Shown: positions 1 to 64,000 of the stretch, in pieces
How positions within the stretch are numbered: position 1 is the stretch's first letter
How the letters are laid out: each line of letters starts with the position of its first letter
Made by a program: the position numbers and the translations under genes
Notes under the pieces: generated by a model
Databases searched by the model: none
Told to the model about the DNA's origin: nothing
The model's input: the letters and a program-made list of their open reading frames with translations, nothing else
Source of the DNA: a virus
Length of the DNA stretch: 64,000 nt
Strand: one strand, 5' to 3'
IMG/VR virus record: IMGVR_UViG_3300037245_003639

Positions 1-1
1 A

Positions 2-1045
2 GTGGTGACTAAAAAACGGCGCGACAAAGCTCACAAAACTTTTGAAAAAGCACAAAGAAACTTTGAAGAAGCACAAAAAAGTCTTCAGATCCGACAGGCA
101 GCTTTAGGAGATTGGTGGGATCTCTATTCTGAATTAGGGGGTAAGGGCATCTACCATGTTGGCGCCTTGCAAGTTCTGCGACAGTTTGCAAAGAGCCATC
201 CACCAGGAACCGTTAAATCACTTACTCCCAAGGGGTTGAAGTGCTTTTTAGATTGGTTCTCTGACTCATATAGGACTCATGAGACCTTCGACGGACGCGT
301 CACGACCACAACAGAGATTCTCGGTCCTTATGTCAGAGCAAACGTGGACCATTCCAAATTACTGCTACCTGAGAACCCAAAACCCGAACTTCCCAAAGAT
401 GCCGAGCAAGAAATCAGAGATTTGCGCATCAAAGTAGCAGACGGCGAGCGCAAACGTATGCTCGCGATTGCGGAATCGGTCGATCTGGCAAGAGCTGGAG
501 ACGATTTAGTCGAGGTTGAATGCGGCAAACGAGATAACACAATCAAAATTCTCGAATCACAACTCAAAGCCTCCCTGGGAACCTGGACAACCAAAAGCGG
601 GGGAACCTGGACAACCAAAAGCGGTGAAACCATTCCAATCACCGAACTGTCGCTTGGCCATTTACGCAATGCAATAACTTATCTTGAACGCAAGATTCAG
701 GTTGATAATTTGCCAAGGCAAGATTTCTTCGACAATACTCTTGATACTCTTGTCTCCACCTATGTCCGGATGAAAATAGAACTACAGCGGCGAAACGTCG
801 GCGAGATTCGCGGGCAGTCCGCCAACCCGGCAGGATCAACCGCCGGGGCAGAGATGCTCTCCGACCCCAGATCTAAGAGCGCACCTTGTCCTTGTTGTCC
901 TGGCTGTGGGAGAGAAGGACAATTGGGCTCTCCCTCATCGCGGCAACCGCTTTCGCCATGGGATTGCATCAATGATGATTGTGAACGGAAAACTTTTTCT
1001 GACGACGGAGTTTTGCCAAACAAAGAACCCGTCGATATTTGGTAG
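2..1045 (+). CDS. hypothetical protein (5' partial), internal tandem GTWTTKSG repeat, C-terminal Cys cluster
   Basis: Long ORF from the window edge; 23-bp direct repeat ggaacctggacaaccaaaagcgg x2 at 579-624 encodes the repeat; no family recognised. Confidence 0.45.
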   Translation: MVTKKRRDKAHKTFEKAQRNFEEAQKSLQIRQAALGDWWDLYSELGGKGIYHVGALQVLRQFAKSHPPGTVKSLTPKGLKCFLDWFSDSYRTHETFDGRVTTTTEILGPYVRANVDHSKLLLPENPKPELPKDAEQEIRDLRIKVADGERKRMLAIAESVDLARAGDDLVEVECGKRDNTIKILESQLKASLGTWTTKSGGTWTTKSGETIPITELSLGHLRNAITYLERKIQVDNLPRQDFFDNTLDTLVSTYVRMKIELQRRNVGEIRGQSANPAGSTAGAEMLSDPRSKSAPCPCCPGCGREGQLGSPSSRQPLSPWDCINDDCERKTFSDDGVLPNKEPVDIW

Positions 1046-1054
1046 GAGATAACC

Positions 1055-1405
1055 ATGGGTGGAATGAACGAAAAAGTCATCGAGAGTAGGGTTGAGACCA
1101 GAATGCCTGCCGGTAAAGGCAGTAAACCCATTACCATCCGTAAAACTCGTATTCATGAGAATGAAGGCGAAGTCCACTTTCATGATGATGAATCCAAGCT
1201 CAAAGTGGCCGTTCCTAGCGGTAAATTTTGGGCAGCCTGGAGTACCAACGTGGGATTGCGAGATCTGCGATTCCATGATACGAAACGTGGTACTGCCGCC
1301 GTTCTTCACTTCACTCAAGCTCCAGTTGAAGTGACCATCGACGTTCAAAAATCCAACATAGGCCAATCCTTTAAACTGCTCAATGACTTTGCTATGGGAA
1401 AATAA
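1055..1405 (+). CDS. hypothetical protein, 116 aa
   Basis: ORF with SD ggagataacc before the ATG; tightly packed with neighbours. Confidence 0.5.
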   Translation: MGGMNEKVIESRVETRMPAGKGSKPITIRKTRIHENEGEVHFHDDESKLKVAVPSGKFWAAWSTNVGLRDLRFHDTKRGTAAVLHFTQAPVEVTIDVQKSNIGQSFKLLNDFAMGK

Positions 1406-1407
1406 CA

Positions 1408-1764
1408 ATGTACAATGACTTCCGCGATACCAACCGTGACCGCTGGCGTTTCACTTATACAGGCAAAGAACTTCTGCCTCACGCCAAGAAGCGTCAAGAA
1501 GAACTACATGTCCAAGAAGATGCTCTTCGTCAGAATATCCAGAAGTTGATGGGCGACAAATCTCAATCTGTGACCGGCGAGAAAGCGAAACGGCTGGAAA
1601 TCGCAGCCGTGAAAGCTGCCACGCAAGCTGAGCAGTTTGATGTCTTTGTCTATGAGTTCGAACGGAATCCAGATAAGGAACTCCAGCTTTCTGTCAGTGA
1701 TGTTGTCTTTTTTGGTATCGTCGGGCTGCCCGCTGATAAAGATCCCAACGAGTGTGAGTGGTAG
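1408..1764 (+). CDS. hypothetical protein, 118 aa
   Basis: ORF immediately after the previous stop. Confidence 0.45.
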   Translation: MYNDFRDTNRDRWRFTYTGKELLPHAKKRQEELHVQEDALRQNIQKLMGDKSQSVTGEKAKRLEIAAVKAATQAEQFDVFVYEFERNPDKELQLSVSDVVFFGIVGLPADKDPNECEW

Positions 1765-2126
1765 GAATGGCCGAACGAATTTTTCAAGAGTGGTATTGTA
1801 CTAAATCAGGTGGGGGCTGCGGGGGATATATCGTCTGTAAAATCAACATAGCCATCAACGGTATAGTTGAGATGGTCTGTCCCAATTGTGGGCATAAGCA
1901 CCAGCGAGTGATTGAAGACGGAATAATCAAAGAGCAGGGGCGTCATAGCGGCAAACCCACTCAAGAGATTTGTCCGACAAAGGCAGCTTGGAGCAAAAAG
2001 GCTCGTCTGGTATCAATGCAGAAAAATGCTGGGACGCACAACGAAAGAGACGGAGTAGTTCCTAAATCCGACAATGACTTTTTACAAGAATCCTGGCGAG
2101 AAAAATTCGGTGGGGTATTTGGATGA
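1758..2126 (+). CDS. hypothetical zinc-ribbon protein (CPNCG...C)
   Basis: ORF overlapping the upstream stop; CxxC pair. Confidence 0.45.
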   Translation: MVGMAERIFQEWYCTKSGGGCGGYIVCKINIAINGIVEMVCPNCGHKHQRVIEDGIIKEQGRHSGKPTQEICPTKAAWSKKARLVSMQKNAGTHNERDGVVPKSDNDFLQESWREKFGGVFG

Positions 2127-2518
2127 CTCTGGCGGTAACCGACGAAATCGATATAAGGAACCCACTAATGAGCACAGCAGTCCTTGATCGCTCAGTCAGA
2201 ACATTCGAGCATGGCAAAATGACTATCGAGATTCCAGAAGAACTAACTATTCTGGAAGATGGCCAACAACCAGAACCTTTCCAAGTTTGCTGGCGTTTTT
2301 TATCACAAAAAGACGGTGACAAGCGAGTAGTCTGGAATTCCGGCTCAATCCCTGAGATCAATGCAGCCAAGTCGATGTTTCAGACTTTGGTCTCGAAGGG
2401 AATGACGCCCTATCGAGTTGGCTCCGGTGGCCGAGCAACTCCAACAGTGATGAATGAATTCGACGCGGGTGCAGAAGAAGTCATCTTTATGCCAACGAAA
2501 ATGATCGTAGCGGGTTAA
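2123..2518 (+). CDS. hypothetical protein, 131 aa
   Basis: ORF, 4-nt overlap with the upstream gene. Confidence 0.4.
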   Translation: MTLAVTDEIDIRNPLMSTAVLDRSVRTFEHGKMTIEIPEELTILEDGQQPEPFQVCWRFLSQKDGDKRVVWNSGSIPEINAAKSMFQTLVSKGMTPYRVGSGGRATPTVMNEFDAGAEEVIFMPTKMIVAG

Positions 2519-2520
2519 GC

Positions 2521-3396
2521 ATGCCCTATGTAGACGCCGAGGTTCGAGAAAATATCAAGAGAAGTGCCATGGAAAACAAACTATACTATCCTGACTATAC
2601 ATATACATCATCAGGGAATATCCGCTACAACATCGAAGATGGGTCAGGGAAGATAGTCAAGTATTATTCCGAGCCCGCGTCCACCAGCACTTATAGTGGA
2701 CTTCACGAAGCCACCTATGGACTTGATCGAGAACTTCACGAAGCCACCTATATACTTGATCGCTCATTAGCCAAGAGTTTCATGGAATCCGCCAGCACCT
2801 CTGCGACTAGTAATGTATTTGATCGTGTATATACCAACATAACTGCGACAGAGGCTTTCAATTGCTATCTCAAATCCGACGATGTTCGCTGGAAGAAGTG
2901 GAAACAGGATGGTTGGGTTACTCAGCAACCTGCCCCTGCTGACAGCATCCGAGAACTTATCAGGGCGCGACAAACTCCGTTTATCGTCACTCATCGAAGA
3001 GTCGTCCGCCCCACCGATACGCGTGAGTTCCGCGCCCGAGAAACCTTATGCCGCATGATTGGAGATAAAGCTTTCCATGATTACGTTAGAAAGGGCTTCA
3101 CCAGCGTGCGAGCGAAATCAGGCCGAGTCTATCAAATCTTCCCTGGCGATAAGATGACAGTCGTTTGGGAAGACGGTAAAGCCATCCAGAATCTCTGCGT
3201 AGACCTGCGTGGCGGCTTTGCTCCAACTGATTCGGTCATTATGCGTCTAATTCTGGTCCAGACCGATGAGGCTGACTTCTGGGCTAAGTCCAACAAATCC
3301 GCTGTTTATACTGGCGCGAACAGAACAAATCAGGCAACAATCGACTTCCGACCGTTGCCTGAAATTTTTGCGGAATTGAAAGCGAGAGCCGCCTAA
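2521..3396 (+). CDS. hypothetical protein, 291 aa
   Basis: ORF; imperfect internal repeat (GLHEATYGLDRELHEATYILDR). Confidence 0.5.
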   Translation: MPYVDAEVRENIKRSAMENKLYYPDYTYTSSGNIRYNIEDGSGKIVKYYSEPASTSTYSGLHEATYGLDRELHEATYILDRSLAKSFMESASTSATSNVFDRVYTNITATEAFNCYLKSDDVRWKKWKQDGWVTQQPAPADSIRELIRARQTPFIVTHRRVVRPTDTREFRARETLCRMIGDKAFHDYVRKGFTSVRAKSGRVYQIFPGDKMTVVWEDGKAIQNLCVDLRGGFAPTDSVIMRLILVQTDEADFWAKSNKSAVYTGANRTNQATIDFRPLPEIFAELKARAA

Positions 3397-4268
3397 GAGA
3401 GCTTGCAGATTTGTTGTCTCAGCGAAGCTGCCTTCTCATAGTCAGCGTCTTTGATAGCTTGATCTTTCTCTGCCATGAGCCGTTCCCGCTTAGCTAATAT
3501 CTTTTGTGCCGTTCCCCGGCGTGCCCTTTTCAACTTTCGAATAGGGCCTTTTTCTTCCCGAGCAGCTATAACTCGTTCAAGTTGGAAAGGTAATGGAGCC
3601 AGAGATTGTTCACTTATAGCGTGTATGAATGTATAATCTTTGGGGTGTACCCGCCCTTCATCTTCAGCCATCATGATGACCTTGAAAAACACATCTATGT
3701 TGAGACTTTGATCTGAACTTATGTCTTGAAGATATTTCTGAACAGTTTCTTCAGTAATGCCGCATTCTTTCTCCATGAGAATTGGGATAAGATCTACGTG
3801 TTTAACATCATAATGATAGAAAGCATCACTGACATCAACTAGTTCCCCACCCAAGTCATCACAACAGAACATCCAACTGTCTTGCATGCTTTCAAAGATC
3901 AGAAGGGCACGAACATTTATTTGATTATCCTTCGAATAGCGGGACTCATCCAAATGGGGTCGCTCACGGTTTGAGAAATCTAGTATCGCCACTTGCTCAA
4001 TAACAGCAGTATATTGTTTGTTATCTAATAGCGTTTGGATTTCTTCTCCGAAAATTGTTCCTTTCATCATACGGCCTAAAGCTACTGCGTTCTTTTTGAC
4101 ATTCTCGAAGATTCGCTCAGTCTCTCTTTCCTGAGTCGTTTTATGGGCCTGCTCTCTAACTTCTTCATTACGATTTTGCAGCATTGAAATAATGGAATTT
4201 TTGAGTTCGTTCAGCTCATCAACCGATAGCTTTTCGAGTTCCATTTTTTCGGTTATATCGATTATCAT
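3393..4268 (-). CDS. UVR-domain protein (C-terminal UvrB/UvrC-like motif DADYEKAASLRQQI)
   Basis: Start chosen at MIIDITEK with SD AGGAG; the ORF track extends further upstream without a good RBS; UVR motif seen by eye. Confidence 0.5.
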   Translation of the reverse strand: MIIDITEKMELEKLSVDELNELKNSIISMLQNRNEEVREQAHKTTQERETERIFENVKKNAVALGRMMKGTIFGEEIQTLLDNKQYTAVIEQVAILDFSNRERPHLDESRYSKDNQINVRALLIFESMQDSWMFCCDDLGGELVDVSDAFYHYDVKHVDLIPILMEKECGITEETVQKYLQDISSDQSLNIDVFFKVIMMAEDEGRVHPKDYTFIHAISEQSLAPLPFQLERVIAAREEKGPIRKLKRARRGTAQKILAKRERLMAEKDQAIKDADYEKAASLRQQICKLS

Positions 4269-4344
4269 TGAGTTCTCCTCTGTTTGCATTATACAGAACA
4301 TTTGATAACAAATGCGCTGGACAGGTGTCTTTTTGAAATCTTCC

Positions 4345-4373
4345 TTGACAATCTCTCTCCAATGCAGTAATTT
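4345..4373 (+). promoter_or_regulatory. sigma70-type promoter TTGACA-N17-TAATTT for the GroES-like gene
   Basis: Hexamers read directly; divergent from the UVR gene. Confidence 0.5.
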
Positions 4374-4407
4374 ACAACTTATGAAAGCAGAGCAAAAAGA
4401 GACCTCC

Positions 4408-4698
4408 ATGGACACCGTAGAGCCCATTGGGCTCCGAGTGTTGGTACGCAAAGACGACGACCGCACGATGAGTAAAGGCGGCATCGTTTTGCCAGGGACA
4501 GTAGAGATTCCAGTCCTGACGGGTCGCATCGTTGCCATCTCAGTCCAAGTCGAGAACGACCCTGATTATCCCATCAGTCGATATGACAAAGTTCTACTCA
4601 ATCCATCAGGTTGCGTCCCCGTGGATTTAGAAGATGGTAATCGACTCTTCATAATCCCTGTGGATGATATAGTCGCTGTCATAAGAAAGGGCTCGTAG
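4408..4698 (+). CDS. groES: GroES/Cpn10-like co-chaperonin (phage gp31-type)
   Basis: About 96 aa; IGLRVLVRK...GGIVLPG...GRIVAISV...DKVLL aligns by eye with the GroES pattern (RVLVK..GGIVLP..GEVVAVG). Confidence 0.65.
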   Translation: MDTVEPIGLRVLVRKDDDRTMSKGGIVLPGTVEIPVLTGRIVAISVQVENDPDYPISRYDKVLLNPSGCVPVDLEDGNRLFIIPVDDIVAVIRKGS

Positions 4699-5147
4699 TG
4701 ATATCGATTACTATACCCTGGTTGAGCTTGGGCTCGCTGTGCGTTGCGGGGTTTGCTGTTGTGATGGCAATTCGCTCGACTAAACTGCATCGTCGGAGAA
4801 AAGCAGCATTGGTCGATGATTGGGACGAGGGCCAGCTAACTCCCACAGACGAACAAAAACACGAAGACCGAGAGATTCTGGGCGATGATTGGATTCTTCT
4901 CTACCACCAACTCCAAGCAGTCACGGGGGACGTAATTCGATATGAGATTTTATACCGCTTCTGCTACAAAATTGTAGAGAAGCCAGCGTATGCCGGCGGC
5001 ACATATGAATCGCCTCAAGGTACATACAAGCTTTCTGCTCTTAGTCTAAGAGGAGTACAGCACATTCTCTCGTTGTTCACATCTAGGCGAGGTCAGGTTG
5101 AAGCCATTCTGGCTAAATTCGCAAAAATAGAAAGACCATCATGTTAG
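4698..5147 (+). CDS. membrane protein (N-terminal TM), paralog of the next gene
   Basis: GTG start overlapping the upstream stop; hydrophobic N-terminus; shared GDDWILLYHQLQ / GEWLPFYQQLQ block. Confidence 0.45.
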   Translation: MISITIPWLSLGSLCVAGFAVVMAIRSTKLHRRRKAALVDDWDEGQLTPTDEQKHEDREILGDDWILLYHQLQAVTGDVIRYEILYRFCYKIVEKPAYAGGTYESPQGTYKLSALSLRGVQHILSLFTSRRGQVEAILAKFAKIERPSC

Positions 5148-5668
5148 CAGAAAGCTTTGCTATCAACCTTACTACCCAACATCTCGTCATCGCAGGCAGT
5201 TGCGTCGGTGCTATTCTGTTGCTTGGCATCACCGCCTGCATTTTCAGATATAAAGTAGTTCGACGACGCATAGCTTCTGCCGAGCAGGTACGAAGAGAAG
5301 AGCGGGATTGGGCGGCTAAGAGACACAGAGAGCAAGTGACCAAAGACGAAATGGAATTGGAGTTAGGAGAATGGTTACCTTTCTACCAACAACTTCAATA
5401 TGTGGAGGGCGTTTCACTGCGTCTGGCGTTCCTAAAGAAAGTCATGGGTAATCCGTCATGTCATACTCGCCGTGGTATACAGCACCTCGACCCAGCAACA
5501 GCCGAAGAATTGCCTAAGCTGACCATGGCAGGCATGGGTCATTTACTCAAACTGTTTCATCACGGATGGTCTGATAGTGGAAGACAACAGGCACAGCGAG
5601 ATGCTGAGGAACTTTTGACGCTTTACGTGGATTTTGATTTTCCTAAGTTTGAAGGAAGTTCCAGATGA
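5141..5668 (+). CDS. membrane protein, paralog of 4698-5147
   Basis: Same architecture as the preceding gene. Confidence 0.45.
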   Translation: MLAESFAINLTTQHLVIAGSCVGAILLLGITACIFRYKVVRRRIASAEQVRREERDWAAKRHREQVTKDEMELELGEWLPFYQQLQYVEGVSLRLAFLKKVMGNPSCHTRRGIQHLDPATAEELPKLTMAGMGHLLKLFHHGWSDSGRQQAQRDAEELLTLYVDFDFPKFEGSSR

Positions 5669-6651
5669 AAGCGAATATCGGGGTGGTCCTGACTGATGAT
5701 GGCAAGGGATTTCGTGCTCTCGCTATTGTGGACGATGTATTCCATCGCTTTGACAATACCACGTCAGACCCAGGAGTCACAGGGCCTGTTACTGGCGTTA
5801 TCTCAGATACCAACTGCTTTCACCGTTCTTTCAGACTGCCACCTATTGAAGCAAGTAAAATTCCTGGCATCATGAGGTTTGAAGCTCACCTACAAATCCC
5901 GTTCGATATGGAAGATGTTGGCTGGGATTATATTGTTGGAAACGATGAAAACGAACCAGACTGGTGTGCTGTGCTCTTTGCGGCTCGGCTCAATCTCATT
6001 GAGCGTCTGTTAGATGATTATCGGCTTGCGGGCATCGAAACAGATTGCATCATCCCTACCAACATTGCACTCTGGAATCTGGTTAAGCATACGGGCATCG
6101 AAGATTCCGTTATGCTCATTTACCCGCAGAGCGCCCCGCAGTTTGCGGGACGCTACAATCACTCGGTAACCGTGGCTGTCTATACAGACTCATATGTCTG
6201 GTGCCGCAATATTCCAATCAACCCGTTTGTTTTGGTTGATACCAGTCTTGATAGTGAGGTGCGAAATAGCGACGCCGCCGACCTCCTGGCCGAGATAAAA
6301 CGTTACATTGGATTCTATCAATCCATCAATCGTGATGAGAAAATTACTTGCGGTTTCACAGTCGGACTACCCGAAACAGTAACCCAATTCTTAGACAGTA
6401 ACCTGATATCCGAAGGCGTGCCTATCGAACCATGGCAACTCAACGAGCAACCTATAGAAGATATTGATGATGCCGTACTGGCTGGACTGGCTCTACACGA
6501 TCATAAGACCAACTTATTACCCAAGAAGAAAAAGTTCCATTTCCCCAAATTCCCATCGCTACCAGAAGCCAAAAGCCCCTTCTGGAGACCAGCAGCTATC
6601 ATCTGGTTTCTGGTGGCCATGTTTCTGACGCTGGTCAAGTTATTTACTTGA
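5665..6651 (+). CDS. hypothetical protein, 328 aa, with C-terminal TM anchor
   Basis: ATGA overlap with the upstream gene; C-terminal AAIIWFLVAMFLTLVKLF. Confidence 0.5.
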   Translation: MKANIGVVLTDDGKGFRALAIVDDVFHRFDNTTSDPGVTGPVTGVISDTNCFHRSFRLPPIEASKIPGIMRFEAHLQIPFDMEDVGWDYIVGNDENEPDWCAVLFAARLNLIERLLDDYRLAGIETDCIIPTNIALWNLVKHTGIEDSVMLIYPQSAPQFAGRYNHSVTVAVYTDSYVWCRNIPINPFVLVDTSLDSEVRNSDAADLLAEIKRYIGFYQSINRDEKITCGFTVGLPETVTQFLDSNLISEGVPIEPWQLNEQPIEDIDDAVLAGLALHDHKTNLLPKKKKFHFPKFPSLPEAKSPFWRPAAIIWFLVAMFLTLVKLFT

Positions 6652-6795
6652 CTGTCCCACCAACGTATTCCATATTTATAGTGTGAGACAAGGGTCTAAC
6701 CCAGACGGTCTTCCCCTGGCCATGCGGTTAGAGGCGGGTTCGCTTTCGGTGCTTGTAGCTCCGAACCCTTGCTTTTTGTTTATCAGGAGACAGTG

Positions 6796-7071
6796 ATGAG
6801 CGCAGGGCTGATTGCTTTGATTTCATTTGGACTGTTCGTTCTCCTGTTTCTCTTCTACGCCTTCAGCGTTCGGTCTCACTACGATAGGTTGCCTGTTTGT
6901 GGAAGATGTAAACACAAGTTGGAAAGAGAAGATATTACCAAAGAGAACGACGAGGGCAAAAAAATCAAAATTGGCTCGCGAGAGTTCTGTCCCGACTGTC
7001 GTGCAAAAGACTATAGAATGGCCGGTTGGTATTACGGCTATGTACCCAAAGGTAGCAGATTCGCCGAATGA
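6796..7071 (+). CDS. small membrane protein with zinc ribbon (CGRC...CPDC)
   Basis: Start at MSAGL with SD AGGAGA. Confidence 0.45.
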   Translation: MSAGLIALISFGLFVLLFLFYAFSVRSHYDRLPVCGRCKHKLEREDITKENDEGKKIKIGSREFCPDCRAKDYRMAGWYYGYVPKGSRFAE

Positions 7072-7080
7072 GATGCAAAC

Positions 7081-7398
7081 ATGGCCCACGAGATTGATCT
7101 CAACGACATCGCTGTCAATACAATAACCAGGGGAGGGCCAATGTCAATCGATGAAGCTGTACAGTTTAAGATAGAACAAACACTCAAACAAAAGAAACTC
7201 ATAGATGAACCAAAATCGACCGACATCGCTAAAGATGAAGCTCGGAAGATCTATGAGGTGTTCAATCACGAAATCGATGAAGTAAAAGCCGACGTTCAAA
7301 AGATGAATGAACGACAAGATCGTCTTTGGGATCAGATATTCACTGCTAAACCCGTGAATACTGGATTTTGGAGTTGGCTCGCTTTCTGGAGAAAATAA
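7081..7398 (+). CDS. hypothetical protein, 105 aa
   Basis: ORF. Confidence 0.4.
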   Translation: MAHEIDLNDIAVNTITRGGPMSIDEAVQFKIEQTLKQKKLIDEPKSTDIAKDEARKIYEVFNHEIDEVKADVQKMNERQDRLWDQIFTAKPVNTGFWSWLAFWRK

Positions 7399-7401
7399 GT
7401 C

Positions 7402-7590
7402 ATGAAATCCGAATCCCCAGACACGTTTGTTCGAGATCATGATGAAGCCATGACAACTATGCTGCGGGTGCTGCCCGATGCATTGTATAACTTCTTCGCC
7501 AAATGCAAGGACAAGGGCTTCTCTGAGGCACAGGCATTAACATTAACTACCGAGTTTTTGCGTTCTCTCTACGGGGTCAAATATAGATAG
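7402..7590 (+). CDS. hypothetical protein, 62 aa
   Basis: ORF directly after the previous stop. Confidence 0.35.
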   Translation: MKSESPDTFVRDHDEAMTTMLRVLPDALYNFFAKCKDKGFSEAQALTLTTEFLRSLYGVKYR

Positions 7591-7836
7591 GCCAAGAATA
7601 TCACGATCTTTGCACTAAGATGTCAGAATGAACGTTATTTATGATATGGAAACTCAAGATCCAGACGATCTCTTTGCTCTGGCTCTTCTGGCTTGGCATC
7701 CCAGTGACGTTACGTGCTGTAACAGTCACCCCTGGCTCCAGAGACCAAATCGGTATTGTCCAAGCCGCCCTAAAACGCCTAAACTGTCATGCTGGGATAG
7801 GCATTGGAGCTTTCAATCCCGACCATGATTCTGAAA

Positions 7837-10800
7837 TTACACCCTGGTCCTGAGTAACCAATTGCTGGCAGCAGCGGCCATATGTTGTTGAGCCCAATGC
7901 TCCATTGCGATGCGGGATCGCAATTCTTCTTGGACTTTCTCCCATTGAAGTATCTGAGCCACTTGCAGTTCTTTGCGAGTTGATTTATTCTGTCTTACCT
8001 TCTTGACATATGCTTTGTCAGCATTTTGAATGTTCTCAGAGATATGTCGTTTCTTCTGGACCAAATTGAAAATCACTTCGTCCTGAGTATTACCCATAAC
8101 CATATAATGGTTTGTCACAGGTAACTGGCTATTGACTCGGTGAGCCCGCCCTTCTACCTGGTCTGCATCTTTAGGTGTCCAAGAAATATCGTTGATGATA
8201 ACGTTCTGAGTGACGTTGGGAATATCTACTCCAGTCCCTGATGAGAGAATAGTCAAAACCAAAGCGTACATCGTTCCATTTGGAGTTTTGAACTCACGTA
8301 TAGTATGCTCTTTATGGACATCTCCTCCCATGGCCAATCCAACCTCATATGGTTCAATAAGTTCTTTAAGTTTAGTTGCAATCGCTTCTGCGGTGTCTCT
8401 GAAACAACTAAAGACGATTACCTTTTGTCCCGCAGATATAAAGCTAAACGCTTTATCTAAAGTCGCTGGGATCTTTGCGTCTGCAATGGCCATGCGTCGA
8501 GCAGTCAAACGAACAAGAGGTTCGTCTTTATCTTTGTTACTTTCCCGCATCCTGATATACCGACGTTCAGTGGCCAATTCAAGGTCACGTTGTTCCTGAG
8601 GGGTGGCTTCAGACTTTTCTACGTTGGTGGTTAGTTCGGGGATGTTTTCGTTGACTTCTTTTTTGGTTCTCTTTCTATAAACATCGGTCAAAACCAGAGA
8701 AGCTTTGAGAGCGGTAAACTTTTTCATGCGCTCAAAGACAATTTGCTTCAAACTGTTCATGTCGTTATCAATGGGTTCTTCTTCAGAAATTTGCAGAGCA
8801 ACAGCAAATTTATCATCCAAAGATAGATGGTCGAAATCAGGTCGCAGACGTTTCACAACATGACGCAAGAAGTCGCGGGTATTAGCAGGGTCCACTCGAA
8901 GATCTTCCCCCCGCATTTGGATTGTTTTGGAACCAGTATATTGGCGGAGAAAACCCGCCCGTCCCAGATAACCCAGTGGATGCCCAACTGCTAACAACTG
9001 ATTATGTAAGTCGTCAGGAGTATTTGCTGCCGTGGTTGCCGACGCGCCCCATTTGAATGGGATATTCTTGCCCGCTTGGATAACATTGCGAGAAGTAGCA
9101 GCATTAGGGTTCTTCACTAGATGACATTCATCCAGTATCATTACGTCAAAGTTGAGATTACGCATCGCTGCCAATCGTTCTTCTGCGTTAGCTCCCGCAA
9201 TTTTGGTATAGGACATGACCAGCCATTTGGTCATATCTGTCACCTGGTTCACATCTGTTGCGATGGTATCACAGAAGCCCCGCTGTTCAAACTGTTGTAA
9301 TTGACCTTCGTCAGCCCCAGTTGTAGCCAGAATACGCAAACCAAACTGCTCAACAACTGAAGCGGGCGTAAAGACCAAAACTCGACCAGTCGCCAGTTGT
9401 TGATTCCAGCGATTCTTTTCTTTAGTTCTCATGTCGGCAGCAACAATCATTTGCTCCGTCTTGCCAACACCAGGTTCATCACCCAAAATCGCGGACTGTC
9501 GAGAATATAACCAACGAACTCCCTCGGCCTGTAAAGGACGTAAACGATATGGCTCCTCATTGGGTTTATGGAATTCGTATTCCATCACTTCGTTATTGAA
9601 CTGTTCTTCATCAGGTACGTATAAACCCGTCTTCTGATCTCTCAATCTGTGACGAGCCGCACGAGTTTTGTAGTATTTGTCCAAAACTCCATTCAGAATC
9701 TCAGTAACTTGAACGTGTTTGCTGTTTCGCAACTCAGACCCAACTTTCAACACCAGGTCGTCTAAATTACTGGAGACCTGTTTTATGTTCAGAAGAGTCT
9801 GTAGATCACGGTAATTGCCATAAGTCCCTTTGAGATAGAGTCCCTTTTTCATGGCATAATGAGTGCCCGCAGGAGTAATCAACTCCTCACGTTTAGTGGC
9901 AATATCACGCCTACCTTTTGCCCGAGCCTCTTCAGCCATTGGACGAGGTTTGGCTCCCATGATTGGGAAAGCAAAGTTTACTAGATCCTCAATCACTGCT
10001 TTCAAATCTTTGCGTTGTTCTAGTCCTTCAAATGGAATGAAAATGTGGTAATCAGTATCGACTGTGGCATTCTCAAATATCAGATCAAATTGTAAACGAC
10101 GACTGGAAGCAGACTCTTCTTCCAGTTGAATTTGGTCTATAACATCAGTGTTAAATCCATCAGTCTCAAAAACGGATTTGAGCAAAGGGATATCGCTGAC
10201 TTGCAGGTTGGTCAAAACGACTTCGTTGGGGAAACGCTTATCCCGAACAACAGTTACACCTTTTGGCCCCAATTGCTCTCGTATCTTCTGTTGTATCGGA
10301 TTGCTCTCTGCTTTGAATGCTTTCGGATATTCTGGTAGATGACTGCTCCAAGCAATCCCGTAGTTGATATAATCAGGAGTAGATTCTACCACTCGGAAAC
10401 TGGTTACTCTCTGCTGCCGACTTTGAAAAGTCTGAGTTGCCTGCTCTTGTCGTTGCTGAGCCGCCTGCTCTAACTCCTGGGTTATCCTCCGAACATCCGC
10501 TTGTTGGTCCGCCATCGGATGGAAATACATAGAAAGTCCCATCAAAACATCATAAACACTGTTTGCAGATATGAGAGTAGTGCCACTATGATTTAGAACA
10601 TCCTGGGTGGCTGGGGATGTTTGCAGCTTCTGTAAGGCAGACCTAGCTCGATTATCTGTTTCTTCGGGAGTCCTTGACATAATATCTTGCAAATAGCCTT
10701 GAAGGGCTCGTGTAGAAGCGGAAGAAATATATACCTGTAAACTCGGGTCAAATGCCAACTTCATTAGGGCGTTCACAGGATTCTCCCACGTAGGGGCGAT

Positions 10801-10839
10801 AACTGTCTTTGCCATTCGAACTGAATGCGTCCAAACCAT
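7837..10839 (-). CDS. SNF2-family (DEAD/DEAH-box) helicase, about 1000 aa, with an unrecognised N-terminal domain of about 440 aa
   Basis: Walker A LGDEPGVGKT, motif II ILDECHLVKN, helicase-C motif QVEGRAHRVNS; TTG/ATG start ambiguity at 10839-10847. Confidence 0.85.
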   Translation of the reverse strand: MVWTHSVRMAKTVIAPTWENPVNALMKLAFDPSLQVYISSASTRALQGYLQDIMSRTPEETDNRARSALQKLQTSPATQDVLNHSGTTLISANSVYDVLMGLSMYFHPMADQQADVRRITQELEQAAQQRQEQATQTFQSRQQRVTSFRVVESTPDYINYGIAWSSHLPEYPKAFKAESNPIQQKIREQLGPKGVTVVRDKRFPNEVVLTNLQVSDIPLLKSVFETDGFNTDVIDQIQLEEESASSRRLQFDLIFENATVDTDYHIFIPFEGLEQRKDLKAVIEDLVNFAFPIMGAKPRPMAEEARAKGRRDIATKREELITPAGTHYAMKKGLYLKGTYGNYRDLQTLLNIKQVSSNLDDLVLKVGSELRNSKHVQVTEILNGVLDKYYKTRAARHRLRDQKTGLYVPDEEQFNNEVMEYEFHKPNEEPYRLRPLQAEGVRWLYSRQSAILGDEPGVGKTEQMIVAADMRTKEKNRWNQQLATGRVLVFTPASVVEQFGLRILATTGADEGQLQQFEQRGFCDTIATDVNQVTDMTKWLVMSYTKIAGANAEERLAAMRNLNFDVMILDECHLVKNPNAATSRNVIQAGKNIPFKWGASATTAANTPDDLHNQLLAVGHPLGYLGRAGFLRQYTGSKTIQMRGEDLRVDPANTRDFLRHVVKRLRPDFDHLSLDDKFAVALQISEEEPIDNDMNSLKQIVFERMKKFTALKASLVLTDVYRKRTKKEVNENIPELTTNVEKSEATPQEQRDLELATERRYIRMRESNKDKDEPLVRLTARRMAIADAKIPATLDKAFSFISAGQKVIVFSCFRDTAEAIATKLKELIEPYEVGLAMGGDVHKEHTIREFKTPNGTMYALVLTILSSGTGVDIPNVTQNVIINDISWTPKDADQVEGRAHRVNSQLPVTNHYMVMGNTQDEVIFNLVQKKRHISENIQNADKAYVKKVRQNKSTRKELQVAQILQWEKVQEELRSRIAMEHWAQQHMAAAASNWLLRTRV

Positions 10840-10867
10840 AAACAAACCTCATTTACTGATTTTCTAT

Positions 10868-10896
10868 TTGACATTACGGCCTAAATCAGGTAGTAT
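10868..10896 (+). promoter_or_regulatory. sigma70-type promoter TTGACA-N17-TAGTAT; leaderless (ATG 7 nt after the -10)
   Basis: Hexamers and spacing read directly. Confidence 0.5.
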
Positions 10897-10902
10897 CCTG
10901 CT

Positions 10903-11157
10903 ATGAGTGATATAACAGCAGAAGCCCTGCGCCAGTACAGAGTCATCTTGCACAACGATGACGTAACCTATTTTGTGCGGGCAGCTTGCGCTGTATCTCG
11001 TATTATGAACTGGCTTCTCTACAAAGCCCATCAACATGTCGAAGATGCCCAGTCGAACGGACAATCAGTCCTTTGTATTATACATTTTGAAAGAGCAGAA
11101 CAGATTCAGCAACTACTCGAAGATGAATATCTCACTGTGACTCTCGAAGCCGCATAA
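10903..11157 (+). CDS. clpS: ClpS-like Clp protease adaptor
   Basis: 84 aa; YRVILHNDDVTYFVRAA and LTVTLEAA resemble the ClpS core (YKVILVNDDYTPMEFV ... LLCTLEKA). Confidence 0.65.
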   Translation: MSDITAEALRQYRVILHNDDVTYFVRAACAVSRIMNWLLYKAHQHVEDAQSNGQSVLCIIHFERAEQIQQLLEDEYLTVTLEAA

Positions 11158-11173
11158 TTTTTGCTCAATTCGC

Positions 11174-11201
11174 TTGACAACAGTCCCAGATTTGTTACAC
11201 T
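11174..11201 (+). promoter_or_regulatory. sigma70-type promoter TTGACA-N16-TACACT driving a long ORF-less transcript
   Basis: Read directly; no ORF for about 400 nt downstream. Confidence 0.4.
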
Positions 11202-11207
11202 GTCAAT

Positions 11208-11560
11208 ATCGAATGAGCGCTTGTCGATCTGCCTGTCAGGTTTGAGACCATCCGTATCCTGCCAGAGCAGTATTAAAACGGGTTCCTGTACGTGAGCGTT
11301 GTTGCTTGGCCACGCTATAGTATCACAAGTAACCGTATGGATTAACGGGAGTTTCTTTTACCGATGTTCTTTCTCCCGCCAAATACGTAACAAAAGAACC
11401 TGGATCGACACAGTTTTGCTACCGACGCTTTTCTAGTGTCGATTATAATAAAGCGTGGACCGAACGCAGTTTTTCGCCATCGTTTTCTCTAGCGTCGGTT
11501 ACTATAAAACGAGGAGGACTGGCCTGCGGCCTAAACGCCCCCGGTCAGTCTCTTTTTATT
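11208..11560 (+). ncRNA. candidate structured non-coding transcript or long leader (about 350 nt) with two roughly 50-bp direct repeats
   Basis: Promoter at 11174-11201, terminator-like hairpin plus T-run near 11512-11560; no ORF; repeats at 11406-11455 and 11461-11511 carry complementary segments (accgacgc / gcgtcggt). Confidence 0.3.
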
Positions 11561-11575
11561 GACAGACCGATACTC

Positions 11576-11604
11576 TTGACAATCTCGTCATTTCTTCTTA
11601 CACT
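11576..11604 (+). promoter_or_regulatory. sigma70-type promoter TTGACA-N17-TACACT for gene 11622
   Basis: Read directly; SD GAGGAG follows. Confidence 0.5.
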
Positions 11605-11621
11605 CTGCATGAGGAGATTCA

Positions 11622-12770
11622 ATGAGTAATTTATTCATACCAGACAAAATCCGCGTCGGGTTTCAAAACCGCGAAGGCACGTATACAGGCCGATTGGCAT
11701 ACGTCATCTACTGGGATAAGAAGGGCGTACTGAGAAAAGAAAAATCCTGGCAAGGATGGCGCGATCAAGGGATCAAGCCCGAAGAATTCGAGAACACGCC
11801 ACAAGACGGATTTCATTTGAACAAAGATATCCAACGGTACAACTGGAGCCATTTCGGCTCAAACCGCTCTTATATCCGCATCTACGATTCCCGTGGCATC
11901 GAGTTCGAAATCACGCCCGAAAACCTAATAGGCCTCCTGACAGAGACTACCTGCTCCAAACGTGGTCTCGATGGCGAATTCGTCTATGCGTGGTGCGGTA
12001 CAGAACTTGTGCTACTTCCTTGTAGCGCAGAGGCTTACGGCAAAGCACAAGAATATACCAAGTTGCAGGGACAGAAAATCTCAGCCCGCGACCTGAAACC
12101 AGGATGCAGTTACACAACCAAAAAGTGTGAAGAAGTCATTTATATGGGGCGGTTCCCGTGGTTCACCTGGGAGCGCTATCGGGCCAAGAGTCGAATCTCC
12201 AAGAAGAAACATATCTTCGCTCATCCAGTGACGCCACAGTATAGCAACAGGTTCTTCCCTAAAAACGATGCCAATTTCTTGGCTGTGCTCAACAACGAAG
12301 ATGCGGTCACTAATTACGCTGAGTTGATCGATGAATTCAACGGTGATATTCATTCATCAATCATCACAGGATGGGAAACTAAACCACTCCGAATAAACCC
12401 GGAACAAGTATTTGCCCGAAGGGGTGAAAATTATTACGACGGGTTCAAACGCAGCGTATATACTCAAGAAGGTCGTGATACGGTCATTTTCTGGCGACTC
12501 ATTGCCGTCAACCATTCGTATGGGCATGGAAGCGACCATTGTCGCGGTTATCGTTTAGTAAAAATGGGAACCCTTGATACCCGAATACTGGTGTATAATA
12601 GTGAACGGAGCGAGGATGGCTATTATTATGACACCACTCACGATTCCAGGCCAGTGGATACGAAGGAACAAATCCTTGCTAAACTGGCAACGTTTGTCGA
12701 AGTAGACATGGTATTGAGCAGCGGAAAGAAGCTGCATCTAAAAAACATCGACTCAATCGCTGTGGACTGA
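11622..12770 (+). CDS. hypothetical protein, 382 aa
   Basis: ORF with strong SD. Confidence 0.55.
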   Translation: MSNLFIPDKIRVGFQNREGTYTGRLAYVIYWDKKGVLRKEKSWQGWRDQGIKPEEFENTPQDGFHLNKDIQRYNWSHFGSNRSYIRIYDSRGIEFEITPENLIGLLTETTCSKRGLDGEFVYAWCGTELVLLPCSAEAYGKAQEYTKLQGQKISARDLKPGCSYTTKKCEEVIYMGRFPWFTWERYRAKSRISKKKHIFAHPVTPQYSNRFFPKNDANFLAVLNNEDAVTNYAELIDEFNGDIHSSIITGWETKPLRINPEQVFARRGENYYDGFKRSVYTQEGRDTVIFWRLIAVNHSYGHGSDHCRGYRLVKMGTLDTRILVYNSERSEDGYYYDTTHDSRPVDTKEQILAKLATFVEVDMVLSSGKKLHLKNIDSIAVD

Positions 12771-12782
12771 TTGGAGGAACAC

Positions 12783-13250
12783 ATGGCAACGGCATTAACC
12801 ACCGATGAAGCTGTAATGGACCTATTGGTCAAAGTAGAACAGAAAAAAGAAGAGATCAAAAAGGCCAAGAAAAAGCCTCAATGGAAAACCAACTGCTCAA
12901 TAGGAGCAGACGCAGACCCCAAATCATCGCATGACCGCAAGAACATCCAAGTCATGCGAACAACGCAAGAAGTAATGGAATGGTATGCCTTCCTATTGCA
13001 AAAACGAGAATTCCTCAGGCAAGCTGCTGACGAACTTGGCATCACCGCCACCGAAGCCGACGCGGGATTGTCTTGGATGGCATATTCCATCCAAGACTGG
13101 CTCGCAGACCTCAAATCTCGGGTTGCTCAACTCACTATCGAGCAAAAACAGGCCGAGGTAAAAGCCCTGGATGCGCGGGTCAACAAACTCGTAAGCCCCG
13201 ACCAACGACGCTCCATGGAACTGGAAGCATTACAGCAAATCCTGGGATGA
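12783..13250 (+). CDS. hypothetical protein, about 155 aa
   Basis: Start MATALT with SD GGAGGA. Confidence 0.5.
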   Translation: MATALTTDEAVMDLLVKVEQKKEEIKKAKKKPQWKTNCSIGADADPKSSHDRKNIQVMRTTQEVMEWYAFLLQKREFLRQAADELGITATEADAGLSWMAYSIQDWLADLKSRVAQLTIEQKQAEVKALDARVNKLVSPDQRRSMELEALQQILG

Positions 13251-13283
13251 TGTTTTAGCACATCCCTTTTTCCCGCATTCCTA

Positions 13284-13313
13284 GGGACGCTCATTTTGAG
13301 CGTCCCTTTTTTT
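13284..13313 (+). terminator. rho-independent terminator gggacgctc-atttt-gagcgtccc followed by T7
   Basis: Perfect 9-bp stem plus T-run right after gene 12783-13250. Confidence 0.7.
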
Positions 13314-13317
13314 GCTC

Positions 13318-13346
13318 TTGACAGCCCTGTTATATTTCCTTACACT
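13318..13346 (+). promoter_or_regulatory. sigma70-type promoter TTGACA-N17-TACACT
   Basis: Read directly; SD AGGAGA and ATG at 13368. Confidence 0.45.
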
Positions 13347-13367
13347 GTTGTACTCAGGAGAAACAAC

Positions 13368-13772
13368 ATGAATGGTGTCACGTTCGAGATATCCGAAGAG
13401 CATCTGAAAATTGCGGGTGGTGTTGCTATCGGATTGCTCGTAATCATTTGCACTATCTTCGGAATCATATGGAAGAAGAAATCCAAAGCCCGTCACGAAA
13501 AGGAAGTGGAGAATTGGTATCGTGAACGTGTCAAGAAAATCTCTTCTGGGCGTCTCTACAAATTCAAAGGGGACCGAGATGGTGATCTCATCTGCCCTCT
13601 TTGTGCTCAATACACCCGTGATTATCACAAAGTCTATTTTAGAGAAGAAGATGAAGGCCGCTCAGATGCAATCGAAAATGGCTTGTCTCTGTTCCGCTGG
13701 CATGCTCGTTGTAATCACAAAACCTGCGGCTATGAATGGGTGATGAAGAGCCGTCTTGAGGAGACAATATGA
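13368..13772 (+). CDS. hypothetical protein with one TM and a Cys/His cluster
   Basis: Start MNGVTFE after the SD. Confidence 0.45.
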   Translation: MNGVTFEISEEHLKIAGGVAIGLLVIICTIFGIIWKKKSKARHEKEVENWYRERVKKISSGRLYKFKGDRDGDLICPLCAQYTRDYHKVYFREEDEGRSDAIENGLSLFRWHARCNHKTCGYEWVMKSRLEETI

Positions 13773-14140
13773 ATGGAAGTGCAAAGGGTGCAAAGGTCAC
13801 CAATAACCATCTGTACGATGGGTTCGCCGCAAGTCATAGAGGATGCACCACGGATACTCCCAACAACGCACTATCGGGTGATCGACCAAGTTAACGATAT
13901 GAAAAGAGAAGGTCGATGGCCCATCAAGTAACGGGTGCATTGCGACTACGACTATGGTGGATAAAGCCAACAAGGCACTCCAGGAATACCCAAATATTAT
14001 CCCCCCCGATATATTTGACGACGATGACCCTTTGCTGGTAGAATGCGTAAACTTATTGATGGACACAGGTTTCAGCTTTGCCACTGCGTGCAAAGGTGCT
14101 GTCGCTCTCAAACGAAAATATGACAAGTAGGAGTCCCATC

Positions 14141-14398
14141 ATGGAAGTCTCGGTTACATCTGTAATGACCTTCGGTATCGTTTGTTTCATTGGGGCATTG
14201 GTCTTTGGCGGGGCTGCTTCACTCCTCTTCTCTAAGGGCCATAAGTTAGTCATCCACAATTACCAATGCCCCAAAGGTGAAGAGCACAGTAACGCCGGAC
14301 TTTTCGTCTTCGGCGGCATTTGTTTTGTAATGGCCGCTGGTTCCATCGTGGGCATCTTCGCGACCGGTGTAAAGATATTCAAACAATTAACCTTCTAG
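14141..14398 (+). CDS. small membrane protein, 85 aa
   Basis: SD AGGAG; two hydrophobic segments. Confidence 0.45.
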   Translation: MEVSVTSVMTFGIVCFIGALVFGGAASLLFSKGHKLVIHNYQCPKGEEHSNAGLFVFGGICFVMAAGSIVGIFATGVKIFKQLTF

Positions 14399-14405
14399 GT
14401 GTATC

Positions 14406-15173
14406 ATGAACATCACCCGACGAAAATTCATAAGCACTGCTGCCACGGCTGCTGTAGCCGTGGTTCTCCCTCCCGTTTTGGCTAAACCCAAAAGTGTCCA
14501 AAAACAAATAAACGAATCTTGGGACTGGGCTAAAAAGCATGATACCGTCGTCAGCCTCCAACGCTTCCAACGCCCACCTATCCAAGTCTATTGTTTAGGC
14601 ACTGATGACAACCCTGTCACTTCGCTCGATATCCAAAACGTCATGCATTGGATAAAAGAAAATGCGAAGAAAGACAAAATCATGTTGGGGCGAGAACGAG
14701 ATACAGGGGTAACTACTTACGGACGTATTCCAGTCTACTACGAGTTCAAACCATGGTCAGGAGTCCAAAACATTCACTGCCGTCATTGCGTGATTGAGTG
14801 TCCTGGCCATGGTTTCTTGCAAGTCCGCATCGGAAGCGATAATCGTCCCGCTCAAAAGGAAGATTTGGAAGATATCGGAAGGCACTTAGCCGATGTTTTA
14901 ACTGATCCAGAATTGTCGATTGTCACGCACCATAATTTCGAAATGAGTTGGCATGAAACTCAGTATCCAGATACTTATGATGCGTTTGTCGTGCCTCATG
15001 ATTATCCTGATGTTCCCACTGATCGTGATATAGCAGGCGTTTGGCCTGGGAAATATATCTATCACGAAAGAAACCGCATTGTAACAGTAACCAAAACCTC
15101 GCCGGACGCGACGCGACCAACTCGGGCGGAATTCAATTTCCTTGTCGTCACAGATGGCGGTCACATCGCCTAG
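14406..15173 (+). CDS. exported protein with twin-arginine (Tat) signal peptide
   Basis: N-terminus MNITRRKFISTAATAAVAVVLPPVLA. Confidence 0.55.
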   Translation: MNITRRKFISTAATAAVAVVLPPVLAKPKSVQKQINESWDWAKKHDTVVSLQRFQRPPIQVYCLGTDDNPVTSLDIQNVMHWIKENAKKDKIMLGRERDTGVTTYGRIPVYYEFKPWSGVQNIHCRHCVIECPGHGFLQVRIGSDNRPAQKEDLEDIGRHLADVLTDPELSIVTHHNFEMSWHETQYPDTYDAFVVPHDYPDVPTDRDIAGVWPGKYIYHERNRIVTVTKTSPDATRPTRAEFNFLVVTDGGHIA

Positions 15174-15185
15174 GAGTAGCAGACG

Positions 15186-16124
15186 TTGCCGCAAAAACGG
15201 GTACATTTGGGTTTCACTCTTACGTGCAAAGATGACGGAGAGAGAACGTACAAACTCACTGATGATCCCCAACTGCTGCTGAATCCCGATTCGATTCTTC
15301 TCAATATGGACAGCTCAGGTGATTACGACGGCAGCCACGGCCCGTTTAATGAAGCTGTAGAGATTTTGCGGGCCAGAGTCAACCAGGGCTTGGAATCTTA
15401 CCAAGATCGAGTCACAACCAAATGGGAAACCGTCACAGTTCATGATAAGCCGTTTCTGAAACAAACTGTCGATGCTCTGCGGACTGTGGCGGTTGAAAGC
15501 AAACGGTTGGTCCTGACATCTAAGTACCAATACCTCGCACAAGATCTGGCCTCAATAGATCCGTCTTTTTACGTTCTAACAGGTAAGAAGGCGGAACGAT
15601 TTCTTTCCAATGGTCAGTCTTCTCGTGATCTGTTCGTTCTCCGATACGATGAACATCGACCGGCCCGCCTCAAACGAAATGCCCAGAAGCGCAAAGCTAA
15701 ACCTCCCCCGCCTCCTAAGATTTTACTCTCCATACATATTTTGCCCTTGGCCAACGCCCTAGATCACGTATTCAAACAGCAAACGGGTTTATACGTGCAT
15801 CTGGGAGCTACTTCTATGTATTCCAACGCCAACAAAGCCGGTACCATTGAGAACATGTGTCACGCCGTGCAAACCCTACGAAAACTCGGTATTAAGCCCC
15901 GCACTCTCAAAGACAACATCGATGCGAAATTGAAAACATTCTGGAGTTACGCTCTCAGCAGCAGCGAACGCGAGTCAAAAACCCGTCCTTGGCGGTCATT
16001 GGATGCTCTGGCAGAATATGTACGAAAGGCCAAGCCCCGGGACGACCGTGATATCGCTTACAAAAAATTGGTTGCCCAATTGAAGAGGATGTGCAATGTC
16101 AAAAAGCCCCACGCCGCTCGTTGA
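15186..16124 (+). CDS. hypothetical protein, 312 aa (TTG start assumed)
   Basis: ORF; SD AGGAG upstream of the TTG. Confidence 0.4.
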   Translation: MPQKRVHLGFTLTCKDDGERTYKLTDDPQLLLNPDSILLNMDSSGDYDGSHGPFNEAVEILRARVNQGLESYQDRVTTKWETVTVHDKPFLKQTVDALRTVAVESKRLVLTSKYQYLAQDLASIDPSFYVLTGKKAERFLSNGQSSRDLFVLRYDEHRPARLKRNAQKRKAKPPPPPKILLSIHILPLANALDHVFKQQTGLYVHLGATSMYSNANKAGTIENMCHAVQTLRKLGIKPRTLKDNIDAKLKTFWSYALSSSERESKTRPWRSLDALAEYVRKAKPRDDRDIAYKKLVAQLKRMCNVKKPHAAR

Positions 16125-16731
16125 AGTAACACCCATCATCACCGATGTTCAAGTCACAGGCGAACACGTCGTGGCTTTGCTGGTCTCACAGGTGGACGAG
16201 AACATCTTGGCTCGTGAGCAAGAAACCATCGAGAAAATCGATATTCTGAACAAAGCGACAGGGATGCTGGATGAAACCAACGCTAAAGAACTAAAGGATT
16301 TCGTCGCCAAAAAAGAACAGCAACTTAAGAAATCTGGAATTCTTGACGCGCTCAAGCAAATAGGCGTGTCAAAACCTTCAATCACGGTTGCACGGGATTT
16401 GAGGCATGATTTCTCAGGTTTCTTCTTTGTGATTACCATTGGCAGTGACCACGAACGTACACTGACCTATTTCGTCAAGACCACCATACCCAAGAAAATG
16501 ACCGAGATCACAGCCCAGATTAAAGTGAATCAGGCCGAAGCGGATGCGTTGACCACTTACTTGCTCGATCTACGTTCGTATCGCCAAAATAGTATGACTG
16601 GGCTCGAACGTTGGGCGCGGGGACAAATCGCAGCATCAGCTCTGAAACGAGCGGGCGGTGACATGGCCCAATTCGTCAAGCAACTGGAAAGCATTATGCC
16701 GAAGAGCCTCAAAAATCTGCTGACCGAATAG
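16096..16731 (+). CDS. hypothetical protein, 211 aa
   Basis: ORF overlapping the upstream gene end. Confidence 0.45.
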   Translation: MSKSPTPLVEVTPIITDVQVTGEHVVALLVSQVDENILAREQETIEKIDILNKATGMLDETNAKELKDFVAKKEQQLKKSGILDALKQIGVSKPSITVARDLRHDFSGFFFVITIGSDHERTLTYFVKTTIPKKMTEITAQIKVNQAEADALTTYLLDLRSYRQNSMTGLERWARGQIAASALKRAGGDMAQFVKQLESIMPKSLKNLLTE

Positions 16732-16743
16732 GAGTAAAACTTG

Positions 16744-17526
16744 ATGAAACAGAAGTTGATCTGGCGGGCCACCATGCGGACGGCGTCGATTCTGGCGATG
16801 GAGAAGTTGGTGAAGGCGCAGGCCGTGGACAAGCTGATTCTGATGAGTTTGTCGCTGGCGGAGGAACCCCAGCTCGATGGACGTATTGGTCGTATGGTTC
16901 GGCTGTGTCACGAACACGAGGTGGAGGTCGAGCACGGACGTTGGCTCTATCCCTGCCGGAGGGGTTTAGCAGGTTGGAATTACCGTGACATTTTCGATCC
17001 AAAGTTCTACTGGCAGACGATCGATCGGCTTATCCACGAGGCGAACGGGCTCGGAGCGGACGGGACGGCGCTCGATACGGAACCATACGCAAACAGTCCC
17101 TTAAAGGCTGCGCGTCGGGACTGGGATTCGTTCGCTGAACGTGCAATGCAAGAAGCAGTGCAGGCGGCAGTAGACGATGGGGCTTGGGTTGATACTCTTA
17201 TGCCGGCGCGAGCTAAGCCCGAAGATGGCGCGAGTATCTACAATGCGACGACTCCGCTGGGAAATGTGCTCGCAAAGTACACGTACTGGTACTGGGGTGC
17301 GAAGTATGTTCCTCCGCTGGCGACGCGCCCGTTCAGCATGCCGTCGATTTACGTCACACCTGACGGCAAGCACCCCGGCGGCAGTACGCGACAGACCTGG
17401 ACCTGGAAATTGTTACAGGACGAACTGGCCTGTCCATGGTTGCAAGACTACGATGAGGTCGCGATCTATCCCGGAGATTTCGACAATCAAATAGCAATCG
17501 CGGAGCAACTAATCAATCTGAGTTAG
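16744..17526 (+). CDS. hypothetical protein, 260 aa; locally GC-rich
   Basis: ORF; visibly higher GC than neighbours. Confidence 0.45.
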   Translation: MKQKLIWRATMRTASILAMEKLVKAQAVDKLILMSLSLAEEPQLDGRIGRMVRLCHEHEVEVEHGRWLYPCRRGLAGWNYRDIFDPKFYWQTIDRLIHEANGLGADGTALDTEPYANSPLKAARRDWDSFAERAMQEAVQAAVDDGAWVDTLMPARAKPEDGASIYNATTPLGNVLAKYTYWYWGAKYVPPLATRPFSMPSIYVTPDGKHPGGSTRQTWTWKLLQDELACPWLQDYDEVAIYPGDFDNQIAIAEQLINLS

Positions 17527-17547
17527 CGAGGACTGGAATCATCACGC

Positions 17548-19524
17548 TTGTTATGCATGGATATATTCATGAACGACCTTCTCAAAAGAATTGCAGAAAC
17601 CAAAGAAACTCTCAGCAGAGTCGGCACGAATCTCAAGAAACGTTTTGTCGGTATCGACGAAATGATAGATTCCGTGCTGGATAACCTGGAAGTTTGGCAC
17701 GCAATGCCCGAATTGATAGGTCGGCCTGTGATCATCAATTTATGGGGCATGACAGGTGTTGGTAAAACAGATTTAGTTCGACAATTGGCCAAAGAACTTT
17801 CTATGGTGGACCGGTTTGTCGAGGTCCAGATGGCCAACAAATCTGACAGTTCGTCTACTTCAATTCGGTCGATTCTGGCCCACTCATCTATCGAGCCTGA
17901 TGCCAAAGGCATTCTGTTGCTCGATGAGATCCAGCGTTATCGTACTGTGGATCAAAACGGCGTTGAAATTCATGATCACGACTTCCAAGATGTATGGATG
18001 CTACTCAGTGATGGATGTTTTGCTGGTGATAGTTCCGCCAAATCTGAGATTGTTGACCTGTTGTTCGGAGACCTATACTGGCAACAATACGAAAACCGAC
18101 CAGAGCCAACTACTGCCAAGGCCAAAAAGAAAAAAAAGGAAGAAGCAGCAAAAGCAAAACGCATCAAATACAAGCAATCCATCTGGGCTGCTCGTCATCT
18201 CAAACGAACGCTACGTTTAACTCAAAGCGTCGAAGAGATTATGATGTGGGACGAGGAACAGAAATACCATATGCTCACTGATGCTTTGAACAATCAGGAC
18301 ACATTCGAGGGTGACTCCTATCAACAATTGCTCATCTTCATCTCAGGCAACATTGATGAAGCTTATAGCATGGCGTCCAATACCGATGATGCGGATATGG
18401 ATGCTGATATCTTCTATGAATTCTCCAAGAGAATCAACTTCGTCTCCATTAAACGAGCCCTGTGTCGGCGATTCAAACCCGAACAAATAGCTCGTCTCGG
18501 CAATACCCATGTTATCTATCCGTCGCTGTCCAAAGCATCCTACCAGGAAATCGTCAATCGTAAAGTTGATGAAATCACACAGAAGATGCAAGAACATGGG
18601 ATGAGAATTACAGTGGATCAGTCTGTCAAAGACTGCATCTACCGCAACGGTGTTTTCCCGGCTCAGGGCGTCCGACCAGTGCTCTCCACGGTCAATGCTA
18701 TGCTTGGAAACGCTGTGCCTGGATTCTTCATGAAAGCCGTAGAACATGGAGTAAGTGAATTCCTTATTACCTGTGATGATGAATCTCAGGAACTTGTTGT
18801 CGCTATTGGTGAGCACGAATTTCGCCGGACAATAGAAGGCGGTATCGACAAAATCAAGAAAGAGCACGATATTCAACAAGTCCAACTTACGGCAGTCCAT
18901 GAAGCCGGGCATGCCGTGGTCTATGCCGTTCTTACTAATTTGACCCCGCTGCAAATCATTGCAAATACCTCAATGGAGAACAAAGAAGGATGGGTAGGTA
19001 TACATCATTCATCATTCTCCAAGGACAGTATCCTGCAACGTGTTTGCACCAACTTGGCAGGCATGGTCGCAGAGGATTGGGTATTTGGAGACCCAGATCG
19101 AACAGCCGGATGTTCTGGTGACGTTTATTACGCAACCAACTTGATTGGGTCGCTCATTCGTCAGTGGGCTATGAATGGCAGAGTTAGCTATAGCTCCAAT
19201 AGACATCAGGACTGCAACCCGGTCAACTTCGATATAGAAAGCACAAACGCAGAAATAGAACGGATAATGTCTGAGCAAAAAGAGCGAGCGAAAGATTTGC
19301 TCGAACGTCATCGCCCATTATTCGAAGCGACAGTTGTGGCACTCAATGATGGAACACAAGGCAAGCTCGTGGGAGTTATTTCGTCTGTGGAATTCCAAGC
19401 AATAGCAGCACGGTTTGGCACGGAATTGGAAATCCAGAGTGCCAAGGAAACCCCCTATGCCGACTATATGGGAATGTTCAAACAGTTTACTAAAAGCGTT
19501 GCCGCCGAGGAAGTCGCAACATGA
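17548..19524 (+). CDS. FtsH-like ATP-dependent metalloprotease: divergent P-loop ATPase domain plus peptidase M41 domain, no TM anchor
   Basis: Walker A GMTGVGKT, Walker B ILLLDEIQ; C-terminal HEAGHAVV ... GMVAEDWVFG ... YYATNLIGSLIRQWAMNG matches the FtsH M41 zinc site and C-terminal helix by eye. Confidence 0.7.
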   Translation: MLCMDIFMNDLLKRIAETKETLSRVGTNLKKRFVGIDEMIDSVLDNLEVWHAMPELIGRPVIINLWGMTGVGKTDLVRQLAKELSMVDRFVEVQMANKSDSSSTSIRSILAHSSIEPDAKGILLLDEIQRYRTVDQNGVEIHDHDFQDVWMLLSDGCFAGDSSAKSEIVDLLFGDLYWQQYENRPEPTTAKAKKKKKEEAAKAKRIKYKQSIWAARHLKRTLRLTQSVEEIMMWDEEQKYHMLTDALNNQDTFEGDSYQQLLIFISGNIDEAYSMASNTDDADMDADIFYEFSKRINFVSIKRALCRRFKPEQIARLGNTHVIYPSLSKASYQEIVNRKVDEITQKMQEHGMRITVDQSVKDCIYRNGVFPAQGVRPVLSTVNAMLGNAVPGFFMKAVEHGVSEFLITCDDESQELVVAIGEHEFRRTIEGGIDKIKKEHDIQQVQLTAVHEAGHAVVYAVLTNLTPLQIIANTSMENKEGWVGIHHSSFSKDSILQRVCTNLAGMVAEDWVFGDPDRTAGCSGDVYYATNLIGSLIRQWAMNGRVSYSSNRHQDCNPVNFDIESTNAEIERIMSEQKERAKDLLERHRPLFEATVVALNDGTQGKLVGVISSVEFQAIAARFGTELEIQSAKETPYADYMGMFKQFTKSVAAEEVAT

Positions 19525-19952
19525 GCGGTGACCTCGTATTTCGTTTTCTGCTCGGCCATCTGATTGGTGACTATCTGCTCCAAACCAACTGGATGGCTCT
19601 TAAAAAGAAATCCCAGACGATTCCCTGCCTCGTGCATTGCAGCGTTTGGACTGCCTGCGTATGCGCATGCCTACTGCCGGAACTTATTCAGCTTTCTATC
19701 CCGCGAATTTTCCTGGTCACAGTTCTGATATTTCTGTCGCACTTTTGGCTGGACCGTTTTGACCTGATTGAATGGTGGTTTCGTAAAATCGGCTCCCGTA
19801 GCTGGCGAGAGATGACACGAATCTATGACTACGGGAAACCGTCTCTTGAAAAGCAGGCCATGACCGCTTATACTGCCCTCGTCCAAACAGTGGCAGATAA
19901 TACGCTGCATCTGGCTTTTGTCTACTTGATTATTCGTTTCTTGGTGCCGTGA
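19521..19952 (+). CDS. membrane protein, 143 aa
   Basis: ATGA overlap with the FtsH-like gene; several hydrophobic segments. Confidence 0.45.
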   Translation: MSGDLVFRFLLGHLIGDYLLQTNWMALKKKSQTIPCLVHCSVWTACVCACLLPELIQLSIPRIFLVTVLIFLSHFWLDRFDLIEWWFRKIGSRSWREMTRIYDYGKPSLEKQAMTAYTALVQTVADNTLHLAFVYLIIRFLVP

Positions 19953-20278
19953 TGCTCGCTGTGGCTTTCACTCTAACAACCAAACATCTCGGAATCGCCA
20001 TTGCATCCATCTGCATAATCGTCCTAGTTTACTTGGTCCGAGAGGATATACAAGAACTCCTCGGCGATATCGCAGATGGCATTTGCGATGCTAAAAATGC
20101 TGTATGCGAAAACGTCAGGGAACGCATAGGAAGTATGGGTATTGTCTGTCTGCTGGCAGCAACAGGTTTTGGAATAGCCCTAATCTGCGGAACATCGTTG
20201 GCCTCCGCAGGTATAGTGACAGGGATAATACTCCTAATCATTCTCTTCTGCATGGCAGTAGACTGCGGGAAGTTCTAG
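19949..20278 (+). CDS. membrane protein, 109 aa
   Basis: Overlapping start; hydrophobic. Confidence 0.45.
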   Translation: MMLAVAFTLTTKHLGIAIASICIIVLVYLVREDIQELLGDIADGICDAKNAVCENVRERIGSMGIVCLLAATGFGIALICGTSLASAGIVTGIILLIILFCMAVDCGKF

Positions 20279-20430
20279 GGATATGAAAATCTGTAGATTT
20301 TGGCTTGACAAGAGTAGCAGTGTGATGTACGCTAAGATTACACGACGGGCAGACAGAATTTGAACTTCCACAATTGAAAATAAAGCCTGTCTCCCGTCGT
20401 ATTTTTGAATCCTCATTTGGGAGAAACACG

Positions 20431-20955
20431 ATGAAGAAGGTTTGCACTTTGGGACTCACAGTTTTGCTGGGTATGTGTAGCATCGGTTGTCAGTTCGGGG
20501 GCAGTCGTGACTCAGGCCAGGATCTCGATATCCGAGACTATGCCGACGACATCCAACGTTTCACCGAATTGGCTGCAAGCGTGGCTTTCCTGCGGGATGA
20601 TATCAAGGAATACAAAGAGCCAGTTTGTTCTGCTGTCTCAGAAGTTGTGAAAGTGCTCGAAAACATCCACGAGCCCGAAGCAACTTTCGCTCTCATACGT
20701 GAAGCCGCTCTCAACGCCATCCAAAACTTCGAACATCCCGATTTCATACCTCCTATCAAACATGTTACCACATTGGTAGTCGATCAAATTCTCAATGCGG
20801 TTTATAACCGAGTGGAAGGCAGATTCGGTAACCTGCTTGAGCGAGCAGACGCTGTTATCGTACTCAGCAATGCGGTTGCAACTGGTCTCAATAACGCCTG
20901 TATTAGCGCCATGAGTATTTCGACTTTCAGCGTAGAAGAACCCGCTAACAGATGA
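20431..20955 (+). CDS. putative lipoprotein
   Basis: Start MKKVCTLGLTVLLGMCSIGC (signal peptide plus lipobox-like SIGC) with SD GGGAGA. Confidence 0.55.
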   Translation: MKKVCTLGLTVLLGMCSIGCQFGGSRDSGQDLDIRDYADDIQRFTELAASVAFLRDDIKEYKEPVCSAVSEVVKVLENIHEPEATFALIREAALNAIQNFEHPDFIPPIKHVTTLVVDQILNAVYNRVEGRFGNLLERADAVIVLSNAVATGLNNACISAMSISTFSVEEPANR

Positions 20956-20972
20956 ACCCTGGAGACAAATTA

Positions 20973-21527
20973 ATGAAAGCATTTTTGTTTGTGATTGCAC
21001 TGGCAGTTGCCGCACAGGCAACAGACGTAGATCTCGAATGGAGGTTGATGGCCAACACGGCAATCCACCCTGGGGACAACGTTCAAGTGGGACTCTACGC
21101 GGTGGCTAGGGAGCCGGTCAGGATCGGCACGATGGATGTTATTGTGTTCTGGAACGCCGACGTTCTGGCACTGACGGGCGTCGATGACCAGGGACCATAT
21201 GATTGGTATTACTCAGGGTTCCGAGACGACCATTTGGCGGACGGTTTGAACGACACATGGAAAGACGGGAATGGCTATTATAAAGCTTGGGGTAGGATCG
21301 GTGGTTTACCCCGTGCCGTGCCCAAAGGTTTTTTGATCACGGTGGTTGAATTGACCGCGTTGACGCCCGGCGAGTGCCGGATCGAGATCGTCGCGGAGTA
21401 CGGCGAGGGCAGCGAGACTGCCGTGTGGGGCGGCGAGATTCCGGGAATCAATATCGTCGGCGTGATGGGCGATATTATCGTGACTGTCGAACCAAGTAAG
21501 CCAGTGAAAGAGTCCGTAACTACCTAA
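20973..21527 (+). CDS. secreted protein (signal peptide MKAFLFVIALAVAAQA)
   Basis: ORF; N-terminal signal. Confidence 0.5.
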   Translation: MKAFLFVIALAVAAQATDVDLEWRLMANTAIHPGDNVQVGLYAVAREPVRIGTMDVIVFWNADVLALTGVDDQGPYDWYYSGFRDDHLADGLNDTWKDGNGYYKAWGRIGGLPRAVPKGFLITVVELTALTPGECRIEIVAEYGEGSETAVWGGEIPGINIVGVMGDIIVTVEPSKPVKESVTT

Positions 21528-21552
21528 GACCATTTTGCAAGGAGATTTTCAA

Positions 21553-21657
21553 TGGAATTGGTGCTTTTCTTTCTCATAGCCATGCTAACGGGTACGCTAG
21601 GAGTCTTCGGGACTTTCCTTAGCGATATCATCAGCACCATCGGCGGGTTATTCTAAA
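21553..21657 (+). CDS. 34-aa hydrophobic peptide
   Basis: Strong SD AGGAGA 8 nt upstream; followed by a terminator. Confidence 0.35.
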
Positions 21658-21674
21658 CTTCAACATCGGCGAAT

Positions 21675-21712
21675 GAGAGACCCTGTGACTCAATACAGGG
21701 TCTCTCGTATTT
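21675..21712 (+). terminator. terminator hairpin gagagaccctg-N10-cagggtctctc with a weak T-tract
   Basis: 11-bp perfect stem. Confidence 0.5.
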
Positions 21713-21826
21713 AATCGCTTCTATCAACTCGTTTCCTAACACGGTTTACATTTTTTCTCCAGGCACTTCGTTATAAACTACTCACACCCACAAGGGTAGG
21801 AACCCAAATTTTTTCTTGACAATTCC

Positions 21827-21855
21827 TTGACAAAAGATACATAGGTCGGTAATAT
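21827..21855 (+). promoter_or_regulatory. sigma70-type promoter TTGACA-N17-TAATAT plus direct repeats gatacaact x2 (21881, 21903) before the RHH gene
   Basis: Read directly; possible auto-operator. Confidence 0.45.
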
Positions 21856-21911
21856 CTCGTTATCATCTGTATGGTCAGATGATACAACTTGTTGTCTTTG
21901 GAGATACAACT

Positions 21912-22178
21912 ATGCCACGGTCTAAGCAGTACGATCTGAAAAAGCGACCCGACATCGTGTCTGTACACCTCTCACCCGAAGCCAAGAAGCAACTCGATGG
22001 CGTCTGTAACCTGCGCGGCATGACCATCAAGATGCTGTTGGGACGCCTGATCGAATGGTTCGTGGATATGGACAAGACCGAACAGTCGGTCATCCTGGGC
22101 CTCGTCGAAGCCCAAGACGTGGAGGCGATTCTCGCCAAACACGCCCAATCCAAGAGTCGAGCCAAAACTCAGAAGTAA
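21912..22178 (+). CDS. small DNA-binding protein, possibly ribbon-helix-helix
   Basis: 88 aa; start MPRSKQYDL with SD GGAGA; N-terminal pattern fits a beta-strand then helix. Confidence 0.4.
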   Translation: MPRSKQYDLKKRPDIVSVHLSPEAKKQLDGVCNLRGMTIKMLLGRLIEWFVDMDKTEQSVILGLVEAQDVEAILAKHAQSKSRAKTQK

Positions 22179-22297
22179 CACAGCACTGGGATAGGGGCGA
22201 CAATAAGTCGCCCCACTCATTTTAATGTCTTGACAACCCAGACCATTTCCCTTACGCTGCGGCAGTGTTTACGAGTCCTTCAACGGAGAATAGACGA

Positions 22298-23551
22298 ATG
22301 GCCAAGGCAAAAACATCGCGGAAGGGAAAGACCCAGAAGCCTTCCAAACCAGAAGAACCCAAACTTGTTATCCCCAGACACTCTTGGATTACCCAGTCAC
22401 TCATAGGGGCTACAGAACTCACTGACGATAATATAGAGTCCCTCGACGCCGTAGTGAACGGTTGTGAGAAGTGTAAGAAGCCGAATCAGCGCTCCCCATT
22501 CAATACTGCCCAGGAATATGTCCAAACCGGCAAATGCAATATTCAATGCACGACCAGCGCCGGCGTTTTTGGAATCATAATTGACAAGGACGAGGCTCCG
22601 TTGGCCATTGCTCCGGATGGAAAACTCTTTTGGGCCAATTACGGCTGCCGTCAGCAGGCATTCAAGGAAAAACTGCTCAAAGATTACCGCATCTCGCCGC
22701 CGTGCGCTGCCGCAGTTATGTTCAATGGTGGTCTCACCATCATCCAGAACGGTGATGACGTAGATGATACGGACGGTATCAATGGCCTGGAAGCCCTGCC
22801 CACCATTAGTTTCCGTTGTCTTGCCCGCTTTTTTACGAAAAATCAATCCACAGCAACCGACTTCTCCCTCTCCAAGACCGGCTTCCAACTTTTGAACAAA
22901 GGAACTATCCTCGACTTCTCACCCGACGAAATTCGCAAACTCACAGCCAATCAACAGGAACGTTTCAAAAAGGCCAAAAGCAGCAACAACTCAATCTCCA
23001 AGAGAGCCAATGCCGCAAAACTCTTTCCGCCTGAGCCAGGGTTCGTATTGACCCGTAAAGACGGCTACGTCTGGCATCGCTCAGGTAGCTTCCTGTTTGC
23101 CTATAAAGGTATTCATGTCCTCATGGGCGTCGATGAGACGACCTATTTCGGCTGTGAACTGGCTGACCCAGCCAAGACGCTCAAAGCGGCTTATGAAAGC
23201 CTCATCCCACAGTCCATCCGCAAACTCAACTGCCCCCGTCAAGGCGAATGGTTTGCCGTAGCCACGGATAAGAAATATGACCGTCACAGTCCCGAAGTAC
23301 TAGCCTTCTTCGACGAAGAGTGCGGATGCAATTGCGACGAAACCTGGCCTGCCCTGCCCATCGACCACCCCGATGCAGCTTATCATCGAGTTCGCGGCGA
23401 TCTGGTGGTAATCACCAAAGAAGGTCTCATCGCCAAAAATCCCACGCTCATGCATAGCACCGAAGACCATACAGAACTGGAGTTGACAGGATGGTATCGC
23501 TTCGTCCGTAATACCGCCAAACGCTCTTTCTCCGAAGAAGGCGTCGATTGA
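22298..23551 (+). CDS. hypothetical protein, about 417 aa (basic N-terminus, Cys clusters)
   Basis: Start MAKAKTSRKG with SD GGAGAA. Confidence 0.5.
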   Translation: MAKAKTSRKGKTQKPSKPEEPKLVIPRHSWITQSLIGATELTDDNIESLDAVVNGCEKCKKPNQRSPFNTAQEYVQTGKCNIQCTTSAGVFGIIIDKDEAPLAIAPDGKLFWANYGCRQQAFKEKLLKDYRISPPCAAAVMFNGGLTIIQNGDDVDDTDGINGLEALPTISFRCLARFFTKNQSTATDFSLSKTGFQLLNKGTILDFSPDEIRKLTANQQERFKKAKSSNNSISKRANAAKLFPPEPGFVLTRKDGYVWHRSGSFLFAYKGIHVLMGVDETTYFGCELADPAKTLKAAYESLIPQSIRKLNCPRQGEWFAVATDKKYDRHSPEVLAFFDEECGCNCDETWPALPIDHPDAAYHRVRGDLVVITKEGLIAKNPTLMHSTEDHTELELTGWYRFVRNTAKRSFSEEGVD

Positions 23552-23829
23552 TGGCTATAGTAGAACAACATCACAAGAAGATGGATTGGCTGCTCGCGTT
23601 GGCTCTGGAACTGCCCGAGGCCGTCTACGAAGATTTAAAACAACTAGTAGAACAAGAACGGGCTCAACTAGCAACTTGTCGCAAGTTGTTGCGGGATGTT
23701 CTGCCCGAACATGTAACCACTGAGTCCCTGGACGACAGAGACGACGATGACAAAACCGGACGACGACCTTGTTCTACTAAGCTAATCACAATCGCTCAGG
23801 CCAGAGAGATACTGGCTGTCCTAGAGTAA
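23548..23829 (+). CDS. hypothetical acidic protein, 93 aa
   Basis: ATGA overlap. Confidence 0.4.
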   Translation: MMAIVEQHHKKMDWLLALALELPEAVYEDLKQLVEQERAQLATCRKLLRDVLPEHVTTESLDDRDDDDKTGRRPCSTKLITIAQAREILAVLE

Positions 23830-23832
23830 GAC

Positions 23833-24351
23833 ATGGACCTACAAACCTGCTCCAATTGCGGCAGAGAGTTCGACTTTGCCGAAGAAGGTTTTACCAACGA
23901 CGAGTGCTTTGTCTGTAACCCCGAATGCGGCAAGAAACTGGCTATCAAACTTGGATGGCATAGGGATGTTGCCAACTGGTCCTCCAAAAATCCGAGTGGC
24001 GGAACGCTCGACATCGAGATGCGCTGGACAATTAAAGCTGCTTACGATCACGCTGATCGCATTCGAAAACAAGCGCCACCTCACAAGCAAAATGTCATCG
24101 TAGAAACTGACGTGGCTAACGTACCCAAAAATTCGCGGAAGAAAGAGTCATCCATCAATCGGGCACTTCATTACGCATCAATCCGTCGCGGACAGGGTTG
24201 GACCTGGAAACAATTGCCCCGAAATACTCGTTGGCGTATCAAGTGGTGGCATTTCTGGTGCCTGAAACCATGGGGCTGGGTAGCTCTATGTTGGAGACAA
24301 AAGCGTATTCGTAAACTGGAACGACAACTCTTTGGAACAGAAATAAACTAA
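23833..24351 (+). CDS. hypothetical protein, 172 aa, N-terminal CxxC x2
   Basis: ORF. Confidence 0.45.
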   Translation: MDLQTCSNCGREFDFAEEGFTNDECFVCNPECGKKLAIKLGWHRDVANWSSKNPSGGTLDIEMRWTIKAAYDHADRIRKQAPPHKQNVIVETDVANVPKNSRKKESSINRALHYASIRRGQGWTWKQLPRNTRWRIKWWHFWCLKPWGWVALCWRQKRIRKLERQLFGTEIN

Positions 24352-24608
24352 TGCTCGTTGCCACTGAGGCTCTAACGTGAGACCCTTAGCCCACTGGGGA
24401 GCTTTAGCTCTCCTGGCTATCATCCTGATTGTTCTAACTCTCTGGGTTGCTGATTACGTAGAGCGGCTCTTTCCGTCTGAGGAGACACCCACAGTTCTGA
24501 TAAGTTACTTCTTGGCTTTCATCGGACTCTATGTCAGTATCACTGTTGTTGCTCTACTAACAGCACTAATCGTGGGATTCACCTATAACGTGAAACAACG
24601 GTCTAAAC

Positions 24609-25541
24609 ATGATAACTCGAAGAGAATTCCTTAAAACGTCCTCCACCGCCTTAGCGGCTCTCTCCCTGCCTTCTGTGGCGCTTGCCACCCAAACGCTCAG
24701 AAAACCCAATACAGGGCTTCTACGGCCCCCTGAGCAGCCTCTGAACATGGAGACCCTGGAAGACTGGCTCAACCAACTATCCATCTCACGTAAGGTACTG
24801 CTTTGCGACGATATCTCCAAAGTCGGTTGTATCCCCAGATATGAATTAGACATGCCAGTCCGCCGCAACCTTCGTAGAAACGCTCGTATCCTGGCTTGTT
24901 CCATAGATGGAGAGCAATTGCTGTGTCATCACGCACCACCGTACATGCGAGTACCCATCAATTTTCTATCTATTCCCGCGAAAATTGACCACAAGCCTCC
25001 AGACCAATGCAGCGAGTTCTATTTAGCATCATTGCTGGCTGATGAAGAAAACAAACGTCTTGTTTGGATGTGCAAACACGGAGCCAAACGAGAACGTATC
25101 AGATGCCCACTCAGCCCCGCTGTCCTCAATACCACCTTTAAAATGATCGAACAATATGATTGCATAGTCGAACACGTTGTCATCTCACCCACTGCTATTG
25201 AAACCCTCAGAGATTTTGGCGATGACTTCTTCGGTGAACCTCGTCAAGAGCAGCTCAAATACGGCACTCCCGCCTCGATGCAGGCGGTGCAGAAGAGGTA
25301 CGTGCTCCCAGATTGGCATCTCACCAAAGGCCATATATGGTGCGCTGATGTCATGCAAACTGCTTGGCTCAAACCAAACCAATTCATGGTCTTTGCTCGG
25401 CGTGATACCGTAGGACCACTCGTGCAAGAAAAAGCCCCTTACATCTACAGCGGTTTCGACCCAAAAGGAAACATCTGTGTCCATGTCGGGCATGCGCTAA
25501 TCAACCCACATCTGTGCATCTTTGCAGAGATAATGCTGTGA
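24609..25541 (+). CDS. exported protein with Tat signal peptide
   Basis: MITRREFLKTSSTALAALSLPSVALA. Confidence 0.55.
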   Translation: MITRREFLKTSSTALAALSLPSVALATQTLRKPNTGLLRPPEQPLNMETLEDWLNQLSISRKVLLCDDISKVGCIPRYELDMPVRRNLRRNARILACSIDGEQLLCHHAPPYMRVPINFLSIPAKIDHKPPDQCSEFYLASLLADEENKRLVWMCKHGAKRERIRCPLSPAVLNTTFKMIEQYDCIVEHVVISPTAIETLRDFGDDFFGEPRQEQLKYGTPASMQAVQKRYVLPDWHLTKGHIWCADVMQTAWLKPNQFMVFARRDTVGPLVQEKAPYIYSGFDPKGNICVHVGHALINPHLCIFAEIML

Positions 25542-25867
25542 TGACTCTACTAACCGCTCTTATCATTCAAAACCGCGAAATTCGCTGCGAAGCAGGTGGC
25601 CCCTGTACCCAAGGTGAACCCCACGAAATCGGCAAATGGGTCGGTTGGATCATGATCGATGAAGAGCGCTGGTCTCCGTTGCTCAATACCCCGCCCATCT
25701 ATGACTCAGAACAACAGGCCACACAAGAAATGGAAGCACTCGTTGCCAAGATTCGAGAAACAGACTTTGGTGACGATGTAGAACGATTACGTAACATCAT
25801 TGGGGAAGCGGCCCCGATAATCAACAAAATCATCCAAGGTGCAAACACATCAGGAGCGTCATCATGA
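25541..25867 (+). CDS. hypothetical protein, 108 aa
   Basis: TGATG overlap with the upstream stop; ATGA overlap with the ACP gene. Confidence 0.4.
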   Translation: MTLLTALIIQNREIRCEAGGPCTQGEPHEIGKWVGWIMIDEERWSPLLNTPPIYDSEQQATQEMEALVAKIRETDFGDDVERLRNIIGEAAPIINKIIQGANTSGASS

Positions 25868-26103
25868 CCATTGAAGAAATAGAAGAAAAAGTAATCCAAA
25901 TCGTTAGTGATATTGTAGGAGTTCCTCCTGACTCTCTCAACCGAGAAACATCGTTCAACGATTTGAATGCTGATTCGTTGGACACTGTGGAAGTTGTTAT
26001 GGAGTTTGAAGAAATCTTTATGATAGAAATCACTGACGATGATGCTGACAAACTCCTCACCCTCGGGCAATGTATCGACCATATCAAAGAATTGGTGAAA
26101 TAA
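25864..26103 (+). CDS. acpP: acyl carrier protein
   Basis: 79 aa; DLNADSLDTVEVVMEFEEIF, the canonical DSL phosphopantetheine site and helix II. Confidence 0.8.
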   Translation: MTIEEIEEKVIQIVSDIVGVPPDSLNRETSFNDLNADSLDTVEVVMEFEEIFMIEITDDDADKLLTLGQCIDHIKELVK

Positions 26104-26645
26104 TGACTGATTTTCACATGTTTTGGGGTGGCCCTTTTTCTCAATGGTATCCTTCAACATTTGAAGTAGAGGGAGTCAAATACAACTGCACAGAACAGTA
26201 CATGATGGCCAAAAAAGCACAACTCTTTGGAGATGAAGAAGCCATATCAAGAATCATGGCATCAAATAACCCCAAAGAACAAAAGCGTATCGGACGAACT
26301 GTAAAAGATTTTGTGGCAGAACGCTGGAATGCCATTTCCCGAGATGTGGTCTTCAGAGGCAATATGGCGAAATTCACTCAAGACCCAGCCCTTCAGAGAT
26401 TCATATTGGCGACTGGTGACCAGGAAATCGTTGAAGCCAGTCCCGAGGATACCATCTGGGGAATCGGTCTAGCTGCTGAAGACCCTCTGGCTCAGGATAG
26501 GGCCACATGGAAAGGTACTAACTGGCTTGGTGAAGTTATAATGAGCGTCAGGAGCACAATACGCTCTTTCCCAGAGCCGGAACCCGAGTGTCAGGTGGAA
26601 TTGATCAAACCAGTGGCTGAACGTGAAGTCGTACTGGACCCATGA
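26103..26645 (+). CDS. NADAR / YbiA-like (DUF1768) N-glycosidase-family protein
   Basis: TAATG overlap with acpP; motifs FSQWYPSTF, YMMAKKAQLFGD, AKFTQDPALQRFILATGDQEIVEASPEDTIWGIG parallel E. coli YbiA blocks. Confidence 0.7.
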   Translation: MTDFHMFWGGPFSQWYPSTFEVEGVKYNCTEQYMMAKKAQLFGDEEAISRIMASNNPKEQKRIGRTVKDFVAERWNAISRDVVFRGNMAKFTQDPALQRFILATGDQEIVEASPEDTIWGIGLAAEDPLAQDRATWKGTNWLGEVIMSVRSTIRSFPEPEPECQVELIKPVAEREVVLDP

Positions 26646-26672
26646 TTAAATCTTTTCCCGCGAATTTTTACC

Positions 26673-26701
26673 TTGACATACACCCTTACATGGGGTATAG
26701 T
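26673..26701 (+). promoter_or_regulatory. sigma70-type promoter TTGACA-N17-TATAGT with a TTTTCCCGCGAATTTTT box just upstream; no convincing ORF before the hairpin at 26808-26836
   Basis: Read directly. Confidence 0.4.
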
Positions 26702-26878
26702 GACTCTTGGTCATGAGTGACTTGGGGCCTAATCAACTCCAAACCGCGTGACACGCTTGCTAGTCACTTATGAACCTGGTGGATGCGGGTCATACCGCCC
26801 CTTGGTTCTGGCATTTCAAGCCAGGGCCATTTTTTTATGTCAGTTTGAGGCAATTGTCCAAGTTTCTTGGAAAATGCC

Positions 26879-26906
26879 TTGACAATAGCCAGGATTCCTG
26901 TATACT
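26879..26906 (+). promoter_or_regulatory. sigma70-type promoter TTGACA-N16-TATACT with the conserved leader TATACTCTCCTTAGACAAGGAG
   Basis: Same -10/leader cassette as the minus-strand early promoters. Confidence 0.5.
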
Positions 26907-26928
26907 CTCCTTAGACAAGGAGCGTAAA

Positions 26929-27261
26929 ATGCGAAGCGAAACCGACCGAATCTGTGCTGCAATCTTGGCTTACCCGCCTTTAGTAGCGGGTCATCCGGTC
27001 TCGAATAAGGCCCTTTCTGACCACGCTCAGGCCCATAGAAGTAACATGTATTGGGCTCTCACCCGAATGGTGAAACGAGGCACGTTGGAGAAACCCAGTC
27101 GAGGTACTTACAAACTCGTAAATCCCTCCCAAAGGTTGGCCGAGATTGCTGCTCAATGCAGCAAACAGCTTGCAGAACGTCAAATTACTGTAACTGTGAA
27201 CGGCCTGCGAGTAATGGGGACCGTAGATGACATCCGAGAACTCTTAATACAGGGAGCATAA
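26929..27261 (+). CDS. hypothetical protein, possibly a winged-helix regulator
   Basis: 110 aa; start after the cassette SD. Confidence 0.4.
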   Translation: MRSETDRICAAILAYPPLVAGHPVSNKALSDHAQAHRSNMYWALTRMVKRGTLEKPSRGTYKLVNPSQRLAEIAAQCSKQLAERQITVTVNGLRVMGTVDDIRELLIQGA

Positions 27262-27264
27262 CTT

Positions 27265-27603
27265 ATGCCAGCCCAATCAGCCAAACAGACATGGACCAAA
27301 GGGGAATGGAACAAACTACAGAAACGCAAGATCTCAGAAGCCGAATACTTTGGCTCTGTCGGAGACGTGAATATCGCTGACGCTGCCAGCACTATCACGA
27401 TCAACTGCCAATCACTCGATGCCGTCCAACAACTGGCCGACGCTGCTAATGCAGCCCTAGCACACTGGAAACGAGCAAAACATCAGAACCTTAAGTCCAA
27501 AACCGTCCGCAGCGCCCTACTACCCATTGATATGGTCAAATTCACGTACCACAAAGCAACTAACAAGATGACTTGCTTGGGATTCAAACGAAACTCTAAA
27601 TAA
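27265..27603 (+). CDS. hypothetical protein, 112 aa
   Basis: SD GGGAGC. Confidence 0.45.
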   Translation: MPAQSAKQTWTKGEWNKLQKRKISEAEYFGSVGDVNIADAASTITINCQSLDAVQQLADAANAALAHWKRAKHQNLKSKTVRSALLPIDMVKFTYHKATNKMTCLGFKRNSK

Positions 27604-27853
27604 CCCAACGGGACTCCCAAGGGAACCCCCCACACAGCAAAGTCACCGGTCTTTTTTAAATGGATGGCTTCATCTGGTGGGCGAAAAGAGTTCATAAAAT
27701 ACATACGCGCAAGCTTAACTAGTCATGGATGGCCTCCGCCGAGACAATATCACCGGTCTATTCCCGGGAAGGGGGGTAGTTGCTATGTCATATGGCTTAA
27801 AAGCATGCTTTGCACTGATCTCAAGTGGCCTGTGTGCCCGATCCCCTGCTGAT

Positions 27854-27930
27854 CTATTTAGTTAAGGATGTGGTAGGTCAGAGTTATTTAGTTAAGGCGA
27901 GGATATGGTAGGTCTATTTAGTTAAACAGC
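27854..27930. repeat. three direct repeats of about 30 bp (TATTTAGTTAAGG...TGGTAGGTC) at the convergent strand-switch point
   Basis: Units start at 27855, 27885 and 27915; followed by the GC hairpin gcgggccgcagcccgc at 27932-27947. Confidence 0.6.
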
Positions 27931-27986
27931 AAGCGGGCCGCAGCCCGCAGTAGGCCACGACCCGCTCTAGGTAATGGTGAGTCAGG

Positions 27987-28235
27987 TCAGGTCAACCAAA
28001 GGAAAAGCAAGGCCATGATGTAGGCCACGACGCGCAAGGTGCCCATGCGTCGAAATTGTCGGTCGGCGTCGTCGCACCTTACATCCGAGTGGTCGCTCGA
28101 CAGGATGTAGACACCCTTCCGCTCCGCTCGCCCGCTCATCCACATGCAGACGCAGCCAGTGAGAATCGGAATCAAACAGACGACCCACATGGGAATCGTC
28201 ATGCTTGCGGCTGGGACGCTCAAAGTAATTGGCAT
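27987..28235 (-). CDS. small membrane protein, 83 aa
   Basis: Start after cassette promoter 28268-28296; the N-terminal TM region resembles that of gene 50241-50891. Confidence 0.45.
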   Translation of the reverse strand: MPITLSVPAASMTIPMWVVCLIPILTGCVCMWMSGRAERKGVYILSSDHSDVRCDDADRQFRRMGTLRVVAYIMALLFLWLT

Positions 28236-28267
28236 CATTGCTTCTCCTTTAGCTTTGACCTACTTAG

Positions 28268-28296
28268 AGTATACCCTATGTTTCCGCCGCTGTCAA
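28268..28296 (-). promoter_or_regulatory. sigma70-type promoter TTGACA-N17-TATACT with conserved leader
   Basis: Read on the minus strand. Confidence 0.55.
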
Positions 28297-29220
28297 GTTC
28301 TTTTCGGATTTCTCTTCGGGTTTCTCTCTCAGCCCCGCTGTTTCGAGAGTCAATGCTACGGCGTTGCATGTACGATTGAGCAGTTGCATACATGCCTGTA
28401 TCGGCTCGCGGCCCTTGGCCCATGCAGTGATGTATTTGTAAGCCCCGCCTAGGTCAGCGTCACGTTCGTAACCGAGAGCATAGAGCAAAACAGCTCCACC
28501 TAATTCGGCTACGATTTCGCCGTCCGCGTATTCTCTGCTACCCTTGCCCCCTTGTGAATTCATCGCACCTAATCTATCATCGGCAGCATGTACTAATTCG
28601 TGGGCGAATGTCGAGACGTTTTCCACGCCGAGAGCGATAGCGTTTCGGCCACCGCTGTACCACCCTTGGGCGGCACCCGTTTGTCCGCTGTACGCTTGGA
28701 GCGACAGGCCCCACTCTTCGGCCACTTCACGCAGGGGTAGCCCGTCTAGGAATTCTTGGGCTTTGGCGTTGTCGGGCCGTGCCTTTTCCCATAGGTCGGG
28801 TTCGGTTATGTCGGTTTGCTCTAGGCCGAATACGGCCATGCCACGGAAACCGTAGATTATAAATCGGTCTTCGTCTGTACCATCATCGCCTTTGACGCTT
28901 CTCTTTCCCTTACAGGGGGCTAGGATAATGAAGGACTTTTCGCCCTGGCGTACTTGTCGTCCTACTTTTTTCCAGCCCGTCCATTCTGATGGGGGAAGGT
29001 CTACCCATTTCTTGCCGACTTTGTTCTTGGTCCTGCCGTAGGTCATGGCGTCGGACATGCCGCGCAAGGCGACGATCAGTTGATTTGACCAGCTATAGTT
29101 GCTGGCGTTTCGCCCGCCACATTTCAGGAATATGGGAGCGATAGCTTTCGGCAGCGTCCCCGCTTTGAACTGGCCGATGATGATGTCAGCGACGGATTCG
29201 GCTTGACCGTAGAGTTTCAT
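28276..29220 (-). CDS. ardC: ArdC-like antirestriction protein / zincin metallopeptidase (ssDNA-binding N-domain plus HExxH C-domain)
   Basis: About 314 aa; FAHELVHA, then GEIVAELGGAVLLYALG, parallel ArdC HELxH ... EELVAELGAAFL; ATGA overlap with the upstream gene. Confidence 0.7.
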   Translation of the reverse strand: MKLYGQAESVADIIIGQFKAGTLPKAIAPIFLKCGGRNASNYSWSNQLIVALRGMSDAMTYGRTKNKVGKKWVDLPPSEWTGWKKVGRQVRQGEKSFIILAPCKGKRSVKGDDGTDEDRFIIYGFRGMAVFGLEQTDITEPDLWEKARPDNAKAQEFLDGLPLREVAEEWGLSLQAYSGQTGAAQGWYSGGRNAIALGVENVSTFAHELVHAADDRLGAMNSQGGKGSREYADGEIVAELGGAVLLYALGYERDADLGGAYKYITAWAKGREPIQACMQLLNRTCNAVALTLETAGLREKPEEKSEKNLTAAET

Positions 29221-29561
29221 GCCAGAATCTCCACGTCCGCATCGGACAGACCTACACCTACCGACTCGGCCCACTCGGCGGTTGTTTTCGGCCAGTCCGT
29301 TGGCAAGCGATTCGAGTCAGGTACCATCGACGCAAAACGCAGAGGCGTTCGGTGTTGCAGTGGGTGAGCCCACCACTTTATCTCGGAATCGTCGGGCTGG
29401 TTGTCGGCAGGTACTACCAGGATAAGCATACCGGCGGGCAACATGCGGCGTTCGCCGGGATTGCCATGAACTGTCTGCTGGCGAGTCACTCCGATAGTAC
29501 GAATAACGTGGTTTTCGGGGCAGCGTCGGACAATCTTCTCACAGTCGCGACATAGAATCAT
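29217..29561 (-). CDS. hypothetical protein, 114 aa, N-terminal CxxC
   Basis: First gene after promoter 29585-29613; translationally coupled to the ardC-like gene. Confidence 0.45.
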   Translation of the reverse strand: MILCRDCEKIVRRCPENHVIRTIGVTRQQTVHGNPGERRMLPAGMLILVVPADNQPDDSEIKWWAHPLQHRTPLRFASMVPDSNRLPTDWPKTTAEWAESVGVGLSDADVEILA

Positions 29562-29584
29562 GTTTCACCTTTACCTTTACTCAT

Positions 29585-29613
29585 AGTATACATCAAGTTT
29601 CGGGGTTTGTCAA
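29585..29613 (-). promoter_or_regulatory. sigma70-type promoter TTGACA-N17-TATACT (perfect -35)
   Basis: Minus strand reads CCCTTGACAAACCCCGAAACTTGATGTATACT. Confidence 0.6.
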
Positions 29614-29678
29614 GGGTAAAAGTGGTTCTTTTTTCGGGCAGACGACGAAGGCGACGAGGTGATGCCAGCGCTTAATCC

Positions 29679-29733
29679 CACTTGAGATCAGTGTGTTCTA
29701 ATTTCCTTGCGAAAATTACACTGATCTCAAGTG
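29679..29733. repeat. inverted pair of the 15-bp element (F 29679-29693, R 29719-29733) around a 25-bp spacer holding a TTCCTTGCGAAAA half-box
   Basis: Perfect 15-bp inverted repeat read directly. Confidence 0.8.
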
Positions 29734-29830
29734 GGAGCTGCGGTTGAGCTGGTGGAGCGGACTCACTCGTGGCATAAAAAAAGGGCCAGCCTTTCGGCTG
29801 ACCCTACCCTTGATGCGAAACTACGCCAGT

Positions 29831-30085
29831 TTAGTAGTCGAGGCCACCTCCTCCTAAGCGGTCTTCGACGGCCTGATCGTGGAGTTGGTCACAAACGCAG
29901 GGGCTCATCAGGCAGTGGTCACAGTCGGCAGAGGGTGACTCGGGCGGCTCGCCCATCTCTTGGTCGAAACGGTCTAGGTCGTCTTCGTGAGCGTCGAGGG
30001 CGTCCTGTCCCGTTAGCATAACGTCTGTATGCCCACAGCAAGGCCAGTCGATGCAGCCGCAAGATCTGATTGGTACTCTGGCCAT
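29831..30085 (-). CDS. small Cys-rich acidic protein, 84 aa
   Basis: Cassette promoter 30117-30144 and SD GGGAGA. Confidence 0.45.
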   Translation of the reverse strand: MARVPIRSCGCIDWPCCGHTDVMLTGQDALDAHEDDLDRFDQEMGEPPESPSADCDHCLMSPCVCDQLHDQAVEDRLGGGGLDY

Positions 30086-30116
30086 TGGTTTGTCTCCCTT
30101 GCTTTGACCTACTTAG

Positions 30117-30144
30117 AGTATACCACATGTTTCTGGAATGTCAA
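30117..30144 (-). promoter_or_regulatory. sigma70-type promoter TTGACA-N16-TG-G-TATACT (extended -10) with conserved leader
   Basis: Read directly. Confidence 0.6.
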
Positions 30145-30290
30145 GTTCCAGTTGAGGGGTCTGTTGTTCATCCACTTGAGATCAGTGTGCTCGGGTGAAC
30201 GGAAAAAAGGCCAGCCTGACGGCTGACCCGCGCTGGGGGTTGGGATTTCGGGCCGTTCGTCTCACGGGTCCACGGCCTCGGGTTGCCCCG

Positions 30291-30560
30291 CTAACTTTTG
30301 ATGATTTCCACGTCATCGGGGCTGCGGAGGGTCACGAAATACGAGCGGACGATACGGTTGTTGGCGACTACCTGTCGGCCGTCGGCTCCCGACTTCCAGA
30401 TGTTGACTCGGAAGCAGCGTGCGGTAATCGGCCTTACATCCATCGACTCATCGGGGGCCAATTTCGGCTCGCCCTGTCGCTCTAACGCATCCGTGATGAT
30501 TGACTCGTTGGTCTTGGTTGGCTGTGTTTCGACTGGTTTCGTTGCGGTGGCGGTTTCCAT
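30291..30560 (-). CDS. hypothetical protein, 89 aa
   Basis: Cassette promoter 30590-30617. Confidence 0.45.
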   Translation of the reverse strand: METATATKPVETQPTKTNESIITDALERQGEPKLAPDESMDVRPITARCFRVNIWKSGADGRQVVANNRIVRSYFVTLRSPDDVEIIKS

Positions 30561-30589
30561 TGTTTGCTCCCTTGCTTTGACCTACTTAG

Positions 30590-30617
30590 AGTATACCACA
30601 GATTCCGCCATTGTCAA
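30590..30617 (-). promoter_or_regulatory. sigma70-type promoter TTGACA-N16-TATACT with conserved leader
   Basis: Read directly. Confidence 0.55.
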
Positions 30618-30882
30618 GTTCTTTGTTCAGGAATATCTAGCCACGCATTTACCACATTGCGTTGAACGACCTCTTGTTCCTCTGTCATTTTTCCGGGTCT
30701 CGGGTCCGCATCAGCCAGTATACGCTTTGCTTGGACTACTGCCAAGTTGTAGCGACGTACTGGATTTCGCTGGTGTCGCCGTCGCTCGACTCGCCGCTTT
30801 GCGGCAGCAGCGATTCGTTGAGCAGTTACCCACGGACATTCTGGTTGAGGCATCGCACCAGTCCTACTTGAGATCAGTGTTT

Positions 30883-31071
30883 CTAACGCGGACCGAGAGT
30901 CTCAGTATGGCGTGCAGTTATTTCGGCGGCTTTGTCTGCCGCTTGTTTGCGTACAGTTGCCGTCAAATCTTCCATGAAAACTTCCACACTCGATTCCAGG
31001 TCTTCTACGTCTGTAATGGTCATTAGGATCTGATTTACAATCCACTTGACCACTTGTTCGTAAGTTATCAT
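30883..31071 (-). CDS. hypothetical protein, 62 aa
   Basis: SD AGTAGGA; co-transcribed downstream of the tRNA-like gene. Confidence 0.4.
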   Translation of the reverse strand: MITYEQVVKWIVNQILMTITDVEDLESSVEVFMEDLTATVRKQAADKAAEITARHTETLGPR

Positions 31072-31129
31072 ATCCTACTCCAATGCTTCGCGTAGCACCG
31101 CTGTCTCACTTGAGATCAGTTCCTTAGTA

Positions 31130-31209
31130 TGGAGCCAGTAGGACTCGAACCTACAATCACCTGTATCTCGCGAGAAATACAGACGGCTTCCCAATTTGCC
31201 TATGGCCCC
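31130..31209 (-). tRNA. tRNA-like gene (80 nt) with canonical acceptor, D and T arms but a non-canonical, extended anticodon region
   Basis: 5' GGGGCCA pairs with 3' TGGCTCC (one G-U); D-loop AATTGGGAA; T-arm GTAGG-TTCGAGT-CCTAC; the central 22 nt are CTGTATT-TCTCGCGA-GATACAG (7-bp stem, 8-nt loop); no CCA encoded; own promoter at about 31270-31300. Confidence 0.45.
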
Positions 31210-31318
31210 AGGGGGCGGCGTGTCTCAGTCCGTCTGTTTGGAATGCCCATTCGGCCAGACAGAGCCGAGCGTCACGCCGCGCGATTCACAGCGTAGTATA
31301 CTCGCCCTTTCCACCTTG

Positions 31319-31477
31319 TCAACGGATAGGCGGATAGAATGGCTGGTGGTCATCGTCGAGCAACATGCCGTCGAACATCCACGGGACGAAGTGGTTGTTA
31401 TCCAGGACATGTTTTGAGGCTGTCGTGGCAGTAATTGCCAGCAGCACCAACAGGTAAACGGCAATTCGTTGTTTCAT
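31319..31477 (-). CDS. 52-aa secreted peptide (signal MKQRIAVYLLVLLAITATTA)
   Basis: Cassette promoter 31508-31535. Confidence 0.35.
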   Translation of the reverse strand: MKQRIAVYLLVLLAITATTASKHVLDNNHFVPWMFDGMLLDDDHQPFYPPIR

Positions 31478-31507
31478 GGTTTTATTCCCTTTGCTTTGAC
31501 CGTATGA

Positions 31508-31535
31508 AGTATACCACATGTGCGGGGTTTGTCAA
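31508..31535 (-). promoter_or_regulatory. sigma70-type promoter TTGACA-N16-TG-G-TATACT
   Basis: Read directly. Confidence 0.55.
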
Positions 31536-31700
31536 GTTCTTTTGTGGAATTTCCACCAAATCGCCGCAAGTTCACGAGTTCCTGTATCGCCGTTACGTCG
31601 GGGAAACCGATAGCGATCAAGGAATTGCCACAACGTCAATTTCCGGGCATCTTGTCGTATGGCTTTCACGGTTTGACTCCCTTGCTTTGACCTTATCAGA

Positions 31701-31729
31701 AGTATACCACACTTGCGGGAGATTGTCAA
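31701..31729 (-). promoter_or_regulatory. sigma70-type promoter TTGACA-N17-TATACT with conserved leader (drives a roughly 46-aa GTG-start ORF)
   Basis: Read directly. Confidence 0.5.
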
Positions 31730-31900
31730 GGGCATTTCCGAGTTCATTTCGATTTTACCGGGAAGGCCAGTGCCGCTGCCCGAGCACGCGCTGCCGGATC
31801 AGTCACTTGAGATCAGTGCGTTTGAATTTCTTTCCGCGAAAAAACGGCCCCGACCGGATGGTCGAGACCGTCTTGATGTTTTCCGTTAGGGGGTTGTAGG

Positions 31901-32173
31901 TTATCCGCCGGGTTTCGGTTTGGTGGGGATGGGGTCAAAAATCCCGCTAACTATGCCGTCCTCACAGCAGCAGTCATCGGCGTCGGGGCCATTGCCTGTT
32001 TGGTCGGCTGTGAACGTGAGATAAATGCCCATCTCACTCACTTGAATGGCTTTGACTACGCGTCTTACTTCGTCCTCCGTCACCGTCACCGTTTCCTCTG
32101 GTCGGGCGTTGGCGACTACCACCGTTGTTTTTCTCAGTCCTGCCCCTATTGGTTGTTTGTCACTGTCACTCAT
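31901..32173 (-). CDS. hypothetical protein, 90 aa
   Basis: SD AGGAG directly after a partial 15-bp element; the upstream gene's stop overlaps the element. Confidence 0.45.
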   Translation of the reverse strand: MSDSDKQPIGAGLRKTTVVVANARPEETVTVTEDEVRRVVKAIQVSEMGIYLTFTADQTGNGPDADDCCCEDGIVSGIFDPIPTKPKPGG

Positions 32174-32195
32174 GCTTGCTCCTACTTGAGATCAG

Positions 32196-32516
32196 TTAAA
32201 CGTATTCGTGGATGCCCGAGCAGACGCCACTGGCATGGCAAACTTCGCCAGCGACATCCCAGCCAACGTGGCCGCATTTGTTACAGAGGGTTTGTCGCCC
32301 TGTCGGTTCTTCTAGCAGCATTCGCAACGTAGCCATGGCGGCGATTCGGCAATCCAGCATACTCGCCAGACCTTGGACTTCGCCAAGGTCGTTTAGATGG
32401 CGCTCGTCATCCTTGACTGCTTGTTTAATTCCATCGAGCGTTATCTGTAAAGCTCGGATACGGGTGAGCGTATCGCCCTTTAGGTCGTCAAGTTTCTTTT
32501 GAGCTACTGCTCTCAT
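32196..32516 (-). CDS. hypothetical protein, 106 aa
   Basis: Cassette promoter 32545-32572. Confidence 0.45.
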   Translation of the reverse strand: MRAVAQKKLDDLKGDTLTRIRALQITLDGIKQAVKDDERHLNDLGEVQGLASMLDCRIAAMATLRMLLEEPTGRQTLCNKCGHVGWDVAGEVCHASGVCSGIHEYV

Positions 32517-32544
32517 GGACTCTCCCTTTGCCTTAACCTTTCTA

Positions 32545-32572
32545 AGTATACCACATCTCAGCAGATTGTCAA
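32545..32572 (-). promoter_or_regulatory. sigma70-type promoter TTGACA-N16-TATACT
   Basis: Read directly. Confidence 0.55.
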
Positions 32573-32683
32573 GCATAAAGTTGTTCTATTTATTAATTTC
32601 GTGTAGGTAATTCGGTGTTGAGTTATTTGGTGTGGGGTATGCGTATGAATTACTCACTTGAGATCAGTGCGGTCTACTCGATA

Positions 32684-32860
32684 CTACTTGGCCCTAATGA
32701 TTTTCGCAAGCTCCGCAGCGATTTGTCGGTTGCTGTTGCCGTCTTGAAACATTTGAAGCCCCTTGTCTCTCACGTCGTCGTCATGCCAGTGGGCATTGGC
32801 TTTTGCTTTTCCTACCAAGTCCCACAACATCATCAGGATAAGACCTTGTTGACTCGCCAT
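32684..32860 (-). CDS. hypothetical protein, 58 aa
   Basis: Promoter 32878-32905. Confidence 0.4.
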   Translation of the reverse strand: MASQQGLILMMLWDLVGKAKANAHWHDDDVRDKGLQMFQDGNSNRQIAAELAKIIRAK

Positions 32861-32877
32861 GTTTGCTCCCTTTGCTA

Positions 32878-32905
32878 AGTATATCACATCTCAGCAGATT
32901 GTCAA
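32878..32905 (-). promoter_or_regulatory. sigma70-type promoter TTGACA-N16-TATACT
   Basis: Read directly. Confidence 0.5.
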
Positions 32906-32967
32906 GAGAAAATTAGAACATCTACACGAAGGAGACAAAGATGGAGAAACTCCAAGTTGGCACTGGC

Positions 32968-33022
32968 CACTTGAGATCAGTGCATCTTTAGAAGATTCGA
33001 TGACCCACACTGATCTCAAGCG
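32968..33022. repeat. inverted pair of the 15-bp element (F 32968-32982; R 33008-33022 imperfect, 13/15)
   Basis: Read directly. Confidence 0.7.
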
Positions 33023-33046
33023 AGTTCCATTTAAGATCTTTTGCTC

Positions 33047-33198
33047 TTTATTAACTTTATGCTGTCTTGTAACTCGTTTATTTGCAAGGGTTTATGGAAG
33101 CCCGATTTAACTATGTCAGTGATGTGATTTTAGCTTTTATACTGTTTTATAACTCGTTTGTTTACAAGGGTTTATGAGAGGTCTGATTTAGACTATTT
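33047..33198. repeat. two direct repeats of about 72 bp (TTATRCTGTYTTRTAACTCGTTTRTTTRCAAGGGTTTATG...)
   Basis: Units 33047-33116 and 33127-33198, about 80% identical. Confidence 0.6.
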
Positions 33199-33240
33199 CG
33201 ATGGTGTGGATTAATAAAGATCGCTCTGCTTAAATAAAAA

Positions 33241-33270
33241 CCGCCCAAGCGTGAACTTGAGCGGTTAGGT
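33241..33270 (-). terminator. rho-independent terminator (ccgctcaag-N6-cttgggcgg plus U-tract) after gene 33289-33639
   Basis: Stem and T-run read on the minus strand. Confidence 0.6.
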
Positions 33271-33288
33271 CAAAGTGGTAAGGGGTTG

Positions 33289-33639
33289 CTACCTTTCGTC
33301 GGGAAACATCAGAGTGATGCCACCGCTTCCGTTGGCCCCAATCCATACGTCTTTGCCCGTGACGTTTCCTCCGAGGCCTTCCGTCCACAGATGATCAGCG
33401 GGGTTGCCCTTTACAATCAGCAGAGCGTCCTGGATGAGTGGGATGGCTCGCTGTTCGAACGTCCTGTCGTCCTGGACGGCTTCGATGGCTTCGTGGACTC
33501 TGACGGTCAAGAAGACTCGGACTCCAAACTTGGCTGGAAATGGCTCACCAATCATGCCGTCTTCGAGCGCGTCGTCGTCGGTATAGACGCTGATAGGGTC
33601 GCCAAACATCTCGGTCATCGGGTCTTTTGCTTTGCTCAT
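33289..33639 (-). CDS. hypothetical protein, 116 aa; leaderless (ATG 6 nt after the -10 TACTAT)
   Basis: Promoter 33646-33674 (TTGACA-N17-TACTAT). Confidence 0.45.
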   Translation of the reverse strand: MSKAKDPMTEMFGDPISVYTDDDALEDGMIGEPFPAKFGVRVFLTVRVHEAIEAVQDDRTFEQRAIPLIQDALLIVKGNPADHLWTEGLGGNVTGKDVWIGANGSGGITLMFPDER

Positions 33640-33689
33640 GTATGAATAGTAACCCATGTTTGCCACTTTGTCAAGCGAAAAATTGGTTC

Positions 33690-33703
33690 TTTTCCGCGGA
33701 AAA
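33690..33703. promoter_or_regulatory. perfect 14-bp palindrome TTTTCCGCGGAAAA about 16 bp upstream of the -35 (centre near -62)
   Basis: Read directly. Confidence 0.5.
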
Positions 33704-33900
33704 TTGAAGAGTTTGCGAATTTTGTAATTTTGTAACTTTGTAACTGTTTCGCAATTTCGCAATTTTGCAACTTTGTAACTGTTGCAACTTTGCAAGTATT
33801 TGCAACTTTGCAACTTTGCAACTTTGCAACTTTGCAACTTTGCAACTTTGCAACTTTGCAACTTTGCAACTTTGCAACTTTGTATTTGCAACTTTGCGAA
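33700..33900. repeat. microsatellite: 8-bp unit TTGCAACT (about 13 pure copies at 33796-33896, degenerate copies upstream)
   Basis: Read directly; the ORF-track products with KVAKLQSCK repeats are artefacts of it. Confidence 0.85.
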
Positions 33901-33935
33901 GATTCAACTATTTCAAGTTTGGGTGGAACCAGGTT

Positions 33936-34012
33936 CACTTGAGATCAGTGTAAAAAGTAATTTCGTGTAGGTAATTCCGTGTTGCAATTTCGTGTAGCAC
34001 TGATCTCAAGTG
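33936..34012. repeat. inverted pair of the 15-bp element (F 33936-33950, R 33998-34012) enclosing three AATTYCGTGTWG iterons
   Basis: Read directly. Confidence 0.8.
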
Positions 34013-34061
34013 GGCCTGGTCAGCGCTCCATCAGGGTGGCCTGCTTGCCCTTTTATGTGGG

Positions 34062-34097
34062 CGCAAAAAAAGAGCGACCCATTTCTGGATCGCTCTA
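34062..34097 (-). terminator. rho-independent terminator (agagcga-N12-tcgctct plus U7) after gene 34141-34341
   Basis: Read on the minus strand. Confidence 0.65.
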
Positions 34098-34140
34098 CCG
34101 CGCAAGCAAGCGGATTTCTCCGCTTGCCCTCTACCGCCCG

Positions 34141-34341
34141 CTAGTCGTCGAGCGTGACGGGTACGAGTTTCACCCGAATCAGTTTCGTTTCGTCCCTTTC
34201 AGGATGCGGGTGATGGTAGTGGACGATCACGCCTTCGTCGTCAGAGCCGACGGGTTCTGGCGCTTCGGCGCGAGCGCTCTCCTCCAGCCCTACTTTGATG
34301 CACGCGATCAAACTCTTTTTCTCTGCCGCCGTCATTGCCAT
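34141..34341 (-). CDS. hypothetical protein, 66 aa
   Basis: ORF. Confidence 0.4.
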   Translation of the reverse strand: MAMTAAEKKSLIACIKVGLEESARAEAPEPVGSDDEGVIVHYHHPHPERDETKLIRVKLVPVTLDD

Positions 34342-34392
34342 TGTTGGCGCTCCTTATGTAGGTTTTAGTGGTCCTCACACATTTGTGCTACC

Positions 34393-34881
34393 TTATCCTA
34401 CAAGTCGTTGTTGTTGGGCTAATCGAGCGTCACGGATGCGGGTTGCCGTCTCGCGCTCGATAGACCTTACTTCTTTGTCGGATGGCCCTGCCAGTTTATC
34501 CAGCGGCGTATCACAGTCCATCCCCGTCAAATCCAACTCCACAGTCTCGCCGCTTTGCTCGGCCATTTCGAGAGCATCCCCGATAACATCGAGTTTGCTC
34601 ATGGTCAGACAGAGCCGTGCTCCATCATGGTGACAGAGTAGGGCGAAATGCTCAGCAGACAGACCCATCAGGAAGTCGATGGTACGCTCGGATCTTGGCG
34701 TATACTGGGTAAACATCGACGTTAGTAACCGATGGCGGTTGCCCGTTGTAACGTCTACCACTTTGCCGTGAGGCGAAGCCACGTTGTTGTATCTGCCGCT
34801 TCCCGGTTTGCGGCCAGCTTCGGCTCTGCGTTTCTTATGTATGCCACTGTCGGCTGTTCTGTCCTGAATTGCTATGCTCAT
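34393..34881 (-). CDS. hypothetical protein, 162 aa
   Basis: Promoter 34916-34944 (TTGACA-N17-TAAACT). Confidence 0.45.
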   Translation of the reverse strand: MSIAIQDRTADSGIHKKRRAEAGRKPGSGRYNNVASPHGKVVDVTTGNRHRLLTSMFTQYTPRSERTIDFLMGLSAEHFALLCHHDGARLCLTMSKLDVIGDALEMAEQSGETVELDLTGMDCDTPLDKLAGPSDKEVRSIERETATRIRDARLAQQQRLVG

Positions 34882-34972
34882 TGTGGTTCCCTTTCATCGC
34901 TTTGACCATACCAGTAGTTTACAGTGCGTTTCTGGTCCTGTCAAGGCTTTGTCAAGGATTTTCTCACTAACT

Positions 34973-35710
34973 TTACGCCAAGCCCATTGTCCGCCGATAC
35001 TCGGCTTCGTCCATCGGGACGCCACCAGCGGGAGCCGCTTCCATGCCGCTTGTCGTGACAACGTGACGGCGGCTGTACTCCAATGCTTCGGTCGAGTCGT
35101 ACTCAATCGGGCTGTCTTGCGTCGGGTCGGTGACAATCCACGTATGACCGAGAGCGTGAAACTCGGTAACTCCCCGCATACAGAGTTGCGTATACGGTCG
35201 CCACTGGCCGAAACGTCCAGCCATTTTCTGTCCGTTAGGCTGGATTTTCACGCCGTCAGTATAGAAACCCGCCAGCGGATACAGGTCACGCTCTAGCGGG
35301 TCATAGTTACGGCCGCGGCCCGTCAAAACGGGAGCGTGACGGGAGCCGTTACCCTTTTCCCGATTGTAGTTGATACAGGATACCCAGCGGAGCGTACGAG
35401 CGGCTTGTAGGATGATTTTCTCACCCGGGCGTCGGGCTGGCTTTTCTCGCAAGTCGTAACGCTTGCCGTCAGGTCCGTAGACGATGCTAGCATTACTTCT
35501 ATCAGGATGCGTTTGTCCATCGTCAGTAACGAGCTTGGAATGGTCGCCACAACGCACCAGCGTCCCGCTTTCCGTCATGTTGGGGGGCGGATAGCGGGAA
35601 TAAACGTCGGTACGTCGGACAATGTTAGCAGTGAAGATTCGCCACGGTGATTTAGCGATAATATCAAACGTCGCTTTGACTTCCTGTCGCCTGATATGGT
35701 AAGTCGCCAT
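34973..35710 (-). CDS. hypothetical protein, 245 aa (His-containing block EFHALGHTW; possible hydrolase)
   Basis: Promoter 35739-35768 (TTGACA-N18-CATAAT) and the conserved leader. Confidence 0.45.
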   Translation of the reverse strand: MATYHIRRQEVKATFDIIAKSPWRIFTANIVRRTDVYSRYPPPNMTESGTLVRCGDHSKLVTDDGQTHPDRSNASIVYGPDGKRYDLREKPARRPGEKIILQAARTLRWVSCINYNREKGNGSRHAPVLTGRGRNYDPLERDLYPLAGFYTDGVKIQPNGQKMAGRFGQWRPYTQLCMRGVTEFHALGHTWIVTDPTQDSPIEYDSTEALEYSRRHVVTTSGMEAAPAGGVPMDEAEYRRTMGLA

Positions 35711-35763
35711 GCTATCCCTTTCGCTTTGACCTATAGGGATTATGGCCTATGTTGGGCTTGCTG

Positions 35764-36018
35764 TCAAGTTCTTTTTGGCTTAAAATTCTCGGGATGCGCG
35801 GTCTTGCGAACGTCAACGTAGTCACGAACCGCTTGCTTCGTAGCTACATGAACCCAGCTTTTGTCTGGGAAGTCGATTCGCCAGTAACGGGTACGATAGA
35901 TACCGTCCCCAAAATCCTTCGGTGTCCCACATTGTCCCCAATTGCAGTAACAATGTACAGGGACTATCTTACAGCCCTTGTATGTCCAGTTTTTGCGGCG
36001 GTCTGGTTTCATGCTCAA
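35764..36018 (-). CDS. small Cys-rich protein, 84 aa
   Basis: ORF. Confidence 0.4.
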   Translation of the reverse strand: MSMKPDRRKNWTYKGCKIVPVHCYCNWGQCGTPKDFGDGIYRTRYWRIDFPDKSWVHVATKQAVRDYVDVRKTAHPENFKPKRT

Positions 36019-36113
36019 ACCCTACAGCAGATTCGGCAGGTTGTCAAGTTCTTTTGCGAGAAAACTCGACTAACCGGCCAAGCAGGAGGCCAGCGTCCAC
36101 TTGAGATCAGTGT

Positions 36114-36445
36114 TCATCCTGAGTTGTCAGCCCCCTCCATAGCAGTCGTGACAGCGTCGGCAATCTTAGCGGGGTTTGCGTTTCTGATAAGCGGATACAA
36201 CGCCACTAGCAGGGATTCCACGCCGTCGGTAAAACCGTTAGCAAACAGACGGTCTCTCACGTCGCATTCGAACGTGCCTTGCAGCTCGCTCTTGGCATCT
36301 TGGATGCTGGCTGTGCTACCGTCGCATTCGTAGCAACAGTTATCCTGCCCGCAATGGTCGCAGGTCTGACGAGGCAACGCCGATGCGATGCTATTCTCAA
36401 CCAACTCGATTTCGACATTCTGTGGATATACTCGAAATTTCACGC
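36114..36445 (-). CDS. hypothetical Cys-rich protein, 110 aa (GTG start)
   Basis: SD GGAGGA directly after the 15-bp element at 36455-36469; stop followed by the element at 36098-36112. Confidence 0.45.
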
Positions 36446-36605
36446 CAGTCCTCCACTTGAGATCAGTGCTCTTCCTACTCTACGCCACTTGAATTCTGTC
36501 GGCATCACGAGTCCTCAACTCCTGAAACGGTAGTTTACCTGATACCGGCTGGCTTGTCAAGGGAATTATATGTTCATTTTATGAGAAATTTATTCAGAGT
36601 TGGGG

Positions 36606-36634
36606 TTGACAAATGCTTGACAGTGTTGTATACT
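36606..36634 (+). promoter_or_regulatory. plus-strand sigma70-type promoter TTGACA-N17-TATACT inside the minus-strand block
   Basis: Read directly. Confidence 0.5.
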
Positions 36635-36640
36635 TCATTC

Positions 36641-36800
36641 TGTTGAGTGAATGGAATGGCCCATAGGAGGCCGAAACCCGCGCAGGAGAATCGCCTATGC
36701 GAACCGGAAACACCTGGTCAAGTTCCTAATTATTGGTCAACATCGCGCAGACGTACCGTTCGACATACGGTCCCGGGTCCAAACCCGGGGCCGTTTTTAT
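36641..36800 (+). ncRNA. candidate sRNA of about 160 nt between promoter 36606-36634 and terminator cccggg-tccaaa-cccggg plus T-tract (36772-36799)
   Basis: The only ORF, 36651-36839, runs through the terminator and has no SD. Confidence 0.4.
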
Positions 36801-36891
36801 TTCGTGTTGCAATTCAGTGTTAGCACTGATCTCAAGTGAGTGATCCAGGGTGACAGATTATGTCACCTTCGACGACCTCGTCATCTGCTTA

Positions 36892-36929
36892 AATAAAAAA
36901 ACCGCCAGCAATCTTTCGATCACTGACGG
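36892..36929 (-). terminator. rho-independent terminator (gccgtcag-N14-ctggcgg plus U7) after gene 36946-37512
   Basis: Read on the minus strand. Confidence 0.5.
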
Positions 36930-36945
36930 CATAAAGTATTCGGTG

Positions 36946-37512
36946 TTAGTCTTCGGGTATCAGATGCGTCACATCCAATTCCTGGTCGAACAGGATTGTC
37001 GCGCATGTCGCAGGCAGCATGTCAGTATCCAGGTCGAGGTGCATCGCCGAGGCCACATCCTCGCAGATACTATCAGGAGCGTGAAAGTCCTCGTGGACAG
37101 CAACAAAGAATGGGAAGACGTAGACCCGTTCGCCTTCCTTCCGATCCAGGTAACTCAAGTCAAGGGCAGCGTCGATACGGGCCAACAGGGCTTCCGAGTG
37201 GGCGATTGCGTCTCTGTTTCTTTCGCCATCGTCGTGTCGAGCAGGAGAACTAGGAAGTTCCAACTCCGCTTGTGCGCTGTCGATGCGGCCCTCCACATCC
37301 TCCCGATACTCCAGAACCAGTTTGTGAAGCTCCACGATGAGATTGGGCTGGGCAAACAGGTCAGCCCATTCACCGTAATTCTCGTCCCCTGGGCGACGGA
37401 TTTCTTCGACGTTGCCATGTATGTCTCGGCGACGGATTTTACCGTCATCATCGGGGAACTCGATTACCCCGCCATCGGAAAGCTCGAAACCACCTTCGGA
37501 GAATTTGCCATT
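36946..37512 (-). CDS. hypothetical acidic protein, about 188 aa (GTG start after AAAAAGGAG)
   Basis: Promoter TTGACA-N17-TATATT at about 37533-37562; the longer ORF-track start overlaps the -10. Confidence 0.45.
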
Positions 37513-37575
37513 CACTGTGAACTCCTTTTTGACCACTGAAGTAATATACCACATCTGAAGTGAATTGTCAAGGGG

Positions 37576-37682
37576 GAATGTTCAAAAAAAAGCCACGGCG
37601 ATGGCGCGTCCGCCGCAGCTTGCTCGCAACTAGCTGGTCAAAGCCTGAAAGGAGCCACTGAACGTGGTTCCCAGTTACGAGC
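37576..37682 (-). ncRNA. candidate sRNA of about 105 nt: promoter TTGACA-N17-TACAAT (37689-37717), no ORF, hairpin plus U8 terminator
   Basis: Read directly. Confidence 0.35.
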
Positions 37683-37717
37683 AATAGCATTGTATCGGGA
37701 GCGGGCATGATTGTCAA

Positions 37718-37776
37718 ACAAAAAGCCCGCCGGTCGAATCCCTGTTGTCGCGAACAGCAGGGAAAGACCAGCGGGC
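37718..37776 (-). terminator. strong rho-independent terminator (11-bp outer stem enclosing an 8-bp inner hairpin, plus U-tract) after the small ORF 37823-38029
   Basis: Read on the minus strand. Confidence 0.65.
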
Positions 37777-37822
37777 TATCATTCATTATGTCACATAAGC
37801 CTCGGCTTGGACGACGCTATCG

Positions 37823-38029
37823 TTAGAAGATTGCGAACTTTCGTCCTACAGTATGAGTCATTCTAACTTCACAAATGCAATGGCGGGTTGATACCGCCAG
37901 CCGAGGACTGTCTAACGAGAGGAAGAGAGCTTCAAGCTCCGTTGGCGTGGTAGCGATAGCATCTTGCGGAACTGCTGGGATTGCAGATGCCGTCGCTGCA
38001 AAAATGATAAGCTCAAAGCCAATCACCAT
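37823..38029 (-). CDS. 68-aa hydrophobic peptide; leaderless (ATG 6 nt after the consensus TATAAT)
   Basis: Promoter 38036-38063 (TTGACA-N16-TATAAT). Confidence 0.35.
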   Translation of the reverse strand: MVIGFELIIFAATASAIPAVPQDAIATTPTELEALFLSLDSPRLAVSTRHCICEVRMTHTVGRKFAIF

Positions 38030-38075
38030 GAGTGTATTATACCATTAAAGGACAGGTTGTCAAGCAAAAACGGAT

Positions 38076-38540
38076 TTACTTTCCGATACGGTCTTCTCTC
38101 AGATTCTCTCGTCGCTCAAGTTCTAACTCGTCATATATGTCGTCGGTCTCGCGCATTTGTTCGTGATACAACGCCTCTGCCAAACCATTGAGCGTACAGT
38201 AGGCGTTGTACTGAACGATAGTCAGCATTAGGCCCATCAGCGAATCGAATGTCCCATGTCCAGTCTCGTCGAACTCATTTGGCGATTCATCGTGGCGAGA
38301 TGGACCTTGCTCGAATCTCACCAGTGACCACTTGAAGTAGGGCTGGTCCACAGATGCAAACATGCTCTTGGACCCCGACCCATCTGGTACCTTGCGAGTT
38401 GCCGCTTCTGGGAAGAGAGCCCACATGCCAGCGTTGATGCAGTCGCCTTCGTCGCTGATTTGGATTTGGTCGTCAGGGATTTGGAGCAGACTTGCTGCCT
38501 TTATCACAAACGGCAGTTGTTTTTCAAGCTCAAGTTTCAT
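38076..38540 (-). CDS. hypothetical acidic protein, 154 aa
   Basis: -10 TAGACT 6 nt before the ATG; a 15-bp element sits about 25 bp upstream of the -10 where a -35 would be expected. Confidence 0.45.
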   Translation of the reverse strand: MKLELEKQLPFVIKAASLLQIPDDQIQISDEGDCINAGMWALFPEAATRKVPDGSGSKSMFASVDQPYFKWSLVRFEQGPSRHDESPNEFDETGHGTFDSLMGLMLTIVQYNAYCTLNGLAEALYHEQMRETDDIYDELELERRENLREDRIGK

Positions 38541-38606
38541 GTTGGTAGTCTACTTCATCCTGGTGAGCGACGCCGTTCCACTTGAGATCAGTGTCGCTCG
38601 GCCTTC

Positions 38607-38753
38607 ACTCACCGATTTCGTCCAATGCCCCCAGCACAGCGGCTTCTAGCTTCTCAAACGCTGTCTGCTTACTCCCGTCAATCGGGTGAACAACCTCTTG
38701 CTCTGGGTCGATGCCTTGATTTCGCAAGATTTCTTCGATAAGTTCATTCATCT
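38607..38753 (-). CDS. hypothetical protein, 48 aa
   Basis: Promoter TTGACA-N17-TAGACT (38772-38798). Confidence 0.35.
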
Positions 38754-38820
38754 TTGCTCCCTTGCGGGTAGTCTACTCCATCCGCGAAAGTTTGTCAAGG
38801 ACGGATTCGGAACTAGCTTG

Positions 38821-39204
38821 TCAGAATCGTTCGACCAGCTCTGCGACGCGAGCCACAGCGGCAGCTCGTCGCGCCACTTCACTTGAGATCAGTGTCGCTT
38901 TGCTCAAACCCATCGTGGCTTCAAATGCAGCTACGTCTTGTTCGATTGCAGCCAAGGCACTCTCTTCTAAGGAAGTATCACGGCCACGGGCCTGCCCGTT
39001 TTTGATGCGAACTCTTAGGGATTCCGCGTTGAAAGTGGGATAATGAATGGTTAGGTCGTTATACCCTTCGACCCGGAGGCTGTTACGATACTCACCCCAA
39101 TTCGGCCCGATGAAACGAGCAACGGTTTCGCCGTCCCCGTTTACTTCCAATTCAAAACGCTCTTTCTCATCAGAGATAAGCGTTTTGACGTATATTTCGT
39201 CCAC
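38821..39204 (-). CDS. hypothetical protein, 127 aa (contains a 15-bp element in frame, encoding TLISSE)
   Basis: ORF. Confidence 0.45.
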   Translation of the reverse strand: MDEIYVKTLISDEKERFELEVNGDGETVARFIGPNWGEYRNSLRVEGYNDLTIHYPTFNAESLRVRIKNGQARGRDTSLEESALAAIEQDVAAFEATMGLSKATLISSEVARRAAAVARVAELVERF

Positions 39205-39225
39205 GGGTCAGAACCTCACTTGAGA

Positions 39226-39600
39226 TCAGTGCCCTTGTTCCACGGCCAACTGTTTGAGTTTCATCTTGGCTATCTGTTTGGCATACTTGCGGAGCATCTT
39301 CTTCGCTCCAGCAGCCATCCTAAGCGTTATGTCTCCACGCCAGTTGGCAATGCGACCACCGAAGTCGCCATCCCGCCCATTGTAACCAATTCGGTTGAGA
39401 GCGATAGTCCGACCAGCGTCTTGCTCTTCGTTGGTCTGTTGCGAATGAATCATCTTAGCGGCCCGTTTCAAGGCAGCCCGATGTTCACGTAGGTTGATGT
39501 CGCAAGTAGAATCAAACCACTCACGAATCGCTTTAGCCTTGGCGTTGAGTTCTTTCGTTGTCATTGGCCCGTGCCTTTCGGGCTTTCTTGCCCCTGGCAT
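39226..39600 (-). CDS. hypothetical protein (start uncertain: MPGARK or MTTKEL); stop TGA lies inside the 15-bp element 39217-39231
   Basis: An out-of-frame 48-aa basic ORF (39537-39683) is TAATG-coupled to the upstream gene. Confidence 0.4.
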   Translation of the reverse strand: MPGARKPERHGPMTTKELNAKAKAIREWFDSTCDINLREHRAALKRAAKMIHSQQTNEEQDAGRTIALNRIGYNGRDGDFGGRIANWRGDITLRMAAGAKKMLRKYAKQIAKMKLKQLAVEQGH

Positions 39601-39678
39601 TCGGTTGTTTGGGAGGAACTATCACGGTGACTTCTACGGGTCGGCTACCCAACGTCAAAACTGCCAGTCGCTTATCCA

Positions 39679-39927
39679 TTAGCTTGTCCTCGCGTTCACT
39701 TTCCACTTATTGCCACAGTTCCCCCGACAAAAAGCCTCGTCCCCCATAATTTCCACTGTCCCTGATTGGCAGAGCGGACATTCACGGTTAGGAGGAGGCT
39801 CAATCGTTGGCTTGAAGTTGGCGTACCGTTCGTAATGCTCGGTACAAAAGTCGAAGTGGCCGACATGATGCGATGCTCGCTTATCGCAACGCTCATCTGG
39901 TTTTAGTAGTTGCCAGTTGCATCTCAT
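39679..39927 (-). CDS. zinc-finger protein, 82 aa
   Basis: Cys/His pairs. Confidence 0.4.
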   Translation of the reverse strand: MRCNWQLLKPDERCDKRASHHVGHFDFCTEHYERYANFKPTIEPPPNRECPLCQSGTVEIMGDEAFCRGNCGNKWKVNARTS

Positions 39928-40011
39928 GTCGGTATCTTACTCTATTCTGGTTGAATTGTCAAGCGGAACTTTGTTCTATTTCGTGTTGCAATTCCGTGTT
40001 GGAATTCCGTG

Positions 40012-40674
40012 TTAGGCAGCGGCTTCTACTTGCTTGCGGACTTCATCGTCCACGCTATCCAGCATCCCGTTTTCCGTAGGGTCGCTGCCATAGAAACCCC
40101 AGCATGAATCGCCAGTTTCCCCTCTTCCGCCGCATTCGCCACAGGGCGGCTTGCGGACGATGTAGCCGTAGGTATCGCCCGCGAGAAACTGACTGTAGAT
40201 TTCCACTTCGGCAACCAACGCTGCCGTTATCCGCGCGAGCAATTCGTCGGTCAGAAATTCAGGGTTGCTTTCCGGACAGAATTCTTCGATAATCCTCCGC
40301 TTTGTGATGTAAATCCAACCGACTTGCCCCCAGTCCCATCCCGCCGAATCACAGGCGCGAAACGCATCGTTGCTGGTCCGCAAGGCAAGGCCGCTATGGT
40401 CCATGAGAAACAGCGGAAGTATCACTTCGATTCCGTCGCTCACATGCTCTTCCTGGCATGTATGAATCGAATGCAAGTGGGCCTTCAATCCATCCCAGTC
40501 CTTGAAGTCTTCGGAGCGATAGTCATGTTCGTCGCCCAGATTGTAGCGACCGTGGAAGCAAACCATCGTTCCGAGGTTATCCCAGTCACGGGGACTTTCG
40601 GGGTCAGAGTCAGAGTGAATCTCAAACTGACCACCATTGGAAAGTTGAATCGTCTGAATCGGGTCCAATTTCAT
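40012..40674 (-). CDS. hypothetical protein, 220 aa
   Basis: The TTTTCCGCGGAAA box lies between the -35 and -10 of its promoter (40726-40738). Confidence 0.5.
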   Translation of the reverse strand: MKLDPIQTIQLSNGGQFEIHSDSDPESPRDWDNLGTMVCFHGRYNLGDEHDYRSEDFKDWDGLKAHLHSIHTCQEEHVSDGIEVILPLFLMDHSGLALRTSNDAFRACDSAGWDWGQVGWIYITKRRIIEEFCPESNPEFLTDELLARITAALVAEVEIYSQFLAGDTYGYIVRKPPCGECGGRGETGDSCWGFYGSDPTENGMLDSVDDEVRKQVEAAA

Positions 40675-40739
40675 CTCCTGTTAGCGTAGCTCGCTTTGCT
40701 AGCTTGATAGATGAACCTTACCAGATTTTCCGCGGAAAG

Positions 40740-41192
40740 TCAAGACAAAATTTGCTGTTTCAGTTCTTCGGCCACAGCGGGCAAGTCCAAGTCGAAGCCC
40801 GTCCCCAGAATGCTACTCACGCCGATAGCCAATTCGGTTTCCTTGTCGCTCAGCGGAGGAACATCTTGCAGCGCAAGATGATCCACGGATCGTTGTAACG
40901 CCTTGGCATCGGCCAGCGGCAAAGTGAGACTAACTTCGATGCCATCGTCCTTAAGCTCGAATCCGATTGTGGTCTCAACGTCGTTCGTCGGCTTCTTGAC
41001 CTTGGCCAAGTCTTTCGACAAGGCCGTCGCCAAGACGCCTTCAAAAGCGCCAAGGTCGCCTTCCAGAATTCCCGCGTGAGAAGCGAGAAGTTGTCGGAGA
41101 ACCTTAGCGTCGTCCGCAGGGAGAGTTAGATTCGCCTGAACGCCATTGTCCCTAACTTCAAACTCAACGCTGGTTTCAACTTCGCTACTCAT
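40740..41192 (-). CDS. hypothetical protein with an internal duplicated domain of about 60 aa
   Basis: Two repeats of E(F/V)E(L/V)(K/R)D(N/D)G(V/I)...LTLP...DAKAL. Confidence 0.45.
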   Translation of the reverse strand: MSSEVETSVEFEVRDNGVQANLTLPADDAKVLRQLLASHAGILEGDLGAFEGVLATALSKDLAKVKKPTNDVETTIGFELKDDGIEVSLTLPLADAKALQRSVDHLALQDVPPLSDKETELAIGVSSILGTGFDLDLPAVAEELKQQILS

Positions 41193-41698
41193 TCTGTTAC
41201 TCCTGCAAGTTTGAGTTCATCCCTCCACTCTCGTCCACATTTATTGCAGCGGACAAAACGACAAACCCCGTGGTCATACGTTTCATACGCCCCGCACATC
41301 AGGTCGTCACTGCCGCATTCTTCCTTCATGCAGCGGACGCCACCTTGCTCAATGTATCGGCTCAGTTCGCCTGCCGTGAATTCCCCATCGCAATCGAGCA
41401 AACGAGCATCTTCACGAGCAGGCTCAAGGTCGATGATATGCGTCGGGTCTTCTGCATTGATGTCCCCCCAGACAATCAAACGCAATCTCCCGTGGAAACG
41501 CTCCAGCAGAATCGGATGGGCTTGGCTCGCTGTTCGAATGTCCTGCTGTCTTGGACGGCTTCGAGTTTCGGCAGTCATTTCCCCGTAACCCTGAACCCCA
41601 ATCAGAAGAGCCAGCCCATCCTTCTCTAGTTGGACTGATACTTGGGTTTTCTCGGTATGTTCATCAGAAACGTCTCGAAGCGTGAAATCAATATTCAT
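41189..41698 (-). CDS. hypothetical protein, 169 aa
   Basis: ATGA overlap. Confidence 0.45.
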   Translation of the reverse strand: MNIDFTLRDVSDEHTEKTQVSVQLEKDGLALLIGVQGYGEMTAETRSRPRQQDIRTASQAHPILLERFHGRLRLIVWGDINAEDPTHIIDLEPAREDARLLDCDGEFTAGELSRYIEQGGVRCMKEECGSDDLMCGAYETYDHGVCRFVRCNKCGREWRDELKLAGVTE

Positions 41699-41707
41699 CG
41701 CAATCTC

Positions 41708-42004
41708 CTACCCAGCGCGGGGCCACGCATAACCACAACCGTCAACTCGCCACGAATACTCCTCGTTGCCCACCCGAACCACAGGGCCGTCCAACGCGCG
41801 AACGTCGTTGTGGTTGATAGACGTGACCTTCACTTCCATGAATTGACCATCAACGTAGGTAACAGCCTTTTGTCCCCGCTTCAAAGTCGCAAACCTCTCG
41901 TTGACCTTTGACCATGATTCAAAATCCCCTTCCGCGAATTTCACGTAGTCAGGAGAAATCGCAATGGCTTGTTCTCTCGTGATAACGCCTTTGGTTAGTT
42001 TCAT
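41708..42004 (-). CDS. hypothetical protein, 98 aa
   Basis: ORF. Confidence 0.4.
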   Translation of the reverse strand: MKLTKGVITREQAIAISPDYVKFAEGDFESWSKVNERFATLKRGQKAVTYVDGQFMEVKVTSINHNDVRALDGPVVRVGNEEYSWRVDGCGYAWPRAG

Positions 42005-42112
42005 GCCTGGAGCTTACCACCGCCCCTTGGGATTGTCAAGGGGTGACTTCGAGTTCAAAAACAGAGCCCAGCCACCTTCGTCCCGGATCTCACTTGAGAT
42101 CAGTGTGAACCG

Positions 42113-42445
42113 TCAACCCATCTGGCGGAATTCAATCTCCGTATCGTCCTGGATAACCATCTCCACAATCTCACGGCCATTGCGGTCCACGAGTTCTTTC
42201 AACGGAGTGCCCCCATACAGAAAGTCGGCAATCTTCATCAGTTGGTAGGACAAGACGCCCGCAGCAAGCTTGTTGCGACGGCTCTCGGGGCAATGCTTGA
42301 GAGCACATGCCACAGTTTCGACAAAATCTTTCCGAAGGCTGATGGTGATTACTCCATCATCAGCATCAGCTTCGTCAATGTTGAACAACTGCGCCATCGG
42401 CGAGCGGCTATTCTCCGCTGGGGGATTCTCTCTTGTTTCAGGCAT
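42113..42445 (-). CDS. hypothetical protein, 110 aa
   Basis: Stop followed 8 nt later by the 15-bp element. Confidence 0.45.
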   Translation of the reverse strand: MPETRENPPAENSRSPMAQLFNIDEADADDGVITISLRKDFVETVACALKHCPESRRNKLAAGVLSYQLMKIADFLYGGTPLKELVDRNGREIVEMVIQDDTEIEFRQMG

Positions 42446-42461
42446 TTTGGTCTGTTCCTAG

Positions 42462-42764
42462 TTAGTAGGGAGCAGTCTCTAGTCCTGTTTCAGGATGCTT
42501 TGCTTTGGCTCGCAAGCCAAGAGCAATGAGTTGAGCGAGTTCGAGTGACTGCATCGGCATTGAATCAATCTCATCCGCAGCCCCACCTTGCTCGACCATT
42601 TCGGGAGGAGCATTCCCATCCACTTGCCAACTTTCCAACTCTTCGGCAGCGGCATTCAGCTCATCGGCAGTCACAGCATAAACATCGCAAACCTTTGCAA
42701 TGGTTTTTTTCGTTGGTTCGGACATCGCTGTTTCAACATCCACGAAAACATCACGAAGGGCCAT
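42462..42764 (-). CDS. hypothetical protein, about 100 aa
   Basis: Promoter 42786-42814 (TTGACA-N17-TATAGT) and SD GGAGAA. Confidence 0.45.
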   Translation of the reverse strand: MALRDVFVDVETAMSEPTKKTIAKVCDVYAVTADELNAAAEELESWQVDGNAPPEMVEQGGAADEIDSMPMQSLELAQLIALGLRAKAKHPETGLETAPY

Positions 42765-42887
42765 TTTGTTTCTCCTATTGACCCAACTATACATTGCCAT
42801 TGGTGGTTTGTCAAGGATAATTTTCAGTGCGGGAAATTCCGTGTTGCGAATTTCGTGTTGAGGCCCAGCCCCGGGCTAACATTAATC

Positions 42888-42945
42888 CACTTGAGATCAG
42901 TGCTAAGCAATTTCGTGTTGGGTATAGCTACACTGATCTCAAGTG
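42888..42945. repeat. inverted pair of the 15-bp element (F 42888-42902, R 42931-42945) enclosing one AATTTCGTGTTG iteron
   Basis: Read directly. Confidence 0.8.
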
Positions 42946-42996
42946 GCCTGGTTGCAGCGCCTGGTGGGAGCTACCTCGTCTTGAAAATGCGGGCGC

Positions 42997-43063
42997 AAAA
43001 AAACCGCTCACGAGACCCAAGTAGGAGGACCATCGGTCCCTTGGGGCGTGCTCTCGTAAGCGG
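42997..43063 (-). terminator. terminator hairpin with long stem and large loop, plus U7, after gene 43086-43490
   Basis: Read on the minus strand. Confidence 0.45.
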
Positions 43064-43085
43064 CAGCTTTGGGTAAGCTGTAAGA

Positions 43086-43490
43086 TTAGTCGAGCTTAGG
43101 TTCCGGCAAGCTCCACAGTTCGCAGTAATCTCTCAGAACGACTTTCTGGCAATCCGCAGGCAAGTCCTCGAAACGGATGCGCCGTCCAAGATTAGGGTTG
43201 TGACGACAGATACGGCCCACTTGCTCAGTCCAGCCGTGAGGGCAATCGATGATGGTTTGGCTCTCGCCATGCATACAGATATGGCGCGGGTCCGCGCTCA
43301 TCCCCACGTACTGAAACCACGGCAATTTATGGTAAGGCGTATGTTTCGGTATGCCACGTTGACGATAGCGGCCCGTATAGCAGACCGTATAGCGGTCATT
43401 CTCATCGGGGCCTGAATCCCATACTCGAATCCAGCGGGGGATGCCCTGAGGCATGAGACGTTCAACTCGGTCTGCCTGTCTCTTAGTCAT
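43086..43490 (-). CDS. hypothetical Cys/His-rich protein, 134 aa
   Basis: TTTCCCGCGGAAAA box at 43549-43562 upstream of its promoter. Confidence 0.45.
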   Translation of the reverse strand: MTKRQADRVERLMPQGIPRWIRVWDSGPDENDRYTVCYTGRYRQRGIPKHTPYHKLPWFQYVGMSADPRHICMHGESQTIIDCPHGWTEQVGRICRHNPNLGRRIRFEDLPADCQKVVLRDYCELWSLPEPKLD

Positions 43491-43678
43491 GTCAATAGCT
43501 TACCCCATCACGCCCGATTTGTCAATCCCATTTTGATGTTCCATTTGATTTCCCGCGGAAAAGTTTGAAGGCTATAGATATGCGTCTCTTCTGGTATTCC
43601 GTGTTGGCCTACATCGCTCTCTGTTAAAAGAGCAGGGACGGGCCATGTAGACCCGTCCCTTTGTCATCCCTCCCTCTC

Positions 43679-45172
43679 CTAGTTCTCGGTATCCTCCAGA
43701 CCCGACGAAATAGCGTCCGCATCGGCTTCCACTTCGGCATCAGCGTCGGAAGTATCCTCCGCCGTATCCGTCAGGTCCGCAGCGGGAGCGTCCTCGACAA
43801 CGGGAGCGTCCGCAACAGGCAGGGTCTCGACAACGGGCTCGGGCTCGGTCTCGACCCTCTTAGTCGGCTGACGCTTCGGACGCTTCGCCTTGGGCTTGGG
43901 CTTGGGCTTCGCCTTGGGCTTCGCCTTGGGCTTCGCCTTGGGCTTCGCCTTGGGCTCGGGAGCCTCTTCCGTCTCTTCCACTTCGGCCCGCAACGCTTGA
44001 CGGGACTCGTGGGTAAGGGCGTCACCGCAGCGGAGACCGATGATGCAGGTAATCCGCTTGTCGCCACGGTCATCCCCGAAGGTCATCGCCATCGGCTGGT
44101 CGATAACCGCATTACGGAGACCAAAGCAGGCCAGGACGGTCGGGTTGTTGCGGGTCTGGACGCCCATATTGTAGAAAATGGCATCCTCAGCCGCTTCCTC
44201 ATCATCCCACGACTCCAGGAAGTAATCCCACGCCGACTTGCCGTCCTCATCGTGGGTTGCCTTGGCGTTCATGAGCTTCTTGACCGCCGCAACCAACGCA
44301 GCCTTGCTGACGCTGTTACCGACGATGGGTTCGGCCAGGGCCTTGAAAGTGATACCCTTCGTATTCTCACTCTCAACCGCCTTGGCGATTTGAGCGTAGG
44401 TCATTGCCTTGCCGCTACGCATGAGACGGCCAGCGGTCGCCAACTGGTTCGGCAGCATGACCACAGGCGTACCCTGGGTACGGTCGCCTGTCCACGGGAC
44501 GGTCGTAACGCTGTTGTTGACCTGAAAGACGATGTTGCGGATTTCGTCCTCACGGCCACGAAACGCCAGACGTTTCGCGCAGATCACGTTGGCGCCGTAG
44601 GTATTGCTACCCGTGGAACCGTGAAAAACGTCGATAGCGTGACTTTTGTCGTCGCCAATGACGTACTCGGATTTGCCCACTATCACGAGATGGCCTTCAC
44701 CCGTGACATTGCGACGAACATCCTTGAGAGCCTGCGCCCGTCCGAAAGTAATGCTGATGCCGTAGCCCGGTTTCCACGCCGGGAGATGGGAAGACCAGTT
44801 TTCGGGCTGTTCCTGATTGCGGCTGGCCTGTCCATTGCCAGCAAAAGTCATTCCCAGACTCTTGGCCGCAGCCAGCAAAACGGGCTGATGGACCGCCGGG
44901 ACAGCCGGGACGTGCTTCGCATCGCGACCCGCATACAGGGCCTTGTTCATGCTGTCGTCGCTGTAGGTCTCGGTTGTCTCATCCCACTCGCCCCACTTCG
45001 CCTCAATCTCCGCCACCGTGAACCGACCACCATTGACCTCAGCCACGGTCAACTTCTCGCCAGCGACCAGCTTGTGGGCCAGGGTTACGAGATGATCAGG
45101 CTTCACAGGCAGGAGGAGATTGCAGACAGGCGGGGCCGTCTTCGGTTTGCTCTTACTCTTGGCCATTTGCAA
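43679..45172 (-). CDS. hypothetical protein, 497 aa, with a C-terminal lysine-rich tandem repeat (PKAK)n, histone H1-like tail
   Basis: 12-bp DNA repeat gccttgggcttc at 43905-43950; promoter 45242-45270 (TTGACA-N17-TAAACT). Confidence 0.5.
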   Translation of the reverse strand: MQMAKSKSKPKTAPPVCNLLLPVKPDHLVTLAHKLVAGEKLTVAEVNGGRFTVAEIEAKWGEWDETTETYSDDSMNKALYAGRDAKHVPAVPAVHQPVLLAAAKSLGMTFAGNGQASRNQEQPENWSSHLPAWKPGYGISITFGRAQALKDVRRNVTGEGHLVIVGKSEYVIGDDKSHAIDVFHGSTGSNTYGANVICAKRLAFRGREDEIRNIVFQVNNSVTTVPWTGDRTQGTPVVMLPNQLATAGRLMRSGKAMTYAQIAKAVESENTKGITFKALAEPIVGNSVSKAALVAAVKKLMNAKATHDEDGKSAWDYFLESWDDEEAAEDAIFYNMGVQTRNNPTVLACFGLRNAVIDQPMAMTFGDDRGDKRITCIIGLRCGDALTHESRQALRAEVEETEEAPEPKAKPKAKPKAKPKAKPKPKPKAKRPKRQPTKRVETEPEPVVETLPVADAPVVEDAPAADLTDTAEDTSDADAEVEADADAISSGLEDTEN

Positions 45173-45286
45173 TTTCTCCAGTTACCAGTGATTCGTGAAG
45201 GTTGCCAGCAACATGCTTTCAACCGTTTATCCGATAGAAGTAGTTTACTCGATGGGTTCAGGATTGTCAAGCACTCTTTTGGAATT

Positions 45287-45517
45287 TTATTCGTTCCGTT
45301 TGGCAATCACCATAACCTCATCCAAAGTGAGATGTAGGTTTTTGGCGACGAGCGCGATAATCTCATCCTGCGACAACTCAGGGTCGGCGGCAATGCCTCT
45401 GTAGTAAAGGTCATGGTCGGCAGGAAAAGTCTCCGCCGGTGAAAACCAGATGTGATACGATGTGCCCAGTACCACTATCACGACGAATGAAATCAAAGTC
45501 CAAAGCGTCTTCCTGAG
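45287..45517 (-). CDS. membrane-anchored protein, about 77 aa
   Basis: Promoter 45546-45574 is a near-duplicate of the one at 45242-45270; SD GGTGGAG. Confidence 0.4.
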   Translation of the reverse strand, partial: LRKTLWTLISFVVIVVLGTSYHIWFSPAETFPADHDLYYRGIAADPELSQDEIIALVAKNLHLTLDEVMVIAKRNE

Positions 45518-46055
45518 CATGATCAAACTCCACCAAATCCAGCCCCCGATTCTCATAGGTTACTCAGTGGGTTCAGGATTGTCAAGCACCACTTTGGAAT
45601 TTTCTGGAATTTCTCGTGCAGGCTCACAGGGATGCCGATAGGTCTGGCCATCACAATGAACCCACTCCCCATCCCCCGCGGTAATAGCCCCACCACAATT
45701 CTGGCAGACGTAATTGCCATTACAGTATTTCAACTCTAAAAGATCGCCCAAATTACATTTGGTCCAATCCATTATGATTCTCCCTGGTTATCGCTCATGT
45801 GCAGCATCCTGTCCCAAAGCCATTCTGCATCGAAGAATTTTAGGAGCCAAGTCGCGTAGATCACTCTCAGCTACAAGAACGATGTCTTGACTCACTCCAG
45901 ATGGGGATTGACGGAGACGACGACGATGAATAGCCCGATTTTGAGCATTGAAATTCCAGCGAACCATTAGCTCAGAAAGACGCTGTTGGATTAGCTGTCT
46001 GCAATTCATGTGGTAATCTCCATGTGCAGCATCCTATCGAACCCCCGAGAGATTG

Positions 46056-46997
46056 TCAAGCAAAAACTGGGTGATGCACGGCCAAATGTTTTTGACCATT
46101 CGGAGTTATCATCCGTCCCCGTGATGTCCTGTCTATCATCCCCAGACTCAACAAAATCGGTTCCACGGTCTCTTCAATCACTTCAACCTGTTGACCCAGC
46201 CGACCAGCAATTCCACCCACACCACGGGGACCAGGAGTATCAGCCAATATCCTAAGATACTCAACATGCAACTCTTCAAGACCAATCGGGTCTATTCCTT
46301 CCAACCTAATGGCCAACTGACAATGAACCAACGTCAATTCAGAAGCATGGGAAGCCAAAAAGACATTGCGAACTTTCTCGGCCAACCTTTTAGCTTGCCG
46401 AGGAATTCCTAAACAACGTTTGGCTATGTACTCCAGGTGTGGATAATTCGTGTCAACGCCTTGAGATTCAAAATACTTGTGAAGGATGGTTATCAGGTCG
46501 TTGACTGAATACCTGCCCACTCGCCAGATGTTACCGAACCGTTTTACAAACGATGCCTGATCCAATTCGTCTCGTCGAGTAGTGGCAGCCATCAAAGTAT
46601 ACGGAGCCAAACCAATGGTTTTAGTTGGCAACAATATCCGAGGACTCTCTCGATCCATAGGATAATAGAAGACTTCTTGTTGTGGCTCGGAAAGTCTTTG
46701 AACTTCATCGATGAAGAGCAGCAAAGGTTTGCCTGCTTGAATAGCAGCTTCGTTAGCAGAAAGTAAGCGTTGAATGATTTGGTCCCGCGTCTTCAGTGCA
46801 GCAGCTTCAGTTACAATCGAGTAGTAACCGAGTTCTTCTGCAATGGCTAACGCAAGCGCAGTCTTACCAGTGCCACCAACCCCTTCGAGCAGAGTATGTG
46901 GGAAGACTTCACCTGTCTGACGACAGGCCTCGATATCGATATGGGCGCGAGCTTTCTCACGCCGCAAACCGATCAGTTTATCTAAACCTTTTGTCAT
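46056..46997 (-). CDS. ruvB: RuvB-like AAA+ ATPase (Holliday-junction branch-migration motor family)
   Basis: LLEGVGGTGKTALA, LLFIDEVQRLSEPQQEVFYYPMD, TLMAATTRRDEL, GIPRQAKRLAEKVRN, RTSRGRMIT parallel E. coli RuvB blocks. Confidence 0.8.
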   Translation of the reverse strand: MTKGLDKLIGLRREKARAHIDIEACRQTGEVFPHTLLEGVGGTGKTALALAIAEELGYYSIVTEAAALKTRDQIIQRLLSANEAAIQAGKPLLLFIDEVQRLSEPQQEVFYYPMDRESPRILLPTKTIGLAPYTLMAATTRRDELDQASFVKRFGNIWRVGRYSVNDLITILHKYFESQGVDTNYPHLEYIAKRCLGIPRQAKRLAEKVRNVFLASHASELTLVHCQLAIRLEGIDPIGLEELHVEYLRILADTPGPRGVGGIAGRLGQQVEVIEETVEPILLSLGMIDRTSRGRMITPNGQKHLAVHHPVFA

Positions 46998-47001
46998 ATT
47001 G

Positions 47002-47427
47002 TTAGGGCAAGTCCCCGACGCTCTCCAGAATGCTAGTTGGGTCGCCCTCTACTTGCCAGTACAGCGTGTCAGTGGTCAGGTCTACCCCAATTAGAGAATA
47101 GACGATATCACGCAGAACCACTGTACCCGTAAGTCGCATACTCAAATGTTCATCGAACGCTTCAATGTCCCACATCATCACTTCACCTAACGTGATAGCA
47201 ATAACGCCCTCCACATGACCGACGAACCCAGGCTCACTGTAATCAGCCGCAGGGTCAGCATTGTCTTTCGCCTGTTTACGAATCGTCTCGATGGACAGCG
47301 GTTCCTTTAGACAAACGGCCAGAAGATTCAACGTATGTTGAGCGCACCCCAGGACCGTGTCGTCGATTTCACCATCTCTACCCATAGCGTGGGAATACTG
47401 TTCTGCAAAGGTTTTCATGGCTCCCAT
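47002..47427 (-). CDS. hypothetical protein, 141 aa
   Basis: ORF. Confidence 0.45.
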   Translation of the reverse strand: MGAMKTFAEQYSHAMGRDGEIDDTVLGCAQHTLNLLAVCLKEPLSIETIRKQAKDNADPAADYSEPGFVGHVEGVIAITLGEVMMWDIEAFDEHLSMRLTGTVVLRDIVYSLIGVDLTTDTLYWQVEGDPTSILESVGDLP

Positions 47428-47876
47428 TTTATTCCTCCAGGTCGAAATAGCGGGTCATGTTATTTTCCTCACCATGTTTGGTACCTTGGGGTTTTTAAAG
47501 ACTTTGATGCACTGTTTTAGAACGGCAGGGTCAATTTGAAACTCTCTCCTCGACCCGAAGTCCATCTGAAAGTCAACGCCATCCAGTTTCTTCTCAAAGA
47601 TGAACTCGTCATACCCAGTCGGGAGAGTCGGCTCAGGCAGGGGGTCGAAACCCATCGCCATTCGCAACGCATTGTCTGACCGCAGTTTTAGTCGAGCAGC
47701 TTCTTGCTCAACAGTCAACCCCGAAAATCCACTCAAACCCGTAGTGACTGGACGAGACGGGGCAGACCCACTTTTCGCGGGAACAATTTGAAGCCGCTCA
47801 GCCAGCAGTGTGTCTCGACGTATATTCACCCGTTGGCAAAGACCATTCCAGGCCATGAGCTTCGAGTTGTCCATCA

Positions 47877-48371
47877 CTACTCTGGCCCCCATCCACAACC
47901 TTGACAGAAGACGCTTGTTGCCCCTTGAATCAAACTGCAAGAGCAATTAGGGCAGCCATCCCCCTGTTGCGGCGGATGCTTACCACCGCATACCGACAGC
48001 GGCTTGCCACATTCACAGTCGCAAGAACACGGAGATTCATAGCAGGTTGAGCATAACGGATCCCAACCCAGAACCTTATGAACTTTGTTCATCATCTCAA
48101 TCGGGAGCGTCCCAACGTCCGTACAGCCCTCGATCTCAAAGTCGTTGGCCAAGTCGATCAGCAGCTTGGATGTTTCGTCCACGGTCACATTGAGCACCTC
48201 AATGCCGACCTGATCATCAAGGTCATGGACAAACCCCTCACTTTCCCCATACTTCATAGCATGAAGAATCGCTGCCTGCACCGCTCGTTGAAGTTGCTTA
48301 TCGGGAATCGAGCCCGAACCATCAGGATCGATTAGCGACGTGCGTAATGTGACGTTGATTTGAATGTCCAT
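47877..48371 (-). CDS. hypothetical protein with a C-terminal Cys-rich cluster
   Basis: ORF. Confidence 0.4.
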   Translation of the reverse strand: MDIQINVTLRTSLIDPDGSGSIPDKQLQRAVQAAILHAMKYGESEGFVHDLDDQVGIEVLNVTVDETSKLLIDLANDFEIEGCTDVGTLPIEMMNKVHKVLGWDPLCSTCYESPCSCDCECGKPLSVCGGKHPPQQGDGCPNCSCSLIQGATSVFCQGCGWGPE

Positions 48372-48428
48372 GTTGTTTCTCCAGTTGGATGAAGTATACC
48401 CTATCCAGCAGAGTTTGTCAAGGGCAAT

Positions 48429-48839
48429 CTAATGTTCTTCGATTGCTACATCGGCCACGCAAACTACCGTCGTTTCTGCATGGTCATGCTCAAACCCACT
48501 GTTCTCTGCAAATTTGAGAGCCCTATTCACCGCCTGTTGAGCAGCCGACTCAGACGCTTCCTTAGTCAACGCTCCATCAGAATCCACCTGCAATGTCACT
48601 CTGATTACAACTTCACAGACAGTTCCATCCTTCTTCGGCGGAATGGAGCATCGCCCATCTTTTACCACCACGCGAATTTGGAGTTCTCGTAATCGATCAT
48701 TGAACTCGCGCGAGGTACTGTCCGCATGGAAGTTCGCCTCAGTCATAAATTGAATGAACCTAACGAATGCTTTTTCCCTGATTCCATATTCCAACATCGC
48801 CTGAACGAAAGCCAGCAATCTTTTTTGTTCTTCTGTCAT
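48429..48839 (-). CDS. hypothetical protein, 136 aa
   Basis: ATGA overlap with the upstream small ORF. Confidence 0.45.
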   Translation of the reverse strand: MTEEQKRLLAFVQAMLEYGIREKAFVRFIQFMTEANFHADSTSREFNDRLRELQIRVVVKDGRCSIPPKKDGTVCEVVIRVTLQVDSDGALTKEASESAAQQAVNRALKFAENSGFEHDHAETTVVCVADVAIEEH

Positions 48840-49330
48840 AGTCTAGGTCTCCGCATCCCTTTTGGACGCTTCTTGGGTTGTGGCTTGGAAGGTCTTGAAG
48901 CAGGAGGCCGACCAGACCCACTTGAGATCAGTGTCTTGGGACGCCCCCGTTTGAGCTTCGTGGTGGATTTCCTGGCCTTTGCCGACATGCAACCCTGGAG
49001 TCTAAGATGAGCCCCAGGCCAACAGGACTGACAGTCTTTGCATTCAAACCAATCAGGACAGGTTGGCATCTCTTTGATGCTGCGTTGGCAATCAGGACAG
49101 GTAGGCATCCTACTTTCCTAGACGGAAGCAGAACCAACGATGAGCGGCCTTGTCCGGTGAACGTTGCTGAGCAGCAAAATGCGTTGTCTCTTGACCTCGG
49201 AAATTCGGCCCTTCCCCGTCTGCTACTGCAAGCAATTCGCGAGCCAAGCGGCGAGCTTCGTCACGATTGACGTGGATTCGCTCCATAACCGAACCATGCT
49301 CACTTGAGATTTTTTCAGTAGTAACCTTCA

Positions 49331-49504
49331 TCAGAAGCCCTCCAAAAGTAACGCTCGAATCTTGGCAACTCGACGTTCTTTACGATGCGTAAGGGTCTTC
49401 GTGAAACGCCCCGGCGTCTCTCCATGACGATGAAGCCGAGATGACCAATACTCTCGGTCTCTCGGAGCCTCACGAGACTTGCTACCTGTATGTCGTCGTT
49501 GCAT
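49331..49504 (-). CDS. 57-aa basic protein; leaderless (ATG 6 nt after the -10)
   Basis: Promoter 49511-49539 (TTGACA-N17-TATAGT). Confidence 0.4.
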   Translation of the reverse strand: MQRRHTGSKSREAPRDREYWSSRLHRHGETPGRFTKTLTHRKERRVAKIRALLLEGF

Positions 49505-49737
49505 GATTGAACTATAACGTGACCTTGACAGATTGTCAAGCGTACTTGGTGAGAAACTTGGTGATCCGTGGGTAATACTCACAGGCCGTCACGATCAACA
49601 TGCTGGCCACAGCGTATCGCCAATTCTCTACGTTAGGAGCAACCAGCGATAGGCCATAGGAGATAGCCCCACAGGCAACTATCCAACAGATAAGGTCAAG
49701 AAGGCGAATCACAACTTTGTTCATGTCGTATCCTCAA

Positions 49738-50244
49738 TTAACCTTGCGAAACAGATTGCCGTATCAACTGGTACATATGAACCTTCATGTCCGCCACAGA
49801 CATAAATTCTGTGACAGGTTCGTTCCCCTCTCCAGAATCTAATTGAAGTTGCCAACGCTCAGGACCATTTTGGACCAACGAGTACCGTTGGTTAGTTTGA
49901 GCCGTCAACCGGCCAAGCAAATCAAAAGGATGTTCGTGAGACAACATTCCATTCACGGCCAGCCAGTCAAACAACTCCCCTTCACTCGTGATGAAGTCCC
50001 CGCCGGGGTGATTGGTCTCTCTGCTGTCATGGCAGAGCGTGAATCCACAGCCCTTGCAACGAAACGAATAAATCCCGTCACAGTCGTCCGTCGAATGGTC
50101 CGTCTCACCATAGTTACAGGCAAACGCATCTCCACCCTGAGATTCGAGCGATTCAACCACCGTGGACTGTACCACGTCAGTTAAGACTTCCTCAAGAACC
50201 GTCTCCCCGCATTGCGGGCATTTGAAGTTGAGATCGACTCTCAT
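49738..50244 (-). CDS. hypothetical Cys-rich protein, 168 aa
   Basis: ORF. Confidence 0.45.
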   Translation of the reverse strand: MRVDLNFKCPQCGETVLEEVLTDVVQSTVVESLESQGGDAFACNYGETDHSTDDCDGIYSFRCKGCGFTLCHDSRETNHPGGDFITSEGELFDWLAVNGMLSHEHPFDLLGRLTAQTNQRYSLVQNGPERWQLQLDSGEGNEPVTEFMSVADMKVHMYQLIRQSVSQG

Positions 50245-50891
50245 CCGTTATCCCCAATGAAATTGGACGTAATCGCATTCGCCGTATCATCAGGATAAAA
50301 GTGCATCTGAGCCAACGAAACCTCACCCGGTAATTCATGCCGCAAATGAGCCCACAGCTTCCTACTCAATGACATACGCCGCCCTTCGCTGTTGTCAAAG
50401 ATTGTATAGTAGTCAGATGCAGGAGCGACCGACGCTGCCAATTCCTCATCACAACGCTCATGCGCCCAGTAAACAAACTCCACTTTGCCCCCTGGGAGGT
50501 CATACTCCGTCGTGAACTCATGCTTCATCTCGAAAAACGGCTTCCCCTGTGAGACAGCAGCGGGCTTCGAGACCGCCACCTGGATAGCCATCCACAGGAA
50601 CAACATCATAGCCACATACGCCATAACCCGCCAAAAACCCATGCGACAGAAGTTGATGTTCGGATGGTCCTGAGTATTGAAGTCACCACTCGATACCTTC
50701 GCAATACCCACGGCCTCATTCACCCCAGACCGCCACATGGCAAAGATACCCGCAAGCATTGGAAGGATGACAAATACCCACGTAGGAATCACGATGCTGA
50801 ATGACGGAAAACTCAAAATCAAAGCGTTCATTTCGGCTCCTCTTGCCAGTAGACAATCCAGTTTGACGCCCCTAGTTGAGAACAGGGGCAA
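50241..50891 (-). CDS. membrane protein, 216 aa
   Basis: ORF; N-terminal TM region resembles gene 27987-28235. Confidence 0.45.
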   Translation of the reverse strand: MPLFSTRGVKLDCLLARGAEMNALILSFPSFSIVIPTWVFVILPMLAGIFAMWRSGVNEAVGIAKVSSGDFNTQDHPNINFCRMGFWRVMAYVAMMLFLWMAIQVAVSKPAAVSQGKPFFEMKHEFTTEYDLPGGKVEFVYWAHERCDEELAASVAPASDYYTIFDNSEGRRMSLSRKLWAHLRHELPGEVSLAQMHFYPDDTANAITSNFIGDNG

Positions 50892-51168
50892 CAGTCAAGG
50901 TGTCCCAGTACCATCCCGACTCATCAGGCCCGTGAGCATCGTCATCGTAGGCAAGGTCATCAATGACCAAAGCCGTGCCATCACCCAGGGGTATAACGAC
51001 GTGTCGGTCATTGCCCTCACGATCTTTCAATCTTTGTATGGTTGTTTCGTCGAGACTGTCCAAGAACTTCTCAACCAGTGTATCCCGTTGAGACGAGTGG
51101 GTCTCTACGTCGATCTGTGCTTCGTTGAGTTGAACTTCTGTGTCGCTTAGTTGAGCTATGATATTCAC
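50872..51168 (-). CDS. hypothetical acidic protein, 98 aa (GTG start)
   Basis: SD GGGAG; promoter TTGACA-N17-TAGGAT at about 51200-51240. Confidence 0.4.
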   Translation of the reverse strand: MNIIAQLSDTEVQLNEAQIDVETHSSQRDTLVEKFLDSLDETTIQRLKDREGNDRHVVIPLGDGTALVIDDLAYDDDAHGPDESGWYWDTLTVAPVLN

Positions 51169-51336
51169 GTCAAACTCCCAAAACCAAGGTTTCCATGTCC
51201 GAATCGAATCCTACCACTCAACGTCCAGATTGTCAAGGCTATTTACGTGGTTCAGAATTTCCCAGTTAAAAGGAATATATTAACACGCACGCATGAAGCC
51301 GCTGTTGGAAATGGAGGCTCCGCCGCGCTGAAGAGC

Positions 51337-51381
51337 CACTTGAGATCAGTGCGCTGAAATGGAAGACACTGATCTCAAGTG
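51337..51381. repeat. inverted pair of the 15-bp element with a 15-bp spacer (F 51337-51351, R 51367-51381)
   Basis: Read directly. Confidence 0.8.
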
Positions 51382-51480
51382 ATGTGTGCTAAGCCGGCGC
51401 TAGATCATCCGCGATCGCGAATCCAGAAGATTTTGATTAACGAATTGTCCGAAATGGGAAATAAAGGAGCTGTCCTTCCC

Positions 51481-51536
51481 CACTTGAGATCAGTGTCCTG
51501 TTTATCAGACCTTGAAACTTACACTGATCTCAAGTG
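51481..51536. repeat. inverted pair of the 15-bp element with a 26-bp spacer (F 51481-51495, R 51522-51536)
   Basis: Read directly. Confidence 0.8.
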
Positions 51537-51860
51537 AGCGTGTGCCAGGGTATTTCATACCGCATATTATCTCAATCGGAATGGGGGGAACAAAAAGTGG
51601 AAACAAAGCGCGGACCCAGGACATCCCCCAATGTCCCGAGTCTCTTCTTTCCCCAGGAGAACACCTGAGCCTACACAGCTTTCAATTCTATGGGCCAAAA
51701 TGCAAGTCAATTTTCATCCACTTTCTCCTATTATACAAGGAATGTGTGTCCAATTATCAGAAGATTATATATGCACACTACTTCATATCCCAGTTCATTT
51801 CAATAAGAACTATTTTAAGAAGTTCAATTAGGACAATAGAAAAGTTGCGAGCCGCATCGA

Positions 51861-52060
51861 TGGAATCTTTGTTCTTTGGGGTTTGATTGTTGTGTTCTAA
51901 TGGAATCTTTGTTCTTTGGGGTTTGATTGTTGTGTTCTAATAGAATCTTTTTATTGATGGTAGAATCTTTGTTTTTTGGGGTTTGATTGTTGTGTTCTAA
52001 TAGAATCTTTTTATTGATGTTTATTGATGGTAGAATCTTTCTGTTGATATTGTGTTCTAG
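51861..52060. repeat. 40-bp tandem repeat T(G/A)GAATCTTTGTTYTTTGGGGTTTGATTGTTGTGTTCTAA (3 full units plus a degenerate one) interleaved with AT-rich 20-mers
   Basis: Units at 51861, 51901, 51961 and about 52031. Confidence 0.85.
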
Positions 52061-52093
52061 TTTTTCAAACCCAAAAATCTAATGTTTGAAATC

Positions 52094-52152
52094 TATTTCG
52101 TGTTGGGTTTCATGTTCCTGGGAATTTCGTGTTGGGTTGAATTTCGTGCTGG
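52094..52152. repeat. three AATTTCGTG(T/C)TGG iterons
   Basis: Copies at 52094, 52123 and 52140. Confidence 0.7.
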
Positions 52153-52252
52153 TTGAGCTACTGTGTTATTCTGTGGTTCAAAATGGGTCTCAGTGGGTGC
52201 ATTTCCCTGTTATTCCCTGGTAGACCCAATAAATGGTCTGCATTTCATAAAG

Positions 52253-52396
52253 TTATTCGGTGCAGCCCCTTCAATTCAGTGCATTCCTGTAGCCAAATTC
52301 CAATTCGGTGCAAGGTTAATGGTATTCTGTGTCTATTTGAATTCGGTGCAAGGCTATTCGGTGCAAGAATAGAGCGTGATTGAATTCGGTGCAAGG
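52253..52396. repeat. six direct copies of (G/C)AATTCGGTGCAAGG-like iterons
   Basis: Copies at 52253, 52272, 52299, 52338, 52354 and 52382. Confidence 0.75.
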
Positions 52397-52591
52397 TTTA
52401 TTCTATGTCTTATTTTGTGCTAGTTATGGAATTCTGGTAGTGAATCTAGCAGCGAAGGCATCGTAGCATTTGTGAATTTGGTGTCTGATATGGAAACCGA
52501 GTCTGGTTCGATTCCATTTGAATGGGAGAGTGAGCAGGTCTATTGCGTAGTGGCCTAATTCGTGCTGGACAAGACCTAAGCAGACCAAAGT

Positions 52592-52855
52592 TCATTCAAA
52601 CCCTCGGACGTAAATGTTTTTGGTATTTGGGTCATAGACTCCGGTACGGGATGGGAATCCTTGTGGAATGGTTCTTGGTCTTCTGATGGTAGGGAGTAGG
52701 TACTTGATTTGCCATTTACCGATATTCAGTGCTGTATATACTTTTGGTCCTCCATCCCCTTGTTGGTTACAGTATGGACAAGTAGAGGATGTGTGCAGAT
52801 CGTTCCAGTCTAGCTGGTGATGGCAGAAGTAGCAGTGTTGGGTTTGTTTTACCAT
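52592..52855 (-). CDS. zinc-finger protein, 87 aa (CxxC...CxxC; possibly an HNH-type nuclease)
   Basis: Promoter TTGACC-N17-CATAAT with the TTTCCGCGGAAAA box upstream. Confidence 0.4.
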   Translation of the reverse strand: MVKQTQHCYFCHHQLDWNDLHTSSTCPYCNQQGDGGPKVYTALNIGKWQIKYLLPTIRRPRTIPQGFPSRTGVYDPNTKNIYVRGFE

Positions 52856-52923
52856 ATAGTGATTATGGGGGACATGGGGGTATTGGTCAAGGGGGCTTTG
52901 AATTTCTTTCCGCGGAAAATGGG

Positions 52924-53427
52924 TTATTGTGCAAAGTAATTATCCAGATGTTGCACGAGTTTCTTTGATGGGAATATGGCTGTTTGGTTTTGTCTCTGTT
53001 CTTCTATGAAGTATCCTTGGCTGACGAGCATTCCATAGGCGGTTGCGTTATCGACGATGCCATTTCCGCTGGATGAAAAGACGCCTTTGCCACGCCATGA
53101 GAGTGGCTCTCCTGGGTCTCCATTGGCGTTTATTACGGCAGCGCTGATGGTTTGGGCCACCATGGCTTCTGTTTCGGCTCCGCGTCTGCGGTTTGGAAAC
53201 AGGTGACAGAGACTGCGTTTGTCTATTTGGGCTTTGAGTCTTGTTACGTCTGCTACGGTGGCTTTCATGGGTTTCCTTAGCTCCGTTTCTCGGTATCCCT
53301 CGCAATGAAGCAGCGTGTTGTGCATCAAATCGCGAATCCATTGGCAGGACTGCCTATTGTTGACATACTCGTAAAAGGCCCATTGGTAGGAGCCTTCTGT
53401 GGGTGTTTCTTTTAGGGTGGTGGTCAT
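52924..53427 (-). CDS. hypothetical protein, about 167 aa
   Basis: Start MTTTLKE; 5'UTR CCAATTTTCGCGGAGA provides the SD. Confidence 0.45.
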   Translation of the reverse strand: MTTTLKETPTEGSYQWAFYEYVNNRQSCQWIRDLMHNTLLHCEGYRETELRKPMKATVADVTRLKAQIDKRSLCHLFPNRRRGAETEAMVAQTISAAVINANGDPGEPLSWRGKGVFSSSGNGIVDNATAYGMLVSQGYFIEEQRQNQTAIFPSKKLVQHLDNYFAQ

Positions 53428-53452
53428 ATTCAATTCTCCGCGAAAATTGGGT

Positions 53453-54049
53453 TTAGGATGCGTCGCGTACCCAATCGTGTTCACTTCCGTAATCGCAACC
53501 TTCGGGTGGCAATGTGCTACGGATAGGACAGGTTTCGTCATCGTCCTGGGGGCCGTTGCGGACTTTTTTGCACCAGCAGCAAATGGCCGATTGCGTTCCG
53601 GCAACCCTGGGGCCTAACAATGGAGCAGAGCCACGCTGACAACATGCAAGGAAGTCGTCTACTGCCTCACCTGTAAAGAGTGGAGTTTCCTTGACCTGAA
53701 TAGTAGACAAGCCCGTTCTATTCAAGCGGTCAACTCTCTCTGAGTAGCTAATTGTCTCGTTCATCCAATCAGGAATAGGAACTCTGGACAAGAAAAAGCC
53801 ACTAAAAGTGGCTCTCTTTTGTTCCCAACCGCCACCGGTTCCTGTGTGATACAAGTCCATTTTGTAAGGGAACAGGTATCCGATATCTGATAAGAACTGT
53901 TCGATTCGTGATGTTTTTACATGACGCACGCCGAGGAAACTGCGGAAAGCTTGGCCGGACAGACAAACGCAGTCGGCTTTGGATTGCCAACAGAGACGAG
54001 CAAGATACTCGGCCATCTTCTTGTGATTGATTCTATCAAAGTTATTCAT
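53453..54049 (-). CDS. hypothetical Cys-rich protein, 198 aa
   Basis: Same 5'UTR element, GCCAATTTTCGCGGAGA. Confidence 0.45.
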   Translation of the reverse strand: MNNFDRINHKKMAEYLARLCWQSKADCVCLSGQAFRSFLGVRHVKTSRIEQFLSDIGYLFPYKMDLYHTGTGGGWEQKRATFSGFFLSRVPIPDWMNETISYSERVDRLNRTGLSTIQVKETPLFTGEAVDDFLACCQRGSAPLLGPRVAGTQSAICCWCKKVRNGPQDDDETCPIRSTLPPEGCDYGSEHDWVRDAS

Positions 54050-54203
54050 CTTGCTCTCCGCGAAAATTGGCTAGAGTACAATTTTTACGAGCCAGTAAAC
54101 CAGACCGTTGAATAGAGCAGTGATGCTCAGGCCAACCATAAGCCACCACACGCAGCGTGGTATTGTGATTGTTTTGGGCTCAAAGAGCCAGGCGATAATG
54201 TTC

Positions 54204-54695
54204 TCAATCACCTCTCGCTCCTGTCGTTGTCGTTAGCTTTGCTTTGAGTTGTTCCATGGCTTCCCGGGCTTTCCTGGTTTGCTTTTCCCTTAATTTAGCT
54301 TCATAGGGTTTACTCAGATTATCCGCTTCTGCGAGGATAGCCTGTAGGCATTCTCGTTCTTCGGATGACAGGCAGAGTTCCTTTCCGTGATGCCCGGGAT
54401 GCCACCGCAGCATCCCGCGGATTTCCTGGCTTTTCTGCATTATTCGCCAATGTTCTATTGGTATAAGCCCATAGTTGTCATGTCGTTTGTAGACTTCTGG
54501 ATTGATTGAGATTGTATCGTCGGTTCTGGAAATATCAAGCGTGATCCAGTAGTCGGTTGAAAGCCACGTTGTCAGGAAGAGGCAGGCTACTGCTAGGAAA
54601 ACCATAGCGGGGGCAAGTCCCGACTTGCCCTTATCACGTATGGCGATTGCAATCGCCGCGATTATGATGATGATTCCGGGGATAAGAACTAGCAT
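54204..54695 (-). CDS. membrane protein (MLVLIPGIIIIIA...), tandem paralog
   Basis: About 50% identical to 54770-55216. Confidence 0.45.
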   Translation of the reverse strand: MLVLIPGIIIIIAAIAIAIRDKGKSGLAPAMVFLAVACLFLTTWLSTDYWITLDISRTDDTISINPEVYKRHDNYGLIPIEHWRIMQKSQEIRGMLRWHPGHHGKELCLSSEERECLQAILAEADNLSKPYEAKLREKQTRKAREAMEQLKAKLTTTTGARGD

Positions 54696-54769
54696 GATTC
54701 TCTCCTATCGTTTGGCTCGTCCAAGAGGATTTCGCTCAATTGCTTGCAGCCGAGCGATAATGTTCTCAA

Positions 54770-55216
54770 TCATTTCTCATTCCATCGCTCTTGGAACTCT
54801 TCCGTCACTTTTATGACCTGTTTTTTCCTGAATTCTTCGCTGTATGGGCGTTGAACTTCAAGCGTTTTCGCGATAATTGCTTGGAGATTTGCTTGTTCAT
54901 CATCGGACAGATAGGATCGGTTCCGTCTCAAGAAGTCAGAAGCCTCTTTGCCTTTGTCCATGATACGCGAGTCGGCTATTGGTATAAGCCCATAGTTGCT
55001 ATGTCGTTTGTAGACTTCCGTGTTGAATGAGATTGTATTGTCGGTTCTGGAAATATCGAGTGTGACCCAATAGCAGTTTGAAAGCCACGCTGTCAGGACG
55101 ACAAAGATTATCGCTAGACCAGCCATAACGGGAGCAAATTCTGAACCGGGCCTGCAACACACGACGATCACGAGCAACGCGATTATGATGATGATTCCGG
55201 GGATGAGAACTAGCAT
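54770..55216 (-). CDS. membrane protein, tandem paralog of 54204-54695
   Basis: Shared N-terminus and YKRH(S/D)NYGLIPI block. Confidence 0.45.
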   Translation of the reverse strand: MLVLIPGIIIIIALLVIVVCCRPGSEFAPVMAGLAIIFVVLTAWLSNCYWVTLDISRTDNTISFNTEVYKRHSNYGLIPIADSRIMDKGKEASDFLRRNRSYLSDDEQANLQAIIAKTLEVQRPYSEEFRKKQVIKVTEEFQERWNEK

Positions 55217-55596
55217 GATTCTCTCTTATCTGCCTCTTCGTCGAGACGAGCATTGATTTCGTCTAATGTTTCGTAGCTGACGGGATGCGGCTCTTGCTCC
55301 AAGTTTCGCCGCACTTGCTGCGCGTGTTCTTGTAACGTGGGCGGTTTTTGGCCGGTGATTTCACAAACTTGCTTTTTGAACCGCCAGCCGAGATAGACGA
55401 TGTTCGTGCGCAGTCGCCGCAGGCCCCGATAGGTTTTGACGGCAACGTACAATGTTACCAACGCTGTCAACCACCACCACCAATGCTCAGGGGCCTTGCA
55501 AATCTTCCAGACAGATAGCAAGAAAAGCAGGCCAAAAATGATGCTCCCTCGGTATTCCTTGGCGATATACAACCAATGTTCGATTTTGCGTCTCAT
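55210..55596 (-). CDS. membrane protein, 128 aa
   Basis: Promoter 55651-55679 (TTGACA-N17-TATACT). Confidence 0.45.
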   Translation of the reverse strand: MRRKIEHWLYIAKEYRGSIIFGLLFLLSVWKICKAPEHWWWWLTALVTLYVAVKTYRGLRRLRTNIVYLGWRFKKQVCEITGQKPPTLQEHAQQVRRNLEQEPHPVSYETLDEINARLDEEADKRESC

Positions 55597-55714
55597 TTGG
55601 ATCCTTTCGGAATTTGCATTTCCTCACTCAGGCCTCTTTCTGTTAAGAGCAGTATAGGGGATATGGGGGAGATTGTCAAGGGTATATACTAAGTGCTACT
55701 TTTGGGAAAATGGC

Positions 55715-55942
55715 TCATGTTGTCCATGGCTCGCCTTCATCGAGTACATCAATCATGCCCGCGGACATGTCTGGTTCTTCGCTGTTGTCGAGCACGATAG
55801 AGACATTCATAGATGCCTTGTGCCCGATCCAGTTGATATGCACTGGGGCATCGAGCAGTTCACAGCCATCGGGCACTTTATTGAGGACATCCCGCAATTC
55901 GCCCCAAGTAACTGAACCTGCTTTACCTGCGCTAGTAATCAT
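55715..55942 (-). CDS. small acidic protein, 75 aa
   Basis: Promoter TTGACA-N17-TATAGT at about 55975-56005. Confidence 0.4.
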   Translation of the reverse strand: MITSAGKAGSVTWGELRDVLNKVPDGCELLDAPVHINWIGHKASMNVSIVLDNSEEPDMSAGMIDVLDEGEPWTT

Positions 55943-56029
55943 CTGTTTCCTTTCACTTGAACGCGGGTTTTACTCATAGGCTCACTATATCTCATTGACA
56001 GAAATTTGTCAAGGTAAATATTCAGTGTA

Positions 56030-56677
56030 TCACGTCCATGATGTAGGTGGAGCGACAGGCTCGTATCCGATTGAATTCCTGCCCTCTAAGACAGCCGATG
56101 GCACATCTGCGAAAAGGGGTTCATAACGCTGGTACAGGGTTGGAAGTTCCTCTAGGTAATTGAAGTCTCTGACCTGCTCTTTGACGAGTTCGATTTCGCG
56201 TGGTGAGAGTCGGTGAGGGCGTAGGCAGGTGGTTAAGGCTGAGCAATGAACTTTTGGACCATTGATCGCCTGCATAAGTCCCACATATGGTTTTCGAGTG
56301 ATAATTTCCCAAGCAGCTCCTCTTAGTCCTCCGAGGGCCACTCGATTGGCTTTGGTCCAGTGTTGGAAATGCTCCAATACTCCGCGCAAAGCTGGTTCCA
56401 CTTTATAGCGGACGGCCAGGACAATCACAGGAAGTTCTTTATGTAGCAGAGAGGGAGGAATAGGCTGGAGCAAGATGGCCATTTGTGCGAATATCTCATG
56501 CTTGTCGGCAAATTCTAGCAATTTGTCGGTAGTTTTTTCTGGTTCAATATCTCCGCCGGAAACAAAACCGGATTTACCAATGGGTCTGATGGTCCATGCG
56601 GTTCTATCGGGGGCAGTCAATAGATCCAGAACAGGAAAGGTGAAGTCTTCTATGTATGTTATGGGATTTGCAATCAT
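56030..56677 (-). CDS. hypothetical protein, about 215 aa
   Basis: Start MIANPITY; the longer ORF-track start overlaps a neighbouring ORF. Confidence 0.4.
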   Translation of the reverse strand: MIANPITYIEDFTFPVLDLLTAPDRTAWTIRPIGKSGFVSGGDIEPEKTTDKLLEFADKHEIFAQMAILLQPIPPSLLHKELPVIVLAVRYKVEPALRGVLEHFQHWTKANRVALGGLRGAAWEIITRKPYVGLMQAINGPKVHCSALTTCLRPHRLSPREIELVKEQVRDFNYLEELPTLYQRYEPLFADVPSAVLEGRNSIGYEPVAPPTSWT

Positions 56678-57118
56678 GCGAACATATCCTTTTCGCAGTT
56701 GGTTTGTCGTTTGAGTGATTGGAAAATGGTGCGAGCACATCGTTGATTTTCTGTGAGTGATTATCCTTCACCAGATGGAAGAGCACCCAAATTTCCTTGA
56801 TGGAGATGGTGAAGAGTTGCGGCTTTTGTGCAGATATGCGTTCCAACATGGCATCGAATAAGAAATGCACCCGCTCCAATCTGGTGAGTTTGGCAGTCTT
56901 GGCTGTTTGGTGAATATGGGATTTACCGATTGAGATGTTGGCATTCAGTCGGATTGGTTGTGCTTGTGTTACTGAGGAGCAGAATCGTTTTGTTACGCCT
57001 TTGAGTGCCTCGAAGCAGGCTGCTGGGATCAGTTCATCTCTAGGATAGCCGAAATAACCCAGACTAACTGGTAGTTGTTCATCGATATCTATCATTTTGA
57101 TGACTTCTTTATGTTGAT

Positions 57119-57601
57119 TTAGTCCATTTTGTCTTTGAACCTACCCACGTCGATGGCCTGGGGAACCATATCGAGGGTTCCGTCTCTGATTACATCAATC
57201 CAATGCCATCCAACTCTCGGAGCGAACATTCTCACGAATAGGTATCCATCTTCTTCCATGGCCCAGACAGGCACATTCAGATCAGAGGAGAGCAAATCAG
57301 GTTCGTCAGCGGGCTGGTGGAGCATTTCCTGATAGACATCACGAGTGAAGAGTCGAATAACAAGGCTATGTCGTTTTTTCTTCGCAGCGGCTTCTTGAGC
57401 GAAACGTAGGCATCCTAAATGGTTGAATCCTTTGGGGAGCCCCAGGGCAATCGAGCCAATGCCAACAGAGGTAGTCCCGGGGCGCCAACCAGCGCAAGTT
57501 TGGCCTTCTTGAGGAGTTCCTTGTAGATCGAAAGCTCCACATTGAGCATTTATGCCAGCAACGCAGCCGGGGCATTGGAACTTTTCTACCATGTCTTTCA
57601 T
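57119..57601 (-). CDS. hypothetical Cys-rich protein, 160 aa
   Basis: ORF. Confidence 0.45.
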   Translation of the reverse strand: MKDMVEKFQCPGCVAGINAQCGAFDLQGTPQEGQTCAGWRPGTTSVGIGSIALGLPKGFNHLGCLRFAQEAAAKKKRHSLVIRLFTRDVYQEMLHQPADEPDLLSSDLNVPVWAMEEDGYLFVRMFAPRVGWHWIDVIRDGTLDMVPQAIDVGRFKDKMD

Positions 57602-57607
57602 GGGGTT

Positions 57608-57991
57608 TTATCCTTTGAAGACTTCGACAGGTTTTTGGTTCTCATCGACGGCTACGAAAACAAGAGTTGCTTGAGTGACGAATCCTTCCGCTAATGGAAT
57701 GTGGTTAGCATAAGCCAGAACATGTACTACAATGGAACTTTTGCCGACTTTGATGGTTTCGACAAAGAAGCTAACAACATCGCCTACTTGGACAGGTTTA
57801 CGGAACTCGATTTTGTCCATTGCGATGGTGACGAATTTGATGTTTTCGACCCCTGCGGCTTTACCCGCTTCTTCGGCGTGGATGGCTCCAGCTTGATCGA
57901 TATAGCTGAGAAGAACGCCACCAAAGATGATGCCATGAGGGTTGGTATCTTTGGGCATCATCATAACTTTGATTGCAGGGTCGTTATGCAT
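57608..57991 (-). CDS. hot-dog fold acyl-CoA thioesterase (YciA/4HBT-like)
   Basis: NPHGIIFGGVLLSYIDQAGAIHA ... VGDVVSF parallels the YciA-type N-terminus. Confidence 0.6.
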   Translation of the reverse strand: MHNDPAIKVMMMPKDTNPHGIIFGGVLLSYIDQAGAIHAEEAGKAAGVENIKFVTIAMDKIEFRKPVQVGDVVSFFVETIKVGKSSIVVHVLAYANHIPLAEGFVTQATLVFVAVDENQKPVEVFKG

Positions 57992-58284
57992 TATTTGTTC
58001 CTCACTCGGATGTCAGCCCCATGGTTTGTTGGAAGCTGTTCCGGTCCATTTCCAGAATGCGCAGAGCCTTTTCTTCCTCGCTGGTTGATAAGCCCTGTTG
58101 TTGTCGGTCGGCAATGCGTTGTTGCAATTGTGGCTCGTGGAGCAATTCTTCGTCATCAAAGCCAGCGTTCAAGATGATAAACGGTGCCACTTCATCTTCA
58201 TAGCGAACAAATCGGATGCTAGCGGTAATGATTCGGTAAAACGCCCATTCGACTGATCGTCTAACTGGTCGTCTAACCATTCAC

Positions 58285-58602
58285 CTATCCCCCGCTAAGT
58301 CCGTTGCTGAACGTTTGCACGACTTCCAGTACAGTCAGTTGCACTTTGACTGCTCTAACAACTGGACATTCATCGCGGAATTGCGGCTCATCGCCTTCCT
58401 GGTTATGACCTTGCTGCAAAGAACTACTGAGCATTCTTGATACCGTATCAATGTCGAAAGATTCGTGACCATCTTCCTTGCGAACCAGGACGTAGCAGAT
58501 GGAAGGATCTGGATCGGGCTTCTCCCTGGCGGCTTCTTGGAGTTGTGCCAGCAGAGCCTCAACTTCTGGTATTTGGCGTTTGGCTTCTTCTCGTGTCATC
58601 AT
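58285..58602 (-). CDS. hypothetical protein, 105 aa
   Basis: Promoter 58609-58637 (TTGACA-N17-TAAAAT) with the extended palindrome 58641-58659 upstream. Confidence 0.4.
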   Translation of the reverse strand: MMTREEAKRQIPEVEALLAQLQEAAREKPDPDPSICYVLVRKEDGHESFDIDTVSRMLSSSLQQGHNQEGDEPQFRDECPVVRAVKVQLTVLEVVQTFSNGLSGG

Positions 58603-59968
58603 AGCTACATTTTATCTGAGAGGTTGTTGATTGTCAATGATTTTCATCCGCGGAAAATGGATGGCGGATGATTTTGTGTCCCTGAGTTCTCCAGCCCTCG
58701 ATGTACTCATTGAGTTTATCGTCGGGGTTTGCGGATATGTCTCCAGCGACAATTTGATACTCAGCTACTTCGATGCTGAGCAGACCTCGTTCATCCTCGG
58801 CCACGTCTTCTATGCCAATGATGGAATAGAAGTTCATTGGTTTGCCTTCAAATCCTTCTTGTTGTTTTAGGTGGATAGTTGCCATATCAGAATATTGTTC
58901 CTCCACAACAGAAGTAGATTGACAACATAACAATGGCCATGAAGATGAAAGTGACCCATGGGGTTCTTTTGGGTTTTGGTTGAGGCCAATGGCCTGTCTC
59001 TTGCATCATTTTGATGTACTCGTCTTCTACGCCTTTTTGATGCGCATGCAAGCAATCTTGGCAGATGCCAACATGTAGATAATCAGGAGAATAGTTGCCG
59101 CAATGACGACAGTAGCCAGCCATTAGGTTTCACTCGCTTCATTCTCATCGTCTACCCTGAAAATCATGTTCAATTCGTCGAATGGGTCAGGTGGCGGTCG
59201 GGTTTCAGGGTCATAGTGAAACACTCTACTACAGTGGGGTGATTCGACAAGCAACCGCTGGCCATTATCTCTGATGGAGCAAGCTCGAAAGACGCAGCCA
59301 TCGATATGACGGGCAGTCGAGGCGTATTTCATGGCCTTTTGTCGGGCGTCTGCATAGGTTAATTCATCGGCCACCGCTGCTCCAATTGCTGACGTTTATC
59401 TTTGAGCATTTGTTTGGCCCAGTTTTGTAGGACAACATCTAGTTCACATATGGCCTGCCCCAGGATGTCGTTGATAGCATCCAGTTCTTTTTCAATCTGG
59501 CGGTAGATTTCGTTGCCGCGGATTTTCTGGGTTCTCAGTTCATGCTCTGAGAGACAGACGAAGACGTAAGTTCTACCCATCCAGAAGGTCATTTGTTGTT
59601 CCAATAGACTGAGACGCTGATGCTGTTCCACAGGACAATCACCCACCCGAAACCAACCAGAACCCTGTTGACGATTTCCGGTTGGCCGGTAATGGGGGTG
59701 ATCCGCAGGATAACGAATCCCACCGCAACAGCAATGGCACTGACTAAAACTTTCCAGTTCACTAGTGTTTCCTCAGCCTAAGTTTCATCTCTGTCGTTAT
59801 CAGGGTTAAACGACTCTGGTCTTGACTGGTGAATTCAATGGGCTGATTCGCAGCCGTGAGCATTTTGGCTACGAGTTCAGCCTCAACCAATCTGCGATAT
59901 TCTGCCAACAGGTTTGGGCCTGCCATGTTACGAATTTCTTTGTAAGAGGCTGGAGTTCTGGCCATCAC

Positions 59969-60250
59969 TTATCCTATAAGGTCAGTGGTTTCCTTGTCGT
60001 CTTTGGCGATCGCTCGATTGCAATAAGCCACGATAGCCACAGCGTTAATTACCAACAGGACCGCACCAATAACGGCCTGTTTCGGTGAGCGAGCAGTTAG
60101 CAGTATACCGATAGAGGCCAGTTCTCCGAGGATATTGAATAAAAACAATGCCTTCCAGAACCAGTGCTCCGGTTTCAGCACAGGCTTGCCGCATCTGGCG
60201 CAAAACTTAGCGGCGCCTGCAATTAGTTGGCCGCATTTGGTGCAATTCAT
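59969..60250 (-). CDS. zinc-ribbon plus 2-TM membrane protein, 93 aa
   Basis: CxxC...CxxC, then hydrophobic segments. Confidence 0.4.
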   Translation of the reverse strand: MNCTKCGQLIAGAAKFCARCGKPVLKPEHWFWKALFLFNILGELASIGILLTARSPKQAVIGAVLLVINAVAIVAYCNRAIAKDDKETTDLIG

Positions 60251-60690
60251 GATCCTGCACTCACTCTTGCTATTGCTGCCTTGGCGTCATACTTTATCTC
60301 TTCCAACGTCTTTGAGTGGTCACATTTCCACTCAAAGAATGGCCCAGTACGCCCACTGCCACAATAACCGTTTTCCCCAATTTGTTCAATGTCATACCAG
60401 CCGATTTTGATGCAACCAATTTGATGGTTTCTGTGAGCATCATCATCACCATGAACGAAGTAGTTCTTGAGCCGATTTTTGGCATGACGAATCGCAGCCA
60501 AGATAGCACGAGGCATCAATGATTCGGGTCTCGGTGTCTCGTTAGGAGCATCTTCGGGCAGCGTGAAAAGAGTAACGATAGCCCGTTCACGTCGGCCACC
60601 CGCGTTGGCGTCATCATAAGTAACCGCTACTTCGACTTCGAGGCATCTCATGTCTAACTCCCGCTCCAGTGTCGCTGCATGTCGCACCAT
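60247..60690 (-). CDS. hypothetical protein, 147 aa
   Basis: ATGA overlap. Confidence 0.4.
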   Translation of the reverse strand: MVRHAATLERELDMRCLEVEVAVTYDDANAGGRRERAIVTLFTLPEDAPNETPRPESLMPRAILAAIRHAKNRLKNYFVHGDDDAHRNHQIGCIKIGWYDIEQIGENGYCGSGRTGPFFEWKCDHSKTLEEIKYDAKAAIARVSAGS

Positions 60691-60757
60691 CCTTCCAGTT
60701 GGAGGATAACCGATTAGTGAGAGATTGTCAAGCGTAATTTATGGTTCTGTCGTTGCA

Positions 60758-61174
60758 CTATCCAAACATATCTCTCAATTGTGCGTCTCTACGCTTTTTT
60801 GCGTTGGCTTCCCATCCTACCAGCGTGGGGTCTTGTTCTTCACTGGTATTCGCCGCTAACCGCCAGCGGTTGAGACGATTGTAGTCTTTGATGGTATCGT
60901 GGATGATTTCTATGTGTTTTTCACCGCTGATTGTAATTCCCTGCTCGTCTCGCCCTCTGGTATCTCCCCTGACGAACATTTTATCCGCCGCTCTCCATTC
61001 GGGGAAATTGCAAGAAACGAGCCTGAGGCCATAGGGTCCACTATACTCACTACAGCAGACGCAGCCCTCGGGGTAATGAAATTCATCGCCGCGAAATTCT
61101 TGACGAACGACTACCAACTCCCATTTGTCATCGCCCAGTTTGGTTATCTTGACTTTCAGAGCATCCTGCATCAT
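60758..61174 (-). CDS. hypothetical protein, 138 aa
   Basis: ORF. Confidence 0.4.
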   Translation of the reverse strand: MMQDALKVKITKLGDDKWELVVVRQEFRGDEFHYPEGCVCCSEYSGPYGLRLVSCNFPEWRAADKMFVRGDTRGRDEQGITISGEKHIEIIHDTIKDYNRLNRWRLAANTSEEQDPTLVGWEANAKKRRDAQLRDMFG

Positions 61175-61784
61175 CAGCCTTTCTGAATTCCAATTGTTAA
61201 AGTCTTGTCATAATCACGCCTGTTGCAGTGTAAGGGAAATGGCTGTGATTGTCAATGGTGTTTTATTAGTGCAGGAATGTTATTTCAAGGCTTGTTCGAC
61301 GAGTTGGTTCTTAGTCATTGGGAAGTTTGCCGTGCAGGATGTTCATCACCAACTCAATTTGAAAGAGATTGTCAAGGGTTTTTATTGGTGCGGAAAGAAT
61401 CGATCGTCGGTGAATTCAGGGTTAGTGAAGCCGATTATAGAGTGAGTAGTTCCTATCAGCTCATGTTCCAACACGCCGGCTTGATGAGTATGGATCACTT
61501 CAACTGCATCGGCATCGGGGAATTGGCCCTTGACTTCATGAACTAGTTTGTCAGCCCTGCGAATTCGTGAAACTTTGCGGTGAATGATGATAGTCTCGAT
61601 CATGCTGTCAATATACTCCTAGGAGACTATTTGTCAAGGTAGAAATAGACGGTTCTAAGGCAAGGCTCCACCCACCGTCAAGTCTAATTTTTCGGAGACT
61701 TACCGCTTAGCCGACTACAAAACGGCAGCTTCCTAGCCCTGCTGGCAACTAAGGATGCAGTTGTAGAGCATTTGGTTTGAATTG

Positions 61785-62861
61785 TCAAGGACGGAGATTC
61801 CTAAAATACTCATCTTCTTCCGCGAATTTTACATGAGATAACCAATTGGCGGATTGATGCAGTACAGAGAGATACTTGGCTGGGATATTGCCATAGACTG
61901 CTACCGTATCAAGCATATAATCCTGTTCATGTTCGGCTTCATAGAAATCATAACCAATCAGATGAGCGAGAGCATTTTTGGTTTCAGCTTCTTCGACAGG
62001 AGTTTCGCCAGCGATTTCGGGCATATAGCCGTCAGCCTTCATGGCATTGAGGTCGATCGCAATAACGGTCTCGCCATAGCTCTCTAGGGATGCATGGGGA
62101 CTGTCAGTATATTCAGGGCTGATAGTGAAAACGGCAGGCCCCATATCTTTGTTGCTGAGCCCTCGCGTATCTTCTCGGGCTTCGAGGCCGGTCACCATTA
62201 TGGCGTCAAGGTTTTCTTCGATCGTAGCGTGATAAAGAACCGCTCCTGGACCTACGCTTTCCCAAAACTCTTTGGATTTGTTTTGTTCTGGAAAGTAGTC
62301 CTCGGGTTGTTCTGCGGCATCTTCTATCCACTCCTCAGCAGAATCCCATTTGGTAAAACTTCCATCATCATTCTGTTCTACCACCCATAATTCAGGGACT
62401 TCCTTGCCCCACGCATTTTTGTTGGCACCGACTTCGATGGTGAGTATTTTTTTGCCTGTGGGAGCCTCTACAGTATCGTAGTTGATATTGTGCTTGTCCA
62501 TTATTTGTCGGAGACGTTCCATGTCTCCATTATCTATATAGAACTCAAGTATCTCGTTATCAAACCAATTCTCATAATCTTCTGGCTTAGGGGATTCAGG
62601 CTCACGAGAATTGTATTCTATTTGCTGCAAATAGCGGTCGTAGTTCGGGTCTCCTGTCACAGGATTCTGTTGTATCCACTGTAGGAGTTCTTTCCAAGGT
62701 TGAGATGCGGCCTGATTAATTTGAGCATCTTCCACCAACGAATCATAGTAAGTCACAGCTTCGCGGGGAAATGCTCGTCGAATCTCTAACGCACGTTTGA
62801 CGGCAGCGGCCATGCGTTGCGCTAGGTCGCTAAGTTGAGCTATCTTCTGAACCCAGTTCAC
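61785..62861 (-). CDS. hypothetical acidic protein, 358 aa
   Basis: ORF. Confidence 0.45.
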   Translation of the reverse strand: MNWVQKIAQLSDLAQRMAAAVKRALEIRRAFPREAVTYYDSLVEDAQINQAASQPWKELLQWIQQNPVTGDPNYDRYLQQIEYNSREPESPKPEDYENWFDNEILEFYIDNGDMERLRQIMDKHNINYDTVEAPTGKKILTIEVGANKNAWGKEVPELWVVEQNDDGSFTKWDSAEEWIEDAAEQPEDYFPEQNKSKEFWESVGPGAVLYHATIEENLDAIMVTGLEAREDTRGLSNKDMGPAVFTISPEYTDSPHASLESYGETVIAIDLNAMKADGYMPEIAGETPVEEAETKNALAHLIGYDFYEAEHEQDYMLDTVAVYGNIPAKYLSVLHQSANWLSHVKFAEEDEYFRNLRP

Positions 62862-63340
62862 TCCTGGTCTCCGAATCTAAGTCTGCGGATTCCCATTGAC
62901 CTGCTGAATTCGAGTTCATCGTCAATCATCTCATAGACTTTACCAACCATAACCTTAACCAGTTCCATTCTCCACCGCTGTAATCCTCCTGGCTCTCGCG
63001 GAAGTTCACGGGATATCTTCTGGCTATATTGCGTGGAGTTTATCAAACTTTGATCTTCGCCCATCAGGGTAATGTAAATCATGGTATCGCCACCGAATTG
63101 GGAGAACTGATCATTTACATTGAGTTCAGCTTTTATCCCAGCCTCGTTTTGGAACAAAGCTATCCTGGCAGTGGAATACTCAGCCGGGTCTGCTACACGT
63201 TGGCTTGAACCAAGTAATGTAAACTGACCCAATTGTGGGTGGGGTTGCTGTTGGAAGATATTTCCCACGTCACTAATCCAATCCCCGATTCCATTGCCTG
63301 GAGGGGGAACCTGGGCCAAACTTTTGTGCAACCAATTCAT
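62858..63340 (-). CDS. hypothetical protein, 160 aa
   Basis: ATGA overlap; ATTTCCGCGGAAGGAAAAG box in the 47-nt intercistronic gap upstream (63369-63386). Confidence 0.45.
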   Translation of the reverse strand: MNWLHKSLAQVPPPGNGIGDWISDVGNIFQQQPHPQLGQFTLLGSSQRVADPAEYSTARIALFQNEAGIKAELNVNDQFSQFGGDTMIYITLMGEDQSLINSTQYSQKISRELPREPGGLQRWRMELVKVMVGKVYEMIDDELEFSRSMGIRRLRFGDQE

Positions 63341-63389
63341 ATCCTTAGAATTGCCTCTAAAGGGGTGCTTTTCCTTCCGCGGAAATAGT

Positions 63390-63995
63390 TTAGAGATGTC
63401 GCTGAATCTTGCGAATGATATCTTTGCTCACAGGGCCAGTTCTATACCCTTGTCGCCAATCATTCGATTTTCGGAACGCTTCATTCTGAATGGGACAATA
63501 GGTGATACGACAACCATTATCTGCGTAACAGACGCCTTGAGACATGAAATCGGCTGGCAGAAGGCCCCCTGTGGCCTTGAGAATGATGCCTTTGTGGGGT
63601 CTATGGGCCTGATCAAGCGACAAATCAATAAGCATCGAATCCAAAACGATAGCTACAATGTGGCTGAGACCCGTATTGTCAATCGCTACTGAATAGGCCC
63701 CCTGAGCCAGCCATGCTTGACTTTCTTCTCTCGATTGGGGATATCCGCTTTTGGCATCGAAGAGTTCTACAAACTTAGGATTCATGACTTCGAACAGACA
63801 TGCTTGCGGACGGGCGCCGATTTTGAAGTGGTTGAGGACTTTGATAACGACTTTGGTTGAGGCTACACAGGAATCCACCTTGAACCACTTGAGGATTTCT
63901 GGTCTGCCATATTTGCAAAGCAGTTTGCAGATTCTATCCTGTCGTTTTGTCATCGGTGGAGTTCGATTCCCATGTTTCCAGGAACCACTCTTCAA
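63390..63995 (-). CDS. hypothetical protein, 201 aa
   Basis: ORF. Confidence 0.45.
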   Translation of the reverse strand: MKSGSWKHGNRTPPMTKRQDRICKLLCKYGRPEILKWFKVDSCVASTKVVIKVLNHFKIGARPQACLFEVMNPKFVELFDAKSGYPQSREESQAWLAQGAYSVAIDNTGLSHIVAIVLDSMLIDLSLDQAHRPHKGIILKATGGLLPADFMSQGVCYADNGCRITYCPIQNEAFRKSNDWRQGYRTGPVSKDIIRKIQRHL

Positions 63996-64000
63996 TAGTG

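Follow-up and report, generated by a model that had tools for sequence, protein, structure and literature searches.

The window, which is the whole stretch of 64,000 nucleotides that we analysed, carries a promoter and an intrinsic terminator on the plus strand. This unit is located between a minus-strand terminator (36901-36930) and a minus-strand promoter (36532-36560). The features of the unit and its borders are the following. The letters A to G stand for the window (A) and for the lineages of six metagenomic relatives, which are described further on.

36532-36560, minus strand: sigma-70 promoter P(-), TTGACA-17-TAAACT, back-to-back with P(+)
36561-36605: A/T-rich spacer, 45 bp between both -35 hexamers
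36606-36634, plus strand: promoter P(+), TTGACA-N17-TATACT, 11/12 consensus matches
36638-36653, plus strand: conserved 5' block TTCTGTTGAGTGAATG, kept in A and C and partly in E
36642-36803, plus strand: predicted RNA of ~160 nt, with predicted start and 3' end
36658-36672, plus strand: hairpin GGCC-CATAGGA-GGCC, with counterparts in C and D and absent in E
36684-36729, plus strand: AGGAG SD (36684-36688) and a 10-codon mini-ORF
36713-36735, plus strand: conserved CCTGGTCA, then U/A-rich TTCCTAATTATTG; clear in A, C and E, loose in B, F and G
36767-36803, plus strand: intrinsic terminator with a 12-bp stem and a CCAA loop, then TTTTTATTT
36798-36823, plus strand: two AATTYCGTGTTG-type repeats, directly 3' of the terminator
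36824-36838, plus strand: 15-nt element CACTGATCTCAAGTG in plus orientation
36901-36930, minus strand: convergent terminator of the upstream minus-strand gene 36946-37554

P(+) has its -35 hexamer TTGACA at 36606-36611 and its -10 hexamer TATACT at 36629-36634, with a spacer of 17 nt. The promoter is thus found where the preliminary description had placed it. About 130 nt further on stands the terminator hairpin, ACGGTCCCGGGT-CCAA-ACCCGGGGCCGT (36767-36794), in which 9 of the 12 pairs are G-C. A terminator had been described here with a cccggg/cccggg core. It is present, but its stem is longer than this core. Among all terminator-like sites between 27.5 and 46 kb, it ranks first.

The unit had also been described as the only plus-strand one inside a minus-strand block. 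In agreement with this, P(+) is the single plus-strand promoter-like site with at least 11/12 matches in 27.5-64 kb. The minus strand has 21 such sites, and about 35 with at least 10/12. By our own estimate, ~0.2 plus-strand 11/12 matches are expected by chance in 36 kb. For this reason the match of P(+) alone is not significant, and the case rests on conservation in relatives.

We infer that the RNA starts 7-8 nt past the -10 hexamer and ends inside the T-tract. Its predicted fold has an energy within the usual range (z = -1.6), reached or surpassed by 12 of 200 shuffles. The segments CATAGG (36662-36667) and CCTATG (36694-36699), previously presented as paired, are there, but their pairing is not kept in the relatives. 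In the window, the base of the terminator stem has a competitor, an ACCG/CGGT hairpin at 36755-36771. The RNA has one copy in the window according to an nhmmer profile, and one per genome stretch. No paralogue was found in the 64-kb window.

On the other side of the spacer, P(-) drives the next operon, with the 109-aa gene 36114-36443. The spacer includes a conserved GTTCATTTT (36572-36580). According to the preliminary description, AATTYCGTGTTG copies and the 15-nt element flanked the unit. All of them lie 3' of the terminator, the AATTYCGTGTTG copies as a good one (36798-36809) and a degenerate one (36812-36823), and lineage C is arranged alike. Upstream of P(+) there is only a degenerate AATTYCGTGTTG-like copy, ATTCAGAGTTGG (36592-36603). 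Lineages B, E and F present good AATTYCGTGTTG copies at the spacer position. The convergent terminator keeps its stem CCGCCAG...CTGRCGG in A-E, also where the upstream gene differs. Opposite the RNA, the only ORF has 39 aa, is unconserved and lacks a promoter.

Two other observations concern the borders. A perfect 17-nt inverted repeat (36454-36470 / 36822-36838) encloses both promoters and the predicted RNA, with 351 nt between its arms. Similar inverted pairs elsewhere have arms merely 25-47 nt apart, and the left arm (36454-36470) is not at the corresponding position in lineages B or C. Likewise, a 229-aa ORF on the plus strand (36850-37539) starts just past the plus-strand 15-nt element and is antisense to the entire 202-aa gene 36946-37554. 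It has no family match, is not kept in the relative L037 and is probably spurious.

The gene array and its repeated elements

The mobile element from which the window comes is uncharacterised. A Logan contig of 6.9 kb matches the window with 100% identity, and the 245-aa protein that neighbours the unit is also present on a 403-kb contig. The minus-strand array consists of small, densely packed genes, and a Pfam domain is missing from 70 of its 75 ORFs. Among the other five are a RuvB-like ATPase, a thioesterase and an ArdC-type MPTase-PolyVal protein. The recognisable genes of the array and of its surroundings include these:

7837-10845, minus strand: SNF2-type helicase, 1002 aa
17548-19524, plus strand: FtsH-like AAA-plus-M41 protease
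26070-26645, plus strand, in the adjoining plus block: NADAR
28276-29274, minus strand: ArdC-type MPTase-PolyVal zincin
46056-46997, minus strand: RuvB-like AAA+ ATPase

In the relatives, the array ends with ArdC-N/MPTase, and convergent NADAR and 4HBT genes come next. This synteny suggests a putative anti-defence or establishment region.

The minus strand between 27500 and 64000 has ~35 near-consensus sigma-70 promoters, about 1 per kb. Their TTGACA is perfect or near-perfect, the spacer is N16-17, and many have TATACT. Most of the small operons of the array are closed by intrinsic terminators.

The 15-nt element CACTGATCTCAAGTG has 27 copies in the window between 27813 and 51536, against 0.2 expected. 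Examples are 36098-36112, 36454-36468 and 36824-36838. It is also present in L037, L041, L042, L044-47 and L050, and across lineages it varies at position 8 alone, between C and G. Single copies are nearly always on the coding strand, just before the SD or past the stop codon. Copies on the plus strand are nearly always members of inverted pairs; 30-60 nt separate the two copies, and the loops between them are unrelated. Mixed C/G pairs exist, which suggests that the arms are recognised singly instead of pairing with one another. In the G variant, the reverse complement includes TTGACA.

The 12-nt repeat AATTYCGTGTWG has 17 copies between 32595 and 55025 of the window, against 1.5 expected, and all are on the plus strand (for example 33959-33997, 39977-40014, 42835-42860 and 52094-52151). 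They form tandem sets with a 13-14-bp spacing just upstream of minus-strand promoters, and in L048 they lie inside promoter spacers. The repeat looks like a candidate operator for a global regulator. No DNA-binding protein for it was identified. A further motif, AGGTCAAAGC, stands 8-10 nt past the -10 of six minus-strand promoters (28252, 30101, 30574, 31684, 34899 and 35723) and is followed by a GAAAGGGA-type SD. It is kept in lineages C and E, in E as AGGTCAAGC. The body of the predicted RNA carries AGGTCAAAGC-like TGGTCAAG and TGGTCAAC.

The array also contains a tRNA-like gene on the minus strand (31129-31210) that scores 50 bits against the Rfam tRNA model. Its anticodon loop is enlarged by an insertion of 11 nt, and no anticodon is assignable by ARAGORN. 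The gene has its own promoter (31322-31295) and a leader of ~80 nt, and a 15-nt element lies right past its 3' end. Finally, 22.6 tandem copies of the octamer TTTGCAAC occupy 33712-33897 and overlap an ORF with KVAKLQSC repeats. They are directly downstream, in the minus-strand sense, of an inverted 15-nt pair that encloses three AATTYCGTGTWG. This could be an iteron-like or binding array.

The unit in seven lineages

We retrieved the relative L037, a JGI contig, with the inverted-pair pattern of the 15-nt element. The remaining relatives were retrieved through homologues of the 245-aa neighbour protein. For each lineage, the coordinates of the promoter pair, its strand, the -10 hexamer of the reverse promoter (P(+) in the window) and the length of the predicted RNA are the following:

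Lineage A, the window: 36555-36634, plus strand; TATACT; RNA ~160 nt
Lineage B, L037, identical to L044-46: 7734-7812, plus strand; TATACT; RNA ~80 nt
Lineage C, L041: 1653-1574, minus strand; TATACT; RNA ~175-200 nt
Lineage D, L042: 9093-9015, minus strand; TATATT; RNA ~265 nt
Lineage E, L048: 7565-7473, minus strand; TAGAGT; RNA ~160 nt
Lineage F, L050: 12147-12068, minus strand; TATAAT; RNA ~90-100 nt
Lineage G, L051: 2934-2868, minus strand; TATCAT; RNA ~110-125 nt

The back-to-back promoters are present in 7/7 lineages, in the form TGTCAAGG, ~45 bp, TTGACA-N17-TAnnnT. The six relatives carry the pair in the same kind of gene array, and a short opposite-strand RNA is predicted in them. The reverse transcript ends in a GC-rich hairpin with a T-tract in B, C, D, E and G, five of the six, and in a long hairpin without a T-tract in lineage F. 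The terminators of B, D and G are differing GC-rich hairpins with T-tracts at the same relative place. An alignment of A, C and E shows that the terminator stems differ in sequence and still pair: both sides have changed in 7 of the 12 pairs. The 15-nt element lies 3' of the unit in B, C, D, E and G, with the variant CACTGATGTCAAGTG in C-G.

Lineage F presents a peculiar arrangement (L050, 12068-11960, minus strand). The -35 of its reverse promoter overlaps a 15-nt element, TTGACACTGATGTCAAGTA, and its RNA is a single hairpin with a stem of ~22 bp and no clear T-tract.

The RNA bodies were also compared. Against shuffles, the alignments of the bodies reach z = 10 for A-C, 8.2 for C-E and 3.2 for A-E. 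The blocks that they have in common include the 5' TTCTGTTGAGTSAATG, CCTGGTCA, the U/A-rich TTCTAATTATTG and GGAGA-N3-4-GCCTATG. An 18-mer, ACGTCGGCGCGACCGCGA, is identical between C and E. Lineages A, C and D have in common a GGCC(C)-loop-GGCC hairpin near the 5' end, which reads GGCCC-CTCAGGA-GGGCC in C and GGCC-CTTGGA-GGCC in D. The flanking upstream proteins of A, B, C and D are merely 43-51% identical over their full length, which indicates that the RNA sequence is under constraint. Besides the terminator, no convincing conserved internal helix was found in the A/C/E comparison.

The conservation of the body is not uniform. The first 9 nt past the -10 hexamer are identical in A and B, and about half of the body is lost in B (80 nt vs 160 nt). 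A profile made from the A, C and E bodies has no match to the bodies of B, D, F or G. Conservation is therefore stronger in the promoter and terminator than in the RNA.

Coding capacity, database searches and targets

Three plus-strand ORFs of at least 30 aa overlap the unit (36647-36823, 36651-36839 and 36733-36843). The preliminary description had named 36651-36839 as the only one, which is incorrect. It had also stated that this ORF has no SD and runs through the terminator, and both statements are right for the long ORF. Nevertheless, a mini-ORF with a good SD exists and recurs in the relatives. In the window, its ATG is at 36697, 8 nt 3' of AGGAG, and the TAA at 36729 closes the peptide MRTGNTWSSS.

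The long ORF has 62 codons in A, 34 in C, 19 in D and 3 in B, and most indels between lineages have lengths that three does not divide, which shifts the frame. Therefore, no protein is conserved. The ORFs of the unit have no Pfam or PHROG matches, and no frame is conserved in length and sequence together with an RBS. A small protein gene, either the 62-aa ORF 36651-36839 or the 58-aa ORF 36647-36823, consequently has a negligible probability. Both ORFs are present and an AUG stands at the same 5'-proximal position in A and C, but neither ORF has an SD, both extend through the terminator, and in E the AUG is directly followed by UGA.

The mini-ORF behaves differently from the long ORF. GGAGA-N3-4-GCCTATG is kept in A, C and E, with mini-ORFs of 10, 13 and 10 codons respectively. 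Lineage D has 3 codons, G an ATG-TGA start-stop, and B none. The SD and AUG recur, and the peptides are unrelated between lineages. This recurrence suggests that ribosomes may bind the RNA, which is atypical for a purely non-coding RNA.

A search in Rfam had been advised for the unit, and it matches no family. With Rfam 15 at the gathering threshold, the whole window gives only the tRNA at 31130-31209. With E up to 10, no family (CRISPR-DR models included) matches 36400-37000, L048 7150-7600 or L041 1300-1700. The permissive matches are chance ones of the terminator type, with 10-17 bits against thresholds of 35-70. Likewise, there was no match in GenBank phages or PLSDB plasmids for the region (blastn/megablast) or for the conserved 245-aa neighbour (tblastn). 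IMG/VR was scanned with patterns for the 15-nt element, the promoter, the inverted pair and the C/E block and with a protein profile, which yielded nothing beyond chance single matches. In GTDB genomes, neither the pair pattern nor the promoter pattern was found, and a literature search for the repeat sequences gave unrelated primer matches only.

No significant pairing of the RNA was found with 75 start regions or with the whole 64-kb window, and whole-RNA duplexfold scans were uninformative. The conserved 15-nt leader cassette, which had been put forward as a target, forms duplexes with energies equal to those of shuffled RNAs. The best in-window complement, at ~59.6 kb, has -38.2 kcal/mol. 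It looked strong against the start-region set, but not against window-wide shuffles. Because 2 of 37 of these reach the same energy, the complementarity is probably due to chance. The place (59560-59700, minus strand) encodes a small two-helix hydrophobic protein (…VLVSAIAVAVGFVILRITPITGQPEIVNRVLVGFGWVIVLWNSISVSVYWNNK) and complements the SD/AUG block of the RNA with 23 pairs, 4 of them G-U.

Several known classes were considered and rejected. A GGA in the first hairpin loop prompted the idea of a CsrA sponge of the CsrB/RsmZ type. The six RNAs have 20 GGA, whereas dinucleotide shuffles would give 27.2, and a search of the 75 array ORFs gave no CsrA, Hfq or ProQ domain. A single-strand promoter of the Frpo/ssi type does not fit: the single-stranded DNA folds of 36500-36800 have z = -1.6 (plus) and -1.4 (minus), and the -10 has no partner. 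For a type I toxin-antitoxin system, there is no small hydrophobic toxin ORF at the locus. Finally, a cis-antisense or counter-transcribed RNA (OOP, ctRNA, FinP or Sok type) is contradicted by the lack of overlap with a minus-strand gene; the RNA may overlap a read-through RNA. A generic trans-acting sRNA is not among the rejected classes: the unit has its own promoter, its own terminator and no conserved ORF, and no significant target was found in these 64 kb of a contig of at least 403 kb.

Possible roles of the RNA

From the comparison of lineages, the ~160-nt unit is a real, conserved transcription unit for a predicted small, essentially non-coding RNA. The independent non-coding plus-strand unit of the preliminary description is thereby upheld: the arrangement recurs, the terminator stems covary, the A, C and E bodies align and no long ORF is kept. 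Its transcription, its action in trans and its sites of interaction are what we infer from these sequences. A protein-coding role and a chance co-occurrence of signals appear effectively excluded. For chance, one 11/12 match per 36 kb of one strand is not improbable (~0.2 expected). However, the arrangement of promoter-like and terminator-like sites is kept in six other lineages and the terminators covary in A, C and E, which leaves this explanation practically no probability.

We consider it an even chance that the RNA is a trans-acting regulatory or decoy sRNA of a new family. The host sigma-70 RNA polymerase would start at P(+), at ~36642, and the strong intrinsic terminator would stop it at ~36800, with an RNA of ~160 nt. 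The RNA itself would be the product. It would be made alongside the array genes and would act in trans as a regulatory or decoy RNA. Contact might take place through conserved, probably single-stranded blocks: the 5' UUCUGUUGAGU, the RBS-like GGAGAAnCGCCUAUG and the U/A-rich UUCCUAAUUAUUG that adjoins the terminator. It is best read as an RNA family not described before, which a clade of uncultivated mobile elements carries within a long array of co-oriented small genes, each with its own consensus promoter.

Its strongest competitor is a promoter-level device in cis, which has perhaps one chance in a handful. P(+) would control or insulate its neighbours, and the RNA would be no more than a by-product whose synthesis soon terminates. 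This might work through supercoiling or RNA-polymerase coupling with P(-), through a shared operator, or through collision or antisense pairing with upstream read-through. Best conserved, in 7/7 lineages, are indeed the two promoters, the spacing of the pair and the spacer motif GTTCATTTT, and AATTYCGTGTTG operator-like repeats adjoin P(+) in B, E and F. The identity between A and B reaches +9 and then falls abruptly, the body of B is halved, and those of B, D, F and G resist alignment. That the terminator is never lost is what one would expect if antisense transcription must stop. Nevertheless, the A, C and E bodies align well above shuffles and have identical blocks of 10-18 nt, unexpected in a by-product. 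Besides, no other operon junction in 36 kb is built in this way.

It is rather unlikely that the RNA serves a mini-ORF. In such a case, ribosomes would load on an ORF of 1-13 codons, and translation would stabilise the RNA or modulate the terminator, as in leader-peptide attenuation. In this way, the RNA would regulate the passage of antisense read-through to the repeats, the 15-nt element and the upstream gene. The correctly spaced GGAGA-N3-4-GCCTATG of A, C and E points in this direction, with ORFs that end in the same U/A-rich block. So do the 3-codon and start-stop versions of D and G, and the hairpin at 36755-36771 that competes with the terminator stem base in A. However, this alternative pairing is not kept in C or E, neither the peptide sequence nor the frame is conserved, and B has no ORF. 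Downstream, nothing recognisable exists to be regulated, save the unconserved 229-aa antisense ORF.

Also to be weighed is an anti-defence decoy that an anti-defence island would express early, such as an RNA anti-CRISPR (a solitary repeat unit) or a mimic of another kind. The array has the ArdC-type MPTase-PolyVal protein, the adjoining plus block has NADAR, and the relatives carry ArdC-N. Moreover, the C/E block GTCGGCGCGACCGCGA-loop-GCGGTGAAA(C) resembles a CRISPR repeat by eye (GTCG start, hairpin, GAAAC end), and RNA anti-CRISPRs (Racrs) are promoter-plus-repeat units in mobile elements (PMC10651486). On the other hand, neither CRISPR-DR nor any other Rfam family matches with E up to 10, the block has diverged in the window copy, and the repeat-like pattern is absent from IMG/VR. 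We regard this explanation as highly improbable. A wider version has a slim chance: the RNA may be an early decoy that disarms a host system, either as a solitary CRISPR-repeat-like unit (GTCG...hairpin...GAAAC, in C/E) or as an RBS mimic that titrates an RNA-binding factor of the host or of the element. If true, the rapid lineage-specific remodelling would reflect an arms race. The RNA would then be a node of an undescribed control system, with the 15-nt CACTGATSTCAAGTG, the strand-fixed AATTYCGTGTTG operator-like repeats and dozens of consensus promoters.

Returning to the trans-acting sRNA, we compared the unit with known systems. The stand-alone sRNA genes of phages and plasmids, such as prophage DicF and IpeX, have in common with it a sigma-70 promoter and a GC-rich terminator hairpin with a U-tract. 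Further likenesses are the length (80-270 nt), the U/A-rich stretch before the terminator, the conserved 5' end and the lack of a conserved ORF. In contrast to these genes, the unit has no Rfam sequence or structure match, and its body is unusually plastic between lineages. Lambda OOP, P22 Sar, repABC ctRNA, FinP and Sok are also short RNAs against the gene direction, with a strong promoter and a terminator. These RNAs overlap the mRNA that they control, whereas the RNA of the unit overlaps no gene, only a hypothetical read-through RNA. The oxyS-oxyR and gcvB-gcvA type resembles the unit in its back-to-back promoters with a short conserved control region. Conversely, the neighbour behind P(-) is no conserved regulator; the genes past P(-) vary by lineage and have no DNA-binding domain matches.

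Two systems of mobile elements are similar in their context. Racrs are solitary repeat units with their own promoter (PMC10651486). The unit is likewise small, non-coding and near anti-defence-type genes, but it has no demonstrated CRISPR-repeat similarity, and the repeat-like block is present only in C and E. The leading regions of conjugative elements contain anti-defence islands and Frpo single-strand promoters (PMC11541004). A one-strand array of small genes with ArdC-type proteins is common to both. However, the promoters here have an ordinary double-strand consensus, without an Frpo-like hairpin. This likeness remains an analogy because neither oriT nor relaxase was seen.

As it stands, the unit is a well-supported, functionally anonymous candidate sRNA. 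It is no surprise for specialists; the wider regulatory architecture of the array is the unusual part. Its promoter, its RNA of ~160 nt and its conserved blocks, which can be mutated, make the unit a handle on the control of the array. As the only opposite-strand unit in a one-directional array with an ArdC-type gene, it is a natural candidate for a timing or host-manipulation RNA. Provided that it is transcribed as predicted, it would stand for a new family of small RNAs, found in a clade of large mobile elements that are entirely uncharacterised.

Follow-up and report, generated by a model that had tools for sequence, protein, structure and literature searches.

A conserved repeat-dense non-coding module in a huge phage-like genome, tentatively read as an origin-like site

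To our knowledge hardly any replication origin of a huge phage (over 200 kb) has been mapped, and the majority of genes in such phages resist annotation. Here we ask what a long, repeat-dense and apparently non-coding stretch is doing in an uncultured, huge (~400 kb), phage-like genome. We analysed a single stretch of 64,000 nucleotides, in the following called the window, in which the gap 51169-52591 (~1.4-1.75 kb) is the longest non-coding stretch. The non-coding gap, its AT-rich DNA, a set of boxes in one orientation and a conserved unit point to an origin-like cis-acting nucleoprotein site.

The non-coding stretch and its conserved module

The preliminary description held that the gap contains no credible gene, and we confirmed this for 51169-52591. 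Mechanical open reading frames (ORFs) in the stretch reach 124 aa, and a codon-usage caller retained one of them, at 52424-52588, which is marginal. On identical contigs the public gene calls place no gene within the stretch, and when the stretch is aligned with its relatives the indel lengths are not multiples of three. The ORF at 52592-52855, previously taken as the right-hand gene, was not selected by the codon-usage caller and is omitted from the public calls on L030, and an exact-sequence look-up of its product gave no record. As this ORF is doubtful, the non-coding stretch may extend to 52923. A promoter-like site (TTGACC, 17 nt, CATAAT; 52890-52862) ends 6 nt ahead of its ATG, hence it may also be a leaderless gene.

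The inverted pairs, the tandem repeats and both sets of boxes that had been described were all recovered in place and far above chance. The features of the stretch and its borders are, from left to right:

51208-51236, minus strand: sigma-70-type promoter (TTGACA, 17 nt, TAGGAT) serving gene 50872-51168; belongs to the dispersed CTTGACAATCT promoter family
51337-51351 (leftward) and 51367-51381 (rightward): divergent pair of the 15-mer M, a 15-bp perfect inverted repeat, 100% complementary
51481-51495 (leftward) and 51522-51536 (rightward): second divergent M pair; arms 51481-51496/51521-51536, 16 nt, 100%, 24-nt gap
51751-51832, plus strand: conserved AT-rich box, AATATTATATATGCACAC ... TTCATTTC.AAAAAGAACTATTTTA, GC 30-33%; left edge of the module
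51853-51863: CGCATCGATGG, starting with CGCATCGA, eight bases that do not vary across four lineages; adjoins the tandem array
51860-52060, plus strand: tandem array of 10-bp modules (40-, 60- and 20-bp units), GC 24-31%, plus strand GT-rich
52065-52077: TCAAACCCAAAAA, inverted complement of the TTTTGGGGTTTGA segment present in every 40-bp unit
52095, 52124 and 52141 (span 52095-52152), plus strand: three type-1 boxes, ATTTCGTGYTGG; also in six other intergenic clusters of the window
52169-52214, plus strand: unique conserved box, GGTTCAAAATGGGTCTCAGTG....CA..TCCCT
52255-52483, plus strand: type-2 boxes, ATTC(G/A/T)GTGCAAG and variants, about nine, in a single orientation
52592-52855, minus strand: doubtful 87-aa zinc-ribbon ORF
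52907-52918: palindrome TTTCCGCGGAAA, just upstream of a -35 hexamer; a like arrangement occurs at 33691

A copy of GCGATCGC at 51411 raised the suspicion of the cyanobacterial HIP1 element, which was rejected as the window holds only 2 copies, the level expected by chance.

The part specific to this region is a module of ~750 bp (51750-52485), which runs in the order AT-rich box, CGCATCGA, tandem array of 10-bp modules, three type-1 boxes, unique box and about ten ATTCNGTGCAAG boxes. The CGCATCGATGG element holds the 8-bp palindrome CATCGATG. Within the tandem array, 51860-51950 has a period of 40 (2.3 copies, 98% matches) and 51903-52019 a period of 60 (2.0 copies, 98%), a 10-bp unit occupies 52010-52029, and all sub-repeats begin at 10-bp multiples. 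The copy number of the array differs between lineages, and short-read assemblies break there. Single-strand DNA hairpins in the array gave no significant fold, and a search for bending by A/T-tract periodicity gave no autocorrelation signal, despite the 10-bp phasing of the units.

The array lies within 51698-52100, which exceeds all other DNA of the 64 kb in AT content and duplex instability at scales of 50, 100, 200 and 400 bp. Its GC content is 24-31%, its 100-bp stability minimum is -112.5 kcal/mol against a mean of -140.2 (sd 7.0), and its single strands are essentially unstructured. A putative AT-rich unwinding region, 51698-52100, is present beside the boxes. The tandem array 51860-52060 is a candidate DNA-unwinding element. 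On its minus strand the AT box carries a conserved TATAAT, which was considered as a promoter and rejected, having no -35 hexamer at a usable distance and losing its orientation in L049.

Between 52095 and 52483 (390 bp) the ATTNNGTG core occurs 13 times, always in the same orientation, where about 0.1 occurrences would be expected. The boxes have a core of 8 bp, extended to 12-14 bp, and their start-to-start spacing is irregular (15-64 bp). Type-2 boxes start at 52255, 52274, 52303, 52324, 52341, 52356, 52384, 52412 and 52476, with five exact ATTCGGTGCA boxes and one ATTCAGTGCA in 52255-52393; an additional ATTCTGTG core, at 52168, falls outside the type-2 coordinates, to the left of the unique box. 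In the window the type-2 box is found in the module only. Its variants keep their positions in two related lineages (L035 and L037), which is what graded-affinity sites would predict. A CRISPR array was rejected, since the repeated boxes measure 8-14 nt, their spacing of 15-64 nt is irregular and they are positionally conserved between lineages.

Four other lineages share the module. Its order and orientation are kept in L037/L038/L039/L044, in L035 and in L049/L050. L047 has the box array only, alone in a divergent promoter region and without the AT box or CGCATCGA. The RuvB homologues of the module-bearing lineages are 79-56% identical to that of the window, and in every case the module lies 1.5-5.4 kb upstream of the RuvB homologue, while the genes flanking it in relatives are rearranged or broken up by IS605 elements. 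The AT-richest 200 bp of each relative's locus fall inside the module or, at a cut contig end (L049), beside it. L037 moreover has a DNA polymerase III beta clamp gene close to the module. Megablast and blastn searches of INPHARED phages and PLSDB plasmids with the region and its surroundings gave no match, and neither a flanking protein nor RuvB, used as anchors in protein-anchored scans of IMG/VR, brought up a match.

Comparison with known origins

Classic iterons are 17-22 bp long, lie about two helical turns apart and are found in or beside a rep gene. The preliminary description recognised the classic theta or iteron-type layout here, and this was not supported: with 8-14 bp the boxes are shorter, their spacing is irregular, and a Rep protein was not detected in the window. 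Direct repeats of ~17-22 bp with regular helical phasing are absent, only the AT-rich units being phased (in 10-bp multiples), and no cognate rep gene was recognised in cis at the module. The broader proposal of an origin survived in part. It is supported by the non-coding stretch, the AT-richest DNA, the one-orientation box array and the conserved unit, whereas the hairpins and the AATTTCGTGTTGG boxes turned out not to be local.

With the iteron origins of lambda, P1, R6K, RK2 and pSC101 the module shares direct repeats beside an AT-rich region, and its division into type-1 and type-2 boxes recalls origin and control iterons, e.g. P1 incC/incA. Its sites are, however, shorter than those of iteron origins, they are irregularly spaced, and there is no adjacent rep gene. 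The resemblance to bacterial oriC includes many short boxes (8-9 bp core) with irregular spacing, strong and weak variants that are kept, an adjoining AT-rich tandem element and reuse of the box at promoters elsewhere in the genome. Unlike in oriC, the box ATTNNGTG is unrelated to TTATCCACA, all boxes have one orientation, no DnaA boxes are present and no DnaA-like gene was found; the DnaA-box pattern TTATNCACA matches the window just once, at 46438, outside 51-53 kb.

The large lytic-type phage T4 offers a further comparison. Its oriE carries conserved 12-nt iterons, and oriF and oriG consist of a transcription-factor-dependent promoter and an A+T-rich unwinding element (PMC3016281). Like the module, oriE is a non-coding cluster of ~12-nt direct repeats, which relatives of T4 retain at syntenic positions (PMC3016281), and the module resembles oriF/oriG, with their MotA-dependent promoter and DNA-unwinding element, in combining probable transcription-factor sites with a candidate unwinding element. 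On the other hand the T4 iterons are evenly spaced while the boxes of the module lie 15-64 bp apart, no promoter was identified within the module, and the two have no sequence similarity. The oriE iterons were never tied to origin activity (PMC3016281).

Searches with Pfam and PHROGs found no Rep, DnaA, O-type, ParA or terminase family among the about 110 proteins of the window. Neither beside the module nor in the rest of the window could we recognise a gene for an initiator, helicase loader, primase or polymerase, and a search for a conserved DNA-binding or initiator protein among the module's neighbours in relatives gave no Pfam match. A novel type of initiator is possible, as is one coded elsewhere in the ~400-kb genome. 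Two candidates for hidden replication genes were dropped. The RuvB-like AAA+ protein, considered as an initiator or clamp loader, proved to be homologous to RuvB over its full length (E = 1.8e-35 to PDB 1in4), and a split sliding-clamp gene at 47455-48371 has no Pfam or BLASTP support.

Our tentative reading is that the module 51750-52485 is a conserved cis-acting site for many copies of one phage-specific protein, most likely an oriC-like replication origin. From the layout we infer that protein binding to the boxes, melting of AT-rich DNA and the start of replication would all take place at the module. The 13 short ATTNNGTG-core boxes (three type-1, about ten type-2), all in the same orientation, would load the binding protein. 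The resulting nucleoprotein complex would then melt the adjoining AT-rich tandem array and AT box (51750-52060), and the replisome would enter at this melted segment.

Hairpins and boxes elsewhere in the window

The two hairpin pairs had been counted among the signs of an origin. Their arms are copies of a 15-mer, M (CACTGATCTCAAGTG), of which the window holds 27 spread over 27.8-51.5 kb, against 2.15 expected; none of 100 shuffles reached this number. The hairpins belong to a dispersed family and hence do not mark an origin. The rightward copies at 51367 and 51522 aim at the AT-rich block, on whose other side lie the type-1 boxes. Were M a promoter, this layout might suit an RNA-primed origin of the T4 oriF/oriG or T7 primary-origin type, in which transcription is fired into the unwinding element. 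M is asymmetric and intergenic, it is mostly oriented one way relative to transcription, and its sequence co-varies with the lineage. Some copies lie 9-12 nt ahead of start codons with a purine following, and eight copies point against genes. The placement at start codons and the purine would fit a phage-specific promoter equally well as an operator. It is M, and not the module, that resembles the dispersed sites of the mycobacteriophage Cluster A stoperators (PMC9283540, PMC6550527) and the P1 C1 operators, with 13-17 bp and tens of copies; unlike for these, no repressor has been identified for M. When the 15-mer, the hairpin and the unique conserved box were used to scan IMG/VR and GTDB genomes, single chance matches or none came up.

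The AATTTCGTGTTGG boxes, described as iterons of the origin, likewise did not prove to be a mark of it, as they also occur upstream of ordinary sigma-70-type promoters elsewhere. At 32.6, 40.0 and 42.8 kb, triplets or doublets of type-1 boxes precede TTGACA -35 hexamers by 15-23 nt, and others adjoin M elements at 33.96, 36.8 and 42.9 kb. Since three clusters have this distance to TTGACA promoters, the AATTTCGTGTTGG boxes look like transcription-factor sites. Cores in the orientation of the array (plus) are intergenic in 26 of 43 cases, while 17% of the window is non-coding. Further intergenic control regions of the genome are repeat-rich too, among them one with an 8-bp x22 array at 33712-33897 that is absent from L031.

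These findings make a purely regulatory site a serious rival to the origin, one that we consider possible if somewhat unlikely. The module would then be a high-capacity operator, an enhancer or a titration locus for the phage transcription factor reading the ATTNNGTG boxes, controlling local promoters or buffering the level of free factor, with no role in replication; datA, which titrates DnaA, is an analogy for such buffering. The position of type-1 boxes ahead of -35 hexamers and by M, the intergenic share of the cores, the L047 array in a divergent promoter region without an AT box, and the existence of other repeat-rich control regions all speak for this. Within the module itself, however, no canonical promoter follows the boxes in the window, in L037 or in L035. 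Moreover, 13 sites in 390 bp together with a conserved AT block and CGCATCGA far exceed the 2-3 sites found at promoters, and the module is conserved while other repeat-rich control regions, such as the 8-bp array, are not.

If the module is an origin, the same protein might also regulate transcription from the type-1 triplets scattered ahead of sigma-70-type promoters, as DnaA does. We speculate, while holding it to be rather unlikely, that in this clade of uncultured huge phages one phage factor reads ATTNNGTG boxes both as transcription factor at early/middle promoters and as initiator at the 13-box array, a DnaA-like logic carried out by a protein unrelated to DnaA. If true, gene expression and origin firing would be coupled via one protein.

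Composition, transcripts and genome ends

The cumulative GC-skew minimum of the window lies at about 51 kb. The sign of the skew switches at the module between co-oriented genes, both in the window and in L047, and there is no switch in L037. By codon-position analysis, block B is a compositional island with a GC3 of 57%, against 50% elsewhere, and the skew turn at 51 kb for the most part marks a boundary in composition. As the turn coincides with this boundary and is absent in L037, we downgraded GC skew as evidence for an origin.

The function could lie at the RNA level, which we find improbable. Leftward read-through out of the upstream genes would yield a long, C-rich, G-poor and unstructured RNA, serving as a Rho-loading or termination zone that separates two transcription blocks or as a protein-binding non-coding RNA with repeats. 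There is no intrinsic terminator between 52592 and the module, the plus-strand GC skew is +0.3 to +0.6 over 51850-52500, so that the minus-strand RNA is C-rich and G-poor, and this RNA is unstructured (z = -0.08); further, the module sits at the junction of block C and the M-rich block B. Against this, boxes upstream of -35 hexamers belong to a DNA-level context, the tandem units are phased in 10-bp multiples, Rfam gives no match, and in L037 M elements and B-type genes are found on both sides of the module, which is then no constant block boundary. A structured non-coding RNA was rejected, as Rfam returned only sub-threshold miRNA-type matches on perfect hairpins and the fold z-scores were -1.28 (plus strand) and -0.08 (minus strand).

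A packaging site and a partition site had been proposed as alternatives to the origin, and the neighbouring genes lend support to neither. A pac or cos site or a physical genome end, at which the repeats would bind the small terminase and CATCGATG or the AT-rich DNA would be cut, seems quite improbable to us. An invariant palindrome motif with repeat arrays on one side does resemble a cosN-cosB layout, and several contigs of this phage and its relatives terminate in or beside the module. These ends, however, fall on tandem repeats, which trivially break assemblies, and the assemblies of L037, L038 and the window read through; besides, no terminase family was detected and the boxes also occur at promoters. 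A partition centromere is very improbable indeed. It would have a repressor bound to short direct-repeat arrays and promoters and would imply a plasmid-like lifestyle, as with the omega protein of pSM19035, which binds heptad arrays at both the centromere and promoters; short repeats that share one orientation, both in the large array and ahead of several promoters, would suit it, but a search of the window gave no ParA, ParM or ParB family, and no integrase, repressor or Rep family was detected that would give a sign of lysogeny or a plasmid state.

As a matter of caution, hairpins and 'iterons' judged at one locus may prove to be genome-wide regulatory elements. Together with the extended -35 promoters, the 15-mer M and the ATTNNGTG boxes form a dense and conserved regulatory vocabulary in a genome that is otherwise dark. 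The module is an anchor for comparing the rearranged genomes of this clade, and it gives a concrete and recognisable locus for studying how the genomes of huge phages start their replication.

Repeats and coding content of the non-coding region

The repeats listed in the preliminary description were all present within 51169-52591, as described:

51337-51351/51367-51381: perfect inverted pair 1
51481-51496/51521-51536: perfect inverted pair 2
51860-52060: tandem array (Tandem Repeats Finder: period 40 x2.3 and period 60 x2.0, both with 98% matches, plus a 10-bp unit)
52095, 52124 and 52141: three type-1 boxes, ATTTCGTGYTGG
Between 52255 and 52393: type-2 boxes, five exact ATTCGGTGCA and one ATTCAGTGCA

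The start of every sub-repeat in the tandem array falls on a multiple of 10 bp. The generic core ATTNNGTG, shared by the two box classes, occurs 13 times in one orientation and 0 times in the opposite one within 52095-52483, and the array and the type-2 boxes (ATTCGGTGCAAG) are restricted to this region. At scales of 50, 100, 200 and 400 bp, 51698-52100 is both the AT-richest and the thermodynamically least stable DNA of the window.

We confirmed the lack of a credible ORF: mechanical ORFs reach at most 124 aa, a codon-usage caller retained one marginal ORF (52424-52588), and public gene calls on identical contigs place no gene within 51169-52591, the longest non-coding gap of the window. When this stretch was aligned with its relatives, indel sizes were not multiples of three. 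The gene taken as the right boundary, 52592-52855, is doubtful as a gene, although a promoter-like site does end 6 nt before its ATG.

The dispersed 15-mer, type-1 boxes and promoters

The hairpins had been counted among the features of a possible origin. Their arms, however, are a 15-mer, M (CACTGATCTCAAGTG), a genome-wide word found 27 times across 27813-51536 against 2.15 expected, a number that no shuffle attains. No copy of M lies in 1-27.6 kb or 52-64 kb of the window, and sites occur also in the related phage contigs L031, L035, L037 and L049. Nearly all copies are intergenic; 19 face left, as the - strand genes do, and 8 face right, six of these being the right partner of a divergent perfect pair. 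Conservation is limited to about 17 nt, with a purine directly after M in 27/27 copies. A start codon follows some copies at 9-12 nt; others precede sigma-70-type promoters by 25-300 nt. The word varies with lineage (CACTGATGTCAAGTG, also given as GATGTCAAGTG, in L035; CACTGATGTCAGGTG, also given as GATGTCAGGTG, in L049). From copy number, intergenic placing, orientation, the purine rule and lineage variation we conclude that M is not an origin hairpin but a candidate for a phage-specific promoter or stoperator-like operator. In L031 a 38-bp unit holding one M and one ATTTCGTGTGGG box stands in 3.1 tandem copies (2445-2564), hence the two words travel together. A one-mismatch copy of M lies 8 nt beyond the 3' end of a tRNA gene (31129-31210, - strand; Rfam 50.3 bits) to which ARAGORN assigned no amino acid ('tRNA-???', anticodon given as 'cg').

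The extent of M coincides exactly with a compositional island at 28000-51168, where GC3 is 57% and its skew on the coding strand is -0.035; in 1-27600 and 52924-64000 GC3 is 50%, with skews of -0.17 and -0.205.

The AATTTCGTGTTGG boxes likewise do not hold as an origin feature, as they are dispersed elsewhere in the window and also found near promoters. Intergenic clusters of one to three boxes, ATT(T/C)(C/G)GTGTTG, all in + orientation, are at:

32596-32632, +: type-1 cluster
33960-33994, +: type-1 cluster
36799-36819, +: type-1 cluster
39978-40011, +: type-1 cluster
42836-42857, +: type-1 cluster
42910, +: type-1 cluster
43596, +: type-1 cluster

Those at 32.6, 40.0 and 42.8 kb are followed after 15-23 nt by a TTGACA -35 hexamer, and three clusters are inside or beside M pairs. 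Judged by sequence, a box so close to -35 hexamers would behave as a transcription-factor site, and the dispersed clusters look like the regulon of one phage transcription factor.

Two families of near-identical sigma-70-type promoters, CTTGACAATCT(C) and AAAGAACTTGACA ... TGGTATACT, follow the orientation of the genes on both arms:

4344, 11575, 31721, 32564, 32897, 42031, 45262, 45577, 46051, 49531, 51228, 55671, 60723, 61367: promoter sites, first list
28291, 30612, 31530, 35762, 36042: promoter sites, second list

Within 33639-33670 and 52855-52890, the -10 hexamers (TACTAT and CATAAT, respectively) stop 6 nt short of the start codons (ATG) of 33289-33639 and 52592-52855, which suggests that these genes may have leaderless mRNAs. 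A palindrome, TTTCCGCGGAAA, sits just upstream of the -35 hexamer at both promoters (33691, 52907) and recurs at 40727 and, in part, at 58647 and 63376. Between a promoter and an M pair enclosing three type-1 boxes there is an 8-bp tandem repeat, TTTGCAAC (22.6 copies, 33712-33897), which is absent from L031.

Conservation of the module and its genomic setting

Relatives were found via the M hairpin and via the RuvB homologue at 46056-46997 (- strand), which is full-length (E = 1.8e-35 to PDB 1in4) and kept across the clade. The related contigs L037, L038, L039, L044 and L035 carry six elements in identical order, in the orientation of the window; in the window this module spans about 51750-52485:

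Element 1: AT-rich box (AATATTATATATGCACAC ... TTCATTTC.AAAAAGAAC)
Element 2: CGCATCGA
Element 3: AT-rich repeats, varying in copy number
Element 4: two or three ATTTCGTG boxes
Element 5: ATGGGTCTCAGTG....CA..TCCCT
Element 6: nine to twelve ATTNNGTG boxes

Box variants are individually kept in position between lineages, while the box word itself drifts (ATTTGGTGCAAG in L037 vs ATTCGGTGCAAG in the window). Contigs L049 and L050 break off just past an AT-rich stretch, CGCATCGATGG and the initial ATTCAGTG repeat, and in L047 the array alone survives, as 6-7 ATTTNGTGCT boxes between divergent genes. Within the locus, the 200 bp richest in AT fall in the module in every lineage, except that in L049 they are at the truncated contig end next to it. 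The flanking genes are not the same across lineages: L037 has homologues of the window genes 49738-50831 on the opposite side of the module, and L035 has IS605/TnpB elements beside it (two TnpB (OrfB_IS605) and one Y1 transposase gene, 962-5052, ~3 kb away). From its sequence the module is a conserved non-coding element dense in putative binding sites.

Genes lie on the + strand over 1-27.6 kb of the window and on the - strand from 28 kb onward. Their products fall into very few recognisable families, among them an SNF2 helicase, the RuvB homologue and an FtsH-like AAA+/M41 protease (17569-19524), the last forming a proteostasis set with GroES and ClpS. Further matches are to ACP and thioesterase, and an ArdC-like protein (28276-29220) and a NADAR-domain protein (26070-26645) are encoded. 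Several proteins fall in PHROG families of unknown function, and one is shared with large and jumbo phages of Bacillus and Vibrio (about 150-195 kb). No match to the Rep, DnaA, ParA, terminase, integrase or capsid families was detected in the window, and no RuvA. L037-type relatives have a gene for the DNA polymerase III beta clamp beside that for RuvB, at a locus listed as L037 8267-9394; the corresponding position of the window shows no clear clamp gene. INPHARED, PLSDB, IMG/VR and GTDB contain no close relative; proteins identical or near-identical to those of the window are carried by a 403,172-bp JGI contig. The most fitting reading of the window is as an early or accessory region in the genome of an uncultured huge phage.

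Possible functions of the module

A replication origin is our first-ranked reading, held tentatively, because of an oriC-like layout and precedents in T4. Many short graded boxes in one orientation, beside the easiest-to-melt DNA and with the box reused at promoters, fit the logic of oriC more closely than that of classic plasmid iterons; an origin layout stands from the preliminary description, and its iteron type fits less well. T4 oriE includes conserved iterons of 12 nt, and at oriF/oriG a transcription-factor-dependent promoter is paired with an A+T-rich unwinding element (PMC3016281); that review cautions that the T4 iterons were never tied to origin firing. DnaA boxes were not found in the module. 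Taken singly, the strands of the tandem array are almost unstructured, RNA folds of either module strand do not go beyond shuffled controls, and Rfam gave only sub-threshold matches, on the perfect hairpins. The cumulative GC-skew curve of the window reaches its lowest point near 51 kb, but this evidence is ambiguous, since third-codon-position analysis separates 28-51 kb from both the + strand arm and the DNA right of the module in GC3 and coding-strand skew, skew is equal on both flanks of the module in L037, and its sign changes between co-oriented genes in L047.

A transcription-factor super-site or titration locus, for which the boxes near -35 hexamers speak, is the less probable second choice, and the neighbouring genes do not support it, nor any of the readings that follow. 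An RNA-level role, for instance as a repeat-bearing RNA or a zone of Rho loading, we find improbable. A pac site or genome terminus is rated slightly lower again. Several same-strain short-read contigs do stop within the tandem array or at its edge (51889, 51990 and 52063), as tandem repeats trivially break assembly; a fourth end at 52524, right of the box array, may reflect low coverage, and other assemblies read straight through the module. A partition centromere is very improbable, and the pac/cos and partition proposals are without support from the genes around them.

The finding of the module is real, and its sequence is unrelated to any described origin. If it is an origin, it would be a known kind of element, but in a lineage without a cultured representative.
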